Origin: a virus
Lineage: Duplodnaviria > Caudoviricetes
IMG/VR virus record: IMGVR_UViG_3300031670_000002
Location: 1-52,571 of that record
DNA: 52,571 nucleotides
Direction: 5' to 3' (one strand)
Below, in pieces: positions 1 to 52,571 of this stretch. Made by a program: the position numbers and the translations under genes. The notes under the pieces are model-generated. The model was not told the origin of the DNA. It did not search any database and saw only the letters and a list, made by a program, of their open reading frames with translations. The stretch's first letter is position 1; each line of letters starts with the position of its first letter.

Positions 1-127
1 CGCCGGGCGTGCAGGGAACGCAAGGTGCAACTGGCCCTGTCGGCCCCGCTGGCACACCTGGCACGAACGGAACCAATGGCTCCAACGTGCTAACCAGCCA
101 GGGCGCGCCCACTGGCGCATGTACCAC
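1..127. repeat. Terminal direct repeat, copy 1 (circular-assembly overlap)
   Basis: Bases 1-127 are identical to 52445-52571; 127 is a common assembler k-mer length; an ORF reads through the join. Confidence 0.95.
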
Positions 128-575
128 CGGTGACACGGATATCGACATTTCAGGTGGCGAGGTCTATTCCTGTGTCAGTTCCGCATGGTCAGACACCAAC
201 AACAATATCACCGGCCCGCAGGGCAAACAGGGACTACAGGGCAATCCTGGCGCAACCGGCCCGCAAGGCGCATCTGGTGTTCCCTTTACCGGCGCGCCAT
301 GCTCGGAATCCTATACCAACGGCGCGGAGCAGCAAGAAAACTTGCTCTTCTGTCTGAGCGGCGTGGGAGTGGATGGTAGCAACGTGTACACTGCCGCGGT
401 CACGTTGGCAAAGAACTATCATCTGATTATCGGGACGCCGATCAGTACCGCGCAATCGGTTGATTGGAACGGCCTCACGATCACCTACGTTGAGTTCACC
501 AGCGGCTTTCATGCCGAGTATCACGCCGATAACGTGGTGCGCATCTACAACGACGTGGATCACCAGGTCTTCTAG
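1..575 (+). CDS. Secreted collagen-like protein, 3' part
   Basis: Gly-X-Y runs (GTQGATGPVGPAGTPGTNG; GPQGKQGLQGNPGATGPQG) separated by small Cys-containing segments; stop at 575. Confidence 0.85.
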   Translation, partial: PGVQGTQGATGPVGPAGTPGTNGTNGSNVLTSQGAPTGACTTGDTDIDISGGEVYSCVSSAWSDTNNNITGPQGKQGLQGNPGATGPQGASGVPFTGAPCSESYTNGAEQQENLLFCLSGVGVDGSNVYTAAVTLAKNYHLIIGTPISTAQSVDWNGLTITYVEFTSGFHAEYHADNVVRIYNDVDHQVF

Positions 576-611
576 CGTATGCCGCCAGGAACTGCGCTCC
601 TGGCGGCATTC

Positions 612-640
612 TTGCATCTGCCTCGCTCGTGCGTTATACT
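612..640 (+). promoter_or_regulatory. sigma70-type promoter upstream of the late gene block
   Basis: TTGCAT-N17-TATACT. Confidence 0.6.
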
Positions 641-671
641 GATACTAAATCACCGTGTGAGGGACACTACC

Positions 672-881
672 ATGCAATGTCAGGATACAAGCGGGCAGCT
701 ACCCGCCATTCACGTCGATAGGCAAGTGCTGGAGCTTGCGCAAGAACTGATGCCGATCATCGACGCCATTGGCAAGCAGTCGCCCAAAGGCAGTATCCTG
801 CTCTCGATTGAACACGGCTTCGTCAGCGCCATTGATTTTACGGCCCGCCGCTTTCGCAAGAAACCGAAAACGGGCGACTAG
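672..881 (+). CDS. Small hypothetical protein (weak YezD/DUF2292-like resemblance)
   Basis: GAGG upstream of the ATG; KGSILLSIEHGFVSAIDFT pattern. Confidence 0.5.
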   Translation: MQCQDTSGQLPAIHVDRQVLELAQELMPIIDAIGKQSPKGSILLSIEHGFVSAIDFTARRFRKKPKTGD

Positions 882-1023
882 CGCATCTCCCACGCGGAGA
901 AGTGCGTAACGGCGGCGTTTCGCGTCGCCAGCCACTGTGTTGTCAGCACCTTGCGAGGTCATGCGGACACAGGTTCTCAGGAAAGAGATACCTGTGTCCG
1001 CTTTGCGTTTTTGGGAGGCGCCT

Positions 1024-1350
1024 ATGTCGCAACCGCACCATCAGATAGTCGGCCAATTCAAAGGCAACAGGACGCCACGCGGCGCGACCGGCAACGTGAG
1101 CGCGCTCGCCATCGATCTCGACAATCCCGACGGCGTGCAGATCAGGCGCGTGCAACTGCGCTACAGCCAACGTGCCGCCCAGCTTGCCCAGCAGTTCACC
1201 GTCACGACGCCGCTCGGCTACCCGCCGCGCCTCGTCTGCCTGCGATGCAAGCAGTTCATAGCCGCGCAAGCCCCGCGCGACGATCTGGTCGCGTTCGTCA
1301 CGAAACACGAGGATTGCGACGGCAGCACACAGGAGGAAGAAACCGCATGA
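1024..1350 (+). CDS. Hypothetical protein with CxxC
   Basis: GGGAGG RBS; stop overlaps the next ATG. Confidence 0.6.
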   Translation: MSQPHHQIVGQFKGNRTPRGATGNVSALAIDLDNPDGVQIRRVQLRYSQRAAQLAQQFTVTTPLGYPPRLVCLRCKQFIAAQAPRDDLVAFVTKHEDCDGSTQEEETA

Positions 1351-1553
1351 CGCCACTTGCCCACGGCCTGATCATCGGCGCGGCCATCATCTTTGGCGGC
1401 GCGCTCGCTCTCGGCGCGCTCACGGCCCTGGCCCTCTGTCGCGCATCCGCTCGCGCCGAGCGACTTGCGCCCTCGCCCGACAGTCGCGCAACCCCGCTCG
1501 GCATCGTGCAATCGCGCCCCTACCCGACGACGCACGATTGGAGACGCCCATGA
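1347..1553 (+). CDS. Small membrane protein
   Basis: N-terminal hydrophobic helix; ATGA coupling on both sides. Confidence 0.6.
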   Translation: MTPLAHGLIIGAAIIFGGALALGALTALALCRASARAERLAPSPDSRATPLGIVQSRPYPTTHDWRRP

Positions 1554-2056
1554 GCGAGCCGCTGTACACGCACACGCGCCACGCGCACGTCCCGCGCAAC
1601 ACCAACGCCGTTCACGCGGACGAACAAACCCTGAACACGCGCCTCGCGGTTTTCTTGACGCGCCTGGTCGGCACCATGCCCACGGCCTACGTCTTCACAT
1701 TCCTCGCGTTCGTCGGCCTGCTCGGTCTGCTCGGCTTCCTGCCTCCCATCGTCTTCTTGCTTGCCACCTGGCTCTCGCAGCAATTCCTGCAACTCGTGTT
1801 TTTGCCCATCCTCTCCGTCGGCCAGAACGTCCTCTCGCGCAAGCAAGAATTGCAAGCCGACGAAATGTTTGCAACGACGCAGCACAGCTTTTCCGATATC
1901 GAACAGATCGTCAAACACCTTGACGCGCAAGACGCCGCGATCCTGGCGATCAGCCAGAAGATCGATACGACTACCACGCGCCTGGACATGCTCACCATGT
2001 CGCAGCCTGTCCGGTACGGCCCCAAACGCGCAAGCAGCAAAGGCGGTGAGGTATGA
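1550..2056 (+). CDS. DUF1003-like membrane protein
   Basis: Two to three TM segments, LQLVFLPILSVGQN motif, C-terminal coiled coil. Confidence 0.65.
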   Translation: MSEPLYTHTRHAHVPRNTNAVHADEQTLNTRLAVFLTRLVGTMPTAYVFTFLAFVGLLGLLGFLPPIVFLLATWLSQQFLQLVFLPILSVGQNVLSRKQELQADEMFATTQHSFSDIEQIVKHLDAQDAAILAISQKIDTTTTRLDMLTMSQPVRYGPKRASSKGGEV

Positions 2057-2156
2057 CACGCCGCTTGACCCTGCTCATCACGCCCGCCGTCTTCGTCGCC
2101 TCGCTGCTGCTGCTCGTGCATGTGGGCGATCTGCTCGCGTTGTGGTTGAGGTGGCT

Positions 2157-2483
2157 ATGAGCAACGATCCTCTCTACATCCAATTGGAAGAGTCCGCCGG
2201 TGAAGTCCGCCGCGCCGCCGACGGGGTACGATTGTGGGCGGAGATTGCTGAGCAGTTCCACATTGTCAGCATCTGGTCAGATCGCTGCTCGCGCAACCCC
2301 GGCCCGGCTGATTGCTACGATTGTCTGAGAAACCGCCTCTTTGCCGTGGCCTCACGCTACGTTGGCGGTGAAACGCTCGGCAGCGATTTGCCAGCACTCA
2401 TCGCCCTGATTGCCGATCACCGGCAATTCCAGTGCGAGCGGCACGCAAACGAAACGACGGCAGAGAGGAATAATCGCCGATGA
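2157..2483 (+). CDS. Hypothetical protein
   Basis: GAGGTG RBS; stop overlaps the next ATG. Confidence 0.55.
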   Translation: MSNDPLYIQLEESAGEVRRAADGVRLWAEIAEQFHIVSIWSDRCSRNPGPADCYDCLRNRLFAVASRYVGGETLGSDLPALIALIADHRQFQCERHANETTAERNNRR

Positions 2484-2941
2484 GCGAGCGCCCAAAAAAC
2501 GCAAAGGGTACAACGCCGCCTGTTCCTGCCCGCGACGTGAACGCTGCCGCCCGCGCTCAGGTCGCGTTACGCTTGCGTGCGCAGCATCTGACCTGGGACG
2601 AGATCGCGGCGCAAGCGGGCTACGGGTCGCGCGGCGCGGCGCACAACGCCGTGAAACGCGAGTTGGATCGCTGCCTCACGCACGATGTCAAGGCCATGCG
2701 CGACGAAGAGTGCTACGCGCTGGAGCAACTGCAAGGCCGCTGTTTCAAGGCCGCCACTGATGAGAGCAACAGCGGCTGGACATGGGCGGTGGATCGCTTT
2801 GTCGCGCTGTCCAAACGCAAATCGGAACTGATGGGGCTGGACACGCCCATCGACAGTGCCGGATCAGCCAATCTCGTGATCGTGCGCGAAGTGCCACGCG
2901 GCTATCTCGGCAATCCGCCAGCAGTGGAGGCGCAACCATGA
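2480..2941 (+). CDS. terS: Probable terminase small subunit (HTH)
   Basis: HTH-like LTWDEIAAQAGYGSRGAAHNAV; C-terminal RKSELMGLD; lies upstream of TerL. Confidence 0.65.
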   Translation: MSERPKNAKGTTPPVPARDVNAAARAQVALRLRAQHLTWDEIAAQAGYGSRGAAHNAVKRELDRCLTHDVKAMRDEECYALEQLQGRCFKAATDESNSGWTWAVDRFVALSKRKSELMGLDTPIDSAGSANLVIVREVPRGYLGNPPAVEAQP

Positions 2942-3513
2942 GTGAGAAGAGCAACGAATGGTACACGCCCGCAAAGTACATTGAGGCGGCGCGTACCGTC
3001 ATGGGCAGCATTGACCTTGATCCGGCATCGTGCGAGTTGGCAAATCGAACCGTCAAGGCGGCGCGGTATTACAGCAAAGAAGAGAACGGCCTGGCGCAAG
3101 CGTGGTATGGCAATGTGTGGCTCAATCCGCCGTTCGGTACAACCATGCAGCAATTTGGGAACAGTGCATGGCAGGGTCAAAGCATCGCAAGTCTGTTTAT
3201 GGGCAAGTTGATAGAAGAATATCACAAGGGAACGGTGACACAGGCGGTTTTACTTGCGAAAGCAGACCCAAAACAAAACTGGTTTAGCCGTTTATGGGAA
3301 TTTCCTATCTGCTTTGCTTATGATCGGGTCTATTTCAATCGTCCTATCGGAGAGCCGTGTAGACATCAATTTGGTACGTGTTTCGTCTATCTCGGCCCCC
3401 ATGAATCGCGTTTCATTGACATTTTCTCGCAGTTTGGGCGCATCGCAAAGGCGATTGATACGCCGCGCCAGCCTGTCGCCAGCCCGCGCGAATTGTGGGA
3501 GGTGGCAGTATGA
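2938..3513 (+). CDS. Phage DNA N6-adenine methyltransferase (Dam-like)
   Basis: EWYTP, IDLDPAS and WLNPPF motifs. Confidence 0.85.
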   Translation: MSEKSNEWYTPAKYIEAARTVMGSIDLDPASCELANRTVKAARYYSKEENGLAQAWYGNVWLNPPFGTTMQQFGNSAWQGQSIASLFMGKLIEEYHKGTVTQAVLLAKADPKQNWFSRLWEFPICFAYDRVYFNRPIGEPCRHQFGTCFVYLGPHESRFIDIFSQFGRIAKAIDTPRQPVASPRELWEVAV

Positions 3514-4892
3514 CGACGGCGCTTCCCGAACTGGTGATCACCGCACCGGAACTGCGCGGCGGCAATCTCGCGTTAGGCGCGTGCCGCGACACGGAGGTGT
3601 TGCTCGACGGCCCGGCGGGAACTGGCAAGACGTATGCCGCGCTGTACAAAATTCACGTCATTCTCACCAACTACCCGCACTCCAAAGCCCTTGTCGTCCG
3701 CAAGCACAACAGCGACTTGGCGGGTAGTGCGATGGCGACGTTTCAGGATAACGTGCTGGACCCGCGCGAGGGCGTCTATTATTTCGGCGGCAACAAAGTC
3801 AAACCTGCGGGCTACATCTACCCGAACGGATCGTTTCTGGCGGTCAACGGCCTGGACAAGCCGACCAAAGTCAAGTCGTTCGAGTGCGATATCGCCTATA
3901 TCAACGAAGCATCGGAGTGCAGCGTCGAGGATATCGAGTTCGTGCGCATGCGCCTGCGCAAAGGCAACAACCCGTTTCAGCAGATCATTATGGACACGAA
4001 CCCCGACGCGCCGACGCACTGGCTCAACCAGCGGTGCAACGACGGCGTGACCACGCGCCTCTTGTCACGTCATGAGGACAATCCGCGCTACTACGACATC
4101 CGTACACAAGATTGGACAGCCGCCGGGCGCGACTACATCTTCGGCATTTTGGGCGGCCTGACTGGCGTGCGCCTGGCTCGCTACCGTTACGGCGCTTGGC
4201 GCGCAGCCGAGGGAACGGTATTTGAGGACAGTTGGGACCGCGCGCGCAACGTGATCGAGCGTGCCACCATCTCGGCGCGCCCGCATGACCTCTTTGGCGA
4301 TTGCGGCATCCCGCGCGATTGGCCGCGCTATCTCGTGATCGACTTTGGCTTCACCCACCCGTTCGTGTGCATCTGGGCGGCGCGTGACCCCGACGGACGC
4401 CTGATCATCTACCGGCAGATATACCGCACGAAAGTCCTCGTGGAGGATCACGCCAAAGAGATTCGCCGCCTGTCGCGCTGGGGGCAAGACGGCGGCGATC
4501 CCTTGCCGCGTGAGATCATCTGCGACCATGACGCCGAGGGACGCGCCACGCTCGAACGCCATTTGGGCCTGCACACGACGCGCGCCCACAAAGCCGTGTT
4601 AGAGGGCATTCAAGCCACTGCCGCACGTTTCAAGCCCGCCGCCGACGGTCGCGCCCGCCTGATCATCCTCACCGGCAGTCTCGTCGAGCGCGATCAGGAA
4701 CTGGCGCGTGCCAAAAAGCCGACTTGTGTGGAGGACGAACCCGACGGGTATGTCTGGCATAGCGGCTCCGGTTTTCGCGCCAAAGAGGAGCCGGTCAAGG
4801 AAGACGATCACGGCGTCGATGTATGCCGCTACCTTTGTGCGCGTTTTGACATCAAATCAACCGATATCACGTACAGCCACCGGGTGTACTAG
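3510..4892 (+). CDS. terL: Terminase large subunit (PBSX/SPP1-like)
   Basis: Walker A GPAGTGKT, Walker B YINEASE, DTNP, nuclease motifs IDFGF and DDHGVD. Confidence 0.93.
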   Translation: MTTALPELVITAPELRGGNLALGACRDTEVLLDGPAGTGKTYAALYKIHVILTNYPHSKALVVRKHNSDLAGSAMATFQDNVLDPREGVYYFGGNKVKPAGYIYPNGSFLAVNGLDKPTKVKSFECDIAYINEASECSVEDIEFVRMRLRKGNNPFQQIIMDTNPDAPTHWLNQRCNDGVTTRLLSRHEDNPRYYDIRTQDWTAAGRDYIFGILGGLTGVRLARYRYGAWRAAEGTVFEDSWDRARNVIERATISARPHDLFGDCGIPRDWPRYLVIDFGFTHPFVCIWAARDPDGRLIIYRQIYRTKVLVEDHAKEIRRLSRWGQDGGDPLPREIICDHDAEGRATLERHLGLHTTRAHKAVLEGIQATAARFKPAADGRARLIILTGSLVERDQELARAKKPTCVEDEPDGYVWHSGSGFRAKEEPVKEDDHGVDVCRYLCARFDIKSTDITYSHRVY

Positions 4893-4907
4893 AGAGGATA
4901 TTAGCCC

Positions 4908-6416
4908 ATGCTACCAACGCCCACGATCACACAACCGACCAGTAGCCCGACCGACGCCGTGCAGCCGGTTTATACCGTGACGGCAGCCGACAAAGCGCGG
5001 CAGGAGCGCATCGCCTTCGCCTGGAAAGCCTACGAAGGCCGCTTAGATCGCCCGCTCGTGCCGCTGCCCGGCGATCCCGACGATAACGTGCTGAGCAACC
5101 GCTGTCAGCAGATTGTGGATCGCGGCATCGATTTCCTGTTCGGCAAAGAGATCGAGATCAGCGTCAGCAGCGACGCGCCGGACACGGCTCAGGACGCGAT
5201 TGACGCCGTGTGGGGTCGCAAAGAGACGCGCATCCCGCTCTTGCAAGACCTCGCCATGAACGGCGGCATGGCCGGGCGCGCCTTTTTGCGCATCATGCCG
5301 AACAAGGACGCCACGACCTTTCGCCTGATCACGGTTGACCCCGCCATCGTCAGCGTCAAGACCGCGCCGCAGGATTGCGATACCGTGCTGCTGTATCACA
5401 TCGAGTACAGCGTGCAAGAGTCGGTCAACAGCAAGCCGCAGACCGTGTGCTACTGCGAAGAGATCGCCCGCATCGATCCCGACGGCAATGCCCAGCGCGG
5501 TGCGCCCGACGACGACGATACGTGGCAAGTCAATCACTGGACGCGCGTCGGCGAGCGCGGCAACTGGACGCCTGACCCCGACGGCGCGTATGCGTGGCCC
5601 TACAACTTCCCGCCGCTGTTTAGTTGCAAGAACCTGCCCAAGCCCAATAGCTTTTGGGGAACGCCTGACCTCACACCCGACCTGATCGGCCTCAACAGCG
5701 CGCTCAATTTGGTGCAATCGTGCATCAACCGCACGGAAAAGCTCTATGGCAACCCGATCCTCTACAGCACGGGCGCGGGATCAGGGACAATGGATATCAC
5801 GCCGGGCAAGATCGTCAACCTGCCGGAAAATGCCAAAATCACCGCCGTCGCTATTCCGACCGACGTGGTGAACGCGCTGGCCTTTGCCGCCAACTTGCGC
5901 AGCGACATCGACGAACAATCCGGCGTGCCGGGCGTGGCGACCGGGCGCATTGCCGATTTGCCGCGCGGCACGATGAGCGGCATCGCCATCGAACTGTTGT
6001 TCATGCCGCTCATCAAGAAGACCGACAAAAAGCAGTGTTTGTACGGCGATCTACTCATCGCCGTGACCCAGGCCATTCTCACGCTCAGTCACATCGACGG
6101 CACGTTCACCGTCGAACTGTCCTGGCAATCGGCACTGCCCGACGACGACCTGCTGTCCGTGCAGGCGGCCATTGCCAAAAAGGAAATCGGCATCTCCGAC
6201 GCGACGCTCCAGCGCGAGATGGGCTATGACCCTGATGAGCAGATGGCGCTGGCGCAAACGGAGGACGCGCAAAAACTCGCGGCCTGGTCGCGCGGGCAAG
6301 GGCTGCCGACGCTGCCGGAGGCGCTGCCCGGCACAAAGCCGCTGCCGATGCAACCGAAGCCGCTACCCGGCGCGCCCGCGCCAACAGCAACACCAACAAC
6401 CGGAGGGCAAGCATGA
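4908..6416 (+). CDS. Portal protein (SPP1 gp6-like)
   Basis: 502 aa directly after TerL; NRCQQIVD..DFLFG and SGIAIELLF motifs. Confidence 0.85.
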   Translation: MLPTPTITQPTSSPTDAVQPVYTVTAADKARQERIAFAWKAYEGRLDRPLVPLPGDPDDNVLSNRCQQIVDRGIDFLFGKEIEISVSSDAPDTAQDAIDAVWGRKETRIPLLQDLAMNGGMAGRAFLRIMPNKDATTFRLITVDPAIVSVKTAPQDCDTVLLYHIEYSVQESVNSKPQTVCYCEEIARIDPDGNAQRGAPDDDDTWQVNHWTRVGERGNWTPDPDGAYAWPYNFPPLFSCKNLPKPNSFWGTPDLTPDLIGLNSALNLVQSCINRTEKLYGNPILYSTGAGSGTMDITPGKIVNLPENAKITAVAIPTDVVNALAFAANLRSDIDEQSGVPGVATGRIADLPRGTMSGIAIELLFMPLIKKTDKKQCLYGDLLIAVTQAILTLSHIDGTFTVELSWQSALPDDDLLSVQAAIAKKEIGISDATLQREMGYDPDEQMALAQTEDAQKLAAWSRGQGLPTLPEALPGTKPLPMQPKPLPGAPAPTATPTTGGQA

Positions 6417-6775
6417 GACCGATCAAGTTTCGGGCATGGCATACGCGCGAAAAGAAAATGTATCCGGTGCGAACATGGTACTTCGATGCCGCATCTCATC
6501 AGATCGAACTTGAGGGCAAGCCGGTGATTGAGGCTTTTACCATCGGTGAAGACGTTGAGATCACGCAGTTCACCGGCCTGCTTGATCGCACTGGCAAAGA
6601 GATATGGGAAGGGGATATCGTGAGAAGTAGCAACGGCGCGTACATCTCCCGTATTGAGGATATCCACGCCTTTTGTGGAGAAACCGGCCTCTATGGGGAT
6701 GACGCCGATGAAGTGGAAATCATCGGCAACATCTACGAAAACCCTGGCTTACTCGCAACAGGAGGACAGGCATGA
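6413..6775 (+). CDS. YopX family protein
   Basis: IKFRAW...QFTGLLDRTGKEIWEGDIV...EIIGNIYENP. Confidence 0.9.
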   Translation: MRPIKFRAWHTREKKMYPVRTWYFDAASHQIELEGKPVIEAFTIGEDVEITQFTGLLDRTGKEIWEGDIVRSSNGAYISRIEDIHAFCGETGLYGDDADEVEIIGNIYENPGLLATGGQA

Positions 6776-7053
6776 GCAGAAAAAATGTGCGCATTGTGAA
6801 TGACGGCAAGCCGGGCTATGATACCCTCGTGACCGACGCTGACACCGGGACGGAGATACTGCATGTGATGGCAGTCGATGTTCACCTGGAGGCAAACAGA
6901 GAGTTGCCACAAGCGATCCTCACGATGGGGTTGCCGATCGTCGATATCATTGCTGACGCTGAGATCAAGCAGGTGTGTCCCTGCTGTGGCCGTCCCGTCG
7001 AGCAGCAACCCGCGCCCGAATCGCCCTATCTCAGCAAAGGCGGTGGCGCATGA
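6772..7053 (+). CDS. Hypothetical protein
   Basis: GGAGG RBS; ATGA coupling. Confidence 0.6.
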   Translation: MSRKNVRIVNDGKPGYDTLVTDADTGTEILHVMAVDVHLEANRELPQAILTMGLPIVDIIADAEIKQVCPCCGRPVEQQPAPESPYLSKGGGA

Positions 7054-7253
7054 CCATTGCCGACGCGGTGCAAGCGATCATCTTGTGGCTGCGCACGGTA
7101 GCGGGCGTGCATGGCGCGCTCGCGGTGTCCGGTGCTGTGCAGGATAGCGCGCATCTGACGGTGGCAATCACGCCCGTCCAGCAAGCGACGCGCCGCTTTA
7201 CCGTCGCGATCACCGAGATTGCCGACTGCTGGCAAGTGACGGAGGTACTCTAA
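7050..7253 (+). CDS. Hypothetical protein
   Basis: ATGA coupling; abuts the next gene. Confidence 0.5.
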   Translation: MTIADAVQAIILWLRTVAGVHGALAVSGAVQDSAHLTVAITPVQQATRRFTVAITEIADCWQVTEVL

Positions 7254-7615
7254 ATGGATGAACGTATCCTTGCTATCCTGAAAGCCGTCGCAAATGTGGA
7301 CTATGCGACTGCGGGAGATAATGACGATCCCTATTGCCTTTTTTGCGCATCGGATACGCCGTCAGGCAACCCGAAAGACGTTGACGATCCGCACGAGAGC
7401 GCGTGTCCGGTGGTGCTTGCGCGGCGCATTCTGGCAGAGCAGGGAACGCCGCTCAAGGTGTGGCGGGTGGAGGTGTTGATACGCTCAATTTCTTTGACGA
7501 GACGGTCACGCAGACTGTCTACAGGACAGAGTACACCGAAGAGGCCATGCGCGCCTGGTTTTCTGGGAATGATCGTCGTGTGCGTGTGACATTCGTGCGT
7601 GAGGTGCGCCCATGA
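7254..7615 (+). pseudogene. Hypothetical gene with a probable frameshift near 7475
   Basis: Protein-like N-terminus in one frame; protein-like C-terminus (DTLNFFDETVTQTVYRTEY...) in another frame that ends overlapping ATG 7612. Confidence 0.45.
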
Positions 7616-7887
7616 GCGAGCAGCGCACCCGTTACGCCGACGCGCACGACATGATCGTCTATCGCACGCTCGCACTGCTGGTGAGCGAGGACGCGCCGCG
7701 CACCGTGCGCCTGCTTGACGCGACCACGGGCGAGACGATAGCCGGTGTCACCGCCTGTCACCTTGCGCGTGACGACGCGGGCCATGTCAGCGCGACATTC
7801 ACGATAGCGGACATCGATGTGAGGTGCCCGCATGACCTGGTACCGGCGCATCGGCAGATCGCCGCGCTTATGGGAGAAGAAGCATGA
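7612..7887 (+). CDS. Hypothetical protein
   Basis: GAGGTG RBS; ATGA coupling. Confidence 0.55.
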   Translation: MSEQRTRYADAHDMIVYRTLALLVSEDAPRTVRLLDATTGETIAGVTACHLARDDAGHVSATFTIADIDVRCPHDLVPAHRQIAALMGEEA

Positions 7888-8276
7888 GCAACACCGTCAA
7901 ACAAGCGCGAGTGATCAGCGGAGGATCAGGCACAATGCACATCGGATCAGCAGGCGGCCATGCGATCCCCGTCAACTCCTGGTCAATGACCGTGATTGAA
8001 GAAACCAGTGTGGTTGAGGGAAGAGCAAGCGAACCGCCAGCGATGGGCATAATCTCCATCGCTGTGTGTGAACATCCTGAGATGAATAGCACGTCCGATC
8101 TTTTGGGCAATCGCATCTATTGGTGTGGTGTGTGCCACAAGAAAATCATCATTCCGATGTCTCAAGCAAGTTTGAACGCCTTGAACACTCAGGACGCGCA
8201 AGCAAACTTTGCGGGCATGATGGCCGTAGCCTTTGGCGAAATGTGGGGGAAACGCGCAGCGGAGGGCCAGATATGA
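7884..8276 (+). CDS. Hypothetical protein with Cys/His cluster
   Basis: ATGA coupling on both sides. Confidence 0.55.
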   Translation: MSNTVKQARVISGGSGTMHIGSAGGHAIPVNSWSMTVIEETSVVEGRASEPPAMGIISIAVCEHPEMNSTSDLLGNRIYWCGVCHKKIIIPMSQASLNALNTQDAQANFAGMMAVAFGEMWGKRAAEGQI

Positions 8277-8674
8277 GCAAACATCCCATACACGCCGCGC
8301 ACGAACCGTACCGCGCCCTGCTCTTGCACCGCGAGGCCGTCATACAGCGCGACTTGCACACGGCACACCAACGCGCGGTGGCAGCAATTCAACCGCACAT
8401 CGACGCGCTGTTACGCGAGTTGGCAGACAAGCAAGCGACGCTGGACGAAGGTGAGACGATCCCGCTGATCTGGCTGCGGGAAAACCATCGCATCGCGCGC
8501 CTGCAAGCCGTGATCAGCGCGCACATCGACGCCTATAGCCGTTACGCGCATGGCGTGGCCGTGGCAGCACAGCGCGAGGGCGCAACGCTCGGCACACAGG
8601 CGGCGCACGCGGCCATGCACGCGTCAGTACCGGAGGGCGTACAATGGACGTTTAAGCAAGCGAGGGAGAAATAA
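8273..8674 (+). CDS. Putative N-terminal helical part of the MuF/SPP1 gp7-like minor head protein
   Basis: Helical, Ala-rich, ends VPEGVQWTF; the MuF ORF at 9664 lacks an N-terminal region. Confidence 0.55.
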   Translation: MSKHPIHAAHEPYRALLLHREAVIQRDLHTAHQRAVAAIQPHIDALLRELADKQATLDEGETIPLIWLRENHRIARLQAVISAHIDAYSRYAHGVAVAAQREGATLGTQAAHAAMHASVPEGVQWTFKQAREK

Positions 8675-8850
8675 TGGCATCGACGGCGTTTCATCTCACA
8701 TTTACGTATACGATGATAGGCGATCACTCTCTCCTTGTGCATTTCTTTGGGTGCAAGGTCGATCATTGGATGTTGCTTGACCTTGCTGAAATCAGCAGCG
8801 AAACCGGCAAATCGTCTACGGAAATCATTGAGCAGTTGAAAGGTGAGTAG
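8674..8850 (+). CDS. Small hypothetical protein (58 aa)
   Basis: GGGAG RBS, TAATG overlap; translated by hand. Confidence 0.4.
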   Translation: MASTAFHLTFTYTMIGDHSLLVHFFGCKVDHWMLLDLAEISSETGKSSTEIIEQLKGE

Positions 8851-8854
8851 GGCT

Positions 8855-9070
8855 ATGAGCGACGGAAGCGATTGGGATCAGTTGAGCAGATCGCAACAAG
8901 ACGCGGTCGATGTTTTGCGAGCGCAGATGATCGATCGTTTGACGGCAGATGCGGAGGCATTCTATGGGCTTTATCCTGACCTGCAACTATCGTGGCGCTT
9001 TGAGTTGTACCCGCTTCTTCGAGGTCAGCATGGGACATTCAGAAATCCTGACACACTGGAAGAACTCTGA
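8855..9070 (+). CDS. Hypothetical protein
   Basis: ORF within a chain of small, lower-GC genes. Confidence 0.5.
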   Translation: MSDGSDWDQLSRSQQDAVDVLRAQMIDRLTADAEAFYGLYPDLQLSWRFELYPLLRGQHGTFRNPDTLEEL

Positions 9071-9229
9071 GAAGGAAAAGCCGATGAATAGCAAAGGAAG
9101 ATTGTATCGTCTCATCATGCGGATTGCGCATCACTATCACTGGCATTATGCGCCGCCGGTTTACCCGGAAGGTGAGATGCAACGGTGGTGTAAATGGTGC
9201 GGGTTAAGACAGTAAAGGAGAAATAGCAT

Positions 9230-9667
9230 ATGACATGGTATCCCGTTCAAGTATCGCTTCCTGGCGCAGGTATGATCGCCGTACTAGGAAAGCCATACGA
9301 AACCTTAACCGATGGATTCATTCAGGATTGGATGTTTGAACTTGCCCGCACGCATGAGGTCAGTCCTGATTATCTACTGGTAAGCCAGGAAATCCGCAGC
9401 GAGCTTCATCGCATCGTTCAGGATGATCTTCATCTGTGGCAGTGGGCCGCGCACCATGCCAGAGATGCGGATACCGGAGAAGTTGCGGAACGCTATCCCA
9501 ATAAAATCACCGGCAAATCGCTCGGCATCGTCGTTTTCCCTGGACTACCGGCAAAAGTGCTTTTTGTGGCAAGTCTGCTTGAGATGCGCGATGAAAAGAC
9601 ACACATCGATGGCATTACGCGCATCGTCACTCGCACCTATGCGGGAATCTGGGAGAACAAGGAATGA
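9230..9667 (+). CDS. Hypothetical protein
   Basis: AAGGAG RBS; ATGA coupling to the MuF ORF. Confidence 0.6.
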   Translation: MTWYPVQVSLPGAGMIAVLGKPYETLTDGFIQDWMFELARTHEVSPDYLLVSQEIRSELHRIVQDDLHLWQWAAHHARDADTGEVAERYPNKITGKSLGIVVFPGLPAKVLFVASLLEMRDEKTHIDGITRIVTRTYAGIWENKE

Positions 9668-11790
9668 GGCCAGGGATGATCGGCGCTGGCCTGGGCGATC
9701 CGTCGCTGCGGGCGCTGGAGCAATTGAGCAACGCCTTGCAGCAGGGGCCGCTCGCTGATCTCTTCGCGGGCTTCGGCACGGAAGCGTCGCAAAAAGCGCG
9801 CGGCATCCTGATGATGGCGCTGCTCAACGGCGATAATCCGACGTGGGATAAGGACGGCCCATCGATTGCCAACGCGCTCCAACAGGCGTTGAACACGTCG
9901 CTGTACCGCGCGCAAACGATTGCACGTACCGAGATGCTCAACGCCTATCGCGACAGCAACCTTGCCAATTACCGCGCCAATGCTGATGTGGTGGATGGCT
10001 GGGTCTGGACGGCGGATTTGTCAGCGCGCACCTGTTTTCCTAGAGGCACAATGATAGAAACAAGCAAGGGGCAAATACCGATTGAACAAATGGAACTAGG
10101 AGATGAAGTTTTAACACATGAAGGTCGCTATAAGCGCGTGACGGTTGTCATGGCGCGGCCTTATTCGGGAGAAATGATAACCGTGAATTGTGGGGAACAT
10201 TCAGTCACCGCTACCGTCGATCACCCGTTCCTGATCGAGCGGCAAGGCGAGTTGTATTGGATAGAGGCTGGTCATATCCGTTTGGGCGATCACGCTATCT
10301 GCTATCGTGAGGGCGCTACGGATATAGCCGATCATACCTTCAGTCAGATTGCCATAGAAGGGCGTATCAGGCAAGCGGATAACGGTATAGCCCCGGCTTT
10401 GCAAGAACAGCGTCTTGCGGGCGTCTCTTCTCACCACATCAGGCCGGTTATGCCAGTACACGCCGTCAATCTCCAAAACAGTATTCAGGCTGGTCAAGAG
10501 GAAATCAACAGGATATCTCCAGCCATTGATAAGATGCTCTTGCGAGTAGGGGATACCCAACGTTTCCAGGCACATCCGGGCGTTCTTTTCCGGTTCGGTT
10601 TCGCCAGTGAAGCAACGGTAACAGCGTGGCGAGCAGAAAAAGCGATCCCCTTGTTCGGTAGGACGGATACGAAACGTTTTTCCGCACTGTCTGCACGTCT
10701 GAGTGATGGTTGGGCGTCGGCATTCCTCAGAGCAGTAGGTGTTATCAGAACGTTTTTGACGAAAAATCTTGTCACACCGCTTACAAGTAACATAGATCGT
10801 CCGCATATGCTTACAGGCATTAGAACAATAGATTTGGTTTCGCACGCTAGGAGAAGTAGTAAAAGTTTTTCCGCAAATAGGACAAATTTTCTCATGGCGT
10901 TCATGGGCTTTACGGCATTCAAGCGAGCAGTAGTCTCTCAGACGCCGCTGCTGTACGCAAAACGTTTTACCACAGCCTTTGCAAACCAAATCGAGACATG
11001 GTTTCGCCTCTTTGCCGCGCTGTGTATGGGGGCATTCCCGTTGATAGATAGTGTAGCAAGCATTGGAACAAAACCGCCGATTGCCTTTGCGTTGCCACGC
11101 TTTGGGAATGATAAACGGCTTTCCGCAGATTTCACAGGTCAATTCAACCCGTTCCGTCGCGTGTGCCGCTTTCCAGGCATCACGGCATTCTTTGCTACAA
11201 TACGCCCGTTCCTGTCTTGCGCGATTGCTGATGTCCATCCAGGCATCCTTACCGCACACTGCGCAGACGCTTTTGAGTTTCCTTCTATCGCCAGGATCGC
11301 GCTCAATATCAAGTCTTTTCATGCATCCATTATATCACAACTTGACCACCACATCCAGCGCGATACAACGGTGTATAACCTGGAGGTTGAGGGCGATCAC
11401 AGTTATGTGGCCGATGGCTTTGTCGTGCATAATTGTGCCGCGTGCATTTCGCAAAACGGCACACTGCATAGCCTGGACGAAACAATGGATGAGCATGTGT
11501 GTGGGCGGTGCAGTCCGATCCCGCATACCAAATCCTGGTCGGACATCCTGAACAACGCGGGCTATGACACGAGCGGCCTGGACTTGCCAGACAGCGCGCC
11601 CGCTCTACCGAGCGGCGCGGATTGGTTTGCCGCGCAATCGGCGGACGTGCAACAGCAGGTACTCGGCAAGGCGGGCTACGCGCTCTATCAGTCCGGCACG
11701 CCGCTCGCGGATTTTGTCGGCATCCGGCAGAACGCGCAATACGGCCCGTCGATTTATGTCAAGTCGATCAAAGAATTACAGGGAGGCTAA
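9664..11790 (+). CDS. MuF/SPP1 gp7-like minor head protein (C-terminal part), intein-containing precursor
   Basis: RAQTIARTE, W-x-W-x-A-x-L-S-A-R-T, CAAC and H-x-x-GRC motifs; removing the intein restores RTCAAC. Confidence 0.9.
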   Translation: MRPGMIGAGLGDPSLRALEQLSNALQQGPLADLFAGFGTEASQKARGILMMALLNGDNPTWDKDGPSIANALQQALNTSLYRAQTIARTEMLNAYRDSNLANYRANADVVDGWVWTADLSARTCFPRGTMIETSKGQIPIEQMELGDEVLTHEGRYKRVTVVMARPYSGEMITVNCGEHSVTATVDHPFLIERQGELYWIEAGHIRLGDHAICYREGATDIADHTFSQIAIEGRIRQADNGIAPALQEQRLAGVSSHHIRPVMPVHAVNLQNSIQAGQEEINRISPAIDKMLLRVGDTQRFQAHPGVLFRFGFASEATVTAWRAEKAIPLFGRTDTKRFSALSARLSDGWASAFLRAVGVIRTFLTKNLVTPLTSNIDRPHMLTGIRTIDLVSHARRSSKSFSANRTNFLMAFMGFTAFKRAVVSQTPLLYAKRFTTAFANQIETWFRLFAALCMGAFPLIDSVASIGTKPPIAFALPRFGNDKRLSADFTGQFNPFRRVCRFPGITAFFATIRPFLSCAIADVHPGILTAHCADAFEFPSIARIALNIKSFHASIISQLDHHIQRDTTVYNLEVEGDHSYVADGFVVHNCAACISQNGTLHSLDETMDEHVCGRCSPIPHTKSWSDILNNAGYDTSGLDLPDSAPALPSGADWFAAQSADVQQQVLGKAGYALYQSGTPLADFVGIRQNAQYGPSIYVKSIKELQGG
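10201..11322 (-). CDS. Zinc-finger-repeat DUF559/Vsr-like endonuclease encoded antisense within the intein
   Basis: Six CxxC(G/D)K...(Y/F)CSxxC repeats, then ETEPE, VDF, LEIDGVYWH, RDARK and GYTVIRL motifs. Confidence 0.9.
   Translation of the reverse strand: MKRLDIERDPGDRRKLKSVCAVCGKDAWMDISNRARQERAYCSKECRDAWKAAHATERVELTCEICGKPFIIPKAWQRKGNRRFCSNACYTIYQRECPHTQRGKEAKPCLDLVCKGCGKTFCVQQRRLRDYCSLECRKAHERHEKICPICGKTFTTSPSVRNQIYCSNACKHMRTIYVTCKRCDKIFRQKRSDNTYCSEECRRPTITQTCRQCGKTFRIRPTEQGDRFFCSPRCYRCFTGETEPEKNARMCLETLGIPYSQEHLINGWRYPVDFLLTSLNTVLEIDGVYWHNRPDVVRRDARKTLFLQSRGYTVIRLPDTPFYGNLTEGMIGYIRSALTIADSVIAQTDMTSLYPIQLALPLDQERVIDGSGD
11329..11337 (-). promoter_or_regulatory. Extended -10 promoter for a leaderless endonuclease transcript
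   Basis: Minus strand reads TG-A-TATAAT-GGATGC-ATG. Confidence 0.7.
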
Positions 11791-11895
11791 TCGATGGAGG
11801 AGACAGAAGAGCAGAGGGAACGGACGGCGGCGGGTTGGCGCACGTCGCTTCTCAACCGAAACGCGGTTCCTCAACAGGGAAAGAAGGATAACCCC

Positions 11896-12156
11896 ATGAA
11901 CGAAGATGATATCTATGAAGTCCAGGCAAGCGGCCCGTTTCACCGCTTTAAACTGGTACGGTCAGTTGATGTGACCGGCATCTCAGGAACAGGTGAGATT
12001 GCGCTGGGTATCCAGTGGCCGGATCAGTCCTGTACGCTGTTTTGGCTGAAACACAGCACACATGGTTATTATCACAGCATTGGACAGTTGCGGGCGATCC
12101 ACTGCTACAACGACAACGCCCGCGTTGAATGGATAGACGGAGTAACCCATGCCTGA
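11896..12156 (+). CDS. Conserved hypothetical phage protein
   Basis: RFKLVRSVDVTGISGTGEIALG motif recalled from other phages; AAGGA RBS. Confidence 0.65.
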   Translation: MNEDDIYEVQASGPFHRFKLVRSVDVTGISGTGEIALGIQWPDQSCTLFWLKHSTHGYYHSIGQLRAIHCYNDNARVEWIDGVTHA

Positions 12157-12391
12157 ACCAATACAGAACGGCGCGTCAGTCGTGCAAGAACCGACATTTC
12201 CGCAAGAGTCGCTGCGCATCGTGCCGCAGGGACTGATCATCACCGTGCAGTTCACGCCCACGTTCAGTATCAATCAGTTGATCCCGGCCAACGCGATGAA
12301 CGAAATTGCGGGCGCGTGGCTCGAATCGCGCAAGCAGATCAAGAAAGACCTGGAGATTATCCGGGATGTCAATCGTAGCAAGTTATCATGA
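12149..12391 (+). CDS. Hypothetical protein
   Basis: GGAG RBS; overlaps the upstream gene. Confidence 0.55.
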   Translation: MPEPIQNGASVVQEPTFPQESLRIVPQGLIITVQFTPTFSINQLIPANAMNEIAGAWLESRKQIKKDLEIIRDVNRSKLS

Positions 12392-12409
12392 CACGAAAGG
12401 AACAATACG

Positions 12410-12562
12410 ATGGGTGGCAAACCGCTTAAAAGCACACCTGCTGACAGACGTTTGAAGGCCAATAAGAACAAGCCCGCGAAGCCGCCGGTCACAAAGCCGA
12501 CGCCGCCGCCCGCGAAACAGGCGTTTCCTGGCGCCGCTCCGCCGTTCAAGAAAGGCCAGTAA
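12410..12562 (+). CDS. Small Lys/Pro-rich basic peptide (50 aa)
   Basis: AAAGGA RBS; TAATG overlap with the next gene; MGGKPLKSTPADRRLKANK... Confidence 0.6.
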   Translation: MGGKPLKSTPADRRLKANKNKPAKPPVTKPTPPPAKQAFPGAAPPFKKGQ

Positions 12563-12780
12563 TGGCGAAAATAGACACGCGCAAAGCGATCCAGAAGCGG
12601 CGCACTGCCGACGAGATGCGCCGCGCCTATGCCGCGCTGTGTCCACTTGCGCCGTCGGATAGCGACGATCCTGCGATCATCCTGAATGATTGCTTTGAAG
12701 AACTGCTTGAAGCGCGGGCCATCATCGAAGACATGCGCGGCTTCGTGACGCAGTGGCACGCGCGTTTTACCAGACGATAA
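12562..12780 (+). CDS. Hypothetical protein
   Basis: Coupled ORF. Confidence 0.55.
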   Translation: MAKIDTRKAIQKRRTADEMRRAYAALCPLAPSDSDDPAIILNDCFEELLEARAIIEDMRGFVTQWHARFTRR

Positions 12781-12790
12781 GGAGCAAGGT

Positions 12791-13072
12791 ATGGCGAAAT
12801 ATCGCAAAAAGCCCGTCGTTATTGAGGCGTGGAAAACAGGCGAATTGCTGCATCTGGCAGCATATGATTTCTGGAATTTACCGGATCGTATCCGAGAGGC
12901 ATATGATAGGGTGGAGGTTGTTTTTACGCCATCTTCCATTCATATCAACACGCTTGAAGGAACCATGATTGCGAATCAAGACGATATGGTGATTCAAGGT
13001 GTCCAGAATGAATTATATCCCTGCAAACCGGACATTTTTGAAATGACCTACGAATTGGTAGAAAGCGAGTAG
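12791..13072 (+). CDS. Conserved phage protein (KYRKKPVV...TLEG...YPCKPDIF family)
   Basis: Widespread motif set; AAGGAG RBS. Confidence 0.8.
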   Translation: MAKYRKKPVVIEAWKTGELLHLAAYDFWNLPDRIREAYDRVEVVFTPSSIHINTLEGTMIANQDDMVIQGVQNELYPCKPDIFEMTYELVESE

Positions 13073-13074
13073 TT

Positions 13075-13398
13075 ATGGCAGTCTCAGATGCCCCGTGGGA
13101 CGGCGCGCCGTCTCAGTGGAAAGATACCGATGCCTATTGTGCGTCGTGCGCGCTCGACCTCAATCCGGCGGGCAAGCCGAAGACGCAGGATAATTGCAAG
13201 TTGCCGTACACGTTCCCCAACGGTGACATTAGCCGCGTGAGCGTGCATACGTGCGTCGCGGCCTTAGCCGGGGCGCGCGGCGGACTCAAAGGCGTCCCGG
13301 CGGCGGCCAAGAAAAAAGCGGCCAAACTCTTTCTGGGCCTGTACAAGACCGCACTCAAGGAAGAGCCGCCGGATAGCCTCAAGCAGATGGCGCAATGA
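13075..13398 (+). CDS. Head-module-associated hypothetical protein
   Basis: WDG...CKLPY...ALAGARGG domain, recalled as often fused to prohead proteases or head proteins. Confidence 0.6.
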   Translation: MAVSDAPWDGAPSQWKDTDAYCASCALDLNPAGKPKTQDNCKLPYTFPNGDISRVSVHTCVAALAGARGGLKGVPAAAKKKAAKLFLGLYKTALKEEPPDSLKQMAQ

Positions 13399-13588
13399 AC
13401 ACACCCGACACCCGCCGCGCAGGCATGGGCGACGTGATCGCCGCGCTCGCTCGTCTGCTCGGCATCAAGCAATTGCAGCACTGCGGCTGTACCGACCGGC
13501 AGGCGTGGCTCAACCGCCATCTACCGCTGCCGTTCCGCATCAAACGCCGCGCGGACGAACCGGCGGATTGGTAGGGAAGGACAAATCA

Positions 13589-13759
13589 ATGGCAGACCAG
13601 GAAGAAGAGCGCCCGATCACGCTGCGCTGGTTCGACAACCGAACTGGCAAAGAACACACGCTCTCAGACTCAAATGAACTCACCATCCGCTCGCGGCTCT
13701 TCACGCTTGTCCTTGACCTGATCAAAGGGCGAATCCGCGAGATACATGTCGTGCATTAA
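13589..13759 (+). CDS. Small hypothetical protein
   Basis: AAGGA RBS. Confidence 0.45.
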   Translation: MADQEEERPITLRWFDNRTGKEHTLSDSNELTIRSRLFTLVLDLIKGRIREIHVVH

Positions 13760-13772
13760 GGAAGGACGAATT

Positions 13773-14012
13773 ATGACACCAGACGAAGAAACCATCAAGC
13801 AACTGCTGAGCGATCGCATCGAAAACGATTTCTCGTATCACGCTCCGCAGGGTGATCAGGTCACTCGGTATAACAAGTTGCGCTACAAAGCGAAAGAGTT
13901 TGCTTTGCTCATTGCAGAGATTACACCGTATTCTCGTGAACAGTCGCTGGCGTTGACGCATCTTGAAGAAGCTGTGATGTTTGCCAACGCCGCCATTGCG
14001 CGGCACGAGTAA
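13773..14012 (+). CDS. Acb2/Tad1-like helical-hairpin protein (putative anti-defence sponge)
   Basis: FSYHAP...SREQSLALTHLEEAVMFANAAIAR signature. Confidence 0.65.
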   Translation: MTPDEETIKQLLSDRIENDFSYHAPQGDQVTRYNKLRYKAKEFALLIAEITPYSREQSLALTHLEEAVMFANAAIARHE

Positions 14013-14062
14013 CTATCGATCCTGTCCGTCGCTACCGATAATGCGTACAAGCGCACCACCGC

Positions 14063-14091
14063 TTGACAGCAGAAAGGAATCATCGTACAAT
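14063..14091 (+). promoter_or_regulatory. sigma70 consensus-like promoter overlapping the scaffold RBS
   Basis: TTGACA-N17-TACAAT. Confidence 0.55.
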
Positions 14092-14092
14092 T

Positions 14093-14773
14093 ATGGCAGA
14101 CGAACCGATTACCCCGGCGTCGCCCCAGGCGGGCGATCCACCGGCTGCACCTTCGCCCCAGGCGGGCAACACAACTCCACCAGAACCCCAGGCGGGCGAC
14201 GGACAAGAACCCATTTCACTAGCCGAGGCCAAAAAGCTGCGCTCGGAAGCGGCCAATTTGCGCGAACGCTTGAAAGCTGCTGACGCCAAAGCCAAAGAAC
14301 TCGATGATCTCAAAGCGCAGTTAGAGGCAGCCAATCTCAGCGACAAAGAAAAGCTGGAGCGGAAACTTGCCAAACTGCAAAGCGACCACGAGCAGGCAAC
14401 ACGCCAACTGCAAGAACGCACGATCCAATACGAGGTGCGTTTGCAAGCGGCACAGGCTGGCGTCAATCCGAAGCATCTGGACAAGGTGACGCGATTGATT
14501 GACTGGGCAGCCCTCGAGTATGACGACGATGGGCAGCCCACCAACGTCAAGACGCTGATTGACGCGCTCTTGGAGGATATGCCGGAACTGAAAACGCCTA
14601 CCGCGCCCGCGCCCACCGGCGGACAACCGCCGAAACCGCCGACGCCCGCGTTACCGGCCATGAACCCAGGCCGTGCCGCGATCACGCCGCCGACTGGCAA
14701 CGCCGGGCCGTTTGTACGCCCGTCGATCTCGGACGCCTACGCGCAAGCCGCACAGCAGCGCCGCGGCCAATAA
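14093..14773 (+). CDS. Capsid scaffolding protein
   Basis: AKKLRSEAANLR coiled coil, Pro-rich ends, directly before the capsid gene. Confidence 0.85.
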   Translation: MADEPITPASPQAGDPPAAPSPQAGNTTPPEPQAGDGQEPISLAEAKKLRSEAANLRERLKAADAKAKELDDLKAQLEAANLSDKEKLERKLAKLQSDHEQATRQLQERTIQYEVRLQAAQAGVNPKHLDKVTRLIDWAALEYDDDGQPTNVKTLIDALLEDMPELKTPTAPAPTGGQPPKPPTPALPAMNPGRAAITPPTGNAGPFVRPSISDAYAQAAQQRRGQ

Positions 14774-14821
14774 CAACGAAACATTCATCCTTCATGCCGG
14801 GAGGCAGCATAGGAGAACATT

Positions 14822-15868
14822 ATGACGATTGCCGCAGGGACGGTCACACTGGCGGATTACGCTCTGATGAGCAACAATCCGCTGGTCAAGGCCGTTACCT
14901 ACTCACTGATTGACAATGGATCGGTGCTGGCCGATATCCCCCTGGTCAGCAAGAAATCCTTCACCATCAACGGGGCGCGCTTCGAAGGCAATTTGCCGAC
15001 CGTCAACTGGTCGCAAATCAACGCCGAGGGCGTCAGCACCAAAGGCACGCCGACCGCCTACCAGGAACAAGTCTACATCCTGCGAAACTATATCGATGTG
15101 GACAAGTACATCGTCGAGGAAGAGAACAGCATCGTTGATCCGCGCACGACGCAGACCGAAGCGTACCTCAAAGCCCTCACCTACGATGTGAACTACAAGT
15201 TCATCCACAACGACCATGTCACCGGCGATGTGAACGCGCCCGTTGGCCTGGCCTACCGCATCAACAACGGCGGCACGTTCGGCGTGCGACCGGAGAACCA
15301 TATCGACGGCGGCGGCGTCGATGTGCGCGTCGCCAACGCGACGCAAGCCACCGCGAACCATTTCCTGTACCTGCTCGATCAACTGCTGTGGAGCGTCGAT
15401 AGTCCCGACGGCAACGGCGTCACGCTGTACATGAATGAAGTCATGCAGCGCCTGTTCGCGGCAAGCATTCGCACGATGGGAACCAGCGGCGGTTTTGCGA
15501 TTGTGCGCGACCAGTTCGACCGCGTGATCCAGATGTACAAAGGCGCGGTGGTGCGCGATATCGGCTACAAAGTCGATCAGCAGACCCGCATCATTCTCGG
15601 CGGCCCGACGTTTTCCGGCGGCCTGTCGGGCGAGGACAGCACCGGCAACAGCACCAGCACCTCGTCGGGGTCGATCTTCACGTCGATTTACGCCGTCAAC
15701 TACTCGACCGATCACTTCTTCGGTTGGCAGTTCGGGCCGCCGAATGTGCAAGACCTCGGCCTGATCTATAACGGCGTGATTTATAGAACGCTGATCGATT
15801 ATGCCGTCGGATTAGTCAACGCTAGTACCCGTTCTATTGCCCGTTTATACGATATTCTCGTCGATTAG
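14822..15868 (+). CDS. Major capsid protein
   Basis: 348 aa after the scaffold; LPTVNWSQIN...IDVDKY pattern; strong RBS and strongly biased codons. Confidence 0.85.
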   Translation: MTIAAGTVTLADYALMSNNPLVKAVTYSLIDNGSVLADIPLVSKKSFTINGARFEGNLPTVNWSQINAEGVSTKGTPTAYQEQVYILRNYIDVDKYIVEEENSIVDPRTTQTEAYLKALTYDVNYKFIHNDHVTGDVNAPVGLAYRINNGGTFGVRPENHIDGGGVDVRVANATQATANHFLYLLDQLLWSVDSPDGNGVTLYMNEVMQRLFAASIRTMGTSGGFAIVRDQFDRVIQMYKGAVVRDIGYKVDQQTRIILGGPTFSGGLSGEDSTGNSTSTSSGSIFTSIYAVNYSTDHFFGWQFGPPNVQDLGLIYNGVIYRTLIDYAVGLVNASTRSIARLYDILVD

Positions 15869-15879
15869 GAGGCGCGCCC

Positions 15880-16065
15880 ATGACCGCAAACGAAGTGCAA
15901 GAATTGCGCGCCGCCATTGATCGGGCGACCGCGCAAGATGCGCCGCTGCACAGCGTGCTGCACCTGCTCGTCGATCACCTATCCGCTGTCGCCTCGTCGG
16001 TCAGCCACGAGGCACAGGCGCTGGCACAGGCCGCGCAACCGGAGGAGAACTACCATGCCAACTGA
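15880..16065 (+). CDS. Small hypothetical protein
   Basis: AGGAGG RBS. Confidence 0.55.
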   Translation: MTANEVQELRAAIDRATAQDAPLHSVLHLLVDHLSAVASSVSHEAQALAQAAQPEENYHAN

Positions 16066-16453
16066 TGCCCTGATCGCGCTCCAGGCGAGCGTGACCAAAA
16101 CCGCCACGTTTAGCGGCGCGCCGCTGATCCTGCCCGCAGGCACGCCGCGCTGGCCGTTGGTGGCGCGCGTGATTTACAGCGCCGGAAGTTCCGGCACGGC
16201 GACCAGCGCGGTCATTTACAGCATTGACGTGTCGCGCGATGGCGGCTCCAACTTCTATACCGAAGTCGAGTCCGATCCGCTGACCCTGCCAACGTCCGGC
16301 GCGATTGCGGGCGAGCTTGCGCTGCCGTTCAGCCTGTCGCCAGCCATTGTCGCGGACGGCGTGCAAATCAAACTCACGGCGACGATTGCGCCTGGCAGTA
16401 GCGCGACGCCAACGATCACCTACCAGGGCGATATCATGCTCGGCAGACCGTAA
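16055..16453 (+). CDS. Putative head decoration/structural protein
   Basis: Beta-rich, Thr/Ala/Ser-rich; follows the capsid gene. Confidence 0.55.
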   Translation: MPTDALIALQASVTKTATFSGAPLILPAGTPRWPLVARVIYSAGSSGTATSAVIYSIDVSRDGGSNFYTEVESDPLTLPTSGAIAGELALPFSLSPAIVADGVQIKLTATIAPGSSATPTITYQGDIMLGRP

Positions 16454-16491
16454 CCGTCGTTACTCGCTCTCATTGAAAGGAAGCGTAGCCG

Positions 16492-17106
16492 ATGGCAGTG
16501 CGCACAACGATGGCGGCCTTGATCTTGCGAGTCAGATTGTTAATCAATGATCCGGCGGGCAGCAGCGAGACGTTTGCCGATCAAGACATTCAGGACGTGC
16601 TTGATGAGAGCCGCGTCGATGTGTTCAATGAACCGCTCATCCCAAAACCGACCTACACCGGCGCGACGATCAACTTTCTGGATTATTGGTCGCAAGTCGG
16701 CGGATGGGAAGACGGCTACGCATTAAAGCAATTCCTGATCACGCCGGTCACGCCGTCGCTGTTAGAGCCGATTGCCGGGCATTGGCAGTTCGCGGCCAGC
16801 ACGTTGCCGCCGGTGTACATCACAGGCTCCCTGCACGACGTGTACCGCGGCGCGGCAGACTTGCTGGAGCGGCAGGCCGCCATGTGGGTGTTGCGCTACG
16901 ACATGACCGTAGACGGCCAGTCGCTGCATCGCTCACAGGCGGCGCTCATGCTCACCAAACTGGCGGCCACGTACCGCACGAAACAGCGCCCGCAGTCGAT
17001 CACGGCGTTTCGCAGTGACACGCGCACGCAATCCGCGCTGGCGGGCATTGGACTTGGTCCGACGCAGTTGGATTATATGGGTTCGGGTAACAAGGGAGGC
17101 TCATAA
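16492..17106 (+). CDS. Head-tail adaptor
   Basis: RVRLLIND...FADQDIQDVL...DVYRGAADLLE; synteny. Confidence 0.75.
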   Translation: MAVRTTMAALILRVRLLINDPAGSSETFADQDIQDVLDESRVDVFNEPLIPKPTYTGATINFLDYWSQVGGWEDGYALKQFLITPVTPSLLEPIAGHWQFAASTLPPVYITGSLHDVYRGAADLLERQAAMWVLRYDMTVDGQSLHRSQAALMLTKLAATYRTKQRPQSITAFRSDTRTQSALAGIGLGPTQLDYMGSGNKGGS

Positions 17107-17252
17107 TGGCCTGTTCAACACACAAGGGCAGCAGCGTCAAGGCGGCGCACAAAGGCACGCGCGCCAAGAGCAGCGGCTCGGCCAAAACCGCGCACAAAGG
17201 CACGGCGGCGGCGCACAAGGGCAGCACGCACAAGGTCGCCAAGAAGTGCTGA
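17106..17252 (+). CDS. His/Lys-rich basic peptide (48 aa)
   Basis: GGGAGG RBS, TAATG overlap; MACSTHKGSSVKAAHKGTRAKSSGSAKTAHKGTAAAHKGSTHKVAKKC. Confidence 0.65.
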   Translation: MACSTHKGSSVKAAHKGTRAKSSGSAKTAHKGTAAAHKGSTHKVAKKC

Positions 17253-17260
17253 GGTGAGTT

Positions 17261-17626
17261 GTGGCGATTAGCGCGCAAGAGTTAGCAAGCATACAGGCCG
17301 ATTTGCAAGCGCAAGTCTGCGATAAGACGTGCATCATTCAGCGCGAGACAAGCAGCACGCCTGACGGCATCGGCAGCAGCGCGCCGACGTTCACGACGGT
17401 GGCAACGACGGTGGCGGGCGTGACCTTGCCGACGGCTAACGACTTGCAAAATTTCGCCTATGAGATTGGCGACAAGGCCACGTTCAAGGTGCATGTCCCG
17501 TATGGCACGAACGTCAAGGCGCTTGATCACCTGCTCATCGAAGCGCAGACGCTGGAGGTGCATATCTTGCTTGACCCGCATAGCGTGCCGGGGCTTTTAC
17601 CGTTGTTAGTCGTGGAGATCAAATAA
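17261..17626 (+). CDS. Head closure/stopper protein
   Basis: TCIIQR...DGIG...VPYGTNVKALD; synteny. Confidence 0.7.
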   Translation: MAISAQELASIQADLQAQVCDKTCIIQRETSSTPDGIGSSAPTFTTVATTVAGVTLPTANDLQNFAYEIGDKATFKVHVPYGTNVKALDHLLIEAQTLEVHILLDPHSVPGLLPLLVVEIK

Positions 17627-18027
17627 TGCCGATCATCAACCGCTTTCCGCAGATTGCCGCCAACTTGCGCCCGGTGGTGAGTCAGTTGGTGCGCAAGGCC
17701 GCATTTGACATTGCCGCCAATGCAGCATCAGGCGCGGCAGTGGATACTGGCTTTATGAAAAATAGCATCTACGTCGTCACGTCGGGCGACAGCACGTATG
17801 GCGGCGGCGGCACACCGCCAGGCGACTCGTTTCTCTTGCCAGAAGTGGCCGCGCCGTCCGATGATCTGTCGGCTATCGTGGCCTGCGGGGCGAATTATTC
17901 GGTGTATATCGAGATGGGGACGCGCTTCATGGCCGCGCAGCCGTTCTTCTTCCCGGCGGTTGACCAGGGCGCGGCAGCCTTTGCGAGCGTGGCGTCGGCG
18001 TTTGAGTCGCTGTTGGGGGCCGTATGA
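17626..18027 (+). CDS. HK97 gp10-like neck protein
   Basis: VDTGFMKNSI...YSVYIEMGTRFMAAQPFFFPA. Confidence 0.88.
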   Translation: MPIINRFPQIAANLRPVVSQLVRKAAFDIAANAASGAAVDTGFMKNSIYVVTSGDSTYGGGGTPPGDSFLLPEVAAPSDDLSAIVACGANYSVYIEMGTRFMAAQPFFFPAVDQGAAAFASVASAFESLLGAV

Positions 18028-18467
18028 GCGCGAGTGAGGCTGTGCTGGGCTTGCAATTCCTGTTCGGCATTCTCTCAGCAGACAGCACGCTCGCAAGTTA
18101 CGCGCCGGGCGGCGGCTTTCGCTCGCTTGCGCCTGACGGCACGGCCACGCCGTTCTGGGTCGTCAGTTTGCAATCGGCGGGCAAGGACAGCATGACCCAA
18201 CAGGCCGTGCGCTTGCTCGCTAACCCGCTGTTCCTGATCAAGGTGTCAGGCCCGGCCTCGCAGATGGCGGCCATTGCCGACGCGGCGGCACAAATCGATG
18301 TGCTGTTAGGCGGCGGGCAGGGCTTGCGCAACCGATCCGTGACCGGCGGCTGGATCGCGGCCTGCTACCGCGAAAGCGTGCATTTGCAGGACGAGGGCCC
18401 GATCAATGGCGTGGTGTGGTCGAATCTCGGCGGGTTGTACCGGATGGAGATCGAGCAAAGTTCGTAA
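18024..18467 (+). CDS. Tail terminator/completion protein
   Basis: LSADSTLA...APDGTATPF; synteny. Confidence 0.7.
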   Translation: MSASEAVLGLQFLFGILSADSTLASYAPGGGFRSLAPDGTATPFWVVSLQSAGKDSMTQQAVRLLANPLFLIKVSGPASQMAAIADAAAQIDVLLGGGQGLRNRSVTGGWIAACYRESVHLQDEGPINGVVWSNLGGLYRMEIEQSS

Positions 18468-18514
18468 TCCGATAGTCTATTCCTTCATGTCGTGAGACAG
18501 CATAGGAGCATAAT

Positions 18515-19804
18515 ATGACCTGGACACCAGAAGTTTCCGCGGTAAACCAACGGGTACAAGTTGGCGCGGAAAGTACCAGCGCGCTCGGCACGGCGGTCGC
18601 CTGTGGCAAGTACCTGGAGTGTTTTGATTTTACCTTTGGCATCAGTCCCGATGTCGTCTTTTACACCGCGACGGGGCATAAATACGCCACGGCGCAGGAA
18701 GAGAATATGGAATGGGTCGATGGCAGCGCATCCGGCTGGCTCGACTACAACGGCCTCATCTACATCTTCGGCGGCGCGATGGGCGCGACCACACCGGTTG
18801 CGCACGGCAGCAGCGCCGTCGCCAAAGACTGGGTCTTCACACCGCCGATCACCGGCTCCATCGTGCCGCAGACGCTCTCGTTTCAGCAGGGCGACGCGAT
18901 CCGGGCGCGCGAGTTCGCCTATGGCCTCTTCACCGAGGTTGGCTACAAAATCACGCGCAAAGAGACGACGCTCACCGCCAAACTGATCGGGCAGCCACTG
19001 ACCGACGATATCGTACTCACCTCCAATCCAACCACAATTGCCGTTGCGCCGATATCCGGCAAGCAGGTCAGCGTCTTTCTTGACACCACGCAGGCCGGGC
19101 TTGGCACGACGCAACTCTTGCGCGCCCTGGCCGTTGACTGGGCCTTCAATTCCATTTACGGCCAATTGTGGGTACTGAACCGCTCGACGGTGGGCTTCAC
19201 GGCGCACGTCGATAGCAAGCCGACCTGCACCGTCAAGATTTTGGAAGAAGCCAACGCGGAGGGCATGGCGTTCCTCTCGTACCTGCAAAGCGGCGTGACC
19301 TACTACCTGCGCGTGCAAGCGCAAGGCGCGTGCATCGACAATCTCACGAGCGTCTCGCTAGGTAGCCCATCGGCAGGCACATTCACCCTCACCTATGGCG
19401 GCCAAACCACGGCCACGATTGCTTACAACGCCGCGGCATCCGCCGTCGAGTCCGCACTGGCCTTGCTCAGCAGCATCCCATCCGGCGATGTCACCGTGAC
19501 CGGCTCAGCAGGCGGGCCGTATGCCATTGAACTGACGGGCGCGCTGCTCAACGCGCAAAGCGGCGGCGTGCTGTCCGCGATTACCGGATCAGGCACGGGC
19601 CTCACCGGCGGCACATTTGCCGTGACGGGCGAGCAGTCCTATCTCGCCATGACGCACGATATGGCAATCAAAGTCGGCAAGCCCTCCAATTTTGAGGATA
19701 GCGACGGCGTGTATGCGATTGAGTGGGAATGCACCGTCGTCGAGGATTCGACCTGGGGTCACGCGCAAATCTTGACCCTCACCAACCTGCTCACCAGCTT
19801 ATAA
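18515..19804 (+). CDS. Major tail tube protein with an inserted accessory domain
   Basis: VQVGAEST..GT N-terminus; lies before the chaperone and tape measure genes. Confidence 0.8.
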   Translation: MTWTPEVSAVNQRVQVGAESTSALGTAVACGKYLECFDFTFGISPDVVFYTATGHKYATAQEENMEWVDGSASGWLDYNGLIYIFGGAMGATTPVAHGSSAVAKDWVFTPPITGSIVPQTLSFQQGDAIRAREFAYGLFTEVGYKITRKETTLTAKLIGQPLTDDIVLTSNPTTIAVAPISGKQVSVFLDTTQAGLGTTQLLRALAVDWAFNSIYGQLWVLNRSTVGFTAHVDSKPTCTVKILEEANAEGMAFLSYLQSGVTYYLRVQAQGACIDNLTSVSLGSPSAGTFTLTYGGQTTATIAYNAAASAVESALALLSSIPSGDVTVTGSAGGPYAIELTGALLNAQSGGVLSAITGSGTGLTGGTFAVTGEQSYLAMTHDMAIKVGKPSNFEDSDGVYAIEWECTVVEDSTWGHAQILTLTNLLTSL

Positions 19805-19813
19805 GGAGCCTGT

Positions 19814-20167
19814 ATGCCAATTACCTTAGCCAAAATCACCAGCAACACCGCCGAGATCAGCATGATGGTCGGCGAGGATACGGTCAACGTCACGTACTAT
19901 CCAGGTCGCGTGACGGAGAAAACCATCGCGCAATTGCAGGGCTATGCCGATGTCAACCCCGATCACTTTGCCGAAACCGTGCATGAGGTCAACGTGCTGA
20001 TGGCAAGCCTCATCAAGAGTTGGGATGTGTACGAGGATGAGGCGCAAACCGTGATGTTTCCGCTTGACCCGGAGCGGTTGGCGGAACTGCCGTTCATGTT
20101 TCGCACCAAAGTGGTGGTGGCGATCATGCAGGATATCCGCCCGGAAGCGGACGCGCCGCAGATGTAG
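19814..20167 (+). CDS. Tail assembly chaperone (G-like)
   Basis: LIKSWDV motif; between tail tube and tape measure genes. Confidence 0.75.
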   Translation: MPITLAKITSNTAEISMMVGEDTVNVTYYPGRVTEKTIAQLQGYADVNPDHFAETVHEVNVLMASLIKSWDVYEDEAQTVMFPLDPERLAELPFMFRTKVVVAIMQDIRPEADAPQM

Positions 20168-20385
20168 AGCGCAAGAATCTGCGGCGGTATCTGGTCTTTA
20201 GCGCGCGCGGTGTCGAGTCGGACAATGTGACGTGTCCCGACTATTATCCGCTGTTCGTGGCGGCAGACCGCTGCCATTGCAAGCCGTGGGAACTGCTCGA
20301 CGTGCCGCTGTTCTGGCGCGAAAAGGCGCTCATCGTGCAGTCTGCCGAGAATGAGGCGCGCGAGCAAATCGACGCGCATAAGTAG
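20164..20385 (+). CDS. Tail assembly chaperone C-terminal extension (T-like, -1 frame)
   Basis: Open -1 frame without an ATG: ERKNLRRYL...CKPWELLDVPLFW. Confidence 0.55.
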   Translation, partial: VERKNLRRYLVFSARGVESDNVTCPDYYPLFVAADRCHCKPWELLDVPLFWREKALIVQSAENEAREQIDAHK

Positions 20386-20434
20386 GGAACATGGTCGCAC
20401 TCACGTCAGCACAATCGAATAAGGCGGTGCGCGC

Positions 20435-23173
20435 ATGGCGGTAATTGCCGCGCAATTGGAAGCCGTCGTCAGCGCAACGGGCGTGACCACGACGCAAGCG
20501 CAACTGGAGGAAATGGGCGCGGCTGCGGATGGCGCGGGCGTCGCACTTGATTCGATCAGCGGCGCGGCATCGGGCGCGGGCGCGGGCCTGGACACGGCAG
20601 GAACGGGCGCGGCGGGCGCGGGTACAGGCTTCGATACGATGGCGGGATCGGCGGATGCTGCCGCCACGGCACTGTCCGGGGTCGATGGCGCGCTCAGCAC
20701 GACGGCGGGCGCGGCAGATACGGCGGCGGCGGGCGCGACGGACGCAGGCGGCGGACTCGATGTGCTGGCGGGTAGCGCGGATGTGGCGGCGGCCAGCGTG
20801 ACTGGCGTTGATACGGCGCTCGGCGGCGCGGATGTGGCGATGGCGACCAGCGCGGCCTCGGCGGATGCGACCGCGACGCAATTCTCCGTGCTTGGCACGA
20901 TGAGCGATAGCACGGCGTCGAGTATGAAGTCGTTTATCGGCGGCATTCCGCTATTGGCTGCCGCCGCCGTGGTCGCGGTGGGCGCGCTCTCCGTCAAGAT
21001 GGCCGGTGACTTTCAAGAGAGCATGACGCAGCTCGTGACCGGCGCGGGCGAGAGCAAATCGAACCTGGACATGGTGAGCCAGGGCGTGCTGAATATGGCC
21101 GTGACCACTGGCACATCGACCAAAGACCTGTCAGACGGCCTCTATATGATCGAGAGTGCGGGGCAGCACGGGGCGCAAGGACTGGAAACCCTCAAAATCG
21201 CGGCAGAGGCGGCTAAGGTGGGAAATGCTTCTTTAGCCGATGTGGCAAACGGCGTGACGACCGCCATGACCGATTATGCGGGCGAAAATCTCACTGCCGC
21301 GCAGGCCGCCAACACGCTGATTGCGACGGTGGCGAGCGGCAAAACGCACATGCAGGACTTGTCACAGGCGCTCAGCACAATCCTTCCGGTTGCTAGTTCG
21401 GTGGGCGTGTCGTTCAACAACGTGATGGCGGCGATGGCAACCATGACCGGCGAGGGTGTCCCGGCAGCCGATGCGGCGACGTACTTGCGCCAGACCTTGA
21501 TGAGCCTGGAAAATCCCTCAACCAAAGGCGCGGCGGCACTCAAATCTATCGGCCTGACATCTGGACAGGTCGCATCGGAGATGAAAAAGTCGCTGCCTGA
21601 CGCCTTGAAACTGATTACCGAGCATTTGGCAAAGAAATTCCCGGTCGGCTCACAGAAGTACAACGCGGCCATCGCGGCCATCGCGGGCGGCACAAAGCAA
21701 ATGCAGGGCGTGCTTGACCTCACAGGAACGCATCTCAAAACGTTCGATAAGAACGTGAAAACGATTGCGAGCAGCGTCAAGCATGGCGGCAAGAGTGTCA
21801 CGGGCTGGTCGGAAACACAAAAAGATTTCAATTTCCAGATGGCGCAGGCGGGCGAAATCCTCCAAACCGGCATGATCCGCGCTGGCACGGCGTTGATGCC
21901 GATTGTGAGCAAGCTAGTCAGCGGCTTCGTGTCCTTTGTCGGTACGATGAGCCGATTCGTCGGGTGGCTCAGCAAAGGCTCGGCGGGCGCAACCATCGTG
22001 AAGGGCGTGCTGGCGGGCCTGGCTTTGGGTGTGCTGGCGTTCGTGGCGACGGCAATCCCGCCGCTGCTGGTGGCATTCGGCGCGTGGGCCGTGGCGGCAG
22101 GATCGGCGGCGCTCATGACGATCATTGCTGCCGCGCCGTTTATCGCCGTGGGTCTGGCTATCGGTATCCTGGTGGCGGGCATCGTGCTGGCAATTCAGCA
22201 CTGGGGAGCGATCGTCAAGTTTTTCGAGGGCTTGTGGAAGACCGTGTGGGGCGCGGTCTCGTCGTTCTTCGTCTCCATATGGTCAAGTATCAAGGGCTTT
22301 TTCGTCAATACCTGGAATAGCATCGTTGCGTTCTTTACGGGTGCGGTCAAGGCCGTGGTCAACTTCGTCAAGTCGCATTGGCAGTTACTGGTCTCAATCA
22401 TCGGCGGGCCAATTGTGGCAATAGCTTTGCTGATCATCACGCATTTCACGCAAATCAAGGCATTTTTTGTCCAAATTTGGTCAGATGTAAAAGCGGCATT
22501 TACGGCAGCACTGAACTTTTTGGTTTCGCTGGTCACGACGTTTGTGTCCAACGAGGTCAGAGGCTGGACGAATCTGTGGAATCGCGTGAAATCGATTGCC
22601 ACCTCGCTGTGGGCGGATGTGGTCGGCGTCTTTAACGCGGCGGTTGGGCGCGTGAAAAGCGCGATCTCGACGATCTGGAATGGCATCGTCTCCATCGTGA
22701 CGACGTGGCCGTCCAAAGCTCTGCAATGGGGCGTCGATATGATCAAGGGGCTGATTTCGGGCATCACCTCGATGATCGGCGGCATCGGCAGTGCGGTCGG
22801 GTCAATTGCCAGCAAGATCGCCGGGTTCCTGCACTTCAGCAAGCCCGATGTAGGGCCTTTGCGCGATGTGGATAAGTGGATGCCCGATCTGGGGGATAAG
22901 CTAGCGAAGTCGCTTACGGCGCAGATACCGAAATTGTCGGCGGCAGTGAACCTGCTGGTGAAGCCGGTGTCCAGCACGCTGTCCGGCATTGGCGCCACGA
23001 TGCCACGAATGCCGTCAGGCGCGGCCATGCTCCCCGGCAGCACGCCTGCACAGGCCGATCCCTATGCCGGTCGCCCGATCATCCTGCAAATCGACAGCAC
23101 GCAATTCGCGCGCGTGGTGATGCCGCTGGTGGCTCAGCAACTGCGGTATCGTGTCGGCGTGGGAGGGCGGTAA
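20435..23173 (+). CDS. Tape measure protein
   Basis: 912 aa, Ala/Gly-rich, TP901-type core, W/F-periodic C-terminal repeats. Confidence 0.92.
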   Translation: MAVIAAQLEAVVSATGVTTTQAQLEEMGAAADGAGVALDSISGAASGAGAGLDTAGTGAAGAGTGFDTMAGSADAAATALSGVDGALSTTAGAADTAAAGATDAGGGLDVLAGSADVAAASVTGVDTALGGADVAMATSAASADATATQFSVLGTMSDSTASSMKSFIGGIPLLAAAAVVAVGALSVKMAGDFQESMTQLVTGAGESKSNLDMVSQGVLNMAVTTGTSTKDLSDGLYMIESAGQHGAQGLETLKIAAEAAKVGNASLADVANGVTTAMTDYAGENLTAAQAANTLIATVASGKTHMQDLSQALSTILPVASSVGVSFNNVMAAMATMTGEGVPAADAATYLRQTLMSLENPSTKGAAALKSIGLTSGQVASEMKKSLPDALKLITEHLAKKFPVGSQKYNAAIAAIAGGTKQMQGVLDLTGTHLKTFDKNVKTIASSVKHGGKSVTGWSETQKDFNFQMAQAGEILQTGMIRAGTALMPIVSKLVSGFVSFVGTMSRFVGWLSKGSAGATIVKGVLAGLALGVLAFVATAIPPLLVAFGAWAVAAGSAALMTIIAAAPFIAVGLAIGILVAGIVLAIQHWGAIVKFFEGLWKTVWGAVSSFFVSIWSSIKGFFVNTWNSIVAFFTGAVKAVVNFVKSHWQLLVSIIGGPIVAIALLIITHFTQIKAFFVQIWSDVKAAFTAALNFLVSLVTTFVSNEVRGWTNLWNRVKSIATSLWADVVGVFNAAVGRVKSAISTIWNGIVSIVTTWPSKALQWGVDMIKGLISGITSMIGGIGSAVGSIASKIAGFLHFSKPDVGPLRDVDKWMPDLGDKLAKSLTAQIPKLSAAVNLLVKPVSSTLSGIGATMPRMPSGAAMLPGSTPAQADPYAGRPIILQIDSTQFARVVMPLVAQQLRYRVGVGGR

Positions 23174-23175
23174 CT

Positions 23176-26100
23176 ATGACCGTCGCTCTCACGGCTTTTG
23201 GCACATCAATCGCATCGACCACGCTGCCGACGGCGGGAACGCTGGCAACGACGACGTGGCGCGGCGCGGACGGTGGCATCGACACGAAAATCAGCAATGC
23301 GCTGGGCTATGGCGAACTGACGGCGCTGGGAACGAACACGGTGTGGGCTGCGGCAGCCGGGCCGATTGGCAGTATCGCGCCATCGGGCCTCGGCTGGCTG
23401 CTCGATAGCGCGCTCTTGTTTGGGCAGACGATTGAGAACGGGCTGTGGACGCCGAGCGTGACCTTGCGCGTGACGCTGGGGACGATCACGGCGGATATGT
23501 ACTTTCGTTCGTGGATATACGACACCTCCACAGGCGTGTACACGCCGATTGGCACGCTGCTGCTCTCAGGGCAAACCATCAGCTCGAAGACGACGTACAC
23601 GTGGGCCGCGCTGGGTCTGTCCGCCGCGTCATTCAGTTTCACGCAATATTTGTATCTCGATTGCATCCTCAACGTGCTGGGCAACTCCAATAGTTCGGGG
23701 TCAAGCGCGCAATTCGCGGTACATCTGTCCTCGGTGGCAGGCGCGGGCGTGGCGGGCGATACGGCGGTCAGCACGCCGGGATTCGCGCCAACCTCGCTCA
23801 TGTACGGCGTGACGACGCTGGAGAAGTACGTCAGCAGCACGACGGCGGCGGAACTGGCGGCGCTAGGGCCGGTCACGGTGCGCCTGCAATGCCACAATAA
23901 GGATCACGACAAGACGCAAGTGGTGAATACCACCAGCGTGACGGCGATCACGGCAGGCGTCAACACGGTCACGCCCGCATCAATGGTCAACATCACCACC
24001 TCGCAGTTGCTGTTCATTGCCGATCCGGCGGGAACCTCGGAATTTGTGACGCCGTCAGGGGTGACTGGCACGTCGTTTACGGCGACGTTTGCCAATGCGC
24101 ATAGCGCGAGCGCGTACACGATTACGGGCGAAACCTTTGACTGGACATCGATGGATACGGCGGTCGATCTGTTTGTGGCGCTTAAATGTCGCATCGTGCT
24201 GACGATAGAAGGTTTTGCGAACTGGTGGCTTGATCCGACATGCAGCTTGCCGATGTGGCAAGGGATGCAAATGTGGGGCTATCAGATCATCCAACGCTAC
24301 GGGTCGGTGATCTGCGGCGTCGAGCAGGGCAATGAAGAATTTGCCTACGTCAGCGGCGCGTGTCGCGATGCGAGCGTCTATTACGGCGTGATTTCGCAGT
24401 CCTACCCGTTCTTGAAACCGCTCAATCCATCGCTCACGGTGGGCTGTTTTGGCTATACGTCCTACAGCGGCAACATCGGCAATAATGGCGATCCAGGCTA
24501 CTGGTTCAACGCGCTCTATGCGCTCGGCGGCGGCCTGTACATGGATTATGCCAACTTCCACTACTATAACGCCGGCCATGACCCGCTGGACGCCAATCCC
24601 GGAGGCGCGCCCGCACTGCTGACGATTGTGGCGGCCATCAATAGCGCGATGGTGAGTAACGGCGTGAATTTGCCTATTCGCGTGACCGAGTTCGGCTGGG
24701 AGGGCAAAGGCAGCAAGGGCAGCACAACCTGCCCGCACGATGTTGGCCCAGCGGTGCAAGGCGCGTATCTGGTGGAGGCGTACACGCTGCTCAAAACCGT
24801 GTCCAATGTGGAGGCGGGCTATCTGTATACCTGCGGCGGCGGCACGTTCTACGACTGCCACGATATCTACGGATTGTCAAGCTATACCACGGTGCAAGCA
24901 TACTTTGCGATTGTGCCGACGCCGCCAGCACCGCCGGGGCCGCCAGTGGTCGGCACCGGGACGTATAGCGTGCAGACGGGCGGCGTGACGCTGTTCGTAT
25001 TGGCCGGCACGCTCAGCATCGATAACACCATCGGCAAACGCTCGCAGGCGTCGTTCACGGCGTACACGAATCCGCCGCTGCACTTTGTGCAATATCAGCA
25101 GGTACAAATCTACGACGCGAGCGGTACGCTGGTGTTTAGCGGCTACATCACGACGCCGCAAGAGCAAAAGCCGGGCTTCCAGAATAGCCTGATCCACACG
25201 ATCACCTGCTGCGACCAGCACTGGCTGGCGGATAAGCGTGTCATGGCGGCGGCATTTACGAACAAGACGTGCGGCGAGATGGTGCAGTGGATTGTCACCA
25301 ACATTCTCGCGCAAGAGGGCGTGACGATTGGGCAGATTTACGACGGCATTCCGCCCGCAACGACGCTCTATCCGCAGACGACGCTCTACCCTGGCGGTAA
25401 CGTCGGGCTTGTGCCGCAAGCCAATTTCGTGTACTGCTCGGTCTCGCAAGCCTTAGACGCGCTGGTCAGCCAGGCGAGCGCGGCGGGCATCCCCTACTAC
25501 TGGCAAATCGACGAAAACAAGGCGCTGTGGTTCGTGCCGTACACGGCTATCGTGAATACGGCGGTCGTCGATGGCACGCAGATCGAACTGGTGCAGAACC
25601 CGCCGACGCTGACACGCGCCAATCCGACGTACAGGAACACGCAGTACATCGGCGGCGGCGTGCAGCAAACGGCGACGCAAACGGAAATCAGGACAGGCGA
25701 CGGCACGACGCAATCGTGGGCGATGGGCTACGAGATGAGCGCCGATCCGACGGCCTCGCCGCCGGTGATTAGCATCGATCTCGGCAATGGCAGTGGCGGC
25801 TATTTGGGCTACACGGTGCAGTCGGTCGGGTTGAAAGGCACATCAGGACAGGCGTTCTACTGGGCGGCAGGCGACGCGATTATTGCGCAGGACAGCAGCG
25901 GCACGAAACTGCGCGGCGCGCCCTATAACGACCTGCTGAAAGTCGTGTACACCGGCCAATATGAGACGATGATCCTGGCGCAAAACGCGGCGCAAGTGGC
26001 CTATCAGGCGCAAGTGGACGGCACATCAGGCATTGTGGAGGAGGTCGAGACGGACGCCACGATTACCAGCATCGCCAACGGCCTGTCAGAGGCGGGGCAA

Positions 26101-26511
26101 CTGCTGACGCGCTACGGCGTGCAAGGCGCGCTCTTGCAATTCACGACACTGCAAAGCGGCTTTGCACAGGGACAGTTGATTACGGTCAATTTGCCGATGT
26201 ATGGCCTCTCCAACGCGCAAATGCTGATTGAGGAGGTGTCCGCGAGCGACCAGACGGATTCATTCAATATCTGGTTCACGGTCAAGGCGGTGCAGGGGCC
26301 GTATGACGTGAGTTGGATCGATTTCTTTATCAAGACGTTCGGGGCAAACGCGCCCGCCAACTCGATCAATGTGGGGCTATCCCAAAATGTGCCGTTCCTG
26401 GCCTCGTTCCCTATGGCAATCTCTGTCGCCATGAGCCTGACTGTCAACGTCTATGCTTGCCCTATCGTCAATACGACGCTGTATCCCAGCGCGACCAATT
26501 ACCCTTGCTGA
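23176..26511 (+). CDS. Tail/baseplate protein containing a clan GH-A glycoside hydrolase domain
   Basis: Follows the tape measure gene; EQGNEE (acid/base), NFHYY and RVTEFGW (nucleophile) motifs; Pro linker, then a tail hub-like C-terminal region. Confidence 0.75.
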   Translation: MTVALTAFGTSIASTTLPTAGTLATTTWRGADGGIDTKISNALGYGELTALGTNTVWAAAAGPIGSIAPSGLGWLLDSALLFGQTIENGLWTPSVTLRVTLGTITADMYFRSWIYDTSTGVYTPIGTLLLSGQTISSKTTYTWAALGLSAASFSFTQYLYLDCILNVLGNSNSSGSSAQFAVHLSSVAGAGVAGDTAVSTPGFAPTSLMYGVTTLEKYVSSTTAAELAALGPVTVRLQCHNKDHDKTQVVNTTSVTAITAGVNTVTPASMVNITTSQLLFIADPAGTSEFVTPSGVTGTSFTATFANAHSASAYTITGETFDWTSMDTAVDLFVALKCRIVLTIEGFANWWLDPTCSLPMWQGMQMWGYQIIQRYGSVICGVEQGNEEFAYVSGACRDASVYYGVISQSYPFLKPLNPSLTVGCFGYTSYSGNIGNNGDPGYWFNALYALGGGLYMDYANFHYYNAGHDPLDANPGGAPALLTIVAAINSAMVSNGVNLPIRVTEFGWEGKGSKGSTTCPHDVGPAVQGAYLVEAYTLLKTVSNVEAGYLYTCGGGTFYDCHDIYGLSSYTTVQAYFAIVPTPPAPPGPPVVGTGTYSVQTGGVTLFVLAGTLSIDNTIGKRSQASFTAYTNPPLHFVQYQQVQIYDASGTLVFSGYITTPQEQKPGFQNSLIHTITCCDQHWLADKRVMAAAFTNKTCGEMVQWIVTNILAQEGVTIGQIYDGIPPATTLYPQTTLYPGGNVGLVPQANFVYCSVSQALDALVSQASAAGIPYYWQIDENKALWFVPYTAIVNTAVVDGTQIELVQNPPTLTRANPTYRNTQYIGGGVQQTATQTEIRTGDGTTQSWAMGYEMSADPTASPPVISIDLGNGSGGYLGYTVQSVGLKGTSGQAFYWAAGDAIIAQDSSGTKLRGAPYNDLLKVVYTGQYETMILAQNAAQVAYQAQVDGTSGIVEEVETDATITSIANGLSEAGQLLTRYGVQGALLQFTTLQSGFAQGQLITVNLPMYGLSNAQMLIEEVSASDQTDSFNIWFTVKAVQGPYDVSWIDFFIKTFGANAPANSINVGLSQNVPFLASFPMAISVAMSLTVNVYACPIVNTTLYPSATNYPC

Positions 26512-26519
26512 GGTGAATT

Positions 26520-26903
26520 ATGACCGCCATTACGAAAACAGATGCTGGCTTAGAACTGTGGCGCGACGGCGCGGCAGGCGCGAATAACCCGATGATTACC
26601 TACGTCGCACTGGGAAACAGCACCACGCCGCCGACGGCAGGGGATACCGCACTTGGGAACGAGACATTCAGAAAAGCGGTCACGACGTATACCGACGGCA
26701 GCACCGGAGAAATTCTCGTCACGATGTACTTAGGCCCAAGCGACGATATTGGCGCCGATATCGAGGAAGTGGGCTTTGTGGGCGGCAGCACCGCCAACGC
26801 GCAACCGAATACCGGTATCCTCATCGCCCACGGCTTATGGAGTCACAATCCAAAGGCTGGGACGGAGAGCATCACTTTTACGCTTGATATGACCTTTAGT
26901 TAG
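26520..26903 (+). CDS. Minor tail/baseplate protein
   Basis: ITYVALGNSTTPPTAGDTALGNETFRK...EEVG motif. Confidence 0.7.
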   Translation: MTAITKTDAGLELWRDGAAGANNPMITYVALGNSTTPPTAGDTALGNETFRKAVTTYTDGSTGEILVTMYLGPSDDIGADIEEVGFVGGSTANAQPNTGILIAHGLWSHNPKAGTESITFTLDMTFS

Positions 26904-26936
26904 TCCTTCACGCCGCGAGGCAGTTAGGAGCATGAT

Positions 26937-27467
26937 ATGGGAACGTATAGCCCGGCGTATGTCGCGCCGTACACGAACACCGGTTCACCCTGGACGAATG
27001 GCGGCGCGCCCGGTATTAGCGCGGCATTTCTCGATGCCATCGAGGGCTGGGTGTACCAGGTCGATAACCCGCCGGATGTGGTGCTGACTGGCACGACGGC
27101 AGGGACGGCTACGCTCTATGAGACGGTGTACGCCAACCGCAAAGAGGTACTGCTGATCTTCGCGGGCTACGAGAATAGCGGCAGCACGCCGCAATCGATT
27201 GTGCTGCCGCACGCCTTCACGTTCATGGCCTGGGCGACGTCCGGCGGCTTTACCACGAGCAGCAGCAACGGCATCCAATTCTTGCTGTCAGGCACGGCGC
27301 AAAGCATCCACACCTGCGGTAGTTTGGCGGGCGGATCGTTCGCCACATCGACGACGCTGCTGCGCTATTGCCCAGGCGCGGAGGTGCTGGCCGGTTTCGA
27401 CACGCTCTCGCTTGAGGGCAGTTATAGCGGCACGGCCTCCGGCATCGTGCGCATTCTCGGCAATTAA
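26937..27467 (+). CDS. Putative tail fibre/structural protein
   Basis: WTNGGAPGISAAFLDAIE N-terminal motif; beta-rich. Confidence 0.6.
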   Translation: MGTYSPAYVAPYTNTGSPWTNGGAPGISAAFLDAIEGWVYQVDNPPDVVLTGTTAGTATLYETVYANRKEVLLIFAGYENSGSTPQSIVLPHAFTFMAWATSGGFTTSSSNGIQFLLSGTAQSIHTCGSLAGGSFATSTTLLRYCPGAEVLAGFDTLSLEGSYSGTASGIVRILGN

Positions 27468-27475
27468 GGAGAGGC

Positions 27476-27664
27476 ATGATGCTTTTGCTGACGCTGGCGC
27501 GCGTCGCCACGGTGCTGATTTTTCTGACGACAGCCGTGGGCGGGCCGTATGCCATCCTGCTGCTGCGGCGCTTTATCGCGGCGCATACGCTGGCGCACGG
27601 CATCCTGATGGCGGAGCTTGAGGCGCTGCGGCGTCGCGTGACGCACCTTGAGGAACGGCTATGA
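27476..27664 (+). CDS. Small membrane protein with coiled coil
   Basis: N-terminal TM; AAGGAG RBS. Confidence 0.55.
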   Translation: MMLLLTLARVATVLIFLTTAVGGPYAILLLRRFIAAHTLAHGILMAELEALRRRVTHLEERL

Positions 27665-27996
27665 CCAGTTGGGTCATGTACCTGACCATCATCAATCTGA
27701 TCGTGATCATCGCGGGCGCGATTGGCGGCTATCTGGCGTACCGGGCGGCGTTTTCGCGCGCGAAGGACGAGATTACCGAGCGCGTGACGGGGCTGCTCAA
27801 AACGGAAAACGAGGTCTTACAACGCCGCGTCAAGACCGTGGAAGGGCGATTGCGCCTGCTGATCAACTGGTTTGCCAAGCAGGGCGTGGTGATTGAATTT
27901 GACGGCGAATCGCTGACGATCCGCGACACGAAAAACGGCGTGACCAGCGTGCATCAGAGCGAAACGCAACCGAGAGAAAGCGAGAAAGAAGTATGA
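27661..27996 (+). CDS. Membrane-anchored coiled-coil protein (holin-like)
   Basis: Single N-terminal TM plus coiled coil. Confidence 0.55.
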   Translation: MTSWVMYLTIINLIVIIAGAIGGYLAYRAAFSRAKDEITERVTGLLKTENEVLQRRVKTVEGRLRLLINWFAKQGVVIEFDGESLTIRDTKNGVTSVHQSETQPRESEKEV

Positions 27997-28610
27997 CAAG
28001 CGAAATCAATGCCAATCCGAATTTTCCCAACGGCCTGTTGCCGCTCTATGACCCGACGAACGGGCAGGATGCGGTAGCATGGCAAGCGTCCTACGTTTCG
28101 ACCGATTCTGCCACGAGCATCAAGTACGCGGCGGGGGTGATGGTTGATAAAGTAACTAACGCGATCCTGGCAGGCAAAGCCTTTGTTGCGTCAACCGGCT
28201 CGCAGACCAGTTCCGGCACGTTTACCGAAGGTCTGTCCGTCTTTAATCCGACGGGTTCTGGGAAGACGCTGTACTTTTTCAGCGCGAAGGTTGGGGTGGC
28301 ATCGGCGCGGATACACAGTCTGTACCTCGTGCCAACCACCGATCCGGCGTTGGGGACGGCGATCACGCCGATCAACGGACTGGCAGGCGGTAGCGCGTCG
28401 GTTGCCAGCGCATCCTACACCAATGCGGGCGCAAACATCTCGACCAGCGGCGATACGCTCATTGAAACGCTGTACACGCTGGCCGACAATACGACGGACT
28501 TTTTGGATGTCGATGAGGTCAAAGTGTGTCCGCCCGGCTATGGCATACTGATGGCCGTCTCGACGGCGACCAATGCCTGGGCGGCAACACTCAAATGGTG
28601 GGAAGCCTAG
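27993..28610 (+). CDS. Hypothetical beta-rich (structural-like) protein
   Basis: Thr/Ser/Ala-rich; NPTGSGKTLY...WWE. Confidence 0.6.
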   Translation: MTSEINANPNFPNGLLPLYDPTNGQDAVAWQASYVSTDSATSIKYAAGVMVDKVTNAILAGKAFVASTGSQTSSGTFTEGLSVFNPTGSGKTLYFFSAKVGVASARIHSLYLVPTTDPALGTAITPINGLAGGSASVASASYTNAGANISTSGDTLIETLYTLADNTTDFLDVDEVKVCPPGYGILMAVSTATNAWAATLKWWEA

Positions 28611-28699
28611 TCTTTGGCGGTCAGTGTTTCGATGACGGCAATGGCAAGCGCGAGCGCGGTCATTGAAACACTCGCAAGAGCGACGATCAATGATTTCAT
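28607..28699 (-). CDS. 30-aa hydrophobic peptide
   Basis: AAGGAGG RBS; TG-G-TATACT at 28723-28731; MKSLIVALASVSMTALALAIAVIETLTAKD. Confidence 0.55.
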   Translation of the reverse strand: MKSLIVALASVSMTALALAIAVIETLTAKD

Positions 28700-28765
28700 C
28701 AAATACCTCCTTGTTTTTGGGAAGTATACCACATGTGCGCTCGCTCGTGCGTTACATAACTAGGA

Positions 28766-29026
28766 GTGATGAATCGTGAGGGAATCATGCCGTATGCCGT
28801 GAGTCGCGGGCTACGTCGCGTGGCGTTCCAGCCGTTCAACGTCAACACGAACGCGCACATGCCGACGTTCACGCACCCGTGGCGCGCGGCAACCGGCGAT
28901 GAGATTGTGACCTGGAATACGGCGGCGCGGGCGTTCGTGCATGAGCCGCGCTACGAACAGGCGATCTATGAGCGCGTGTGCGACTGCGGCATTGCGCCGG
29001 GCGAAACGTGCAATTGCGCGATGTGA
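28766..29026 (+). CDS. Hypothetical protein with Cys-rich C-terminus
   Basis: ORF track; exact start uncertain. Confidence 0.45.
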   Translation: MMNREGIMPYAVSRGLRRVAFQPFNVNTNAHMPTFTHPWRAATGDEIVTWNTAARAFVHEPRYEQAIYERVCDCGIAPGETCNCAM

Positions 29027-29058
29027 TGGATAGAAAACATCTAAAGGAGAATCGAACT

Positions 29059-29619
29059 TTGGAGAAAATCCCAACGTTGTTTGTGCGTAACCCTGACAAC
29101 ATGAAGCTCGTGACACGCGAAGTCAACCCTGACGCTGCATGGGTGTTAGCAGGTGAGGGCGTTCCTACTGTGAAGAAAGATGGCACGAATGTTCGGGTTA
29201 CGGTTGTCTCTGAAAAAGTGACCTTTGTCGAGAAGCGGCGCAATCCGACCCGCGAAGAGAAAGCCAACGGCGCTGAGCCGGGCTATGTGGAAGCGCGGCG
29301 CGACGATCCGGCGGATCGGCATATCTTTGCCGCCGTCGATAACACGCACTACATTGGCTGGCCTGATGGCGCGTGGCCGTGCGAAGCGTTAGGGCCGAAA
29401 ATACAGGGCGGCGTCGAATCGCCGTATCCGGTGCTGTATCCCTTTGCGCTTGCGCCGATTTCATTGCCATCCTGGGAAAATCCGCGTACCTGGGGAGAAC
29501 TCCTGGACTATCTGGGAACGCACGAATTTGAGGGTATTGTGTGGCATCATCCCGACGGGCGCATGGCAAAAATCAAACGCCGCGATTTTGGCTTGCCCTG
29601 GCCGGCACAAAGGAGATGA
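29059..29619 (+). CDS. RNA ligase-like nucleotidyltransferase (DUF5565/RLIG1-like)
   Basis: Motif I KKDGT, EALGPKIQG, EGIVWH, MAKIK; AAGGAG RBS with TTG start. Confidence 0.75.
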   Translation: MEKIPTLFVRNPDNMKLVTREVNPDAAWVLAGEGVPTVKKDGTNVRVTVVSEKVTFVEKRRNPTREEKANGAEPGYVEARRDDPADRHIFAAVDNTHYIGWPDGAWPCEALGPKIQGGVESPYPVLYPFALAPISLPSWENPRTWGELLDYLGTHEFEGIVWHHPDGRMAKIKRRDFGLPWPAQRR

Positions 29620-29620
29620 T

Positions 29621-30604
29621 ATGGCAACATTGAACGCAAAGGGCGAGGTGTGCGATCTGCTCAGCGTCGATCAGTTCATTCCCGGTCGCTCAGAGTACGA
29701 ATGCGTCGCCTATGCCGCGAGCCTGATCCGTTATGCGGGCGAGCCAAACCACGGGCCGACGGGTACGGTGCTTGAGGCGTCAAACCTGGCGCAATATTGG
29801 TACGGGCGGCTTGAGGGCAGCACCAGCGCGAGCAACACCGCGGGAACGACGCTACCGCAACTCTATACCATGCTGAGCGGTATGGGCCTGGGCTATCACC
29901 CGCTCATCGTCTCGGTGCAGGCCGTCAAGGACGCGCTGGCGCAGGGCTATCCGGTGCTGGCATGTGGTGCGGAGAGCGGAATGCACGATCTGGCGCTGGG
30001 CGATATCGTGCCGTATGCATGGCCGCCGTCGGGCAATCACGCGATTGTGGTGTCAGGCGTGGCGGCGGACGGGAATGTGCTGGTGCATGATACGGCGTCG
30101 ATAGCCGCGACAGGGGTACGTCCTGGGCCGCGCACGTATGACGCAAGCAAGCTACAACTGGTGTCGGCAACGGCGGTCGTATTGCCGTGGATGAACGAAG
30201 CGCGCGGCGTGCCGCGAGGCTGGCATGACGACGGCACGATCTTGACCGCGCCCAACGGCGTCAAGGTTGAGCAGGGCTTCCGCGCCTGGGTGCTGGCGAA
30301 TCACTGGCCCGCCGAGAACGAGCCGCTTGACGACGCGCATATGGTCGCGCAACTTGAAGCATCGAATCCCGGATTAGGCGGCGGCACGCAGCAGTTCTTC
30401 CGTGAGTGCGTGCTGGAATGGACACAGGATCGCGGCGTGTTCGTGATGTGGGTCGGCGTCGAACTGCTCAAAGCGCGCCTACAAGCCGTGGCGTATTATA
30501 CCGCGCTAGAGCAAGCCAAAGCCGATTACACGACACTGCAAGCGGCGCAGCCGGATAGCGCGCTGCAAGCCAAGATCGCGGCGGCATTGAAGGATTTGAG
30601 TTAG
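29621..30604 (+). CDS. Putative endolysin (papain-like/C39-like peptidase plus C-terminal binding domain)
   Basis: Cys (YECV), His (NHAIVV) and Asp (VHD) in papain-fold order; lysis-module position. Confidence 0.7.
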   Translation: MATLNAKGEVCDLLSVDQFIPGRSEYECVAYAASLIRYAGEPNHGPTGTVLEASNLAQYWYGRLEGSTSASNTAGTTLPQLYTMLSGMGLGYHPLIVSVQAVKDALAQGYPVLACGAESGMHDLALGDIVPYAWPPSGNHAIVVSGVAADGNVLVHDTASIAATGVRPGPRTYDASKLQLVSATAVVLPWMNEARGVPRGWHDDGTILTAPNGVKVEQGFRAWVLANHWPAENEPLDDAHMVAQLEASNPGLGGGTQQFFRECVLEWTQDRGVFVMWVGVELLKARLQAVAYYTALEQAKADYTTLQAAQPDSALQAKIAAALKDLS

Positions 30605-30876
30605 TCGAGCGGCGGGAGTGCGGTGAGGTCGGGGATCGTTTCGAGTACAATCTCCGGATCAATACCTGCATAGCGTGGGACATAGGTAAGCGCGTGCGCC
30701 ACGAGGTCATAGGTGCGTTTGGCGATGAGTTGCTCAACCTTTATGCGCCACTGCTCAGTATAGTCGGGAGTAAGCATATCATTGATGCTGGTTTCATCGT
30801 CTCTGGCAAGCTGGAGAAAGTCGTCATAGAGCAATCGTGCAAACTCGGCAAACTTGGTTTCTCGTTCGTTTGGCAT
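30601..30876 (-). CDS. Hypothetical protein inserted antisense in the lysis module
   Basis: GAGG RBS; lower GC. Confidence 0.55.
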   Translation of the reverse strand: MPNERETKFAEFARLLYDDFLQLARDDETSINDMLTPDYTEQWRIKVEQLIAKRTYDLVAHALTYVPRYAGIDPEIVLETIPDLTALPPLD

Positions 30877-30925
30877 AGGTTTCCTCACTTTTCGTTGTGA
30901 GGATTATAACACAGGAGGTCTCATT

Positions 30926-31492
30926 ATGATGAACAAAGTACGCATCACGTCGTCAATGGATGTGGTGATCCACGGCGCGCTGTCGCTGCTGTTCGGCCTG
31001 GTGTCGAGCGGCGTGGTTGCCGGTGGGCAGGCGGTGCTGCAAACCGGCACGAATACGCCGGTGATTGCGACGGCGGGCGTGATCGGCTTTCTCGCGCCGT
31101 TCCTGCACGGCTTCATCGCGCTCGTGCAAAGCCCGCAGGCGGCGCAAGCGGTGAGCGATGTGCGAGCGGAGGCCGTCGCAGCACTCGACAGTCGCCTTTC
31201 GGCGCTGGAACACGCAGCACTCGACAGTCGCCTTTCGGCGCTGGAACACGCAGCATTATCGCGCCTGGACGCGCTGGAGGCACGCTATCCAGTTGCGGAT
31301 AGCGCGGTACGGGCATTGTGGGCTGCCGCGCAAACGCCCGTACAATCGCAGGCCGCACCGAATCCAACTGCCGCCAGTCTGACGATGCCGCCATCTGCAC
31401 TGCCAGCCCCTACAGCGCAACAGGCGTTTGGCGCGCAGCCGTGGGCCATGCAGCAGAGCATTCCGATTGGCGCTGTGCCGCCGCGCGGATAA
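30926..31492 (+). CDS. Holin-like membrane protein
   Basis: Two N-terminal TM segments, AGGAGG RBS, follows the lysin. Confidence 0.6.
   Translation: MMNKVRITSSMDVVIHGALSLLFGLVSSGVVAGGQAVLQTGTNTPVIATAGVIGFLAPFLHGFIALVQSPQAAQAVSDVRAEAVAALDSRLSALEHAALDSRLSALEHAALSRLDALEARYPVADSAVRALWAAAQTPVQSQAAPNPTAASLTMPPSALPAPTAQQAFGAQPWAMQQSIPIGAVPPRG
31178..31249 (+). repeat. Perfect 36-bp tandem duplication (AALDSRLSALEH x2)
   Basis: gcagcactcgacagtcgcctttcggcgctggaacac twice. Confidence 0.95.
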
Positions 31493-31495
31493 GCA

Positions 31496-31532
31496 CAACA
31501 AAAACGCCCGATCCGTGTGGCCGGATCGGGCG
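31496..31532 (-). terminator. Intrinsic terminator at the convergent late/early junction
   Basis: 11-bp stem cgcccgatccg/cggatcgggcg with an A-rich tract on the left (U-tract on the minus strand). Confidence 0.75.
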
Positions 31533-31552
31533 CGTGGGCGGGATGATGAGGG

Positions 31553-31759
31553 CTAGTCCGCGACTTTTTCTAAGCGGACTTCCTCAATTTTATATCCCCG
31601 CGTGGCAGGGAACTGATTATTAAGCAGGGCATTCGCTTGCTCATTTGCTGCTTGCTCAGTAGCGGCTTCAATCGGCAGATCGCCGAAAGAATAATTATCC
31701 TGAGGAGAACGAAACTCCCCTGCTTGATAGATTTCATACGATGCGATAAACTTTGCCAT
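31553..31759 (-). CDS. Hypothetical protein
   Basis: AAAGGA RBS. Confidence 0.55.
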   Translation of the reverse strand: MAKFIASYEIYQAGEFRSPQDNYSFGDLPIEAATEQAANEQANALLNNQFPATRGYKIEEVRLEKVAD

Positions 31760-31818
31760 TGTCTTTTTCCTTTCGCCGTGTCTGCTTGCCCGCGTAGCCC
31801 ACGGGCGGGCGTTGCTAC

Positions 31819-32127
31819 CTACTTGTGGTACACTTGCCCGTCTACGAGTGGGACAAGAGAACACGTATCAGGATACGGTTCCCACTGATCTTCTTTCCCC
31901 TCAATAAGGGAAAGTTCTGAGTTCCAGTGGTAGGTAGTATTATTCCACTTCCAGGCTTGCTTCACAGCGAAGCCTTTGGAGTGAATCCACCCCAGGACAT
32001 CGCCCGCATATCCCTGGCGAAACCAGAGGCGATCTTTGAGTTCGCTGTTCTGGACATTACGAACGCGCACAAATTCCTCAAGTAACTCCGCAGGAGTCCA
32101 CTGATCCAGCAAAATTGCCTGTGTCAT
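31819..32127 (-). CDS. Hypothetical protein
   Basis: First ORF after the promoter at 32216-32244. Confidence 0.55.
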   Translation of the reverse strand: MTQAILLDQWTPAELLEEFVRVRNVQNSELKDRLWFRQGYAGDVLGWIHSKGFAVKQAWKWNNTTYHWNSELSLIEGKEDQWEPYPDTCSLVPLVDGQVYHK

Positions 32128-32213
32128 GATTTCTCTCGCTTTCTTGCCGCTTTGCGCGGCCTTGTGGGGACTGGCCCCGACTGTGGGAACTCGCTTGTTC
32201 CCTCTCATTGATC

Positions 32214-32244
32214 ACATTGTATCAGAAAACTGATACAATGTCAA
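32214..32244 (-). promoter_or_regulatory. sigma70 promoter overlapped by a palindromic operator
   Basis: TTGACA-N17-TACAAT; ACATTGTATCAG-AAAA-CTGATACAATGT. Confidence 0.85.
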
Positions 32245-32480
32245 GGGGTTTGGAGAGCAATTTGCTGCTCTCCTGAAAACTCGCGTGCGCCCGCTTGCTG
32301 GATGCCAGCTTTGGCGGCGATGCGAGCGGCACGTCGCCATTGCGCGGGATCATCGCCACGGGCTGCGAGCGCGGATTGCAGGCGCTCAATATCCGCCTGC
32401 GAGAGGTAGATATTGAGGCCGATACCGCGGCCCGCTTTGGCCGCGTAGGTGTTGCCCGCGGGCGCGCCTTTTCCTGCCAT
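32241..32480 (-). CDS. Small DNA-binding protein (ribbon-helix-helix-like)
   Basis: GAPAGNTYAAK...LNIYLSQADIERL. Confidence 0.5.
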   Translation of the reverse strand: MAGKGAPAGNTYAAKAGRGIGLNIYLSQADIERLQSALAARGDDPAQWRRAARIAAKAGIQQAGAREFSGEQQIALQTP

Positions 32481-32535
32481 ACGTTTCAACCTCTTACGAG
32501 AACGGGGCTGATCGCACCAGCCCGGAGACGATTTG

Positions 32536-32730
32536 CTACTCAACAGAAACAACCGCCGTTACTTTGCCGGAAAGACCGGCTTGACGCTTTGCATCCTGGC
32601 GACTACCCGCCAGAACGAACTTGACAGATTTTCCATTAGACACTTTCCATTGCCGGACATCGCCCGGCTTATTGGGGGTGTTCGCGGCCATACGGGCCGC
32701 ATGGTTGGGATACCCACCATACTTTGCCAT
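32536..32730 (-). CDS. Small basic hypothetical protein
   Basis: GAGG RBS; follows the upstream stop. Confidence 0.5.
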   Translation of the reverse strand: MAKYGGYPNHAARMAANTPNKPGDVRQWKVSNGKSVKFVLAGSRQDAKRQAGLSGKVTAVVSVE

Positions 32731-32731
32731 G

Positions 32732-33058
32732 TTACTTTTCCTCTTTCTTTTGTTGGTAGCGCGCCTTTTGGTAGGCGCGGACACGGTCACGATACGCGGG
32801 ATTGTTCGCATAGTTGCGCCGCGCTAGCTCCCGCCTGTAGGCGCGGTACTGCTCAGGATGGCGCGCTTTGTAGCGGCGCTGTTTCGCAACATCTCGCTCC
32901 CGTTTATACGCGGGCGACTTGTGCGGTTTGGCGTTGATGCGCGCCTTATTTTTCTGATACCACGCCGCCTGATAGGCGTGGCGGCAGGCTTTACAGATGT
33001 TGCCAGTGGCGGGAAATGGGCCGCTCCCGCCACACTTGGAGCAAACTTTCTCTTCCAT
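32732..33058 (-). CDS. Zinc-finger basic protein
   Basis: CSKC...CKAC plus Arg/Tyr-rich helix. Confidence 0.65.
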   Translation of the reverse strand: MEEKVCSKCGGSGPFPATGNICKACRHAYQAAWYQKNKARINAKPHKSPAYKRERDVAKQRRYKARHPEQYRAYRRELARRNYANNPAYRDRVRAYQKARYQQKKEEK

Positions 33059-33489
33059 TAGAAATTCTCAGAGAGGATATCGCTCAGGGAGATTGCCTCA
33101 TCCTCTTCGTAATCCCCATCCTCATCAAAGGATGTGGCACGAAGCCCGCCGATAACACGCCATTCGGCGGTTTCGATGAGACGCTCGATCCGCGTGGCGG
33201 CGCGGGGGAAAGACTCTTGGGGATTTTCGATTTGCTTCTCAAGCACGAGGACTAATCCGTCCTCGCAAGCGAACTCTTTATACGAGAGTCCGATACCGGA
33301 GATATCGGTCACGTACAGGGAACCCGCGCCCTGGACGTACTCAGAGAAATCGCCATCGGGGTCGCTCTGACCCCAGAGAACGATCTGGCCGTTCTCGGAC
33401 TGGCCGATGAGCTTGCGGAGCGTCGCGCCCTGGACGCCGTGAAAGCGGTAGTTGTCGCTGTGTTTGGTGAGAAGCTGTTCGATATCCAT
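33058..33489 (-). CDS. Acidic hypothetical protein
   Basis: AAGGAG RBS after a promoter. Confidence 0.65.
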   Translation of the reverse strand: MDIEQLLTKHSDNYRFHGVQGATLRKLIGQSENGQIVLWGQSDPDGDFSEYVQGAGSLYVTDISGIGLSYKEFACEDGLVLVLEKQIENPQESFPRAATRIERLIETAEWRVIGGLRATSFDEDGDYEEDEAISLSDILSENF

Positions 33490-33531
33490 TTTCAATCTCC
33501 TTGATGTTTTTGTTCTCTCTCTTACTCTCTA

Positions 33532-33560
33532 ATTATATCAGAAAACAGATACAATGTCAA
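33532..33560 (-). promoter_or_regulatory. Consensus sigma70 promoter with an operator related to 32214-32241
   Basis: TTGACA-TTGTATCTGTTTTCTGA-TATAAT. Confidence 0.85.
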
Positions 33561-33641
33561 GGGATTTGACATGAGTTTTGGGCAATCTGGAAATATTCGT
33601 GAAAACTCGCAAGCACCTCTGGGGAATGTGGCAAGGAAGTG

Positions 33642-33812
33642 CTACTCGGCAAACTCTTGCGCGCGCCTGATGCCATAGTCGCCCGCACGCAAGCGCGCTG
33701 CCGCCTCTTCGGGCGTGCGCCCCGTCGCCCACAGGCCGCCGTAACGCCGGTAGTCGGCAAAGACGGCGACAAAACTGCGATGATCATACTGGTAGACGAA
33801 GACGATCATCAT
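33642..33812 (-). CDS. 56-aa protein, paralogue A (HicB N-domain-like)
   Basis: [41 protein letters not shown]; ATGA-coupled to the sigma gene. Confidence 0.6.
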
Positions 33813-34681
33813 GCTTCGGCCATGTCGCGCTGCTGGCGGAGCGCGCGTTTGAGTGTGGTTTCCAGCGCCTTGATGGCGATTTGGCGCACGCGCTCCCTGG
33901 TCACGCCGATTTCTTCGCTCATCTCTTCCAGTGTGCGCTCGCCCGCCCCGTCCAGCCCGTAGCGCAACGTGACGACTTTTCGTGTACGCGCGTCAAGCTG
34001 CGCAAGCGCGCGCTGCACTTGCTCCTCTAGGATAGCTTGCGCGGCCTGATCATCAGGCGTGCTGGCGGGATCGACCAGCGTGTCGCCCAATGACCAGCCG
34101 TTGAAATCATCCTGATCCAACGGAATATCCAATGATACCGGCTCTTTATCCCATGATAAATATTCATAGATTTCAGCTTCTGGCATGTCCATTGCTGTAG
34201 CCAGTTCTACGACGCTCGGTTCTCGGTTGAGATCATCTGTCAACAGGTTGAACGTCTTTTTGATTTTCTTGAGGATTTCATGGCGATAGACAGGCAAGGC
34301 AATAGGCCGGTAGCGTTCTGGGAGCGCGCGCTGGATCGCTTGGCGGATCCAATTCGTCGCCATCGTCGAGAAACGCGTGCCACGGCTATAGTCAAATCTC
34401 TCGACGGCTTTCATCAAGCCCAGATTGCCCTCCTGGATGAGGTCAAGCAATAGCGCCGGGTTGTTGTGGCTATAGGCTTTGGCGATAGAAACAACCAGGC
34501 GCAAATTGGCTTCGATGAACTGCTGGCGGGCTTGCATATCGCCTTGCGCTATCTGCCTTGCAAGGGATTGCTCTTCATCGGCTGTGAGTAGGGGATACGC
34601 GGCTATCTCTTTCAAATACGCACGGATATCGTCGTACATATCCGTAGCTACCTCAAGATGTGGCGCGATGCGTCTGGGCAT
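33809..34681 (-). CDS. RNA polymerase sigma-70 factor (RpoD/SigA-like; regions 1.2, 2, 3, 4)
   Basis: [49 protein letters not shown]; GGAGGAGG RBS. Confidence 0.95.
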
Positions 34682-34919
34682 GTCAATCCTCCTCCTCTTT
34701 TGACCAGAGATATTGCACAATTTTTCACAACAACAGCGTGATACCGGCCAGCCACGCGAAGCCAAGTGCCGAACCGGCATACACTAACCACGGCGGAAGT
34801 ATGATAATCATCCGATGCCTATCCCGTGCGCGACGATATAAAACACGACAATAATCACGGCGGCGGCAAAGGCCAGCGCGCATGTCGCGCACAAAAAATG
34901 TATCAGGACAATCTACGAA

Positions 34920-35198
34920 TTACGACGGGAACACTTCATCGAACGCGGCGGTAAGCAGGGCATAGGCGGCTTCATAGTCACCCAGGCCGTTACGCTCGGC
35001 ATAGTCACAGGCGCGTTGATAAGCGTCGAATTGCGCTTGCGAGCAGTTCTTTGCGCCGCGCTGGACATAGCCATGCTCGCGTTTGATAGTCGCCAGTGTG
35101 CCGCCTTCGGACACGGCCTTGAAGGCATAGCGCCCTCGGATCATCGGCTCTGCCGCCAGCTTTGCCAACTGCTCACGCAGCCACGCTTGCCTGTCCAT
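34920..35198 (-). CDS. Hypothetical protein
   Basis: AGGA RBS. Confidence 0.55.
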   Translation of the reverse strand: MDRQAWLREQLAKLAAEPMIRGRYAFKAVSEGGTLATIKREHGYVQRGAKNCSQAQFDAYQRACDYAERNGLGDYEAAYALLTAAFDEVFPS

Positions 35199-35224
35199 AT
35201 GTTCCTGAACCGCTTTGGCTGTTC

Positions 35225-35401
35225 TTAGCGGTACTCAGCAGGCGGCCAATCGGCGGGCTTGCCACGGCCATAGTCACCCGCGAGCAGGCGTGCAACAGCG
35301 CGGCACGGGTCGTAGTCGGTCGCCCACAGGCCGCCGTAGCGCCGATAGTCGGTGAAGACGGCGACAAAACTGCGATGATCATACTGGTAGACGATGATCA
35401 T
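35225..35401 (-). CDS. 58-aa protein, paralogue B
   Basis: [28 protein letters not shown]...; 5' end nearly identical to 33642..33812. Confidence 0.6.
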   Translation of the reverse strand: MIIVYQYDHRSFVAVFTDYRRYGGLWATDYDPCRAVARLLAGDYGRGKPADWPPAEYR

Positions 35402-35540
35402 GCGGATACGTCACGATCCAGCCAGGTGCGGGCGTAGCGGCGGTTATCGGCGTGCTGTAACGCGAGCGCGAAGGTATGCACGCCGCCGGGGTCGCTGTCG
35501 AGCAGCCAACCATAGAAGAGGATCGCATAGAGCAGTCACC

Positions 35541-36011
35541 TCATCGCGTGCTCAGGTCAATCGTCGGACGTGTCGGCGGTCGGAACGCCTGCCCGTAGTT
35601 CGTGGCGGACTTGTCAGGCATGAGCGCGCGCGGGATCACGCCGTCGGTATCGCGGCTGGCATCGGCGGCGTCACGGGCGGCTTTGTGCAGGTTGTAGCAC
35701 AAACCGTAGGTGAGCGTCAGGCCGTCGCGCAGGCGCACCAGCTTGCAGCCGGGATGCTCGCTGCAATACTCGGTGTAGATGCGCGCATTCTCGTCCTGGC
35801 CGCGGCGGTAGCCGATGCGCCCGGCGTCCTCACGCGCAAGTTTGAGCAGGCCAGGGATGCGCTGCTCGCAATCGTCGTAGCCGTGCTGGTACGCGGCGGC
35901 AGTCACGTCACGATCGCTCTCGGCACGGCCTTGTGCGTAGGCCCAGGCGAAGAGCGGCGTGCTGAGCAGCCACGCTTTGAAACGCGAGAGCATGGGCGCG
36001 GGTGTATTCAT
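35541..36011 (-). CDS. Hypothetical protein
   Basis: AAAGGA RBS; AY..G repeats. Confidence 0.55.
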   Translation of the reverse strand: MNTPAPMLSRFKAWLLSTPLFAWAYAQGRAESDRDVTAAAYQHGYDDCEQRIPGLLKLAREDAGRIGYRRGQDENARIYTEYCSEHPGCKLVRLRDGLTLTYGLCYNLHKAARDAADASRDTDGVIPRALMPDKSATNYGQAFRPPTRPTIDLSTR

Positions 36012-36027
36012 CGTTGAACGTCCTTTC

Positions 36028-36387
36028 CTAGTCAGGTTCAACCGGCGACCAGTTCTCAGCGGCAGAAAAATCCATCTCGGCAAGGTAGGCGAGAAATGCC
36101 GCCTTCTCGGTAAAGGGGCAGATTTTATGCGGTGTCTCGGCATAGTGTGGCTCGCCCCAGCCCTTGCCCTCGGCGGCGTCAGGGTAGGTCACGCGGTAGA
36201 TGGACAGCAGATAGGTTCCCGGCTCATCAGGGGTTGGCGGGGCATATCTCACTATCAGGCGATAAGCAAGGCGCGTTGTCACCTTGACACGAATCAGCGT
36301 GGGCATCGGGTCTTCGGAGATAAACGATTCGGCTTGATTCTGGCTACTCAGCAGAATCGCTCGTAACACGCCCATCGAAATTGACAT
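36028..36387 (-). CDS. Hypothetical protein
   Basis: AAAGGA RBS. Confidence 0.55.
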   Translation of the reverse strand: MSISMGVLRAILLSSQNQAESFISEDPMPTLIRVKVTTRLAYRLIVRYAPPTPDEPGTYLLSIYRVTYPDAAEGKGWGEPHYAETPHKICPFTEKAAFLAYLAEMDFSAAENWSPVEPD

Positions 36388-36767
36388 ACGAACATCCTTT
36401 CAAACACCCGCTTGCGCCTGTCATACAGGCAAGCGATCAACGATACAGCAACAAGCCGATGGCGATGTAGGCCACGATCACGACGGCGACGGGCAAGCTG
36501 AGCGCCACGAGTGCCGCGACGAACCGGCGATTGGTCACTTCCTCGTTCGTCCCTTCGGTAGCAATTGCAGCACAGCCCAAACGCTCGGATAACAAATCCT
36601 CAAGTAGAGTTGCACTAGTAGCAGTGCCAATTTCTCTGGGTGCTGCCGATAATATTCTACTTTGCGTTTCCCCTCTGCTGTCAGTTTATTAAATTTTCGT
36701 TCAAACTCTGTCACAATCTCACTTCCCTTCTAACCCGCCTGTGAAGCGGATTCACTGCCTGAAAAAA

Positions 36768-37043
36768 TTAAATCGCTATTTGATTTTTCTCCGGTAAGAT
36801 CGCCAGCGTTTTGCCCTCTTTCAATGCGAAATTTACCGCGTCTACCCTGTCCTCCAATGTCCAGCCTACTTTGATGTGATGCCGGATGAACTGGTCAAAT
36901 TGTTCATCGGTTGCATCTTCCACATTGACCGTTTCGCCATCCACTTGAAACAAAAATTCTTTTGCGTCAAGAAGCGTGATCTGAGGAAACGATGTGGATT
37001 TTTGATCGTCTGATTTCGGCTTTCCACTGCTCTGCTTTGTCAT
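36768..37043 (-). CDS. Hypothetical protein (low GC)
   Basis: GAGGAGG RBS. Confidence 0.65.
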   Translation of the reverse strand: MTKQSSGKPKSDDQKSTSFPQITLLDAKEFLFQVDGETVNVEDATDEQFDQFIRHHIKVGWTLEDRVDAVNFALKEGKTLAILPEKNQIAI

Positions 37044-37289
37044 GAAACTTTCCTCCTCGTTTGATGTAGTTGGTTTCGTAGTACCACTGCATGTACTCAG
37101 ACAGCCCCTGCGGCCATTTGTGACGCTCTAAACGATACAGTATGACGCTTTTTGTTTTGACTTCTGTTCGCTGTCTCCCGCGCTTTTTGTAAAACTTTGG
37201 CAGATCGGCCTGTGAAGCCCCGTGAGGTGGCAGAAAAATTAAATGATGATTTGATTTTTCCTTTGATTTTTCTGCCTCCGTTTCAGGCG

Positions 37290-38003
37290 CTACTGCCGCC
37301 CGTTCTGGTGGCTCCTGGTTTGCGGTTCGGGCGAGATCGTCCGCAAGCCCTGCGCTAAAGGGTGGGGCGGATCACCTTGCGCCTTGCGGTCGCGCTCATC
37401 CTCAGCGGCTTGCATTCGCTGTTGCAAAGGCGCGACGTTGCCTTGCCGCAAGCGCGCAATTTCAGCAAGGCTCATGCCAGGAAGCTGCTGGCGCACGCCG
37501 GTATAGAACGCGCTATCTAATTCCGTATAAAACTTGCGCTCTTCGATTTCTGGGTCAGTCGCGTTGACGTGGCCGTGAACGAGCTTGCCCAAAGCAAGAG
37601 GGACGAATACCAGCGCCTGAAACATGACCCACAAAAACGCCTTTGCTTGACCATTGCTGATGGGTAGCACGCTCATGCGATTGGCATTGATGAATGACTC
37701 AATGATCACCACCAGCGTTACCAGGAAGATAGCCCAGGCGATACGGGCAGTGGCTTTCTCGCCACGAATGCGCGCGAATATCTTATTGGCGTCGATGGCA
37801 TACTCGCGCAAGATGAAGACATACAAGCCGAGGAGCAAGAATACCAATCCCGCCAGTACACCCACGATGAACGCAGGCCAAAATCCCCAGGCTTGAAATT
37901 CATCAAACATGGCCCAGCCAGCGAGAAAACTAAACAGGGTTTCGATGATAAAGGTGAGCGTCACACCCACAAATTGGGCGACAGCTGCGCTGTGCAGTTT
38001 CAT
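37290..38003 (-). CDS. Four-TM membrane protein with soluble C-terminus
   Basis: Four hydrophobic segments; AAAGGA RBS. Confidence 0.7.
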   Translation of the reverse strand: MKLHSAAVAQFVGVTLTFIIETLFSFLAGWAMFDEFQAWGFWPAFIVGVLAGLVFLLLGLYVFILREYAIDANKIFARIRGEKATARIAWAIFLVTLVVIIESFINANRMSVLPISNGQAKAFLWVMFQALVFVPLALGKLVHGHVNATDPEIEERKFYTELDSAFYTGVRQQLPGMSLAEIARLRQGNVAPLQQRMQAAEDERDRKAQGDPPHPLAQGLRTISPEPQTRSHQNGRQ

Positions 38004-38106
38004 AGCAATGCATCCTTTCACACTTGCCCCGCCGTTCGTTCTACGGTCAGGGGATATGCCGGTCATGCTGTGATTGGGAGACCGGCGATCCCGCTTGTTG
38101 GTCGCG

Positions 38107-38445
38107 CTACGATTTCTTCGCTTTTTGCCAGGCCGTGTTGGCGCGGATCACCGCGTTGACGCATTCCTGGCAGAGATACGAGGTCTGCTGCCGCGTCTCT
38201 GCTTTCAGCGTCACTTTCTGGAGTGGTCGCGTCGCGCCACATCGTTCACACTGTCCGTTCATCGTGATCCTCGCTTTCTCGTGTCTTCGCCTTGCGTGCC
38301 GTGCGCGCCGACTTTGCCGAGAGCGCGCCTCGTCGTAGTGGCAGGCGCAGTCGAGATTTGCGCAAAATGGCCGCCAGCGCGAATGCTGTTCCGGCGGGGT
38401 CAACCAGGTACGTATGGCAGGTGCGTCGAGGTAGAGGCTGCTCAT
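38107..38445 (-). CDS. Zinc-finger hypothetical protein
   Basis: CANLDC, CERC, CQEC; coupled start. Confidence 0.55.
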   Translation of the reverse strand: MSSLYLDAPAIRTWLTPPEQHSRWRPFCANLDCACHYDEARSRQSRRARHARRRHEKARITMNGQCERCGATRPLQKVTLKAETRQQTSYLCQECVNAVIRANTAWQKAKKS

Positions 38446-38942
38446 CGCGCCACCTCGCTCTCGGACGGGGCGCTGGCTGCGATAAAGGCGTCGCATTCGC
38501 AGTCGGTCATCGGCAGCAGCCGGACGTGGCCGGCGTCGTCGCGACGGAAGATCAGGCCCATTTCGCCCACTTCGCGCTCCATCGCGGCCAGGCTGCTCCG
38601 AACCTGCGCCGCCCACGCCTGGCTGCCCGCTGGCATCGGGCTGTTGGCGACCTGGGCAAGGTGCGCATAGTGGCGCGCCGCTTTTGTGTATGCCCAGGCT
38701 GCCACCGCTGCGAAGAACGCGGGGATCGTCTCCGTCGTTATGCTGCGCGGCGAGAGGTGGCGCGGCCCGGCCCAGTAGGGAAACCATTCGCGCCGCGCGT
38801 AACGGGCGACAGCGACGCCGACACAGCCATCAGTGCTGTCGTCCGGCAACAGCATCACCACTGCGGCGCGTCTGGGCGGCAGGGCATAGCGCCGCTCCCA
38901 CCACACCGTCTGGCCGATAAAGAATTCATCTTGTTTCATCAT
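38442..38942 (-). CDS. Hypothetical protein
   Basis: AAGGAG RBS. Confidence 0.6.
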   Translation of the reverse strand: MMKQDEFFIGQTVWWERRYALPPRRAAVVMLLPDDSTDGCVGVAVARYARREWFPYWAGPRHLSPRSITTETIPAFFAAVAAWAYTKAARHYAHLAQVANSPMPAGSQAWAAQVRSSLAAMEREVGEMGLIFRRDDAGHVRLLPMTDCECDAFIAASAPSESEVAR

Positions 38943-39150
38943 TTGCTCCTTTTGCTATTTGTACACACCGAATCCGCCGTTGTACCCGGCGGCGTCGCCA
39001 GCTTGATGACGGGGCCGCTTTGCTGCCAGAGTTCGTGGCAGCGCGCGCCAGTCCGCCACGCTGATCAGGTGATAGCCTAAAAGTGTTTTCATCATTCCTC
39101 CATTTTCCGCGTCGCTGGCGTTTCAGGGGTTCGTCGCCAGCGATGCTACA

Positions 39151-39426
39151 CTAATCATTTACAGCATCGTTATCCTCGTACACAGTGCCGTCATCCTCCG
39201 GGAGAATGACCGTTGCGACCACCAATCGCTTGTCTTCATGGTTGGTATCTTGCCAGTAGCGATTGATACCAGCCACCAGCGATGCCCGGCGTTCTTCACG
39301 CGGCTTGATCACGGTGTTGGCATACTCGATATCCGCTAATCGTTCCGCCTCCAGGCAAACTGGGCAATTGCAATAGTAGCCCGTCTGCCGGTAGAAATCG
39401 CCAGCTTGCTCACAGGGATAGGCCAT
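39151..39426 (-). CDS. Hypothetical Cys-containing protein
   Basis: GGAG RBS. Confidence 0.55.
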   Translation of the reverse strand: MAYPCEQAGDFYRQTGYYCNCPVCLEAERLADIEYANTVIKPREERRASLVAGINRYWQDTNHEDKRLVVATVILPEDDGTVYEDNDAVND

Positions 39427-39548
39427 CGTTTATTCTCCATTTCTTGCTATCTTCAATTTTTCGTGCCATGCAACCGGTTCCATTTGCCTTGTTCGTTCGC
39501 ACGCCACGTTGCGCTCCGTCTCGGCCCAAATTTGCCGCTGCGGCGCAT

Positions 39549-40364
39549 TTACGCCCATAAGCCGTCGCGGAAGTCCGTGCCGTTCATGGCGGCGTCGATC
39601 TGCCCGATCTTCAGCCGCGAGCAGAACGCGCCGCCCACAAACTTTTCCAGTTCGTCTAAGCGGTTCGTGCTGATGGCCGTCGGACGATGGTCGTTCACGC
39701 GCGCGTCGAGAATTTCCAGAAAAATCTCATTGCGGAACGCGCTGGGGTTGGCCTTGTCGATATCGTCGATCACGAACAGCCCGGCGCGGATAGCGCGTGA
39801 CACCAGCACGCCGTAATCCTCGTCTTTGGCGTTGATGCGCGCCTGAATCGCGGCAAACAGTTTCGAGGCCGTCGTGAACAACGCGGAAAGGTTGCGCTCG
39901 GCCATGACGGCGTTGCAGACTGCCGCGAGCAGGTGCGTCTTGCCCGTGCCGTAGGAGCCGTGCAGGATGAGCGAGCCTTTGCAGTCGCCCACAAACAGGC
40001 GGGCGGCGTCATACGCGTCAGGCTGCCGGGCGCGATCAAAGGTGGCGAAGGACTTGGCGGCCAGCGCCGTGTCTCGCCAGCGCGTGCCGAGCCAGGTGTA
40101 GCAGTTCGCGGCATAGGCGGCGCGTTGGGTCGCCAGTTGCGCATCGCGGTCGCGGGCAGCGCGGGCGTCCTGTTCGCAGGCGCATTGCTCGCGGATGTAG
40201 CGGCGCACACCGTACATCTCGACGGCTTTGGGCGGCACGACGACGCCGCAGGTCGGACAGGTCGCGGTCGCTTCGTCTGGCGTCTGCGGATAGGCCAGGA
40301 AACGCGACTTGAAGTTGGGAAACGGCGAGACGGCGGAGGCGTGCTGCATGGGTGTGCTGTTCAT
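39549..40364 (-). CDS. DnaC/IstB-like helicase loader ATPase
   Basis: N-terminal Zn motif; Walker A GSYGTGKT, Walker B FVIDDID, ISTN. Confidence 0.9.
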   Translation of the reverse strand: MNSTPMQHASAVSPFPNFKSRFLAYPQTPDEATATCPTCGVVVPPKAVEMYGVRRYIREQCACEQDARAARDRDAQLATQRAAYAANCYTWLGTRWRDTALAAKSFATFDRARQPDAYDAARLFVGDCKGSLILHGSYGTGKTHLLAAVCNAVMAERNLSALFTTASKLFAAIQARINAKDEDYGVLVSRAIRAGLFVIDDIDKANPSAFRNEIFLEILDARVNDHRPTAISTNRLDELEKFVGGAFCSRLKIGQIDAAMNGTDFRDGLWA

Positions 40365-41734
40365 GGCGCTGTCCTTCCCGGCGTTGCGGATAACGCCGCC
40401 TGTTTGGCCGCCACACGCGCTTTGGCGGCGTCGATATTTTTCTGGCGCTGCTCAAGGCTGACCAACGGGCCGCGCCCTGTCGCGTTGGCGGTGTCTGGCG
40501 CGGCAGGACGGTGTGCCTGCTCGCGCTTGAGGTACTTGCGGATGTTGTTGGCAACATCGCAGATGTCACAGCCGCCCAGCGCGACGTAGTACGGATCGGC
40601 CTCCATCACGCCGCGGATACGGATCACGGTCGCCTCGTCGAACTGCTCGGCTAAGCCTTTGGCGCACGTCGAGGCTTGCATGAGCTTGTATGTGCTGATG
40701 GGAATGCCGCCGCGCCAATAGTCAAACCACGCCTGGCACTTGCGCGTCCCCCAGGGCATGTCGGCAGTCGGCATCGCTGGCGGGCCTTTGGGCGTATCCG
40801 CCGGGTCGGCTTTGGCTTTGCGGGCGGGTTTCACGGCGGGCAGCGCCGGGTTCGTCGGCGGCTTCTCAGGGTGCGGCGGCGTCGTGTTGACGTTTGCCCC
40901 CGGCGCAACAGGCGCGCGCTGTCCGAACGCCGCCTGCTCGCCAGTGTGTCCAGTGTCAGGCGCAACCGAAACCGCCGGTAACACCTGCTGGGGGGACTGG
41001 ACAAGCGCGAGAGATGTATGTTGAGACGCCGTCTCAGGTCGCGGCATCGCTGGCAAGCGCGGAATCGTCTCTTCGGCATCGTCCTCAAACGAGAGAGGCG
41101 CTGAGAGAGCATCCGGCGCATGTGGCGCATCGGCGCTAGCCGTGCGCAATGAATCGCTCTTTCTTGATTCTTCTTGTTTCTTCTTCTCTTCTTTAAGATT
41201 CTTGTGGTCGGGCAAAAGTGCCAGTGACGCCGCGCGTGGGCAAGGCTTACGGCCTCTTTTAGAATTAGCAATATTTCTAAATGGAATTAGCAATTTTTCC
41301 AATTGAATTGGAACTTTTTCTAATTCAATTAGCAATTTTTCCAATTGTTCTGGAAAAAGTTCCAATTGTTTGCGCATTGCAGCAATTAGAAAAAGTTCTA
41401 ATTGTTTGCTGTTACTGGCAAGATCAATCGCGCGCTGTGTCCTATCGAGATGCACGGTGTAAGCATAGCGATAGGACGCTCCGTCAGTCTCCAGGAAGCC
41501 GAGTAAGCGCAAAAGTGGCACGGCGGTATTGTGGAGCGTCTTTACGCAGACTTCCTCGCATAGCCCGTCGATCAGTTCCTCTTGTGTGCAAGAAAAGCTG
41601 TAGGTTGTCTCTTCGCAACCATTCGCGCGAAAGAGCAGATAGGCAAGCAGTTTCGCGGCGGGCTTCACGCCCATGCAGACTTTATTGAAGCAAGGGCGCA
41701 CCTGCAAGAATCGTTCATTCTCAGGGTATTTCAT
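40361..41734 (-). CDS. Replication initiator protein
   Basis: Winged-helix-like N-terminus, internal DNA repeats, coupled to the DnaC-like gene. Confidence 0.75.
   Translation of the reverse strand: MKYPENERFLQVRPCFNKVCMGVKPAAKLLAYLLFRANGCEETTYSFSCTQEELIDGLCEEVCVKTLHNTAVPLLRLLGFLETDGASYRYAYTVHLDRTQRAIDLASNSKQLELFLIAAMRKQLELFPEQLEKLLIELEKVPIQLEKLLIPFRNIANSKRGRKPCPRAASLALLPDHKNLKEEKKKQEESRKSDSLRTASADAPHAPDALSAPLSFEDDAEETIPRLPAMPRPETASQHTSLALVQSPQQVLPAVSVAPDTGHTGEQAAFGQRAPVAPGANVNTTPPHPEKPPTNPALPAVKPARKAKADPADTPKGPPAMPTADMPWGTRKCQAWFDYWRGGIPISTYKLMQASTCAKGLAEQFDEATVIRIRGVMEADPYYVALGGCDICDVANNIRKYLKREQAHRPAAPDTANATGRGPLVSLEQRQKNIDAAKARVAAKQAALSATPGRTAP
41263..41409. repeat. AT-rich ~21-bp iteron-like repeats (candidate replication origin)
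   Basis: aattagcaatttttccaattg twice plus related gaaaaagttc(c/t)aattgtttg units inside the initiator gene. Confidence 0.75.
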
Positions 41735-41952
41735 CCTTGCGCCCCGCTTTCTCGATAGGCGATCTCCGATATCTGCGCTTCCTTGAGATACCCCCGCGCG
41801 ATATCCGCCACAATGAATCCGACGTGCCGCTCACACAGCGCGACGCGCATCCCGTCAATCGTCATCAGCATATAGGCGTCGTTTGGGCAGGACACCTCTT
41901 CTCCAATATCCGCAGTGCAGCGCAGCACGCGCGCACGTTGTTGTTTGTTCAT
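41731..41952 (-). CDS. Hypothetical protein
   Basis: ATGA-coupled to the initiator gene. Confidence 0.5.
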   Translation of the reverse strand: MNKQQRARVLRCTADIGEEVSCPNDAYMLMTIDGMRVALCERHVGFIVADIARGYLKEAQISEIAYRESGAQG

Positions 41953-42139
41953 AGTAATCCCCCACGATGAAAATAGACAATCATACGTATTCCCTCTCGA
42001 CGCCGCTCCTTGCCATCGTCGCTCGCATGTGCGAAAATGGCAACAGGATAGCGGCGCATCAATCACAAACGGCTACGACTTTGCCGGTGTGAGCCGTTTG
42101 TGATGCTGCTATCTGGCAAACCAAAGTGATTTGCCTCAG

Positions 42140-42331
42140 TTATTTGGTTTGTTGTCTCTTCTTTTGTTCCTCCACATACCGTTCTAAGTCCTCTTTGGTC
42201 ACGCGCCAAACGCCCCCCACTTTGAAGCCGATCAGTCGTTTTTGTCGGAGTAACTTTTGGATGGTATCTGGAGTCACTTTCAGTTCTGTAGCGATTTCCT
42301 CCACAGTCAAGTAATTGTCCATGACGATCAT
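42140..42331 (-). CDS. Excisionase-like HTH (HTH_17/MerR-type) protein
   Basis: YLTVEEIATELKV...GFKVGGVWRV. Confidence 0.88.
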   Translation of the reverse strand: MIVMDNYLTVEEIATELKVTPDTIQKLLRQKRLIGFKVGGVWRVTKEDLERYVEEQKKRQQTK

Positions 42332-42481
42332 GGCTACCTCCTCTCATCGATGTGAGGCATACCCACATCATAGCACACATTCCTGAAAAGCACAAGGAAA
42401 AACGCCTTACATCACCCTGTTGTGCCGTGAAACGTCGTGTCTCCGGTACGTACCGTTCGCTCATTTCATCGAAATAGCCCA

Positions 42482-42697
42482 TCATGACACCGCCTCACTC
42501 TCAATAAGCATCCCCTGTACCGGCGTGTTGTGCGTCTTCACGGCCCAGGCCAGGCGCGTGCGCGCATTGGAGAGATCGGCGGCTATTTGCTCATGCTGCT
42601 GATAGGTCAGGAAACCGGACTGATACAACGCCAGCACGTCCTCGCGCACGTTGCCGATCTCCTCACAAAGCTTGTTCGCCAATTCGCTGTCGTTCAC
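42482..42697 (-). CDS. Hypothetical protein
   Basis: GAGGTG RBS; coupled. Confidence 0.5.
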   Translation of the reverse strand: MNDSELANKLCEEIGNVREDVLALYQSGFLTYQQHEQIAADLSNARTRLAWAVKTHNTPVQGMLIESEAVS

Positions 42698-43155
42698 GGC
42701 GTCACCTCACTTTCATACGCCTTGTTCCACTTGCGCGCAAGGTAGGACGCCCGGCGGCGCGGATACAGGCCGTACACGTCGCCTGTCTGCCGATCCACGA
42801 TCTGATAGCCGTCGATCACACCTTCCCGCATATCGTAGTGCGCCCGTGTGCTATAGCGGCGTTTGGTGGGCGCGGCAAAGTGCGCGGTGTAGTAGGCGTC
42901 GTTATAGGCGTGTTTGCGCGCCCGTTGACAGGCAGGACAGTATTTCGCCTTGCCCACAAGCTCCGTCTGGCACTCGCAACACTGCCCGCGCGGGCGTGTC
43001 ACCGCGCGCGGACCGTCGGCATCGGCGTGCAGTTCGCCGCGCACAATCTTGCTAATCGTGCATTGCGCCATGTGGTAGCGCGCCGCGATCTCGCGTTGGC
43101 GGATACCGAGCGCGTATAATTCGCGGATTTCGGCGGCGCGATCTGCGGTGATCAT
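42694..43155 (-). CDS. HTH plus zinc-finger protein
   Basis: IRQREIAARYHMAQCTISKIVRG; CCEC...CPAC. Confidence 0.7.
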   Translation of the reverse strand: MITADRAAEIRELYALGIRQREIAARYHMAQCTISKIVRGELHADADGPRAVTRPRGQCCECQTELVGKAKYCPACQRARKHAYNDAYYTAHFAAPTKRRYSTRAHYDMREGVIDGYQIVDRQTGDVYGLYPRRRASYLARKWNKAYESEVTP

Positions 43156-43526
43156 CGCGTCGCCTCGCCTTCGCACACATGCGCGCCGCCGCCAGCCACA
43201 ATGCGCGCGCAACACATCCCGCAGTAGCAATGCACCGGGTGGTGAAAGAATATGGCGCACATGTGGCACAGCTCGCTATGCGCCACGTCGGTGAGCGCGC
43301 GGTGCTTGCCACAGGTGACACAGTAGCGCGTGGCATGGCACTCTACGTAGGCTGTCAGATCGCCTTGCAGCAGCGCCATGTAGTGCTGATCGCAATAGCA
43401 ATACCCCGGCTGATCGGGGAGCGCATGCAGCGCCATATCGCCACAAAAGCGCTGCGCATCGCTCAGGTAGTAGCCACACACCGGCGCAAGCCTCGTGCTG
43501 TCTCCGTGCTGCTGATCTGCCGTCAT
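43152..43526 (-). CDS. Cys/His-rich hypothetical protein
   Basis: Multiple CxxC; coupled. Confidence 0.55.
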   Translation of the reverse strand: MTADQQHGDSTRLAPVCGYYLSDAQRFCGDMALHALPDQPGYCYCDQHYMALLQGDLTAYVECHATRYCVTCGKHRALTDVAHSELCHMCAIFFHHPVHCYCGMCCARIVAGGGAHVCEGEATR

Positions 43527-43813
43527 GCCGACACCTCCACACTTCCACTTGACCCCATCTGGACATTCGCCAACTCAGCCATGCGCTCATAAAGCGCGAT
43601 TTCCCTTCTCACATTGGAATTGATACCTTTTTCGGATTGCATTCGCTTCCAGGTCGGGTAGTTCAGCGCGGGTATTCCCGCGCTTTTAAGCGGTTCGGCG
43701 ATCTTTTCCTGGTATGCCTGATACCAGGCGGTATAGAGCATCTCTGCTGTCAGCCCTGTCTGCTGACCTGCACGCGGCGCGTGTATATCGAAGAGTTGAG
43801 GCTGGTCGATCAT
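43523..43813 (-). CDS. Hypothetical protein
   Basis: Coupled ORF. Confidence 0.55.
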   Translation of the reverse strand: MIDQPQLFDIHAPRAGQQTGLTAEMLYTAWYQAYQEKIAEPLKSAGIPALNYPTWKRMQSEKGINSNVRREIALYERMAELANVQMGSSGSVEVSA

Positions 43814-44031
43814 CCCACCACCGCCATTTCTCCCGTAGGCGTGTCGTCCCAGCGCCCGATCACGTCGGGATACCAGTCGATCAGCGCCTGCTCGACGGTG
43901 ATCGCGCCCGCTTCGAGCAGCGCGATCAACTCGTCGGACAGGCCGTCATGCCGCGTCACGACATCAGGCGCGTGGCGTTGGTACTCGGCAAAGTGGCGCG
44001 CCCACTCGGCATCGGACAGGCCATCGGTCAT
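43810..44031 (-). CDS. Hypothetical protein
   Basis: GGAGG RBS; coupled. Confidence 0.55.
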   Translation of the reverse strand: MTDGLSDAEWARHFAEYQRHAPDVVTRHDGLSDELIALLEAGAITVEQALIDWYPDVIGRWDDTPTGEMAVVG

Positions 44032-44291
44032 TGCGCCGCCTCCGTTCTGGCCTCATACCTCTTACAAGCAGGCCACGCCGCTTTATGATCGCTGGCTTTT
44101 CCGTGCGTGATTTTGCGCAAATTGCACTTGCGGTAGGTCTGATCGTGGTAGCGCAGGCGCACAAAATGCACACAATCCTTGCACGTCGCCCCGTCCGGCC
44201 CATAGCCGAACACCAGCATCGGATTCTCGCCTTTGGCCGGCACAATGCCGATTGGCGCGCCGTCCCAGCCGCGCACGATTTTAGCCACCAT
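44028..44291 (-). CDS. Cys-containing hypothetical protein
   Basis: CKDC...C...AC; GGAGG RBS. Confidence 0.6.
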   Translation of the reverse strand: MVAKIVRGWDGAPIGIVPAKGENPMLVFGYGPDGATCKDCVHFVRLRYHDQTYRKCNLRKITHGKASDHKAAWPACKRYEARTEAAQ

Positions 44292-44529
44292 CCGCCTCCC
44301 GTTCCTCGCGCAGCCGTATCGTCGTCAGCATGTCCTCCACATGCCGCTGCGCCTCTTGCGCCGCATCACGCGAGACGCGGAGGTACTGGCGCACGCCGAT
44401 CATCTGGTCGCGCTCGGCATCGCTGCACGCGGCATCGCTCATTGCCATCTCGATAGCGCGCATGGCCGCCGAGATCTGATCGATCTCGCGGTTGATAGCG
44501 GTCTGCGCTCGCTGGAGGTGTTCTCTCAT
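44281..44529 (-). CDS. Coiled-coil hypothetical protein
   Basis: GGAGG RBS. Confidence 0.55.
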   Translation of the reverse strand: MREHLQRAQTAINREIDQISAAMRAIEMAMSDAACSDAERDQMIGVRQYLRVSRDAAQEAQRHVEDMLTTIRLREEREADGG

Positions 44530-44765
44530 TGCGCACCTCCCAGCAACCGCCGCGTGGTATACCTGCACCACATGTCGGATTGCAGCACGCTATACAGCGA
44601 CGGCGTGCGTGTGGTAGAATGCTGCTGAGGCACAATGGCCTCAATACCAAATCGATTAACGAATGAAGTAATTCCTGAGTGTTGTACGGCGGGTTGACCC
44701 CCGCCATTTTTTGTGTCCTGTGACACGCTGATACCCCTTTCTGTGTGTCCCCCAAAGAGGCTATA

Positions 44766-44794
44766 TTGACGTAGAGGTTTCTCTACGGTATACT
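44766..44794 (+). promoter_or_regulatory. sigma70 promoter with an internal palindrome
   Basis: TTGACG-N17-TATACT; CGTAGAG-GTTT-CTCTACG. Confidence 0.7.
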
Positions 44795-44816
44795 CTCTTT
44801 GTGGCTGTTTGTTGAC

Positions 44817-44863
44817 GACACCCGTTTCCCCACCCGCGAAGACAGGGAAGCGGGTGTCTTTTT
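44817..44863 (+). terminator. Intrinsic terminator
   Basis: 14-bp stem gacacccgtttccc/gggaagcgggtgtc followed by TTTTT. Confidence 0.75.
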
Positions 44864-44864
44864 G

Positions 44865-45080
44865 TTAATCGCCCTCTTCTTCGTCTTCTTTCTGCGGATA
44901 GGAATGGGTGCGAACATAGGCGTCGAGCGCACTTTGGGAAATGCGATACTGATTGCGCACGCGAATCGCCCCTAATTCTCCATCGTCGATCATACGTCGG
45001 ATCGTGCGCCCCGTCACGCGGAGTCGCTTTGCCAGTTCCTCAACGGTGTAGAGATGTTCATCTGTCATTGTTACGCTCAT
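44865..45080 (-). CDS. Excisionase-like HTH (HTH_17) protein
   Basis: LYTVEELAKRLRVTGRTIRRMI...IRVRNQYRI. Confidence 0.88.
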   Translation of the reverse strand: MSVTMTDEHLYTVEELAKRLRVTGRTIRRMIDDGELGAIRVRNQYRISQSALDAYVRTHSYPQKEDEEEGD

Positions 45081-45415
45081 ATTCCCTTGTCCTATCTGTC
45101 CGAAAACACGTAAAGATGCATAAACAAAGCATATCATACCGATCTGGAAATTGCAAGCCCCTCTGCGCCCAATTTCCAGGCGGTTGCGATTTCTCTACAA
45201 ACTGCTATGCAAAGTGGTTGAGAAACGCGGTAGTGTGGTGATGATTTTAACTTTTGGGGATGTGCTGCGTCTTTAGAAGTAGACAGGCGAGTAGCGCGGC
45301 ATGGTAGAATGTCCCTGAGCGCAGGTGTTGCGCTTTTTTGTATCGTAACCTTTACGGGCCAATAACACTCGACACACGCCGCCAGGGATTTGCAGCCCGG
45401 CGGCGTTGCTCGTTA

Positions 45416-45613
45416 TCAGTCCTTGTGGCGGGCGAGCCAGTCGGCATAGCGCGGGTGGGCGCGTATCCACTGCTCCAGCACGTCGCTGCGGTTGCCGTCG
45501 CCCGCCAGCCAGTCGAGAAAGGCGAGCGTGTCGGCATGGCACGAGACATCGAAGTGGACGCGCCGCTCTATCTTGCGCGGGCGTCCTGGGCCACGTTTTG
45601 GCTTCTCGCTCAT
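45416..45613 (-). CDS. AT-hook/ribbon-helix-helix DNA-binding protein
   Basis: RGPGRPRK...VHFDVSC...NRSDVLE. Confidence 0.65.
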   Translation of the reverse strand: MSEKPKRGPGRPRKIERRVHFDVSCHADTLAFLDWLAGDGNRSDVLEQWIRAHPRYADWLARHKD

Positions 45614-46044
45614 TCCCGTATTGTCTTCATTGACAACGGTTCATCCGGCCAATTGGCCGGGACACCGTCTTCGATTGGTTCGGGGTATTTGAGCAAGCCC
45701 GCGTCGATTTCGGCGTGCGCCTCGCGCAAGGCTTGCGTAATCATGCCGCGCAAGGCGTCAATGCCGATGCGCAGCGACTTGCGTTTCACGGCACGCAAGT
45801 CTTGTGTCCAGTTCAGCAGTTTTGCGACTTTTTCCAGCCACAGGCGGGCGTCCATCTCCTCATCGGCGTACCAATCGGACGCGATATCAATACCGCTTCC
45901 GACGTGACAAAGAATGAAATCATTCTTCGGATCGTTGCTCTGGCGGTGATAGCCCAGGCCCGACCCGACGCCGACGATTACCGGCATTTCGACGCGGTTG
46001 CCGTCGGTACGCAGGATACCGAGCGGCTGCTCCTGAAATTCCAT
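45610..46044 (-). CDS. Hypothetical protein
   Basis: AAGGAGG RBS. Confidence 0.65.
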   Translation of the reverse strand: MEFQEQPLGILRTDGNRVEMPVIVGVGSGLGYHRQSNDPKNDFILCHVGSGIDIASDWYADEEMDARLWLEKVAKLLNWTQDLRAVKRKSLRIGIDALRGMITQALREAHAEIDAGLLKYPEPIEDGVPANWPDEPLSMKTIRE

Positions 46045-46054
46045 AGAAACCTCC

Positions 46055-46348
46055 TTAGACATTTTCGGACTGGCGATCAACAAACTTGATCGCCAACTGG
46101 AGAGACTTGAAGGATTTGAACCCTTTGGAGACGGTTGAGAATTGCTGATAGCCCAGGAAGTAGCCCTTCCAGCCGCTTCCCTGAATGACCTGACCGGCGG
46201 CGATCAGGTCGGTTACAGTGCGCATTGAGCGGATACGCCCGTCGCAATAGGAAGAGCAAAAGATAGATTGTTCCTGAGGGTAGTACGCGCCGTCTTTTTC
46301 AACGACGCGAAACATTCCGGTGAGTGAGGTGTACAGAACTGTCTCCAT
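46055..46348 (-). CDS. Hypothetical protein
   Basis: AAGGAG RBS after a promoter. Confidence 0.6.
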   Translation of the reverse strand: METVLYTSLTGMFRVVEKDGAYYPQEQSIFCSSYCDGRIRSMRTVTDLIAAGQVIQGSGWKGYFLGYQQFSTVSKGFKSFKSLQLAIKFVDRQSENV

Positions 46349-46392
46349 TTCAATCTCCTTGCTTCGTAAGGGTACATCCCTTATCTGTATTT

Positions 46393-46421
46393 ATTATACG
46401 TCGGAAAATAATAAATGTCAA
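46393..46421 (-). promoter_or_regulatory. Consensus sigma70 promoter
   Basis: TTGACA-N17-TATAAT. Confidence 0.85.
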
Positions 46422-46470
46422 GCGATATTCGTCGATTTTGTGACCAATTTCTGCACGCGCCGAAAACTCG

Positions 46471-46941
46471 TTACAGCCCGGCAAACTTCTGCTCGATGCG
46501 CTGATAGCCCGTATCGGCCTCGGTGGCAAGCAGTCTCAGGTACGTGTCCGTGGTCGCCAGCGAGCGATGCCTGAGCAGGTGTTGGATCTCCCGGATGTCC
46601 GATCCCGCGCTATAGCGTTCCCGTGCGCCGGTGTGCCGCAGCGAGTGAATGCCGACGCGCGCCGGATCAAGCCCCGCGCGTTTCGCGTAGCGTTTCAATG
46701 CCTGATACGGCGTGTTCGTGTCGAGCAGCTTGCGCGGATCATAGTCGGGTCGCGCCGGATCAATCGTGAACAGCGCGTGATCCGGCTGCATGTCTGCCAG
46801 TCGCCCCGTGTCGCGCAAATAGCCGAACAGCGCCTCAGCAGCCGGTGGCGGCAACTCTGCTGTATCCGCCTCTCTTGCTTTGCCCTTGCCATACCACTGA
46901 TACGTCCAGCCCAGACGGCGCACGTTGCCATCGATGATCAT
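46471..46941 (-). pseudogene. 5'-truncated tyrosine recombinase (catalytic C-terminal fragment)
   Basis: GKG, HSLRH, LLRH and TTDTY present; no first catalytic Arg box and no core-binding domain. Confidence 0.75.
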
Positions 46942-47146
46942 GAACGGCTTTGTGGACTTCACGTTCACCGGCGCTGGCAAGGAACTCGCGGCCAAACTGG
47001 TGAAGCCCGCCGATGCCGAGCGCGTCCTGGCGGTGCTTGCGGAGCCAGCGTAGCCGCGCTGTGCTATAATGATCACGATGTACAGAGGACACGCGCCGTT
47101 TGTTGTGAGATTGGAACCTTATAGATAGATCGCGCGTGTCCTGGCC

Positions 47147-47386
47147 TTATGCCACTTCCTCTTGTTTCTCAGGATACGGTATCGGGTTGCGTTTCTTCGG
47201 CGGCGCAACCGTGCGTATCTCCTCCGCGTCATACAGTGTCATGTGTGCGGAGAGCGTCTGAAACAGGCGCAGTCGCCTGGTGCGTCGTAGCTGCCGGATA
47301 TCATCCGGCGTGATGCGATAGCCAGCCCGCTCGCTCATTGCGTGCGCCGCCTCTGCTGGCGTCAACCATTTTTTGCCTATTGGCAT
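47147..47386 (-). CDS. HTH DNA-binding protein (candidate repressor)
   Basis: WLTPAEAA...ITPDDIRQLRR...LYDAEEI; GAGGAGG RBS; divergent promoters upstream. Confidence 0.7.
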   Translation of the reverse strand: MPIGKKWLTPAEAAHAMSERAGYRITPDDIRQLRRTRRLRLFQTLSAHMTLYDAEEIRTVAPPKKRNPIPYPEKQEEVA

Positions 47387-47418
47387 TGGAACCTCCTCAT
47401 TACTAGGATACCCCTCTT

Positions 47419-47447
47419 ATTGTACGGATATCGGATACCATTGTCAA
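47419..47447 (-). promoter_or_regulatory. Leftward sigma70 promoter with operator
   Basis: TTGACA-atggTATCCGATATCCG-TACAAT. Confidence 0.85.
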
Positions 47448-47511
47448 GCCGCGCAATGTGCCGAAACAGGCCAAAATCCCGTAAAATTGGGCATATTCGT
47501 GCCAAAAACCC

Positions 47512-47540
47512 TTGACAACATATCCGATATCCGGTATAAT
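47512..47540 (+). promoter_or_regulatory. Rightward sigma70 promoter with operator
   Basis: TTGACA-acaTATCCGATATCCGg-TATAAT. Confidence 0.88.
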
Positions 47541-47586
47541 TAAAGCATCAAGAGATTCTTGAAATAACAAAACGAGGTTCCAATCA

Positions 47587-48009
47587 ATGACCAAAACCAA
47601 GCGTGCAGCACACGACCGGTTCGCAACCATGCCCCGCATCACCGGCTACGGTATCCGCGATCAAGTTATCCGCCGCGAGTCCGATGATCCGATCATCGTC
47701 GAGTACGATGAGCAGCACGCTATCGCTATCTACCTGGTCGCCAGCCCGTTCGCGCACCTGTACTATCAGGTCGCAAAGATCGATGGCGAATGGCGCTGCA
47801 CCGCCAAAGAGGAGAAGGTAAAAGCTGAGTGCATCTACAAGGCACTCAGCTTCAAGAACGCGCCTGAGCGCAAGGCGCGTATGCAGCAACGGCACGCCGC
47901 CACCCGTCACGTCGCCGCCTTCGCCCGTGTCGTCGAGGCGTTCAACCACGCTGACGACGAGTGGCAAGCCATGAGCATTGACGAGCGACTGGCTCGCCAC
48001 GCGGCATAG
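47587..48009 (+). CDS. Hypothetical early protein
   Basis: GAGG RBS; first gene of the rightward operon. Confidence 0.65.
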   Translation: MTKTKRAAHDRFATMPRITGYGIRDQVIRRESDDPIIVEYDEQHAIAIYLVASPFAHLYYQVAKIDGEWRCTAKEEKVKAECIYKALSFKNAPERKARMQQRHAATRHVAAFARVVEAFNHADDEWQAMSIDERLARHAA

Positions 48010-48046
48010 TAGCGTGGGCGGCGTATCCGCCCACAAGGAGCAAGCA

Positions 48047-48292
48047 ATGAGCATCACCAAAGAGCAGATCGCGCAGCACGCCAGCGCGATCCCCAGCGCG
48101 ACCACTGCCGTCTACCGCACGATATGCGCGGCGCGGCTGGACATCTCGCATTACGGCGTCGTTTCCGATGAGACGGAAGCCACCGCCGTCGTCACGATTG
48201 GCCGGTTGCGTGACGCCCTCGACGCGTTGGAGCGCGACCTGGGCTTAGTCGCCCACATCGAAGCCGCGCTAGGATTGTCTCTCGTTGAATAG
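48047..48292 (+). CDS. Hypothetical protein
   Basis: AAGGAG RBS. Confidence 0.6.
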   Translation: MSITKEQIAQHASAIPSATTAVYRTICAARLDISHYGVVSDETEATAVVTIGRLRDALDALERDLGLVAHIEAALGLSLVE

Positions 48293-48326
48293 TACGGGCG
48301 GATATCCCGCCTATGGAGGTTTTCTT

Positions 48327-48950
48327 ATGGCAGAAGTCCAGCGGAAAGTGGTTGACGGCGTCAATGTCGTCAACATGCACGGCAAAAACTATGTGGAAGT
48401 CGCGGAGCGCGTGCGCCTTGTCCATACGCAGAAGCGCGAATTTGAGGTCATTGACAGCGCGCCCTTCATTATTGGCGACCGTTGCCTGTGGCGCGTCGTC
48501 GTTCTGGTAGACGGCAAACGCTATACCGGCAATGCCGAGGTCAAGCTGAACGCGCGCTCTGGCCCCGACCAGACGAATCCCTTTGAATGTGGGGAAACCT
48601 CGGCGCTCGGTCGCGCCCTGGCCTTCGCGGGCTTCGGCTCGGTCGAATCCATCGCATCCTACGATGAAGTCTACCGTGCCACAAACGGCGACGGCGCGAA
48701 ATCCGCCCCGGCAAAGCCCGCGCGCATCGATGCTGACCCGGCAGAAGTCGAGCGCGTGCGTGCGCTGGTCGGGCGCGTCTTCGGCTTCGCCGATGAGGAC
48801 TTTGAGGCGCGCTGGGACAAGTGCAAGCGCTTCGTTCTGAAAGCCGCGATTGCCGATCCCGACCTGCAACCTCAACATCTGGAGGCGTTGTCACGTTACG
48901 CGACAGCGCAACAAGAGAAGCACGCCGCACCGCAATCGAGCGCGGCATAG
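48327..48950 (+). CDS. Rad52/Sak-like single-strand annealing protein
   Basis: GKNYVEVAERV...TGNAE...ECGETSALGRAL...SIASYDEV. Confidence 0.7.
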   Translation: MAEVQRKVVDGVNVVNMHGKNYVEVAERVRLVHTQKREFEVIDSAPFIIGDRCLWRVVVLVDGKRYTGNAEVKLNARSGPDQTNPFECGETSALGRALAFAGFGSVESIASYDEVYRATNGDGAKSAPAKPARIDADPAEVERVRALVGRVFGFADEDFEARWDKCKRFVLKAAIADPDLQPQHLEALSRYATAQQEKHAAPQSSAA

Positions 48951-48997
48951 TCGAGTGCAGGGGCGCGAGCGATTGCGCCCCTGGAAAGGATACATCC

Positions 48998-49432
48998 ATG
49001 ATTACCATCGCAATCCAATTGATCAGCAAACCCGAAATGTCCTTCAATGAGGCCGTCGGTACGATTGGCTGGGCGTTCCCGTCCGCCGTTACCGTTGATA
49101 CTGACGGCGCAGCGGTGTCGTCAGGCATCGTGCGCGTGACGCTCGATCCGGACGCGCTGACCGATGCACAGCGCGATTGGCTGCACCTCTCGCCCTTTTC
49201 GGCGCGCTACATCGATTCCTACGAGGTGCAGTCCGCCGTCGATATCTGGCAAGTCCACAAAGACAACGAGGCGGCGTTTTTGTGCGTGCTGCTCAACGCT
49301 TACGCCGCGTTGTGCGAGATCGACGACAACGACGAAGTGGTCGCGCTCGCGTGTGAGCGCGTGAAAGAACTTGGCTGGGTGCTGATAGCCGATGAGAACG
49401 ATACGTTCACGCTCGCCCGTCAGGCGGCGTAG
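48998..49432 (+). CDS. Hypothetical protein
   Basis: AAAGGA RBS. Confidence 0.6.
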   Translation: MITIAIQLISKPEMSFNEAVGTIGWAFPSAVTVDTDGAAVSSGIVRVTLDPDALTDAQRDWLHLSPFSARYIDSYEVQSAVDIWQVHKDNEAAFLCVLLNAYAALCEIDDNDEVVALACERVKELGWVLIADENDTFTLARQAA

Positions 49433-49444
49433 AAAGGAAAAACA

Positions 49445-50290
49445 ATGATCCCATTACAGCGCAAATTGCGCACCCTGCGTAGTTGGCAAGGCAAGACGCT
49501 TGCCAGCATCGAAGCATCGCACCACATCCGCCTCGCGTCTCTCGTCGAATTTGAGGCGGGCGCAAGCAAGGCAATCACCTCGCTTGAAGCGATACACGGC
49601 CTGGACATTGCCGATGCGTATGGCCTGTCCGATGCGGCCTTGTTGCGCCTGATCGACGATGAGTACGCCTGGCGTGTGAGCGGCAGGACTGGCAATCTTG
49701 CCACGTTGCCCCGCCTTGTGCGCTATCTCTATCGCGGTGATTTACCGTATTCTGCCCGCGCGCTCTTTGCCGACGGCTTTGTCGTCATCGACACGGAGAC
49801 GACGGGCAAGGACGCGCACGCGCTTGAGGCGGAAATCGTCAGTATCACGATCCTCGATACCGACGGCATTCCCATCCTTAACAGTTCTGTCAAGCCGACG
49901 CGCCCTATCCCTGCTGAGGCGACGGCGATCCACGGCATTACTGACGATATGGTTGCCGACGCGCCCACATTCTGCGAACTTGCGCCGCGCATTGCGGAGA
50001 CGATCAACGGGCAAACGGTGATTGCCTATAACGCCGACTTCGACTGCTATCTGCTTGATAATCTCTTTATTCGCAACGGGCTTGACCTGCCAGATTTCGA
50101 TCAGTGGTGTCTGATGCGCGCGTATGCCGATTATCGCAAGACGCCGGGGCGCTACGGGAACTACAAGTGGCATAGCCTGAGCAACGCCTGCGAGCAGCAA
50201 CACGTCGCAATCGAAGACGCACACAGCGCGCTGGGGGATACGCTCGCGACATGGCGATTGCTCCAGGCGCTGGCGATGCCTTGCGAGTAA
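49445..50290 (+). CDS. DEDDh 3'-5' exonuclease (DnaQ-like) with N-terminal HTH-like region
   Basis: IDTETTG, IHGI, AYNADFD, AHSALGD. Confidence 0.9.
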   Translation: MIPLQRKLRTLRSWQGKTLASIEASHHIRLASLVEFEAGASKAITSLEAIHGLDIADAYGLSDAALLRLIDDEYAWRVSGRTGNLATLPRLVRYLYRGDLPYSARALFADGFVVIDTETTGKDAHALEAEIVSITILDTDGIPILNSSVKPTRPIPAEATAIHGITDDMVADAPTFCELAPRIAETINGQTVIAYNADFDCYLLDNLFIRNGLDLPDFDQWCLMRAYADYRKTPGRYGNYKWHSLSNACEQQHVAIEDAHSALGDTLATWRLLQALAMPCE

Positions 50291-50434
50291 CGCCACGCTC
50301 GCGGTATACTATCCCTATCTTGGGTGATTTCCGTGTACCCTACGCCGTGAGAGGGAGATCGAATCCACGGCATGTCTTTCTTCACTCCTTGACAGGCACG
50401 CGAGCGCGATCCACTGATCGCGCTCGCTCTGTGC

Positions 50435-50608
50435 TTATTTGCGTCGCGTTGGCTTTGCCGGCACAAGCGCGACATTGCCCTCGGCGGCGGCGATCAGCAG
50501 CAGTCGGATCACGTCGCTCTCGGACGACTGGCTATAGCGCGTTTTGAGCGCAGCCAGCGCGGCGTCTGACTCCGGTGTGGCATAATAGGTTTTGCGTTTG
50601 ACGTTCAT
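50435..50608 (-). CDS. 57-aa ribbon-helix-helix-like protein
   Basis: MNVKRKTYYATPESDAALAALKTRYSQSSESDVIRLLL; GAGGG RBS. Confidence 0.5.
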   Translation of the reverse strand: MNVKRKTYYATPESDAALAALKTRYSQSSESDVIRLLLIAAAEGNVALVPAKPTRRK

Positions 50609-50689
50609 GCTTCCCTCGCAGCGTTTGGGGATAGTGTAGCATACGCGACAAGTGACGCCATCATGGGTACTTCCATGCTATCACCGAGC

Positions 50690-50718
50690 TTGCGAATGTG
50701 ATGGTATGATGGTACAAT
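50690..50718 (+). promoter_or_regulatory. Recombinase promoter
   Basis: TTGCGA-N17-TACAAT with extended TG. Confidence 0.65.
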
Positions 50719-50749
50719 AGTGTACGTAAATCAGAGTTTACGTACACTA
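50718..50749. repeat. 13-6-13 perfect inverted repeat (candidate recombinase site)
   Basis: TAGTGTACGTAAA-TCAGAG-TTTACGTACACTA. Confidence 0.85.
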
Positions 50750-50763
50750 GTTTGGAGGTTCTG

Positions 50764-51675
50764 TTGAGCGATATTATCCCGGCGGTCACGATAGACCGCG
50801 ACGCGCTGATCTCGCCGTTCGCAGGCGAGTTGATGAAAAGTTCGCAACGGGTGTATGCCCATGACGCGGAAGTGTTTGCACGCTGGTTACAATCACTGCA
50901 TATTACCCCGGATACGATTACCGAAGAGGTGATGAGCGCCTATCGCGGCTATCTGCTCAATGAGTATAAATCCGCGACGGCCAAACGTATGTTTTCCGTT
51001 GCCTGCCGCCTGCTCGGTGTCCAGGTCGGGCGCAAAATCCTTGATTCCAATCCAGCCGCTAACGTGCGTGGCATTAAAGCAGAGGATGAAAGCCCCCATA
51101 TCGCCCTCTCCAAAGAACAAGCGAACGAATTGCTGGGTGCGATTGATACCAGCGCGCGCAAGGGCAAGCGCGATTACGCTTTACTTATGACGCTGCTCTA
51201 TACAGGTATCCGCCGCTTTGAATGCGCCGCTTTGACGCTGGGAGATATGACCGTTGCGCAGGGGCATCATATCCTGATCATTCAATCTGGCAAGGGAGAC
51301 CGCCGTGATATCGTCAAGTTGCGCGTCGAGGCATGGCGCGCCATTGACACCTATCTCCATGCGACGGATCGCGCCGCTTTGCCCAAAACCGCACCGTTGT
51401 TCTGCCAGTTCCGTCGAGGCGATAGCATGGTGGAAGCTCCGATTAGCAGCAACGTGATTTATCGCACCGTGACGCACTACGCGGAACTGGCAAAAATTGA
51501 CAACCTGAAACCGCACGGGATGCGCGCCTCGTTTATCACTCTCTCATTGGAGGGCGGCGCAAAGTTAGAGCAAGTCCAGTACGCGGCGCGGCACAAAGAC
51601 CCGCGCACGACGGAACGCTACCATCGGCGCAAACTGAATCTTGACCTGAACGCCGTTGATTTTATTCACCTGTAA
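50764..51675 (+). CDS. Tyrosine recombinase (XerC/D-like)
   Basis: TGIR, GKG, HGMR, ARH and TERY catalytic set; GGAGG RBS with TTG start. Confidence 0.93.
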   Translation: MSDIIPAVTIDRDALISPFAGELMKSSQRVYAHDAEVFARWLQSLHITPDTITEEVMSAYRGYLLNEYKSATAKRMFSVACRLLGVQVGRKILDSNPAANVRGIKAEDESPHIALSKEQANELLGAIDTSARKGKRDYALLMTLLYTGIRRFECAALTLGDMTVAQGHHILIIQSGKGDRRDIVKLRVEAWRAIDTYLHATDRAALPKTAPLFCQFRRGDSMVEAPISSNVIYRTVTHYAELAKIDNLKPHGMRASFITLSLEGGAKLEQVQYAARHKDPRTTERYHRRKLNLDLNAVDFIHL

Positions 51676-51690
51676 GGAAGGACACTTGAC

Positions 51691-52059
51691 ATGCGTAAGC
51701 AATCAGCAATCAGGGAACAGTATTGTAAAGAGCATAATATCAGTAGCAGTGACTTAGATCATATGCTATGGATATGGAAACAGCAAGGTAAGCGTACCGC
51801 CGATGCAAGCGCGGAGGTTCGTATCTATAGTGAATTTGCCACATCCCAAGAAGCTTTGACGCGCATTCAATGGGCCGAGATAAAGGCTTCTCATAACTAT
51901 GAGTGTTTGCGATGCCACAGGCGCGAACCTGATATAGAGTTAGTCGCCGATCATGTTCTGCCTAAATCCAAAGGCGGGCCGACTACTGCCGCGAATACGC
52001 AACCGCTTTGCCGATCCTGCAATGCAGCAAAGCGTGACAAACATATCGACTACCGATGA
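51691..52059 (+). CDS. HNH endonuclease
   Basis: CLRC...DHVLPKSKGG...NTQPLCRSCNAAK. Confidence 0.9.
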   Translation: MRKQSAIREQYCKEHNISSSDLDHMLWIWKQQGKRTADASAEVRIYSEFATSQEALTRIQWAEIKASHNYECLRCHRREPDIELVADHVLPKSKGGPTTAANTQPLCRSCNAAKRDKHIDYR

Positions 52060-52179
52060 TCTTACAGAAGACATCTCCGCTCGCGGTTGCGGTTTCATCA
52101 CCACCTGCGCTGCCGCGTTGCTCATACGTTCTACAGGAAGAGGCGATTTGCCCCGATGTTTGCTTTGGAAGGATTGTGT

Positions 52180-52571
52180 ATGAAAAAGATTCTTGTTTTG
52201 ATTGCCGCCCTCGCGCTGGTGTTGACCGCGCTTGTAGGCGGCGGCGCTGCGCTGGCGTATCACCAGTCTATCTCAACCACCGTGTTCTACGCCTGTGAGA
52301 ACACCTCAACCGGCGCGATTGACAGTTCCACTATCACGCAGGATAGCGGGCTTGATTGCAGTACAGATGGCGCATTCTCTACCCTGGTCAATTGGAGTGT
52401 GACCGGCCCCAAAGGTGACGCTGGCCCCGCTGGCCCGCAAGGCGCGCCGGGCGTGCAGGGAACGCAAGGTGCAACTGGCCCTGTCGGCCCCGCTGGCACA
52501 CCTGGCACGAACGGAACCAATGGCTCCAACGTGCTAACCAGCCAGGGCGCGCCCACTGGCGCATGTACCAC
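52180..52571 (+). CDS. Secreted collagen-like protein, 5' part (continues across the origin to 575; about 279 aa)
   Basis: ATG at 52180 gives the signal-peptide-like MKKILVLIAALALVLTALVGGGAALA, then Gly-X-Y repeats; in frame with ORF 9..575 after circularisation. Confidence 0.85.
   Translation, partial: MKKILVLIAALALVLTALVGGGAALAYHQSISTTVFYACENTSTGAIDSSTITQDSGLDCSTDGAFSTLVNWSVTGPKGDAGPAGPQGAPGVQGTQGATGPVGPAGTPGTNGTNGSNVLTSQGAPTGACT
52445..52571. repeat. Terminal direct repeat, copy 2 (circular-assembly overlap)
   Basis: Identical to 1-127. Confidence 0.95.

Follow-up and report, generated by a model that had tools for sequence, protein, structure and literature searches.

A shared hairpin motif, a probable RNA leader, ahead of capsid and tail genes in a soil siphovirus genome

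Three motif copies and their predicted fold

The window analysed here is the complete genome of a siphovirus, a soil phage of 52.6 kb (52,571 bases), and carries three copies of a 27–28 nt motif on its plus strand, starting at 14788, 18481 and 26904. Each copy is laid out as UCCU, a C(GNRA)G hairpin, AGGAG, six nucleotides and ATG, the distance from the end of AGGAG to the ATG being exactly 6 nt in all three (ATG at 14822, 18515 and 26937). The first copy (14788–14815; 53.0 bits with the covariance model) is separated from the scaffold stop codon (TAA, 14771–14773) by an A+T-rich tract at 14774–14787. It comprises an anti-Shine-Dalgarno (anti-SD) UCCU at 14788–14791, an inner hairpin UGCC-GGGA-GGCA at 14795–14806 and the Shine-Dalgarno (SD) sequence AGGAG at 14811–14815, and it precedes a plus-strand gene at 14822–15868 that matches phrog_212 (2.8e-34) and PF20911 (1.9e-11). 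The second copy (18481–18508; 52.0 bits), with UCCU at 18481–18484, hairpin UGUC-GUGA-GACA at 18488–18499 and SD at 18504–18508, stands before a plus-strand gene at 18515–19804 that matches phrog_10909 (1.5e-12). These matches bear out the labels of major capsid and major tail protein that a first-pass annotation had given to the two genes. The third copy (26904–26930; 43.2 bits) is one base shorter and adjoins the TAG stop (26901–26903) of the gene upstream; its UCCU lies at 26904–26907, its SD at 26926–26930, and its hairpin CGCC-GCGA-GGCA at 26911–26922 has a C·A mismatch as outermost pair. The plus-strand gene behind it (26937–27467), in the tail-end gene block, encodes a 176-aa protein that had been called a putative fibre. 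No known family backs that name: the protein has no PHROG and no Pfam match, and a weak atlas lead points to Mtd_N at 0.76, the atlas clusters being otherwise unnamed. Also among the tail genes is a 1111-aa ORF without family, and at 2480–2941 a phrog_645 'Rnase E' label was not confirmed, Pfam showing a weak HTH there.

The three strings, reported earlier from inspection, are specific to these positions. A degenerate 20-mer with up to three mismatches matched three sites only in the 52,571 bases, namely the three copies, while shuffled sequences gave 0.08 matches on average and none of 100 shuffles reached three. Run over the whole window with filters off, the covariance model found no fourth copy, the next match scoring 12.2 bits (E 0.71). 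All three tetraloops (GGGA, GUGA, GCGA) are of the GNRA type, as had been noted, and the stem pair C10-G17 of the capsid and third copies is replaced by a compensatory U10-A17 in the tail copy. Upstream of the motif, the 12 nt on its 5' side average 70% A+T in ten copies, compared with 42% in the genome, and reach at least 0.66 in eight of the ten, as against 3 of 37 control offsets.

For each of the three bare motifs, the minimum free energy (MFE) structure from RNAfold is a two-tier fold in which a UCCU/AGGA outer helix encloses the 4-bp GNRA hairpin. Predicted energies for copies 1, 2 and 3 are -11.1, -9.0 and -9.3 kcal/mol (z -2.64, -2.69 and -1.91), and 4, 3 and 6 of 200 shuffles, respectively, fold as well. 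With flanking sequence the z-scores weaken to -2.84, -1.27 and -0.32, which leaves copies 2 and 3 unremarkable. The pairing of TCCT with the SD proposed at first reading is present as a prediction, AGGA being paired with UCCU in the MFE structure of all 12 type-i copies folded, but the predicted masking of the SD is ordinary: SD pairing of the three genes (0.50–0.58) ranks in the middle of 61 window genes.

Relatives of the motif and covariation in its stem

A covariance-model search for relatives, as the first-pass annotation had proposed, retrieved 14 copies, spread over 7 contigs of viral or metagenome origin. Every copy lies on the coding strand, 6–10 nt ahead of a start codon; the distance is 6 nt in most and 9–10 nt in L113, L005_4446, L004_3208 and L005_4495. 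Three of the contigs (L103, L111 and L113) came from scans with the stem left free, which yielded 47 viral and 40 metagenome loci and in which a fully paired stem and a start codon occurred together in family members only. Retrieval by tail protein gave 27 loci; searching the 21 new ones among them, along with five other loci (L197–L201), brought no further copy to light. Sequence and fold potential of the motif are conserved on the coding strand alone and always attached to a start codon.

The motif also outlasts the genes around it, which have diverged or been exchanged for unrelated capsid genes. Against L111, the window is 63.6% identical over the tail-gene region, and the alignment starts exactly at the motif; against L103, the sole DNA similarity is a stretch of 39 nt at the motif. 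There, the identical 28-mer stands ahead of a capsid gene of a different family, a major head protein of phrog_267 whose product has no BLASTP similarity to the capsid protein of the window. An unchanged 28-mer is kept next to genes that are just 40% identical or wholly unrelated.

Covariation in the motif family is thin. The pair that is C-G in 7 and U-A in 5 of 12 distinct rows has no half-changed row, and two-sided changes occupy 5 cells as against 1.9 in shuffles, a value equalled in none of 500. The same exchange is seen at the orthologous tail-gene site when the window is compared with L111 and L113. Two-sided change occurs at this one pair only, and since the copies are related, the independent events behind it may number one or two. 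The compensatory stem change claimed at the outset accordingly stands, but a single pair carries all of the covariation. Within the loop, which is not palindromic, variation is confined to the N of GNGA. The UCCU/AGGA helix shows no covariation in the family, and in 3 of 12 rows its outermost pair is lost through an uncompensated change.

Six contigs carry a sister motif with the same hairpin, to which it contributes a G-C to G·U change and a C-G outer pair, inside a different outer helix (CUC.../...GAG) with flanks that change jointly (UUAC/GUAA vs GCC/GGGC). One of its copies precedes a third capsid family, phrog_283. Adding it to the alignment still leaves one two-sided pair (3 vs 7 distinct rows), with a covariation score that 5 of 500 shuffles reached; 8 of the 14 hairpin positions are invariant over both motif types. 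In more distant relatives, the leaders of the capsid and tail genes form a three-tier hairpin that ends directly 5' of GAUAGGAG, with compensatory changes in 9 of its 14 predicted pairs. In 50-nt leaders, capsid genes have a median structure z of -0.90 (n=31) compared with 0.00 for other genes (n=174; Mann-Whitney p 8e-5), and only 7 of the 31 fall below -2.

Some contigs part from the window at the motif itself. L004 has the window sequence up to the motif end and then a GIY-YIG endonuclease gene (phrog_314, 1.7e-27) between motif copies; in the endonuclease cassette of L004 and L005, motif copies lie on the downstream side. A DNA contig of run X2 matches 17148–18508 and diverges exactly at the motif end. 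Together with the unrelated capsid genes behind the same motif, these junctions would suit a DNA-level recombination or homing landmark that serves the exchange of modules and endonuclease cassettes and has no regulatory role of its own. We consider this very improbable: all copies lie on the coding strand and keep a fixed SD–ATG geometry, the motif is conserved at loci lacking an endonuclease gene (L006, L103, L111 and L113), and homology-driven exchange alone accounts neither for the compensatory change in the stem nor for a GNRA loop that stays constant.

The comparison with Rfam that had been suggested placed the motif in no family. Rfam 15, which includes the ROSE and FourU thermometers and r-protein leaders, gave no match at the gathering threshold over the whole window. 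In the 9 kb surrounding the copies, relaxing the limit to E 5 added just two chance matches, which lie on the opposite strand or away from the motif. Among 50,697 GenBank phage records, blastn with 41 nt returned nothing below E 2, and 6 kb of window DNA as query gave a single 90-nt match. An exact-pattern search of 185,579 bacterial species genomes produced 69 matches, none followed by AGGAG plus ATG and all with random stem positions (TG 26, CG 19, TA 14, CA 10), and these were set aside as chance rather than taken as evidence of a prophage or host. The one pointer to a host is a related contig that was binned in a Ktedonobacterales genome.

Promoter and regulator readings

The first-pass annotation had set a DNA promoter against an RNA element. 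Under that reading the motif would be a promoter, or a promoter plus leader cassette, from which host polymerase with a phage sigma factor boosts high-copy genes internally, transcription starting at the ATG (leaderless) or within the motif. The phage does encode a sigma-70-family factor (33809–34681, minus strand; phrog_351, 4.4e-79) with regions 1.2, 2, 3 and 4. TAGGAG occupies -12 to -7 from the A of the ATG in all three window copies, with TCCTTC 15–16 nt upstream of it and the A+T-rich tract upstream of the motif. The downstream motif copies of the L004/L005 cassette also recall T4, in which endonuclease genes embed promoters for the next gene, as the relevant passages of PMC2988022 describe.

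The particulars fit a promoter less well. Conservation within the motif is highest in the would-be spacer, where change is compensatory, and the sister motif alters both would-be boxes and keeps the spacer hairpin. AAAGGAG copies lose T-12, the distance to the ATG widens in the four copies named above, and nearly every window gene has an SD at the same place as the motif SD. A scan of 12000–30000 for sigma-70 hexamers (-35/-10, 16–18 nt spacer) gave 9 sites, none at 14788, 18481 or 26904; the phage sigma is primary-like, and a near-consensus TTGACA-17-TACAAT lies elsewhere (14063–14091). Portions of the region occur as assembled contigs in two metatranscriptome runs, and one contig from an RNA library spans 14665–14825, motif included, which is weak evidence against a start at this site because DNA carry-over is possible. 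The promoter reading is weakened, but as the phage encodes a sigma factor we still grant it a small probability. Two related candidates were discarded: a promoter for a T7-like polymerase, since none of the 52 window ORFs scanned matched an RNA polymerase, and an intrinsic terminator, since none of 21 listed sites falls at the motif and the hairpin is followed by AGCAUAGGAG, not a U run.

Precedents for a dedicated protein acting at a phage RNA element are lambda N and boxB, Mu Com and mom, and the MS2 coat protein and its operator. By analogy, the GNRA hairpin could be the operator of a dedicated phage or host RNA-binding protein that opens or closes a masked SD, making the three virion genes one post-transcriptional regulon. 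The invariance of 8 hairpin positions over both motif types, which exceeds what a bare stem needs, is in keeping with a bound protein, as are the occurrence of the same element ahead of three unrelated genes in one phage and the persistence of the 28-mer beside diverged or unrelated genes. A scan of 52 window ORFs, out of some 90 rough gene calls, revealed no RNA-binding family, however, and a CsrA-type site is rejected on account of the loop, which contains GGA in the GGGA copies and lacks it in the GUGA and GCGA ones. On balance we find an operator distinctly unlikely. In its fullest form, to which we would likewise give little credence, a dedicated regulator would unmask the ribosome site late, and the leader would be a mobile module defining a 'virion stoichiometry' regulon. 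That post-transcriptional regulon would unite capsid, tail tube and a tail-end protein, the module would move among unrelated capsid gene families, and homing-endonuclease cassettes would both land at it and rely on it to recover expression of the gene they displace.

A proposed leader for abundant virion subunits and its known counterparts

From a single long transcript, tailed phages must obtain hundreds of capsid and tail-tube subunits and only small numbers of the proteins encoded next to them; the setting of that ratio is, to our knowledge, poorly known beyond a few model phages. Judged from sequence and predicted structure, the most likely role of the shared hairpin leader is to tune the amounts of capsid, tail and a further tail-region protein. 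That the motif is a portable cis-acting leader setting the translation of abundant virion subunits or the fate of their mRNA has, in our estimate, somewhat better than an even chance of being right. The cis-regulatory RNA postulated in the first-pass annotation holds insofar as the element is conserved, strand-specific, linked to start codons and equipped with a hairpin; covariation on one pair and mid-rank SD masking speak less for it.

Such a leader would be a module of the polycistronic virion-gene mRNA, ordered as A/U-rich tract, anti-SD UCCU, small internal loop, 4-bp C(GNRA)G hairpin, SD AGGAG, 6-nt spacer and AUG, with the SD paired at the base of the two-tier hairpin. Acting post-transcriptionally, as we infer, it would set the output of abundant subunits inside one long late transcript. 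In the version we consider most likely, cleavage within the A/U-rich tract or within the internal loop on the 5' side would yield an mRNA segment with a protective hairpin at its start and a strong SD immediately behind it, and this segment would be stable and well translated. A closely related alternative is gating in the style of T4, where the masked SD would silence read-through transcripts until it is opened, either by a factor or by an RNA that is shorter or has been processed. Coupling to a terminating ribosome is rejected as a general mechanism because the gap from upstream stop to motif varies (0, 13, 14, ~19, ~20 and ~26 nt). In L004 and L005, a 17-codon ORF begins behind one copy, crosses the next and ends on the tail gene ATG (ATGA), so that translation would pass across the element.

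The proposed leader is a compact, sequence-defined element that tracks the role of 'major subunit', not gene family, and has structural counterparts at the same place in distant relatives, which provides a concrete handle testable by mutation. It could mark major virion genes when uncultivated soil phages are annotated, and could serve as a portable expression part.

Among known systems, the SAS and ESAS of Cluster K phages share short conserved AGGAG repeats just before start codons, in one orientation and ahead of different gene families; their function was still unproven in late 2025. SAS lie 3–7 bp before the start codon, a range that covers the 6 nt of the window copies, the relatives spanning 6–10 nt. 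The 13-bp SAS consensus GGGATAGGAGCCC has no match in the window at up to two mismatches, however, and SAS populate the non-structural right arm in 11–19 copies per genome, whereas the motif has three copies, before virion genes only. An adjacent inverted repeat accompanies a subset of SAS, and RNA pairing of the 17-bp ESAS repeats is unsupported according to their authors, in contrast to the 4-bp GNRA hairpin with compensatory change described here.

The lambda nut site, a boxA followed by a GNRA-like boxB hairpin that N binds, likewise joins a short conserved linear element to a small GC stem with GNRA-type loop in phage RNA. The likeness is loose and structural only: each of the 14 copies has C(GNGA)G on a 4-bp stem. 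Nut lies just after early promoters, the motif against the SD of late genes. The T7 gene 10 leader, ompA and Bacillus STAB-SD also set a hairpin directly before a strong SD, as the motif does ahead of the most abundant virion protein; their hairpins stand at a mapped 5' end, whereas the SD of the motif is itself within the predicted outer helix.

Among phages, masking the ribosome-binding site (RBS) of a late gene with a hairpin is an established means of control where the gene is carried on a long transcript, with T4 soc, e, 25 and 26 as examples in the passages of PMC2988022 on this subject. There, as for I-TevI and segB, the SD lies in a local hairpin on long polycistronic RNAs, the arrangement predicted here. 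As far as that account extends, the T4 RBS hairpins are individual sequences and a late promoter yields RNAs without the 5' arm (PMC2988022), while the present phage uses one shared motif and the scan showed no promoter-like site at it.

Motif copies, their genes and their setting

The three strings that the first-pass annotation had placed before virion genes were found in the window at exactly the positions it gave (14788, 18481 and 26904, plus strand). Each copy consists of UCCUUCA-Y, a stem of 3–4 bp whose closing C-G pair flanks a GNGA loop, and AG-(Y)WW-AGGAG, followed after 6 nt by ATG. Allowing up to three mismatches, a 20-mer pattern matched these sites only (shuffle mean 0.08; three matches in 0 of 100 shuffles), and a covariance model (R1) run with filters off returned the same three window sites, the next match scoring 12.2 bits (E 0.71). 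The virus record is complete (52,571 bp with terminal repeats, G+C ca. 59%); a tRNA search of the window found none.

Two of the gene labels are supported: copy 1 precedes the major capsid gene (phrog_212, PF20911) and copy 2 the major tail gene (phrog_10909). For the “putative fibre” label, the gene behind copy 3 encodes a 176-aa protein without any family match. Upstream of copies 1–3 lie genes for a scaffold protein, a 147-aa protein of the tail region and a 127-aa protein that gave weak tail-fibre matches. Their stop codons precede the motif by 14, 13 and 0 nt, i.e., all window copies are intergenic within a co-directional gene block. The 12 nt 5' of the motif are 70% A+T, compared to 42% genome-wide.

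Two family-less minus-strand ORFs (12274–12939 and 13134–13520) break up the plus-strand packaging and head gene block, so the scaffold-to-tail genes must have a separate promoter. A near-consensus TTGACA-17-TACAAT site (11/12) is present at 14063–14091; since only 1 nt separates its −10 box from the scaffold ATG (14093), a transcript started there would begin inside the first scaffold codons. Just before the scaffold gene, an 88-aa protein (13746–14012) carries an Acb2/Tad1 hairpin domain (PF24729, 1.1e-20) of a family of anti-CBASS/anti-Thoeris sponges. A 708-aa head-morphogenesis-like protein (9664–11790) with Hint/intein-type domains (PF13403, PF14890) may represent an intein in a virion gene. 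The 153-aa protein at 2480–2941 matches phrog_645, labelled “Rnase E”, and Pfam gives a weak helix-turn-helix only; judged by its position it may be a small terminase subunit, so the label looks doubtful. Integrase-like ORFs (50764–51675 and 46471–46854, minus strand; one full-length, one short; phrog_216, phrog_1) suggest a temperate lifestyle.

Distribution and support for the hairpin

An exact scan of viral contigs located the motif in the related contigs L004, L005 and L006, and a free-stem scan of metagenomes (40 loci) added L103, L111 and L113; a free-stem scan of the viral contigs (47 loci) yielded no further true member. Contigs L096, L098 and L101, which agree in length and position with L004, L006 and L005, respectively, appear to be the same contigs. 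In the free-stem scans, a fully paired stem with a start codon 6–9 nt downstream occurred in family members only, while unrelated matches mostly had 0–2 stem pairs. The covariance-model search and Rfam comparison suggested by the first-pass annotation gave 14 copies in 7 records (12 distinct), all on the coding strand, and no Rfam match. A GenBank phage search returned no match below E 2, and among 69 pattern matches in species-representative bacterial genomes none had the AGGAG-ATG context.

RNAfold predicted a common two-tier structure for the three bare motifs, comprising an outer UCCU/AGGA helix, an internal loop and an inner 4-bp GNRA hairpin (−9.0 to −11.1 kcal/mol; z −1.9 to −2.7). With flanks included, z was ordinary for copies 2 and 3 (−1.27, −0.32), and predicted masking of the Shine-Dalgarno sequence (SD) at the three genes was moderate (0.50–0.58, mid-rank of 61 window genes). 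A single pair varies within the family: the 12 distinct rows comprise 7 with C-G and 5 with U-A, and no row is half-changed. The change also distinguishes orthologous tail-gene sites, GUC-GUGA-GAC in the window and GCC-GGGA-GGC in L111 and L113. Two-sided changes occupied 5 cells, a count reached in none of 500 shuffles (shuffle value 1.9). The remaining pairs are invariant, apart from the outermost, which is broken in three rows.

Six contigs (L026, L028, L010, L024, L199, L200) carry a sister motif that begins CUCACUAC, shares the hairpin and has a purine tract at its end. Further changes seen there are G-C to G.U and an outer C-G pair; the outer helix is CUC/GAG, the flanks changing together. 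Pooling both motifs still left one pair with two-sided changes (covariation score 0.227, shuffle value 0.134; 5 of 500 shuffles scored as high). The proposed GNRA hairpin is thus well supported by its conservation, its type of loop and a single clean C-G/U-A compensation, with statistics that fall short of a formal covariation test.

Conservation across gene families and mobile DNA

The tail-gene region of L111 shares 63.6% identity with the window, in an alignment that begins exactly at the motif. In L103, DNA similarity is confined to a 39-nt stretch at the motif (94.9%). Its scaffold protein shares 40% identity over 85 residues with that of the window, yet its capsid protein is from a different family (phrog_267) and has no BLASTP similarity to the window capsid protein; the 28-mer is nevertheless identical. 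A third capsid family, phrog_283, is encoded behind the sister copy in L200. The motif tracks the role of the downstream gene, not its family.

The tail protein of L004 is 99% identical to that of the window. Its DNA matches the window as far as the motif end and then carries, on the opposite strand between motif and tail gene (L004:2361–3250 region), a gene for a 205-aa GIY-YIG endonuclease (phrog_314). Behind it follow a second motif copy and a 17-codon ORF that reads through a degenerate third copy (ACCU...AGGGGGG), its stop codon overlapping the tail gene ATG. L005 (3502–4537) has the same layout. Beside the insert, the tail gene departs from the window sequence over its first 30 nt, which looks like co-conversion. 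This arrangement identifies the motif as a junction for mobile DNA, with a copy retained before the tail gene after insertion.

A proposed RNA leader and its known counterparts

Among the phage genes is one for a primary-like sigma factor (sigma-70 family, regions 1.2, 2, 3 and 4; 33809–34681, minus strand; phrog_351, 4.4e-79), and in the window TAGGAG occupies positions −12 to −7 relative to the ATG, as would suit a DNA promoter, a less likely reading. The would-be spacer is, however, conserved and changes by compensation, the “boxes” differ in the sister motif, spacing is 9–10 nt in four copies, and AAAGGAG variants exist. Moreover, SDs precede almost every window gene, and a promoter scan found no promoter-like site at the motif copies. 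Strand specificity, fixed geometry to the SD and conservation where a promoter spacer could vary freely argue that the motif works as RNA. The cis-regulatory RNA proposed initially is partly supported. Coupling to a terminating upstream ribosome is ruled out as a general mechanism by stop-to-motif gaps of 0 to ~26 nt.

Given the moderate SD masking, the A+T-rich 12 nt and the RNA-level arguments, we favor a processing and stabilizer module, in which the RNA would be cut in the A/U tract or 5' loop, so that the new 5' end would be capped by the hairpin and followed by a strong SD. Gating of read-through RNA in the manner of T4 (PMC2988022) would be a near alternative.

Capsid-gene leaders of 31 relatives are nearly all structured. 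A large group has a three-tier hairpin ending just 5' of GAUAGGAG, before capsid and tail genes alike, with compensatory changes in 9 of 14 predicted pairs; a further group has long hairpins pairing CUCCUG with CAGGAG. Median z was −0.90 for the 31 capsid leaders versus 0.00 for 174 other leaders from the same loci (p 8e-5), with z below −2 in 7/31 versus 10/174, in a comparison of mutually related sequences whose 50-nt window truncates long hairpins. This excess of structure indicates a lineage-wide trait: major virion genes have a hairpin at or over their ribosome site, and the window motif is a compact local form of it. One large-group member, L197, was binned in a Ktedonobacterales genome, a weak hint at the host.

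This second, longer leader motif reads UAUCUC..CUCAGC..hairpin..UUGAG..GGGGAUGAUAGGAG at capsid and tail genes, 9/14 predicted pairs covarying (carriers L008, L011, L016, L018, L019, L022, L027, L029, L036, L043 and L197). Its GAUAGGAGC core resembles the start-associated sequences (SAS) of cluster K mycobacteriophages. The window motif, a putative regulatory leader, belongs with start-associated or RBS-pairing leaders; SAS are the closest known system, although the motif is no member of that family.
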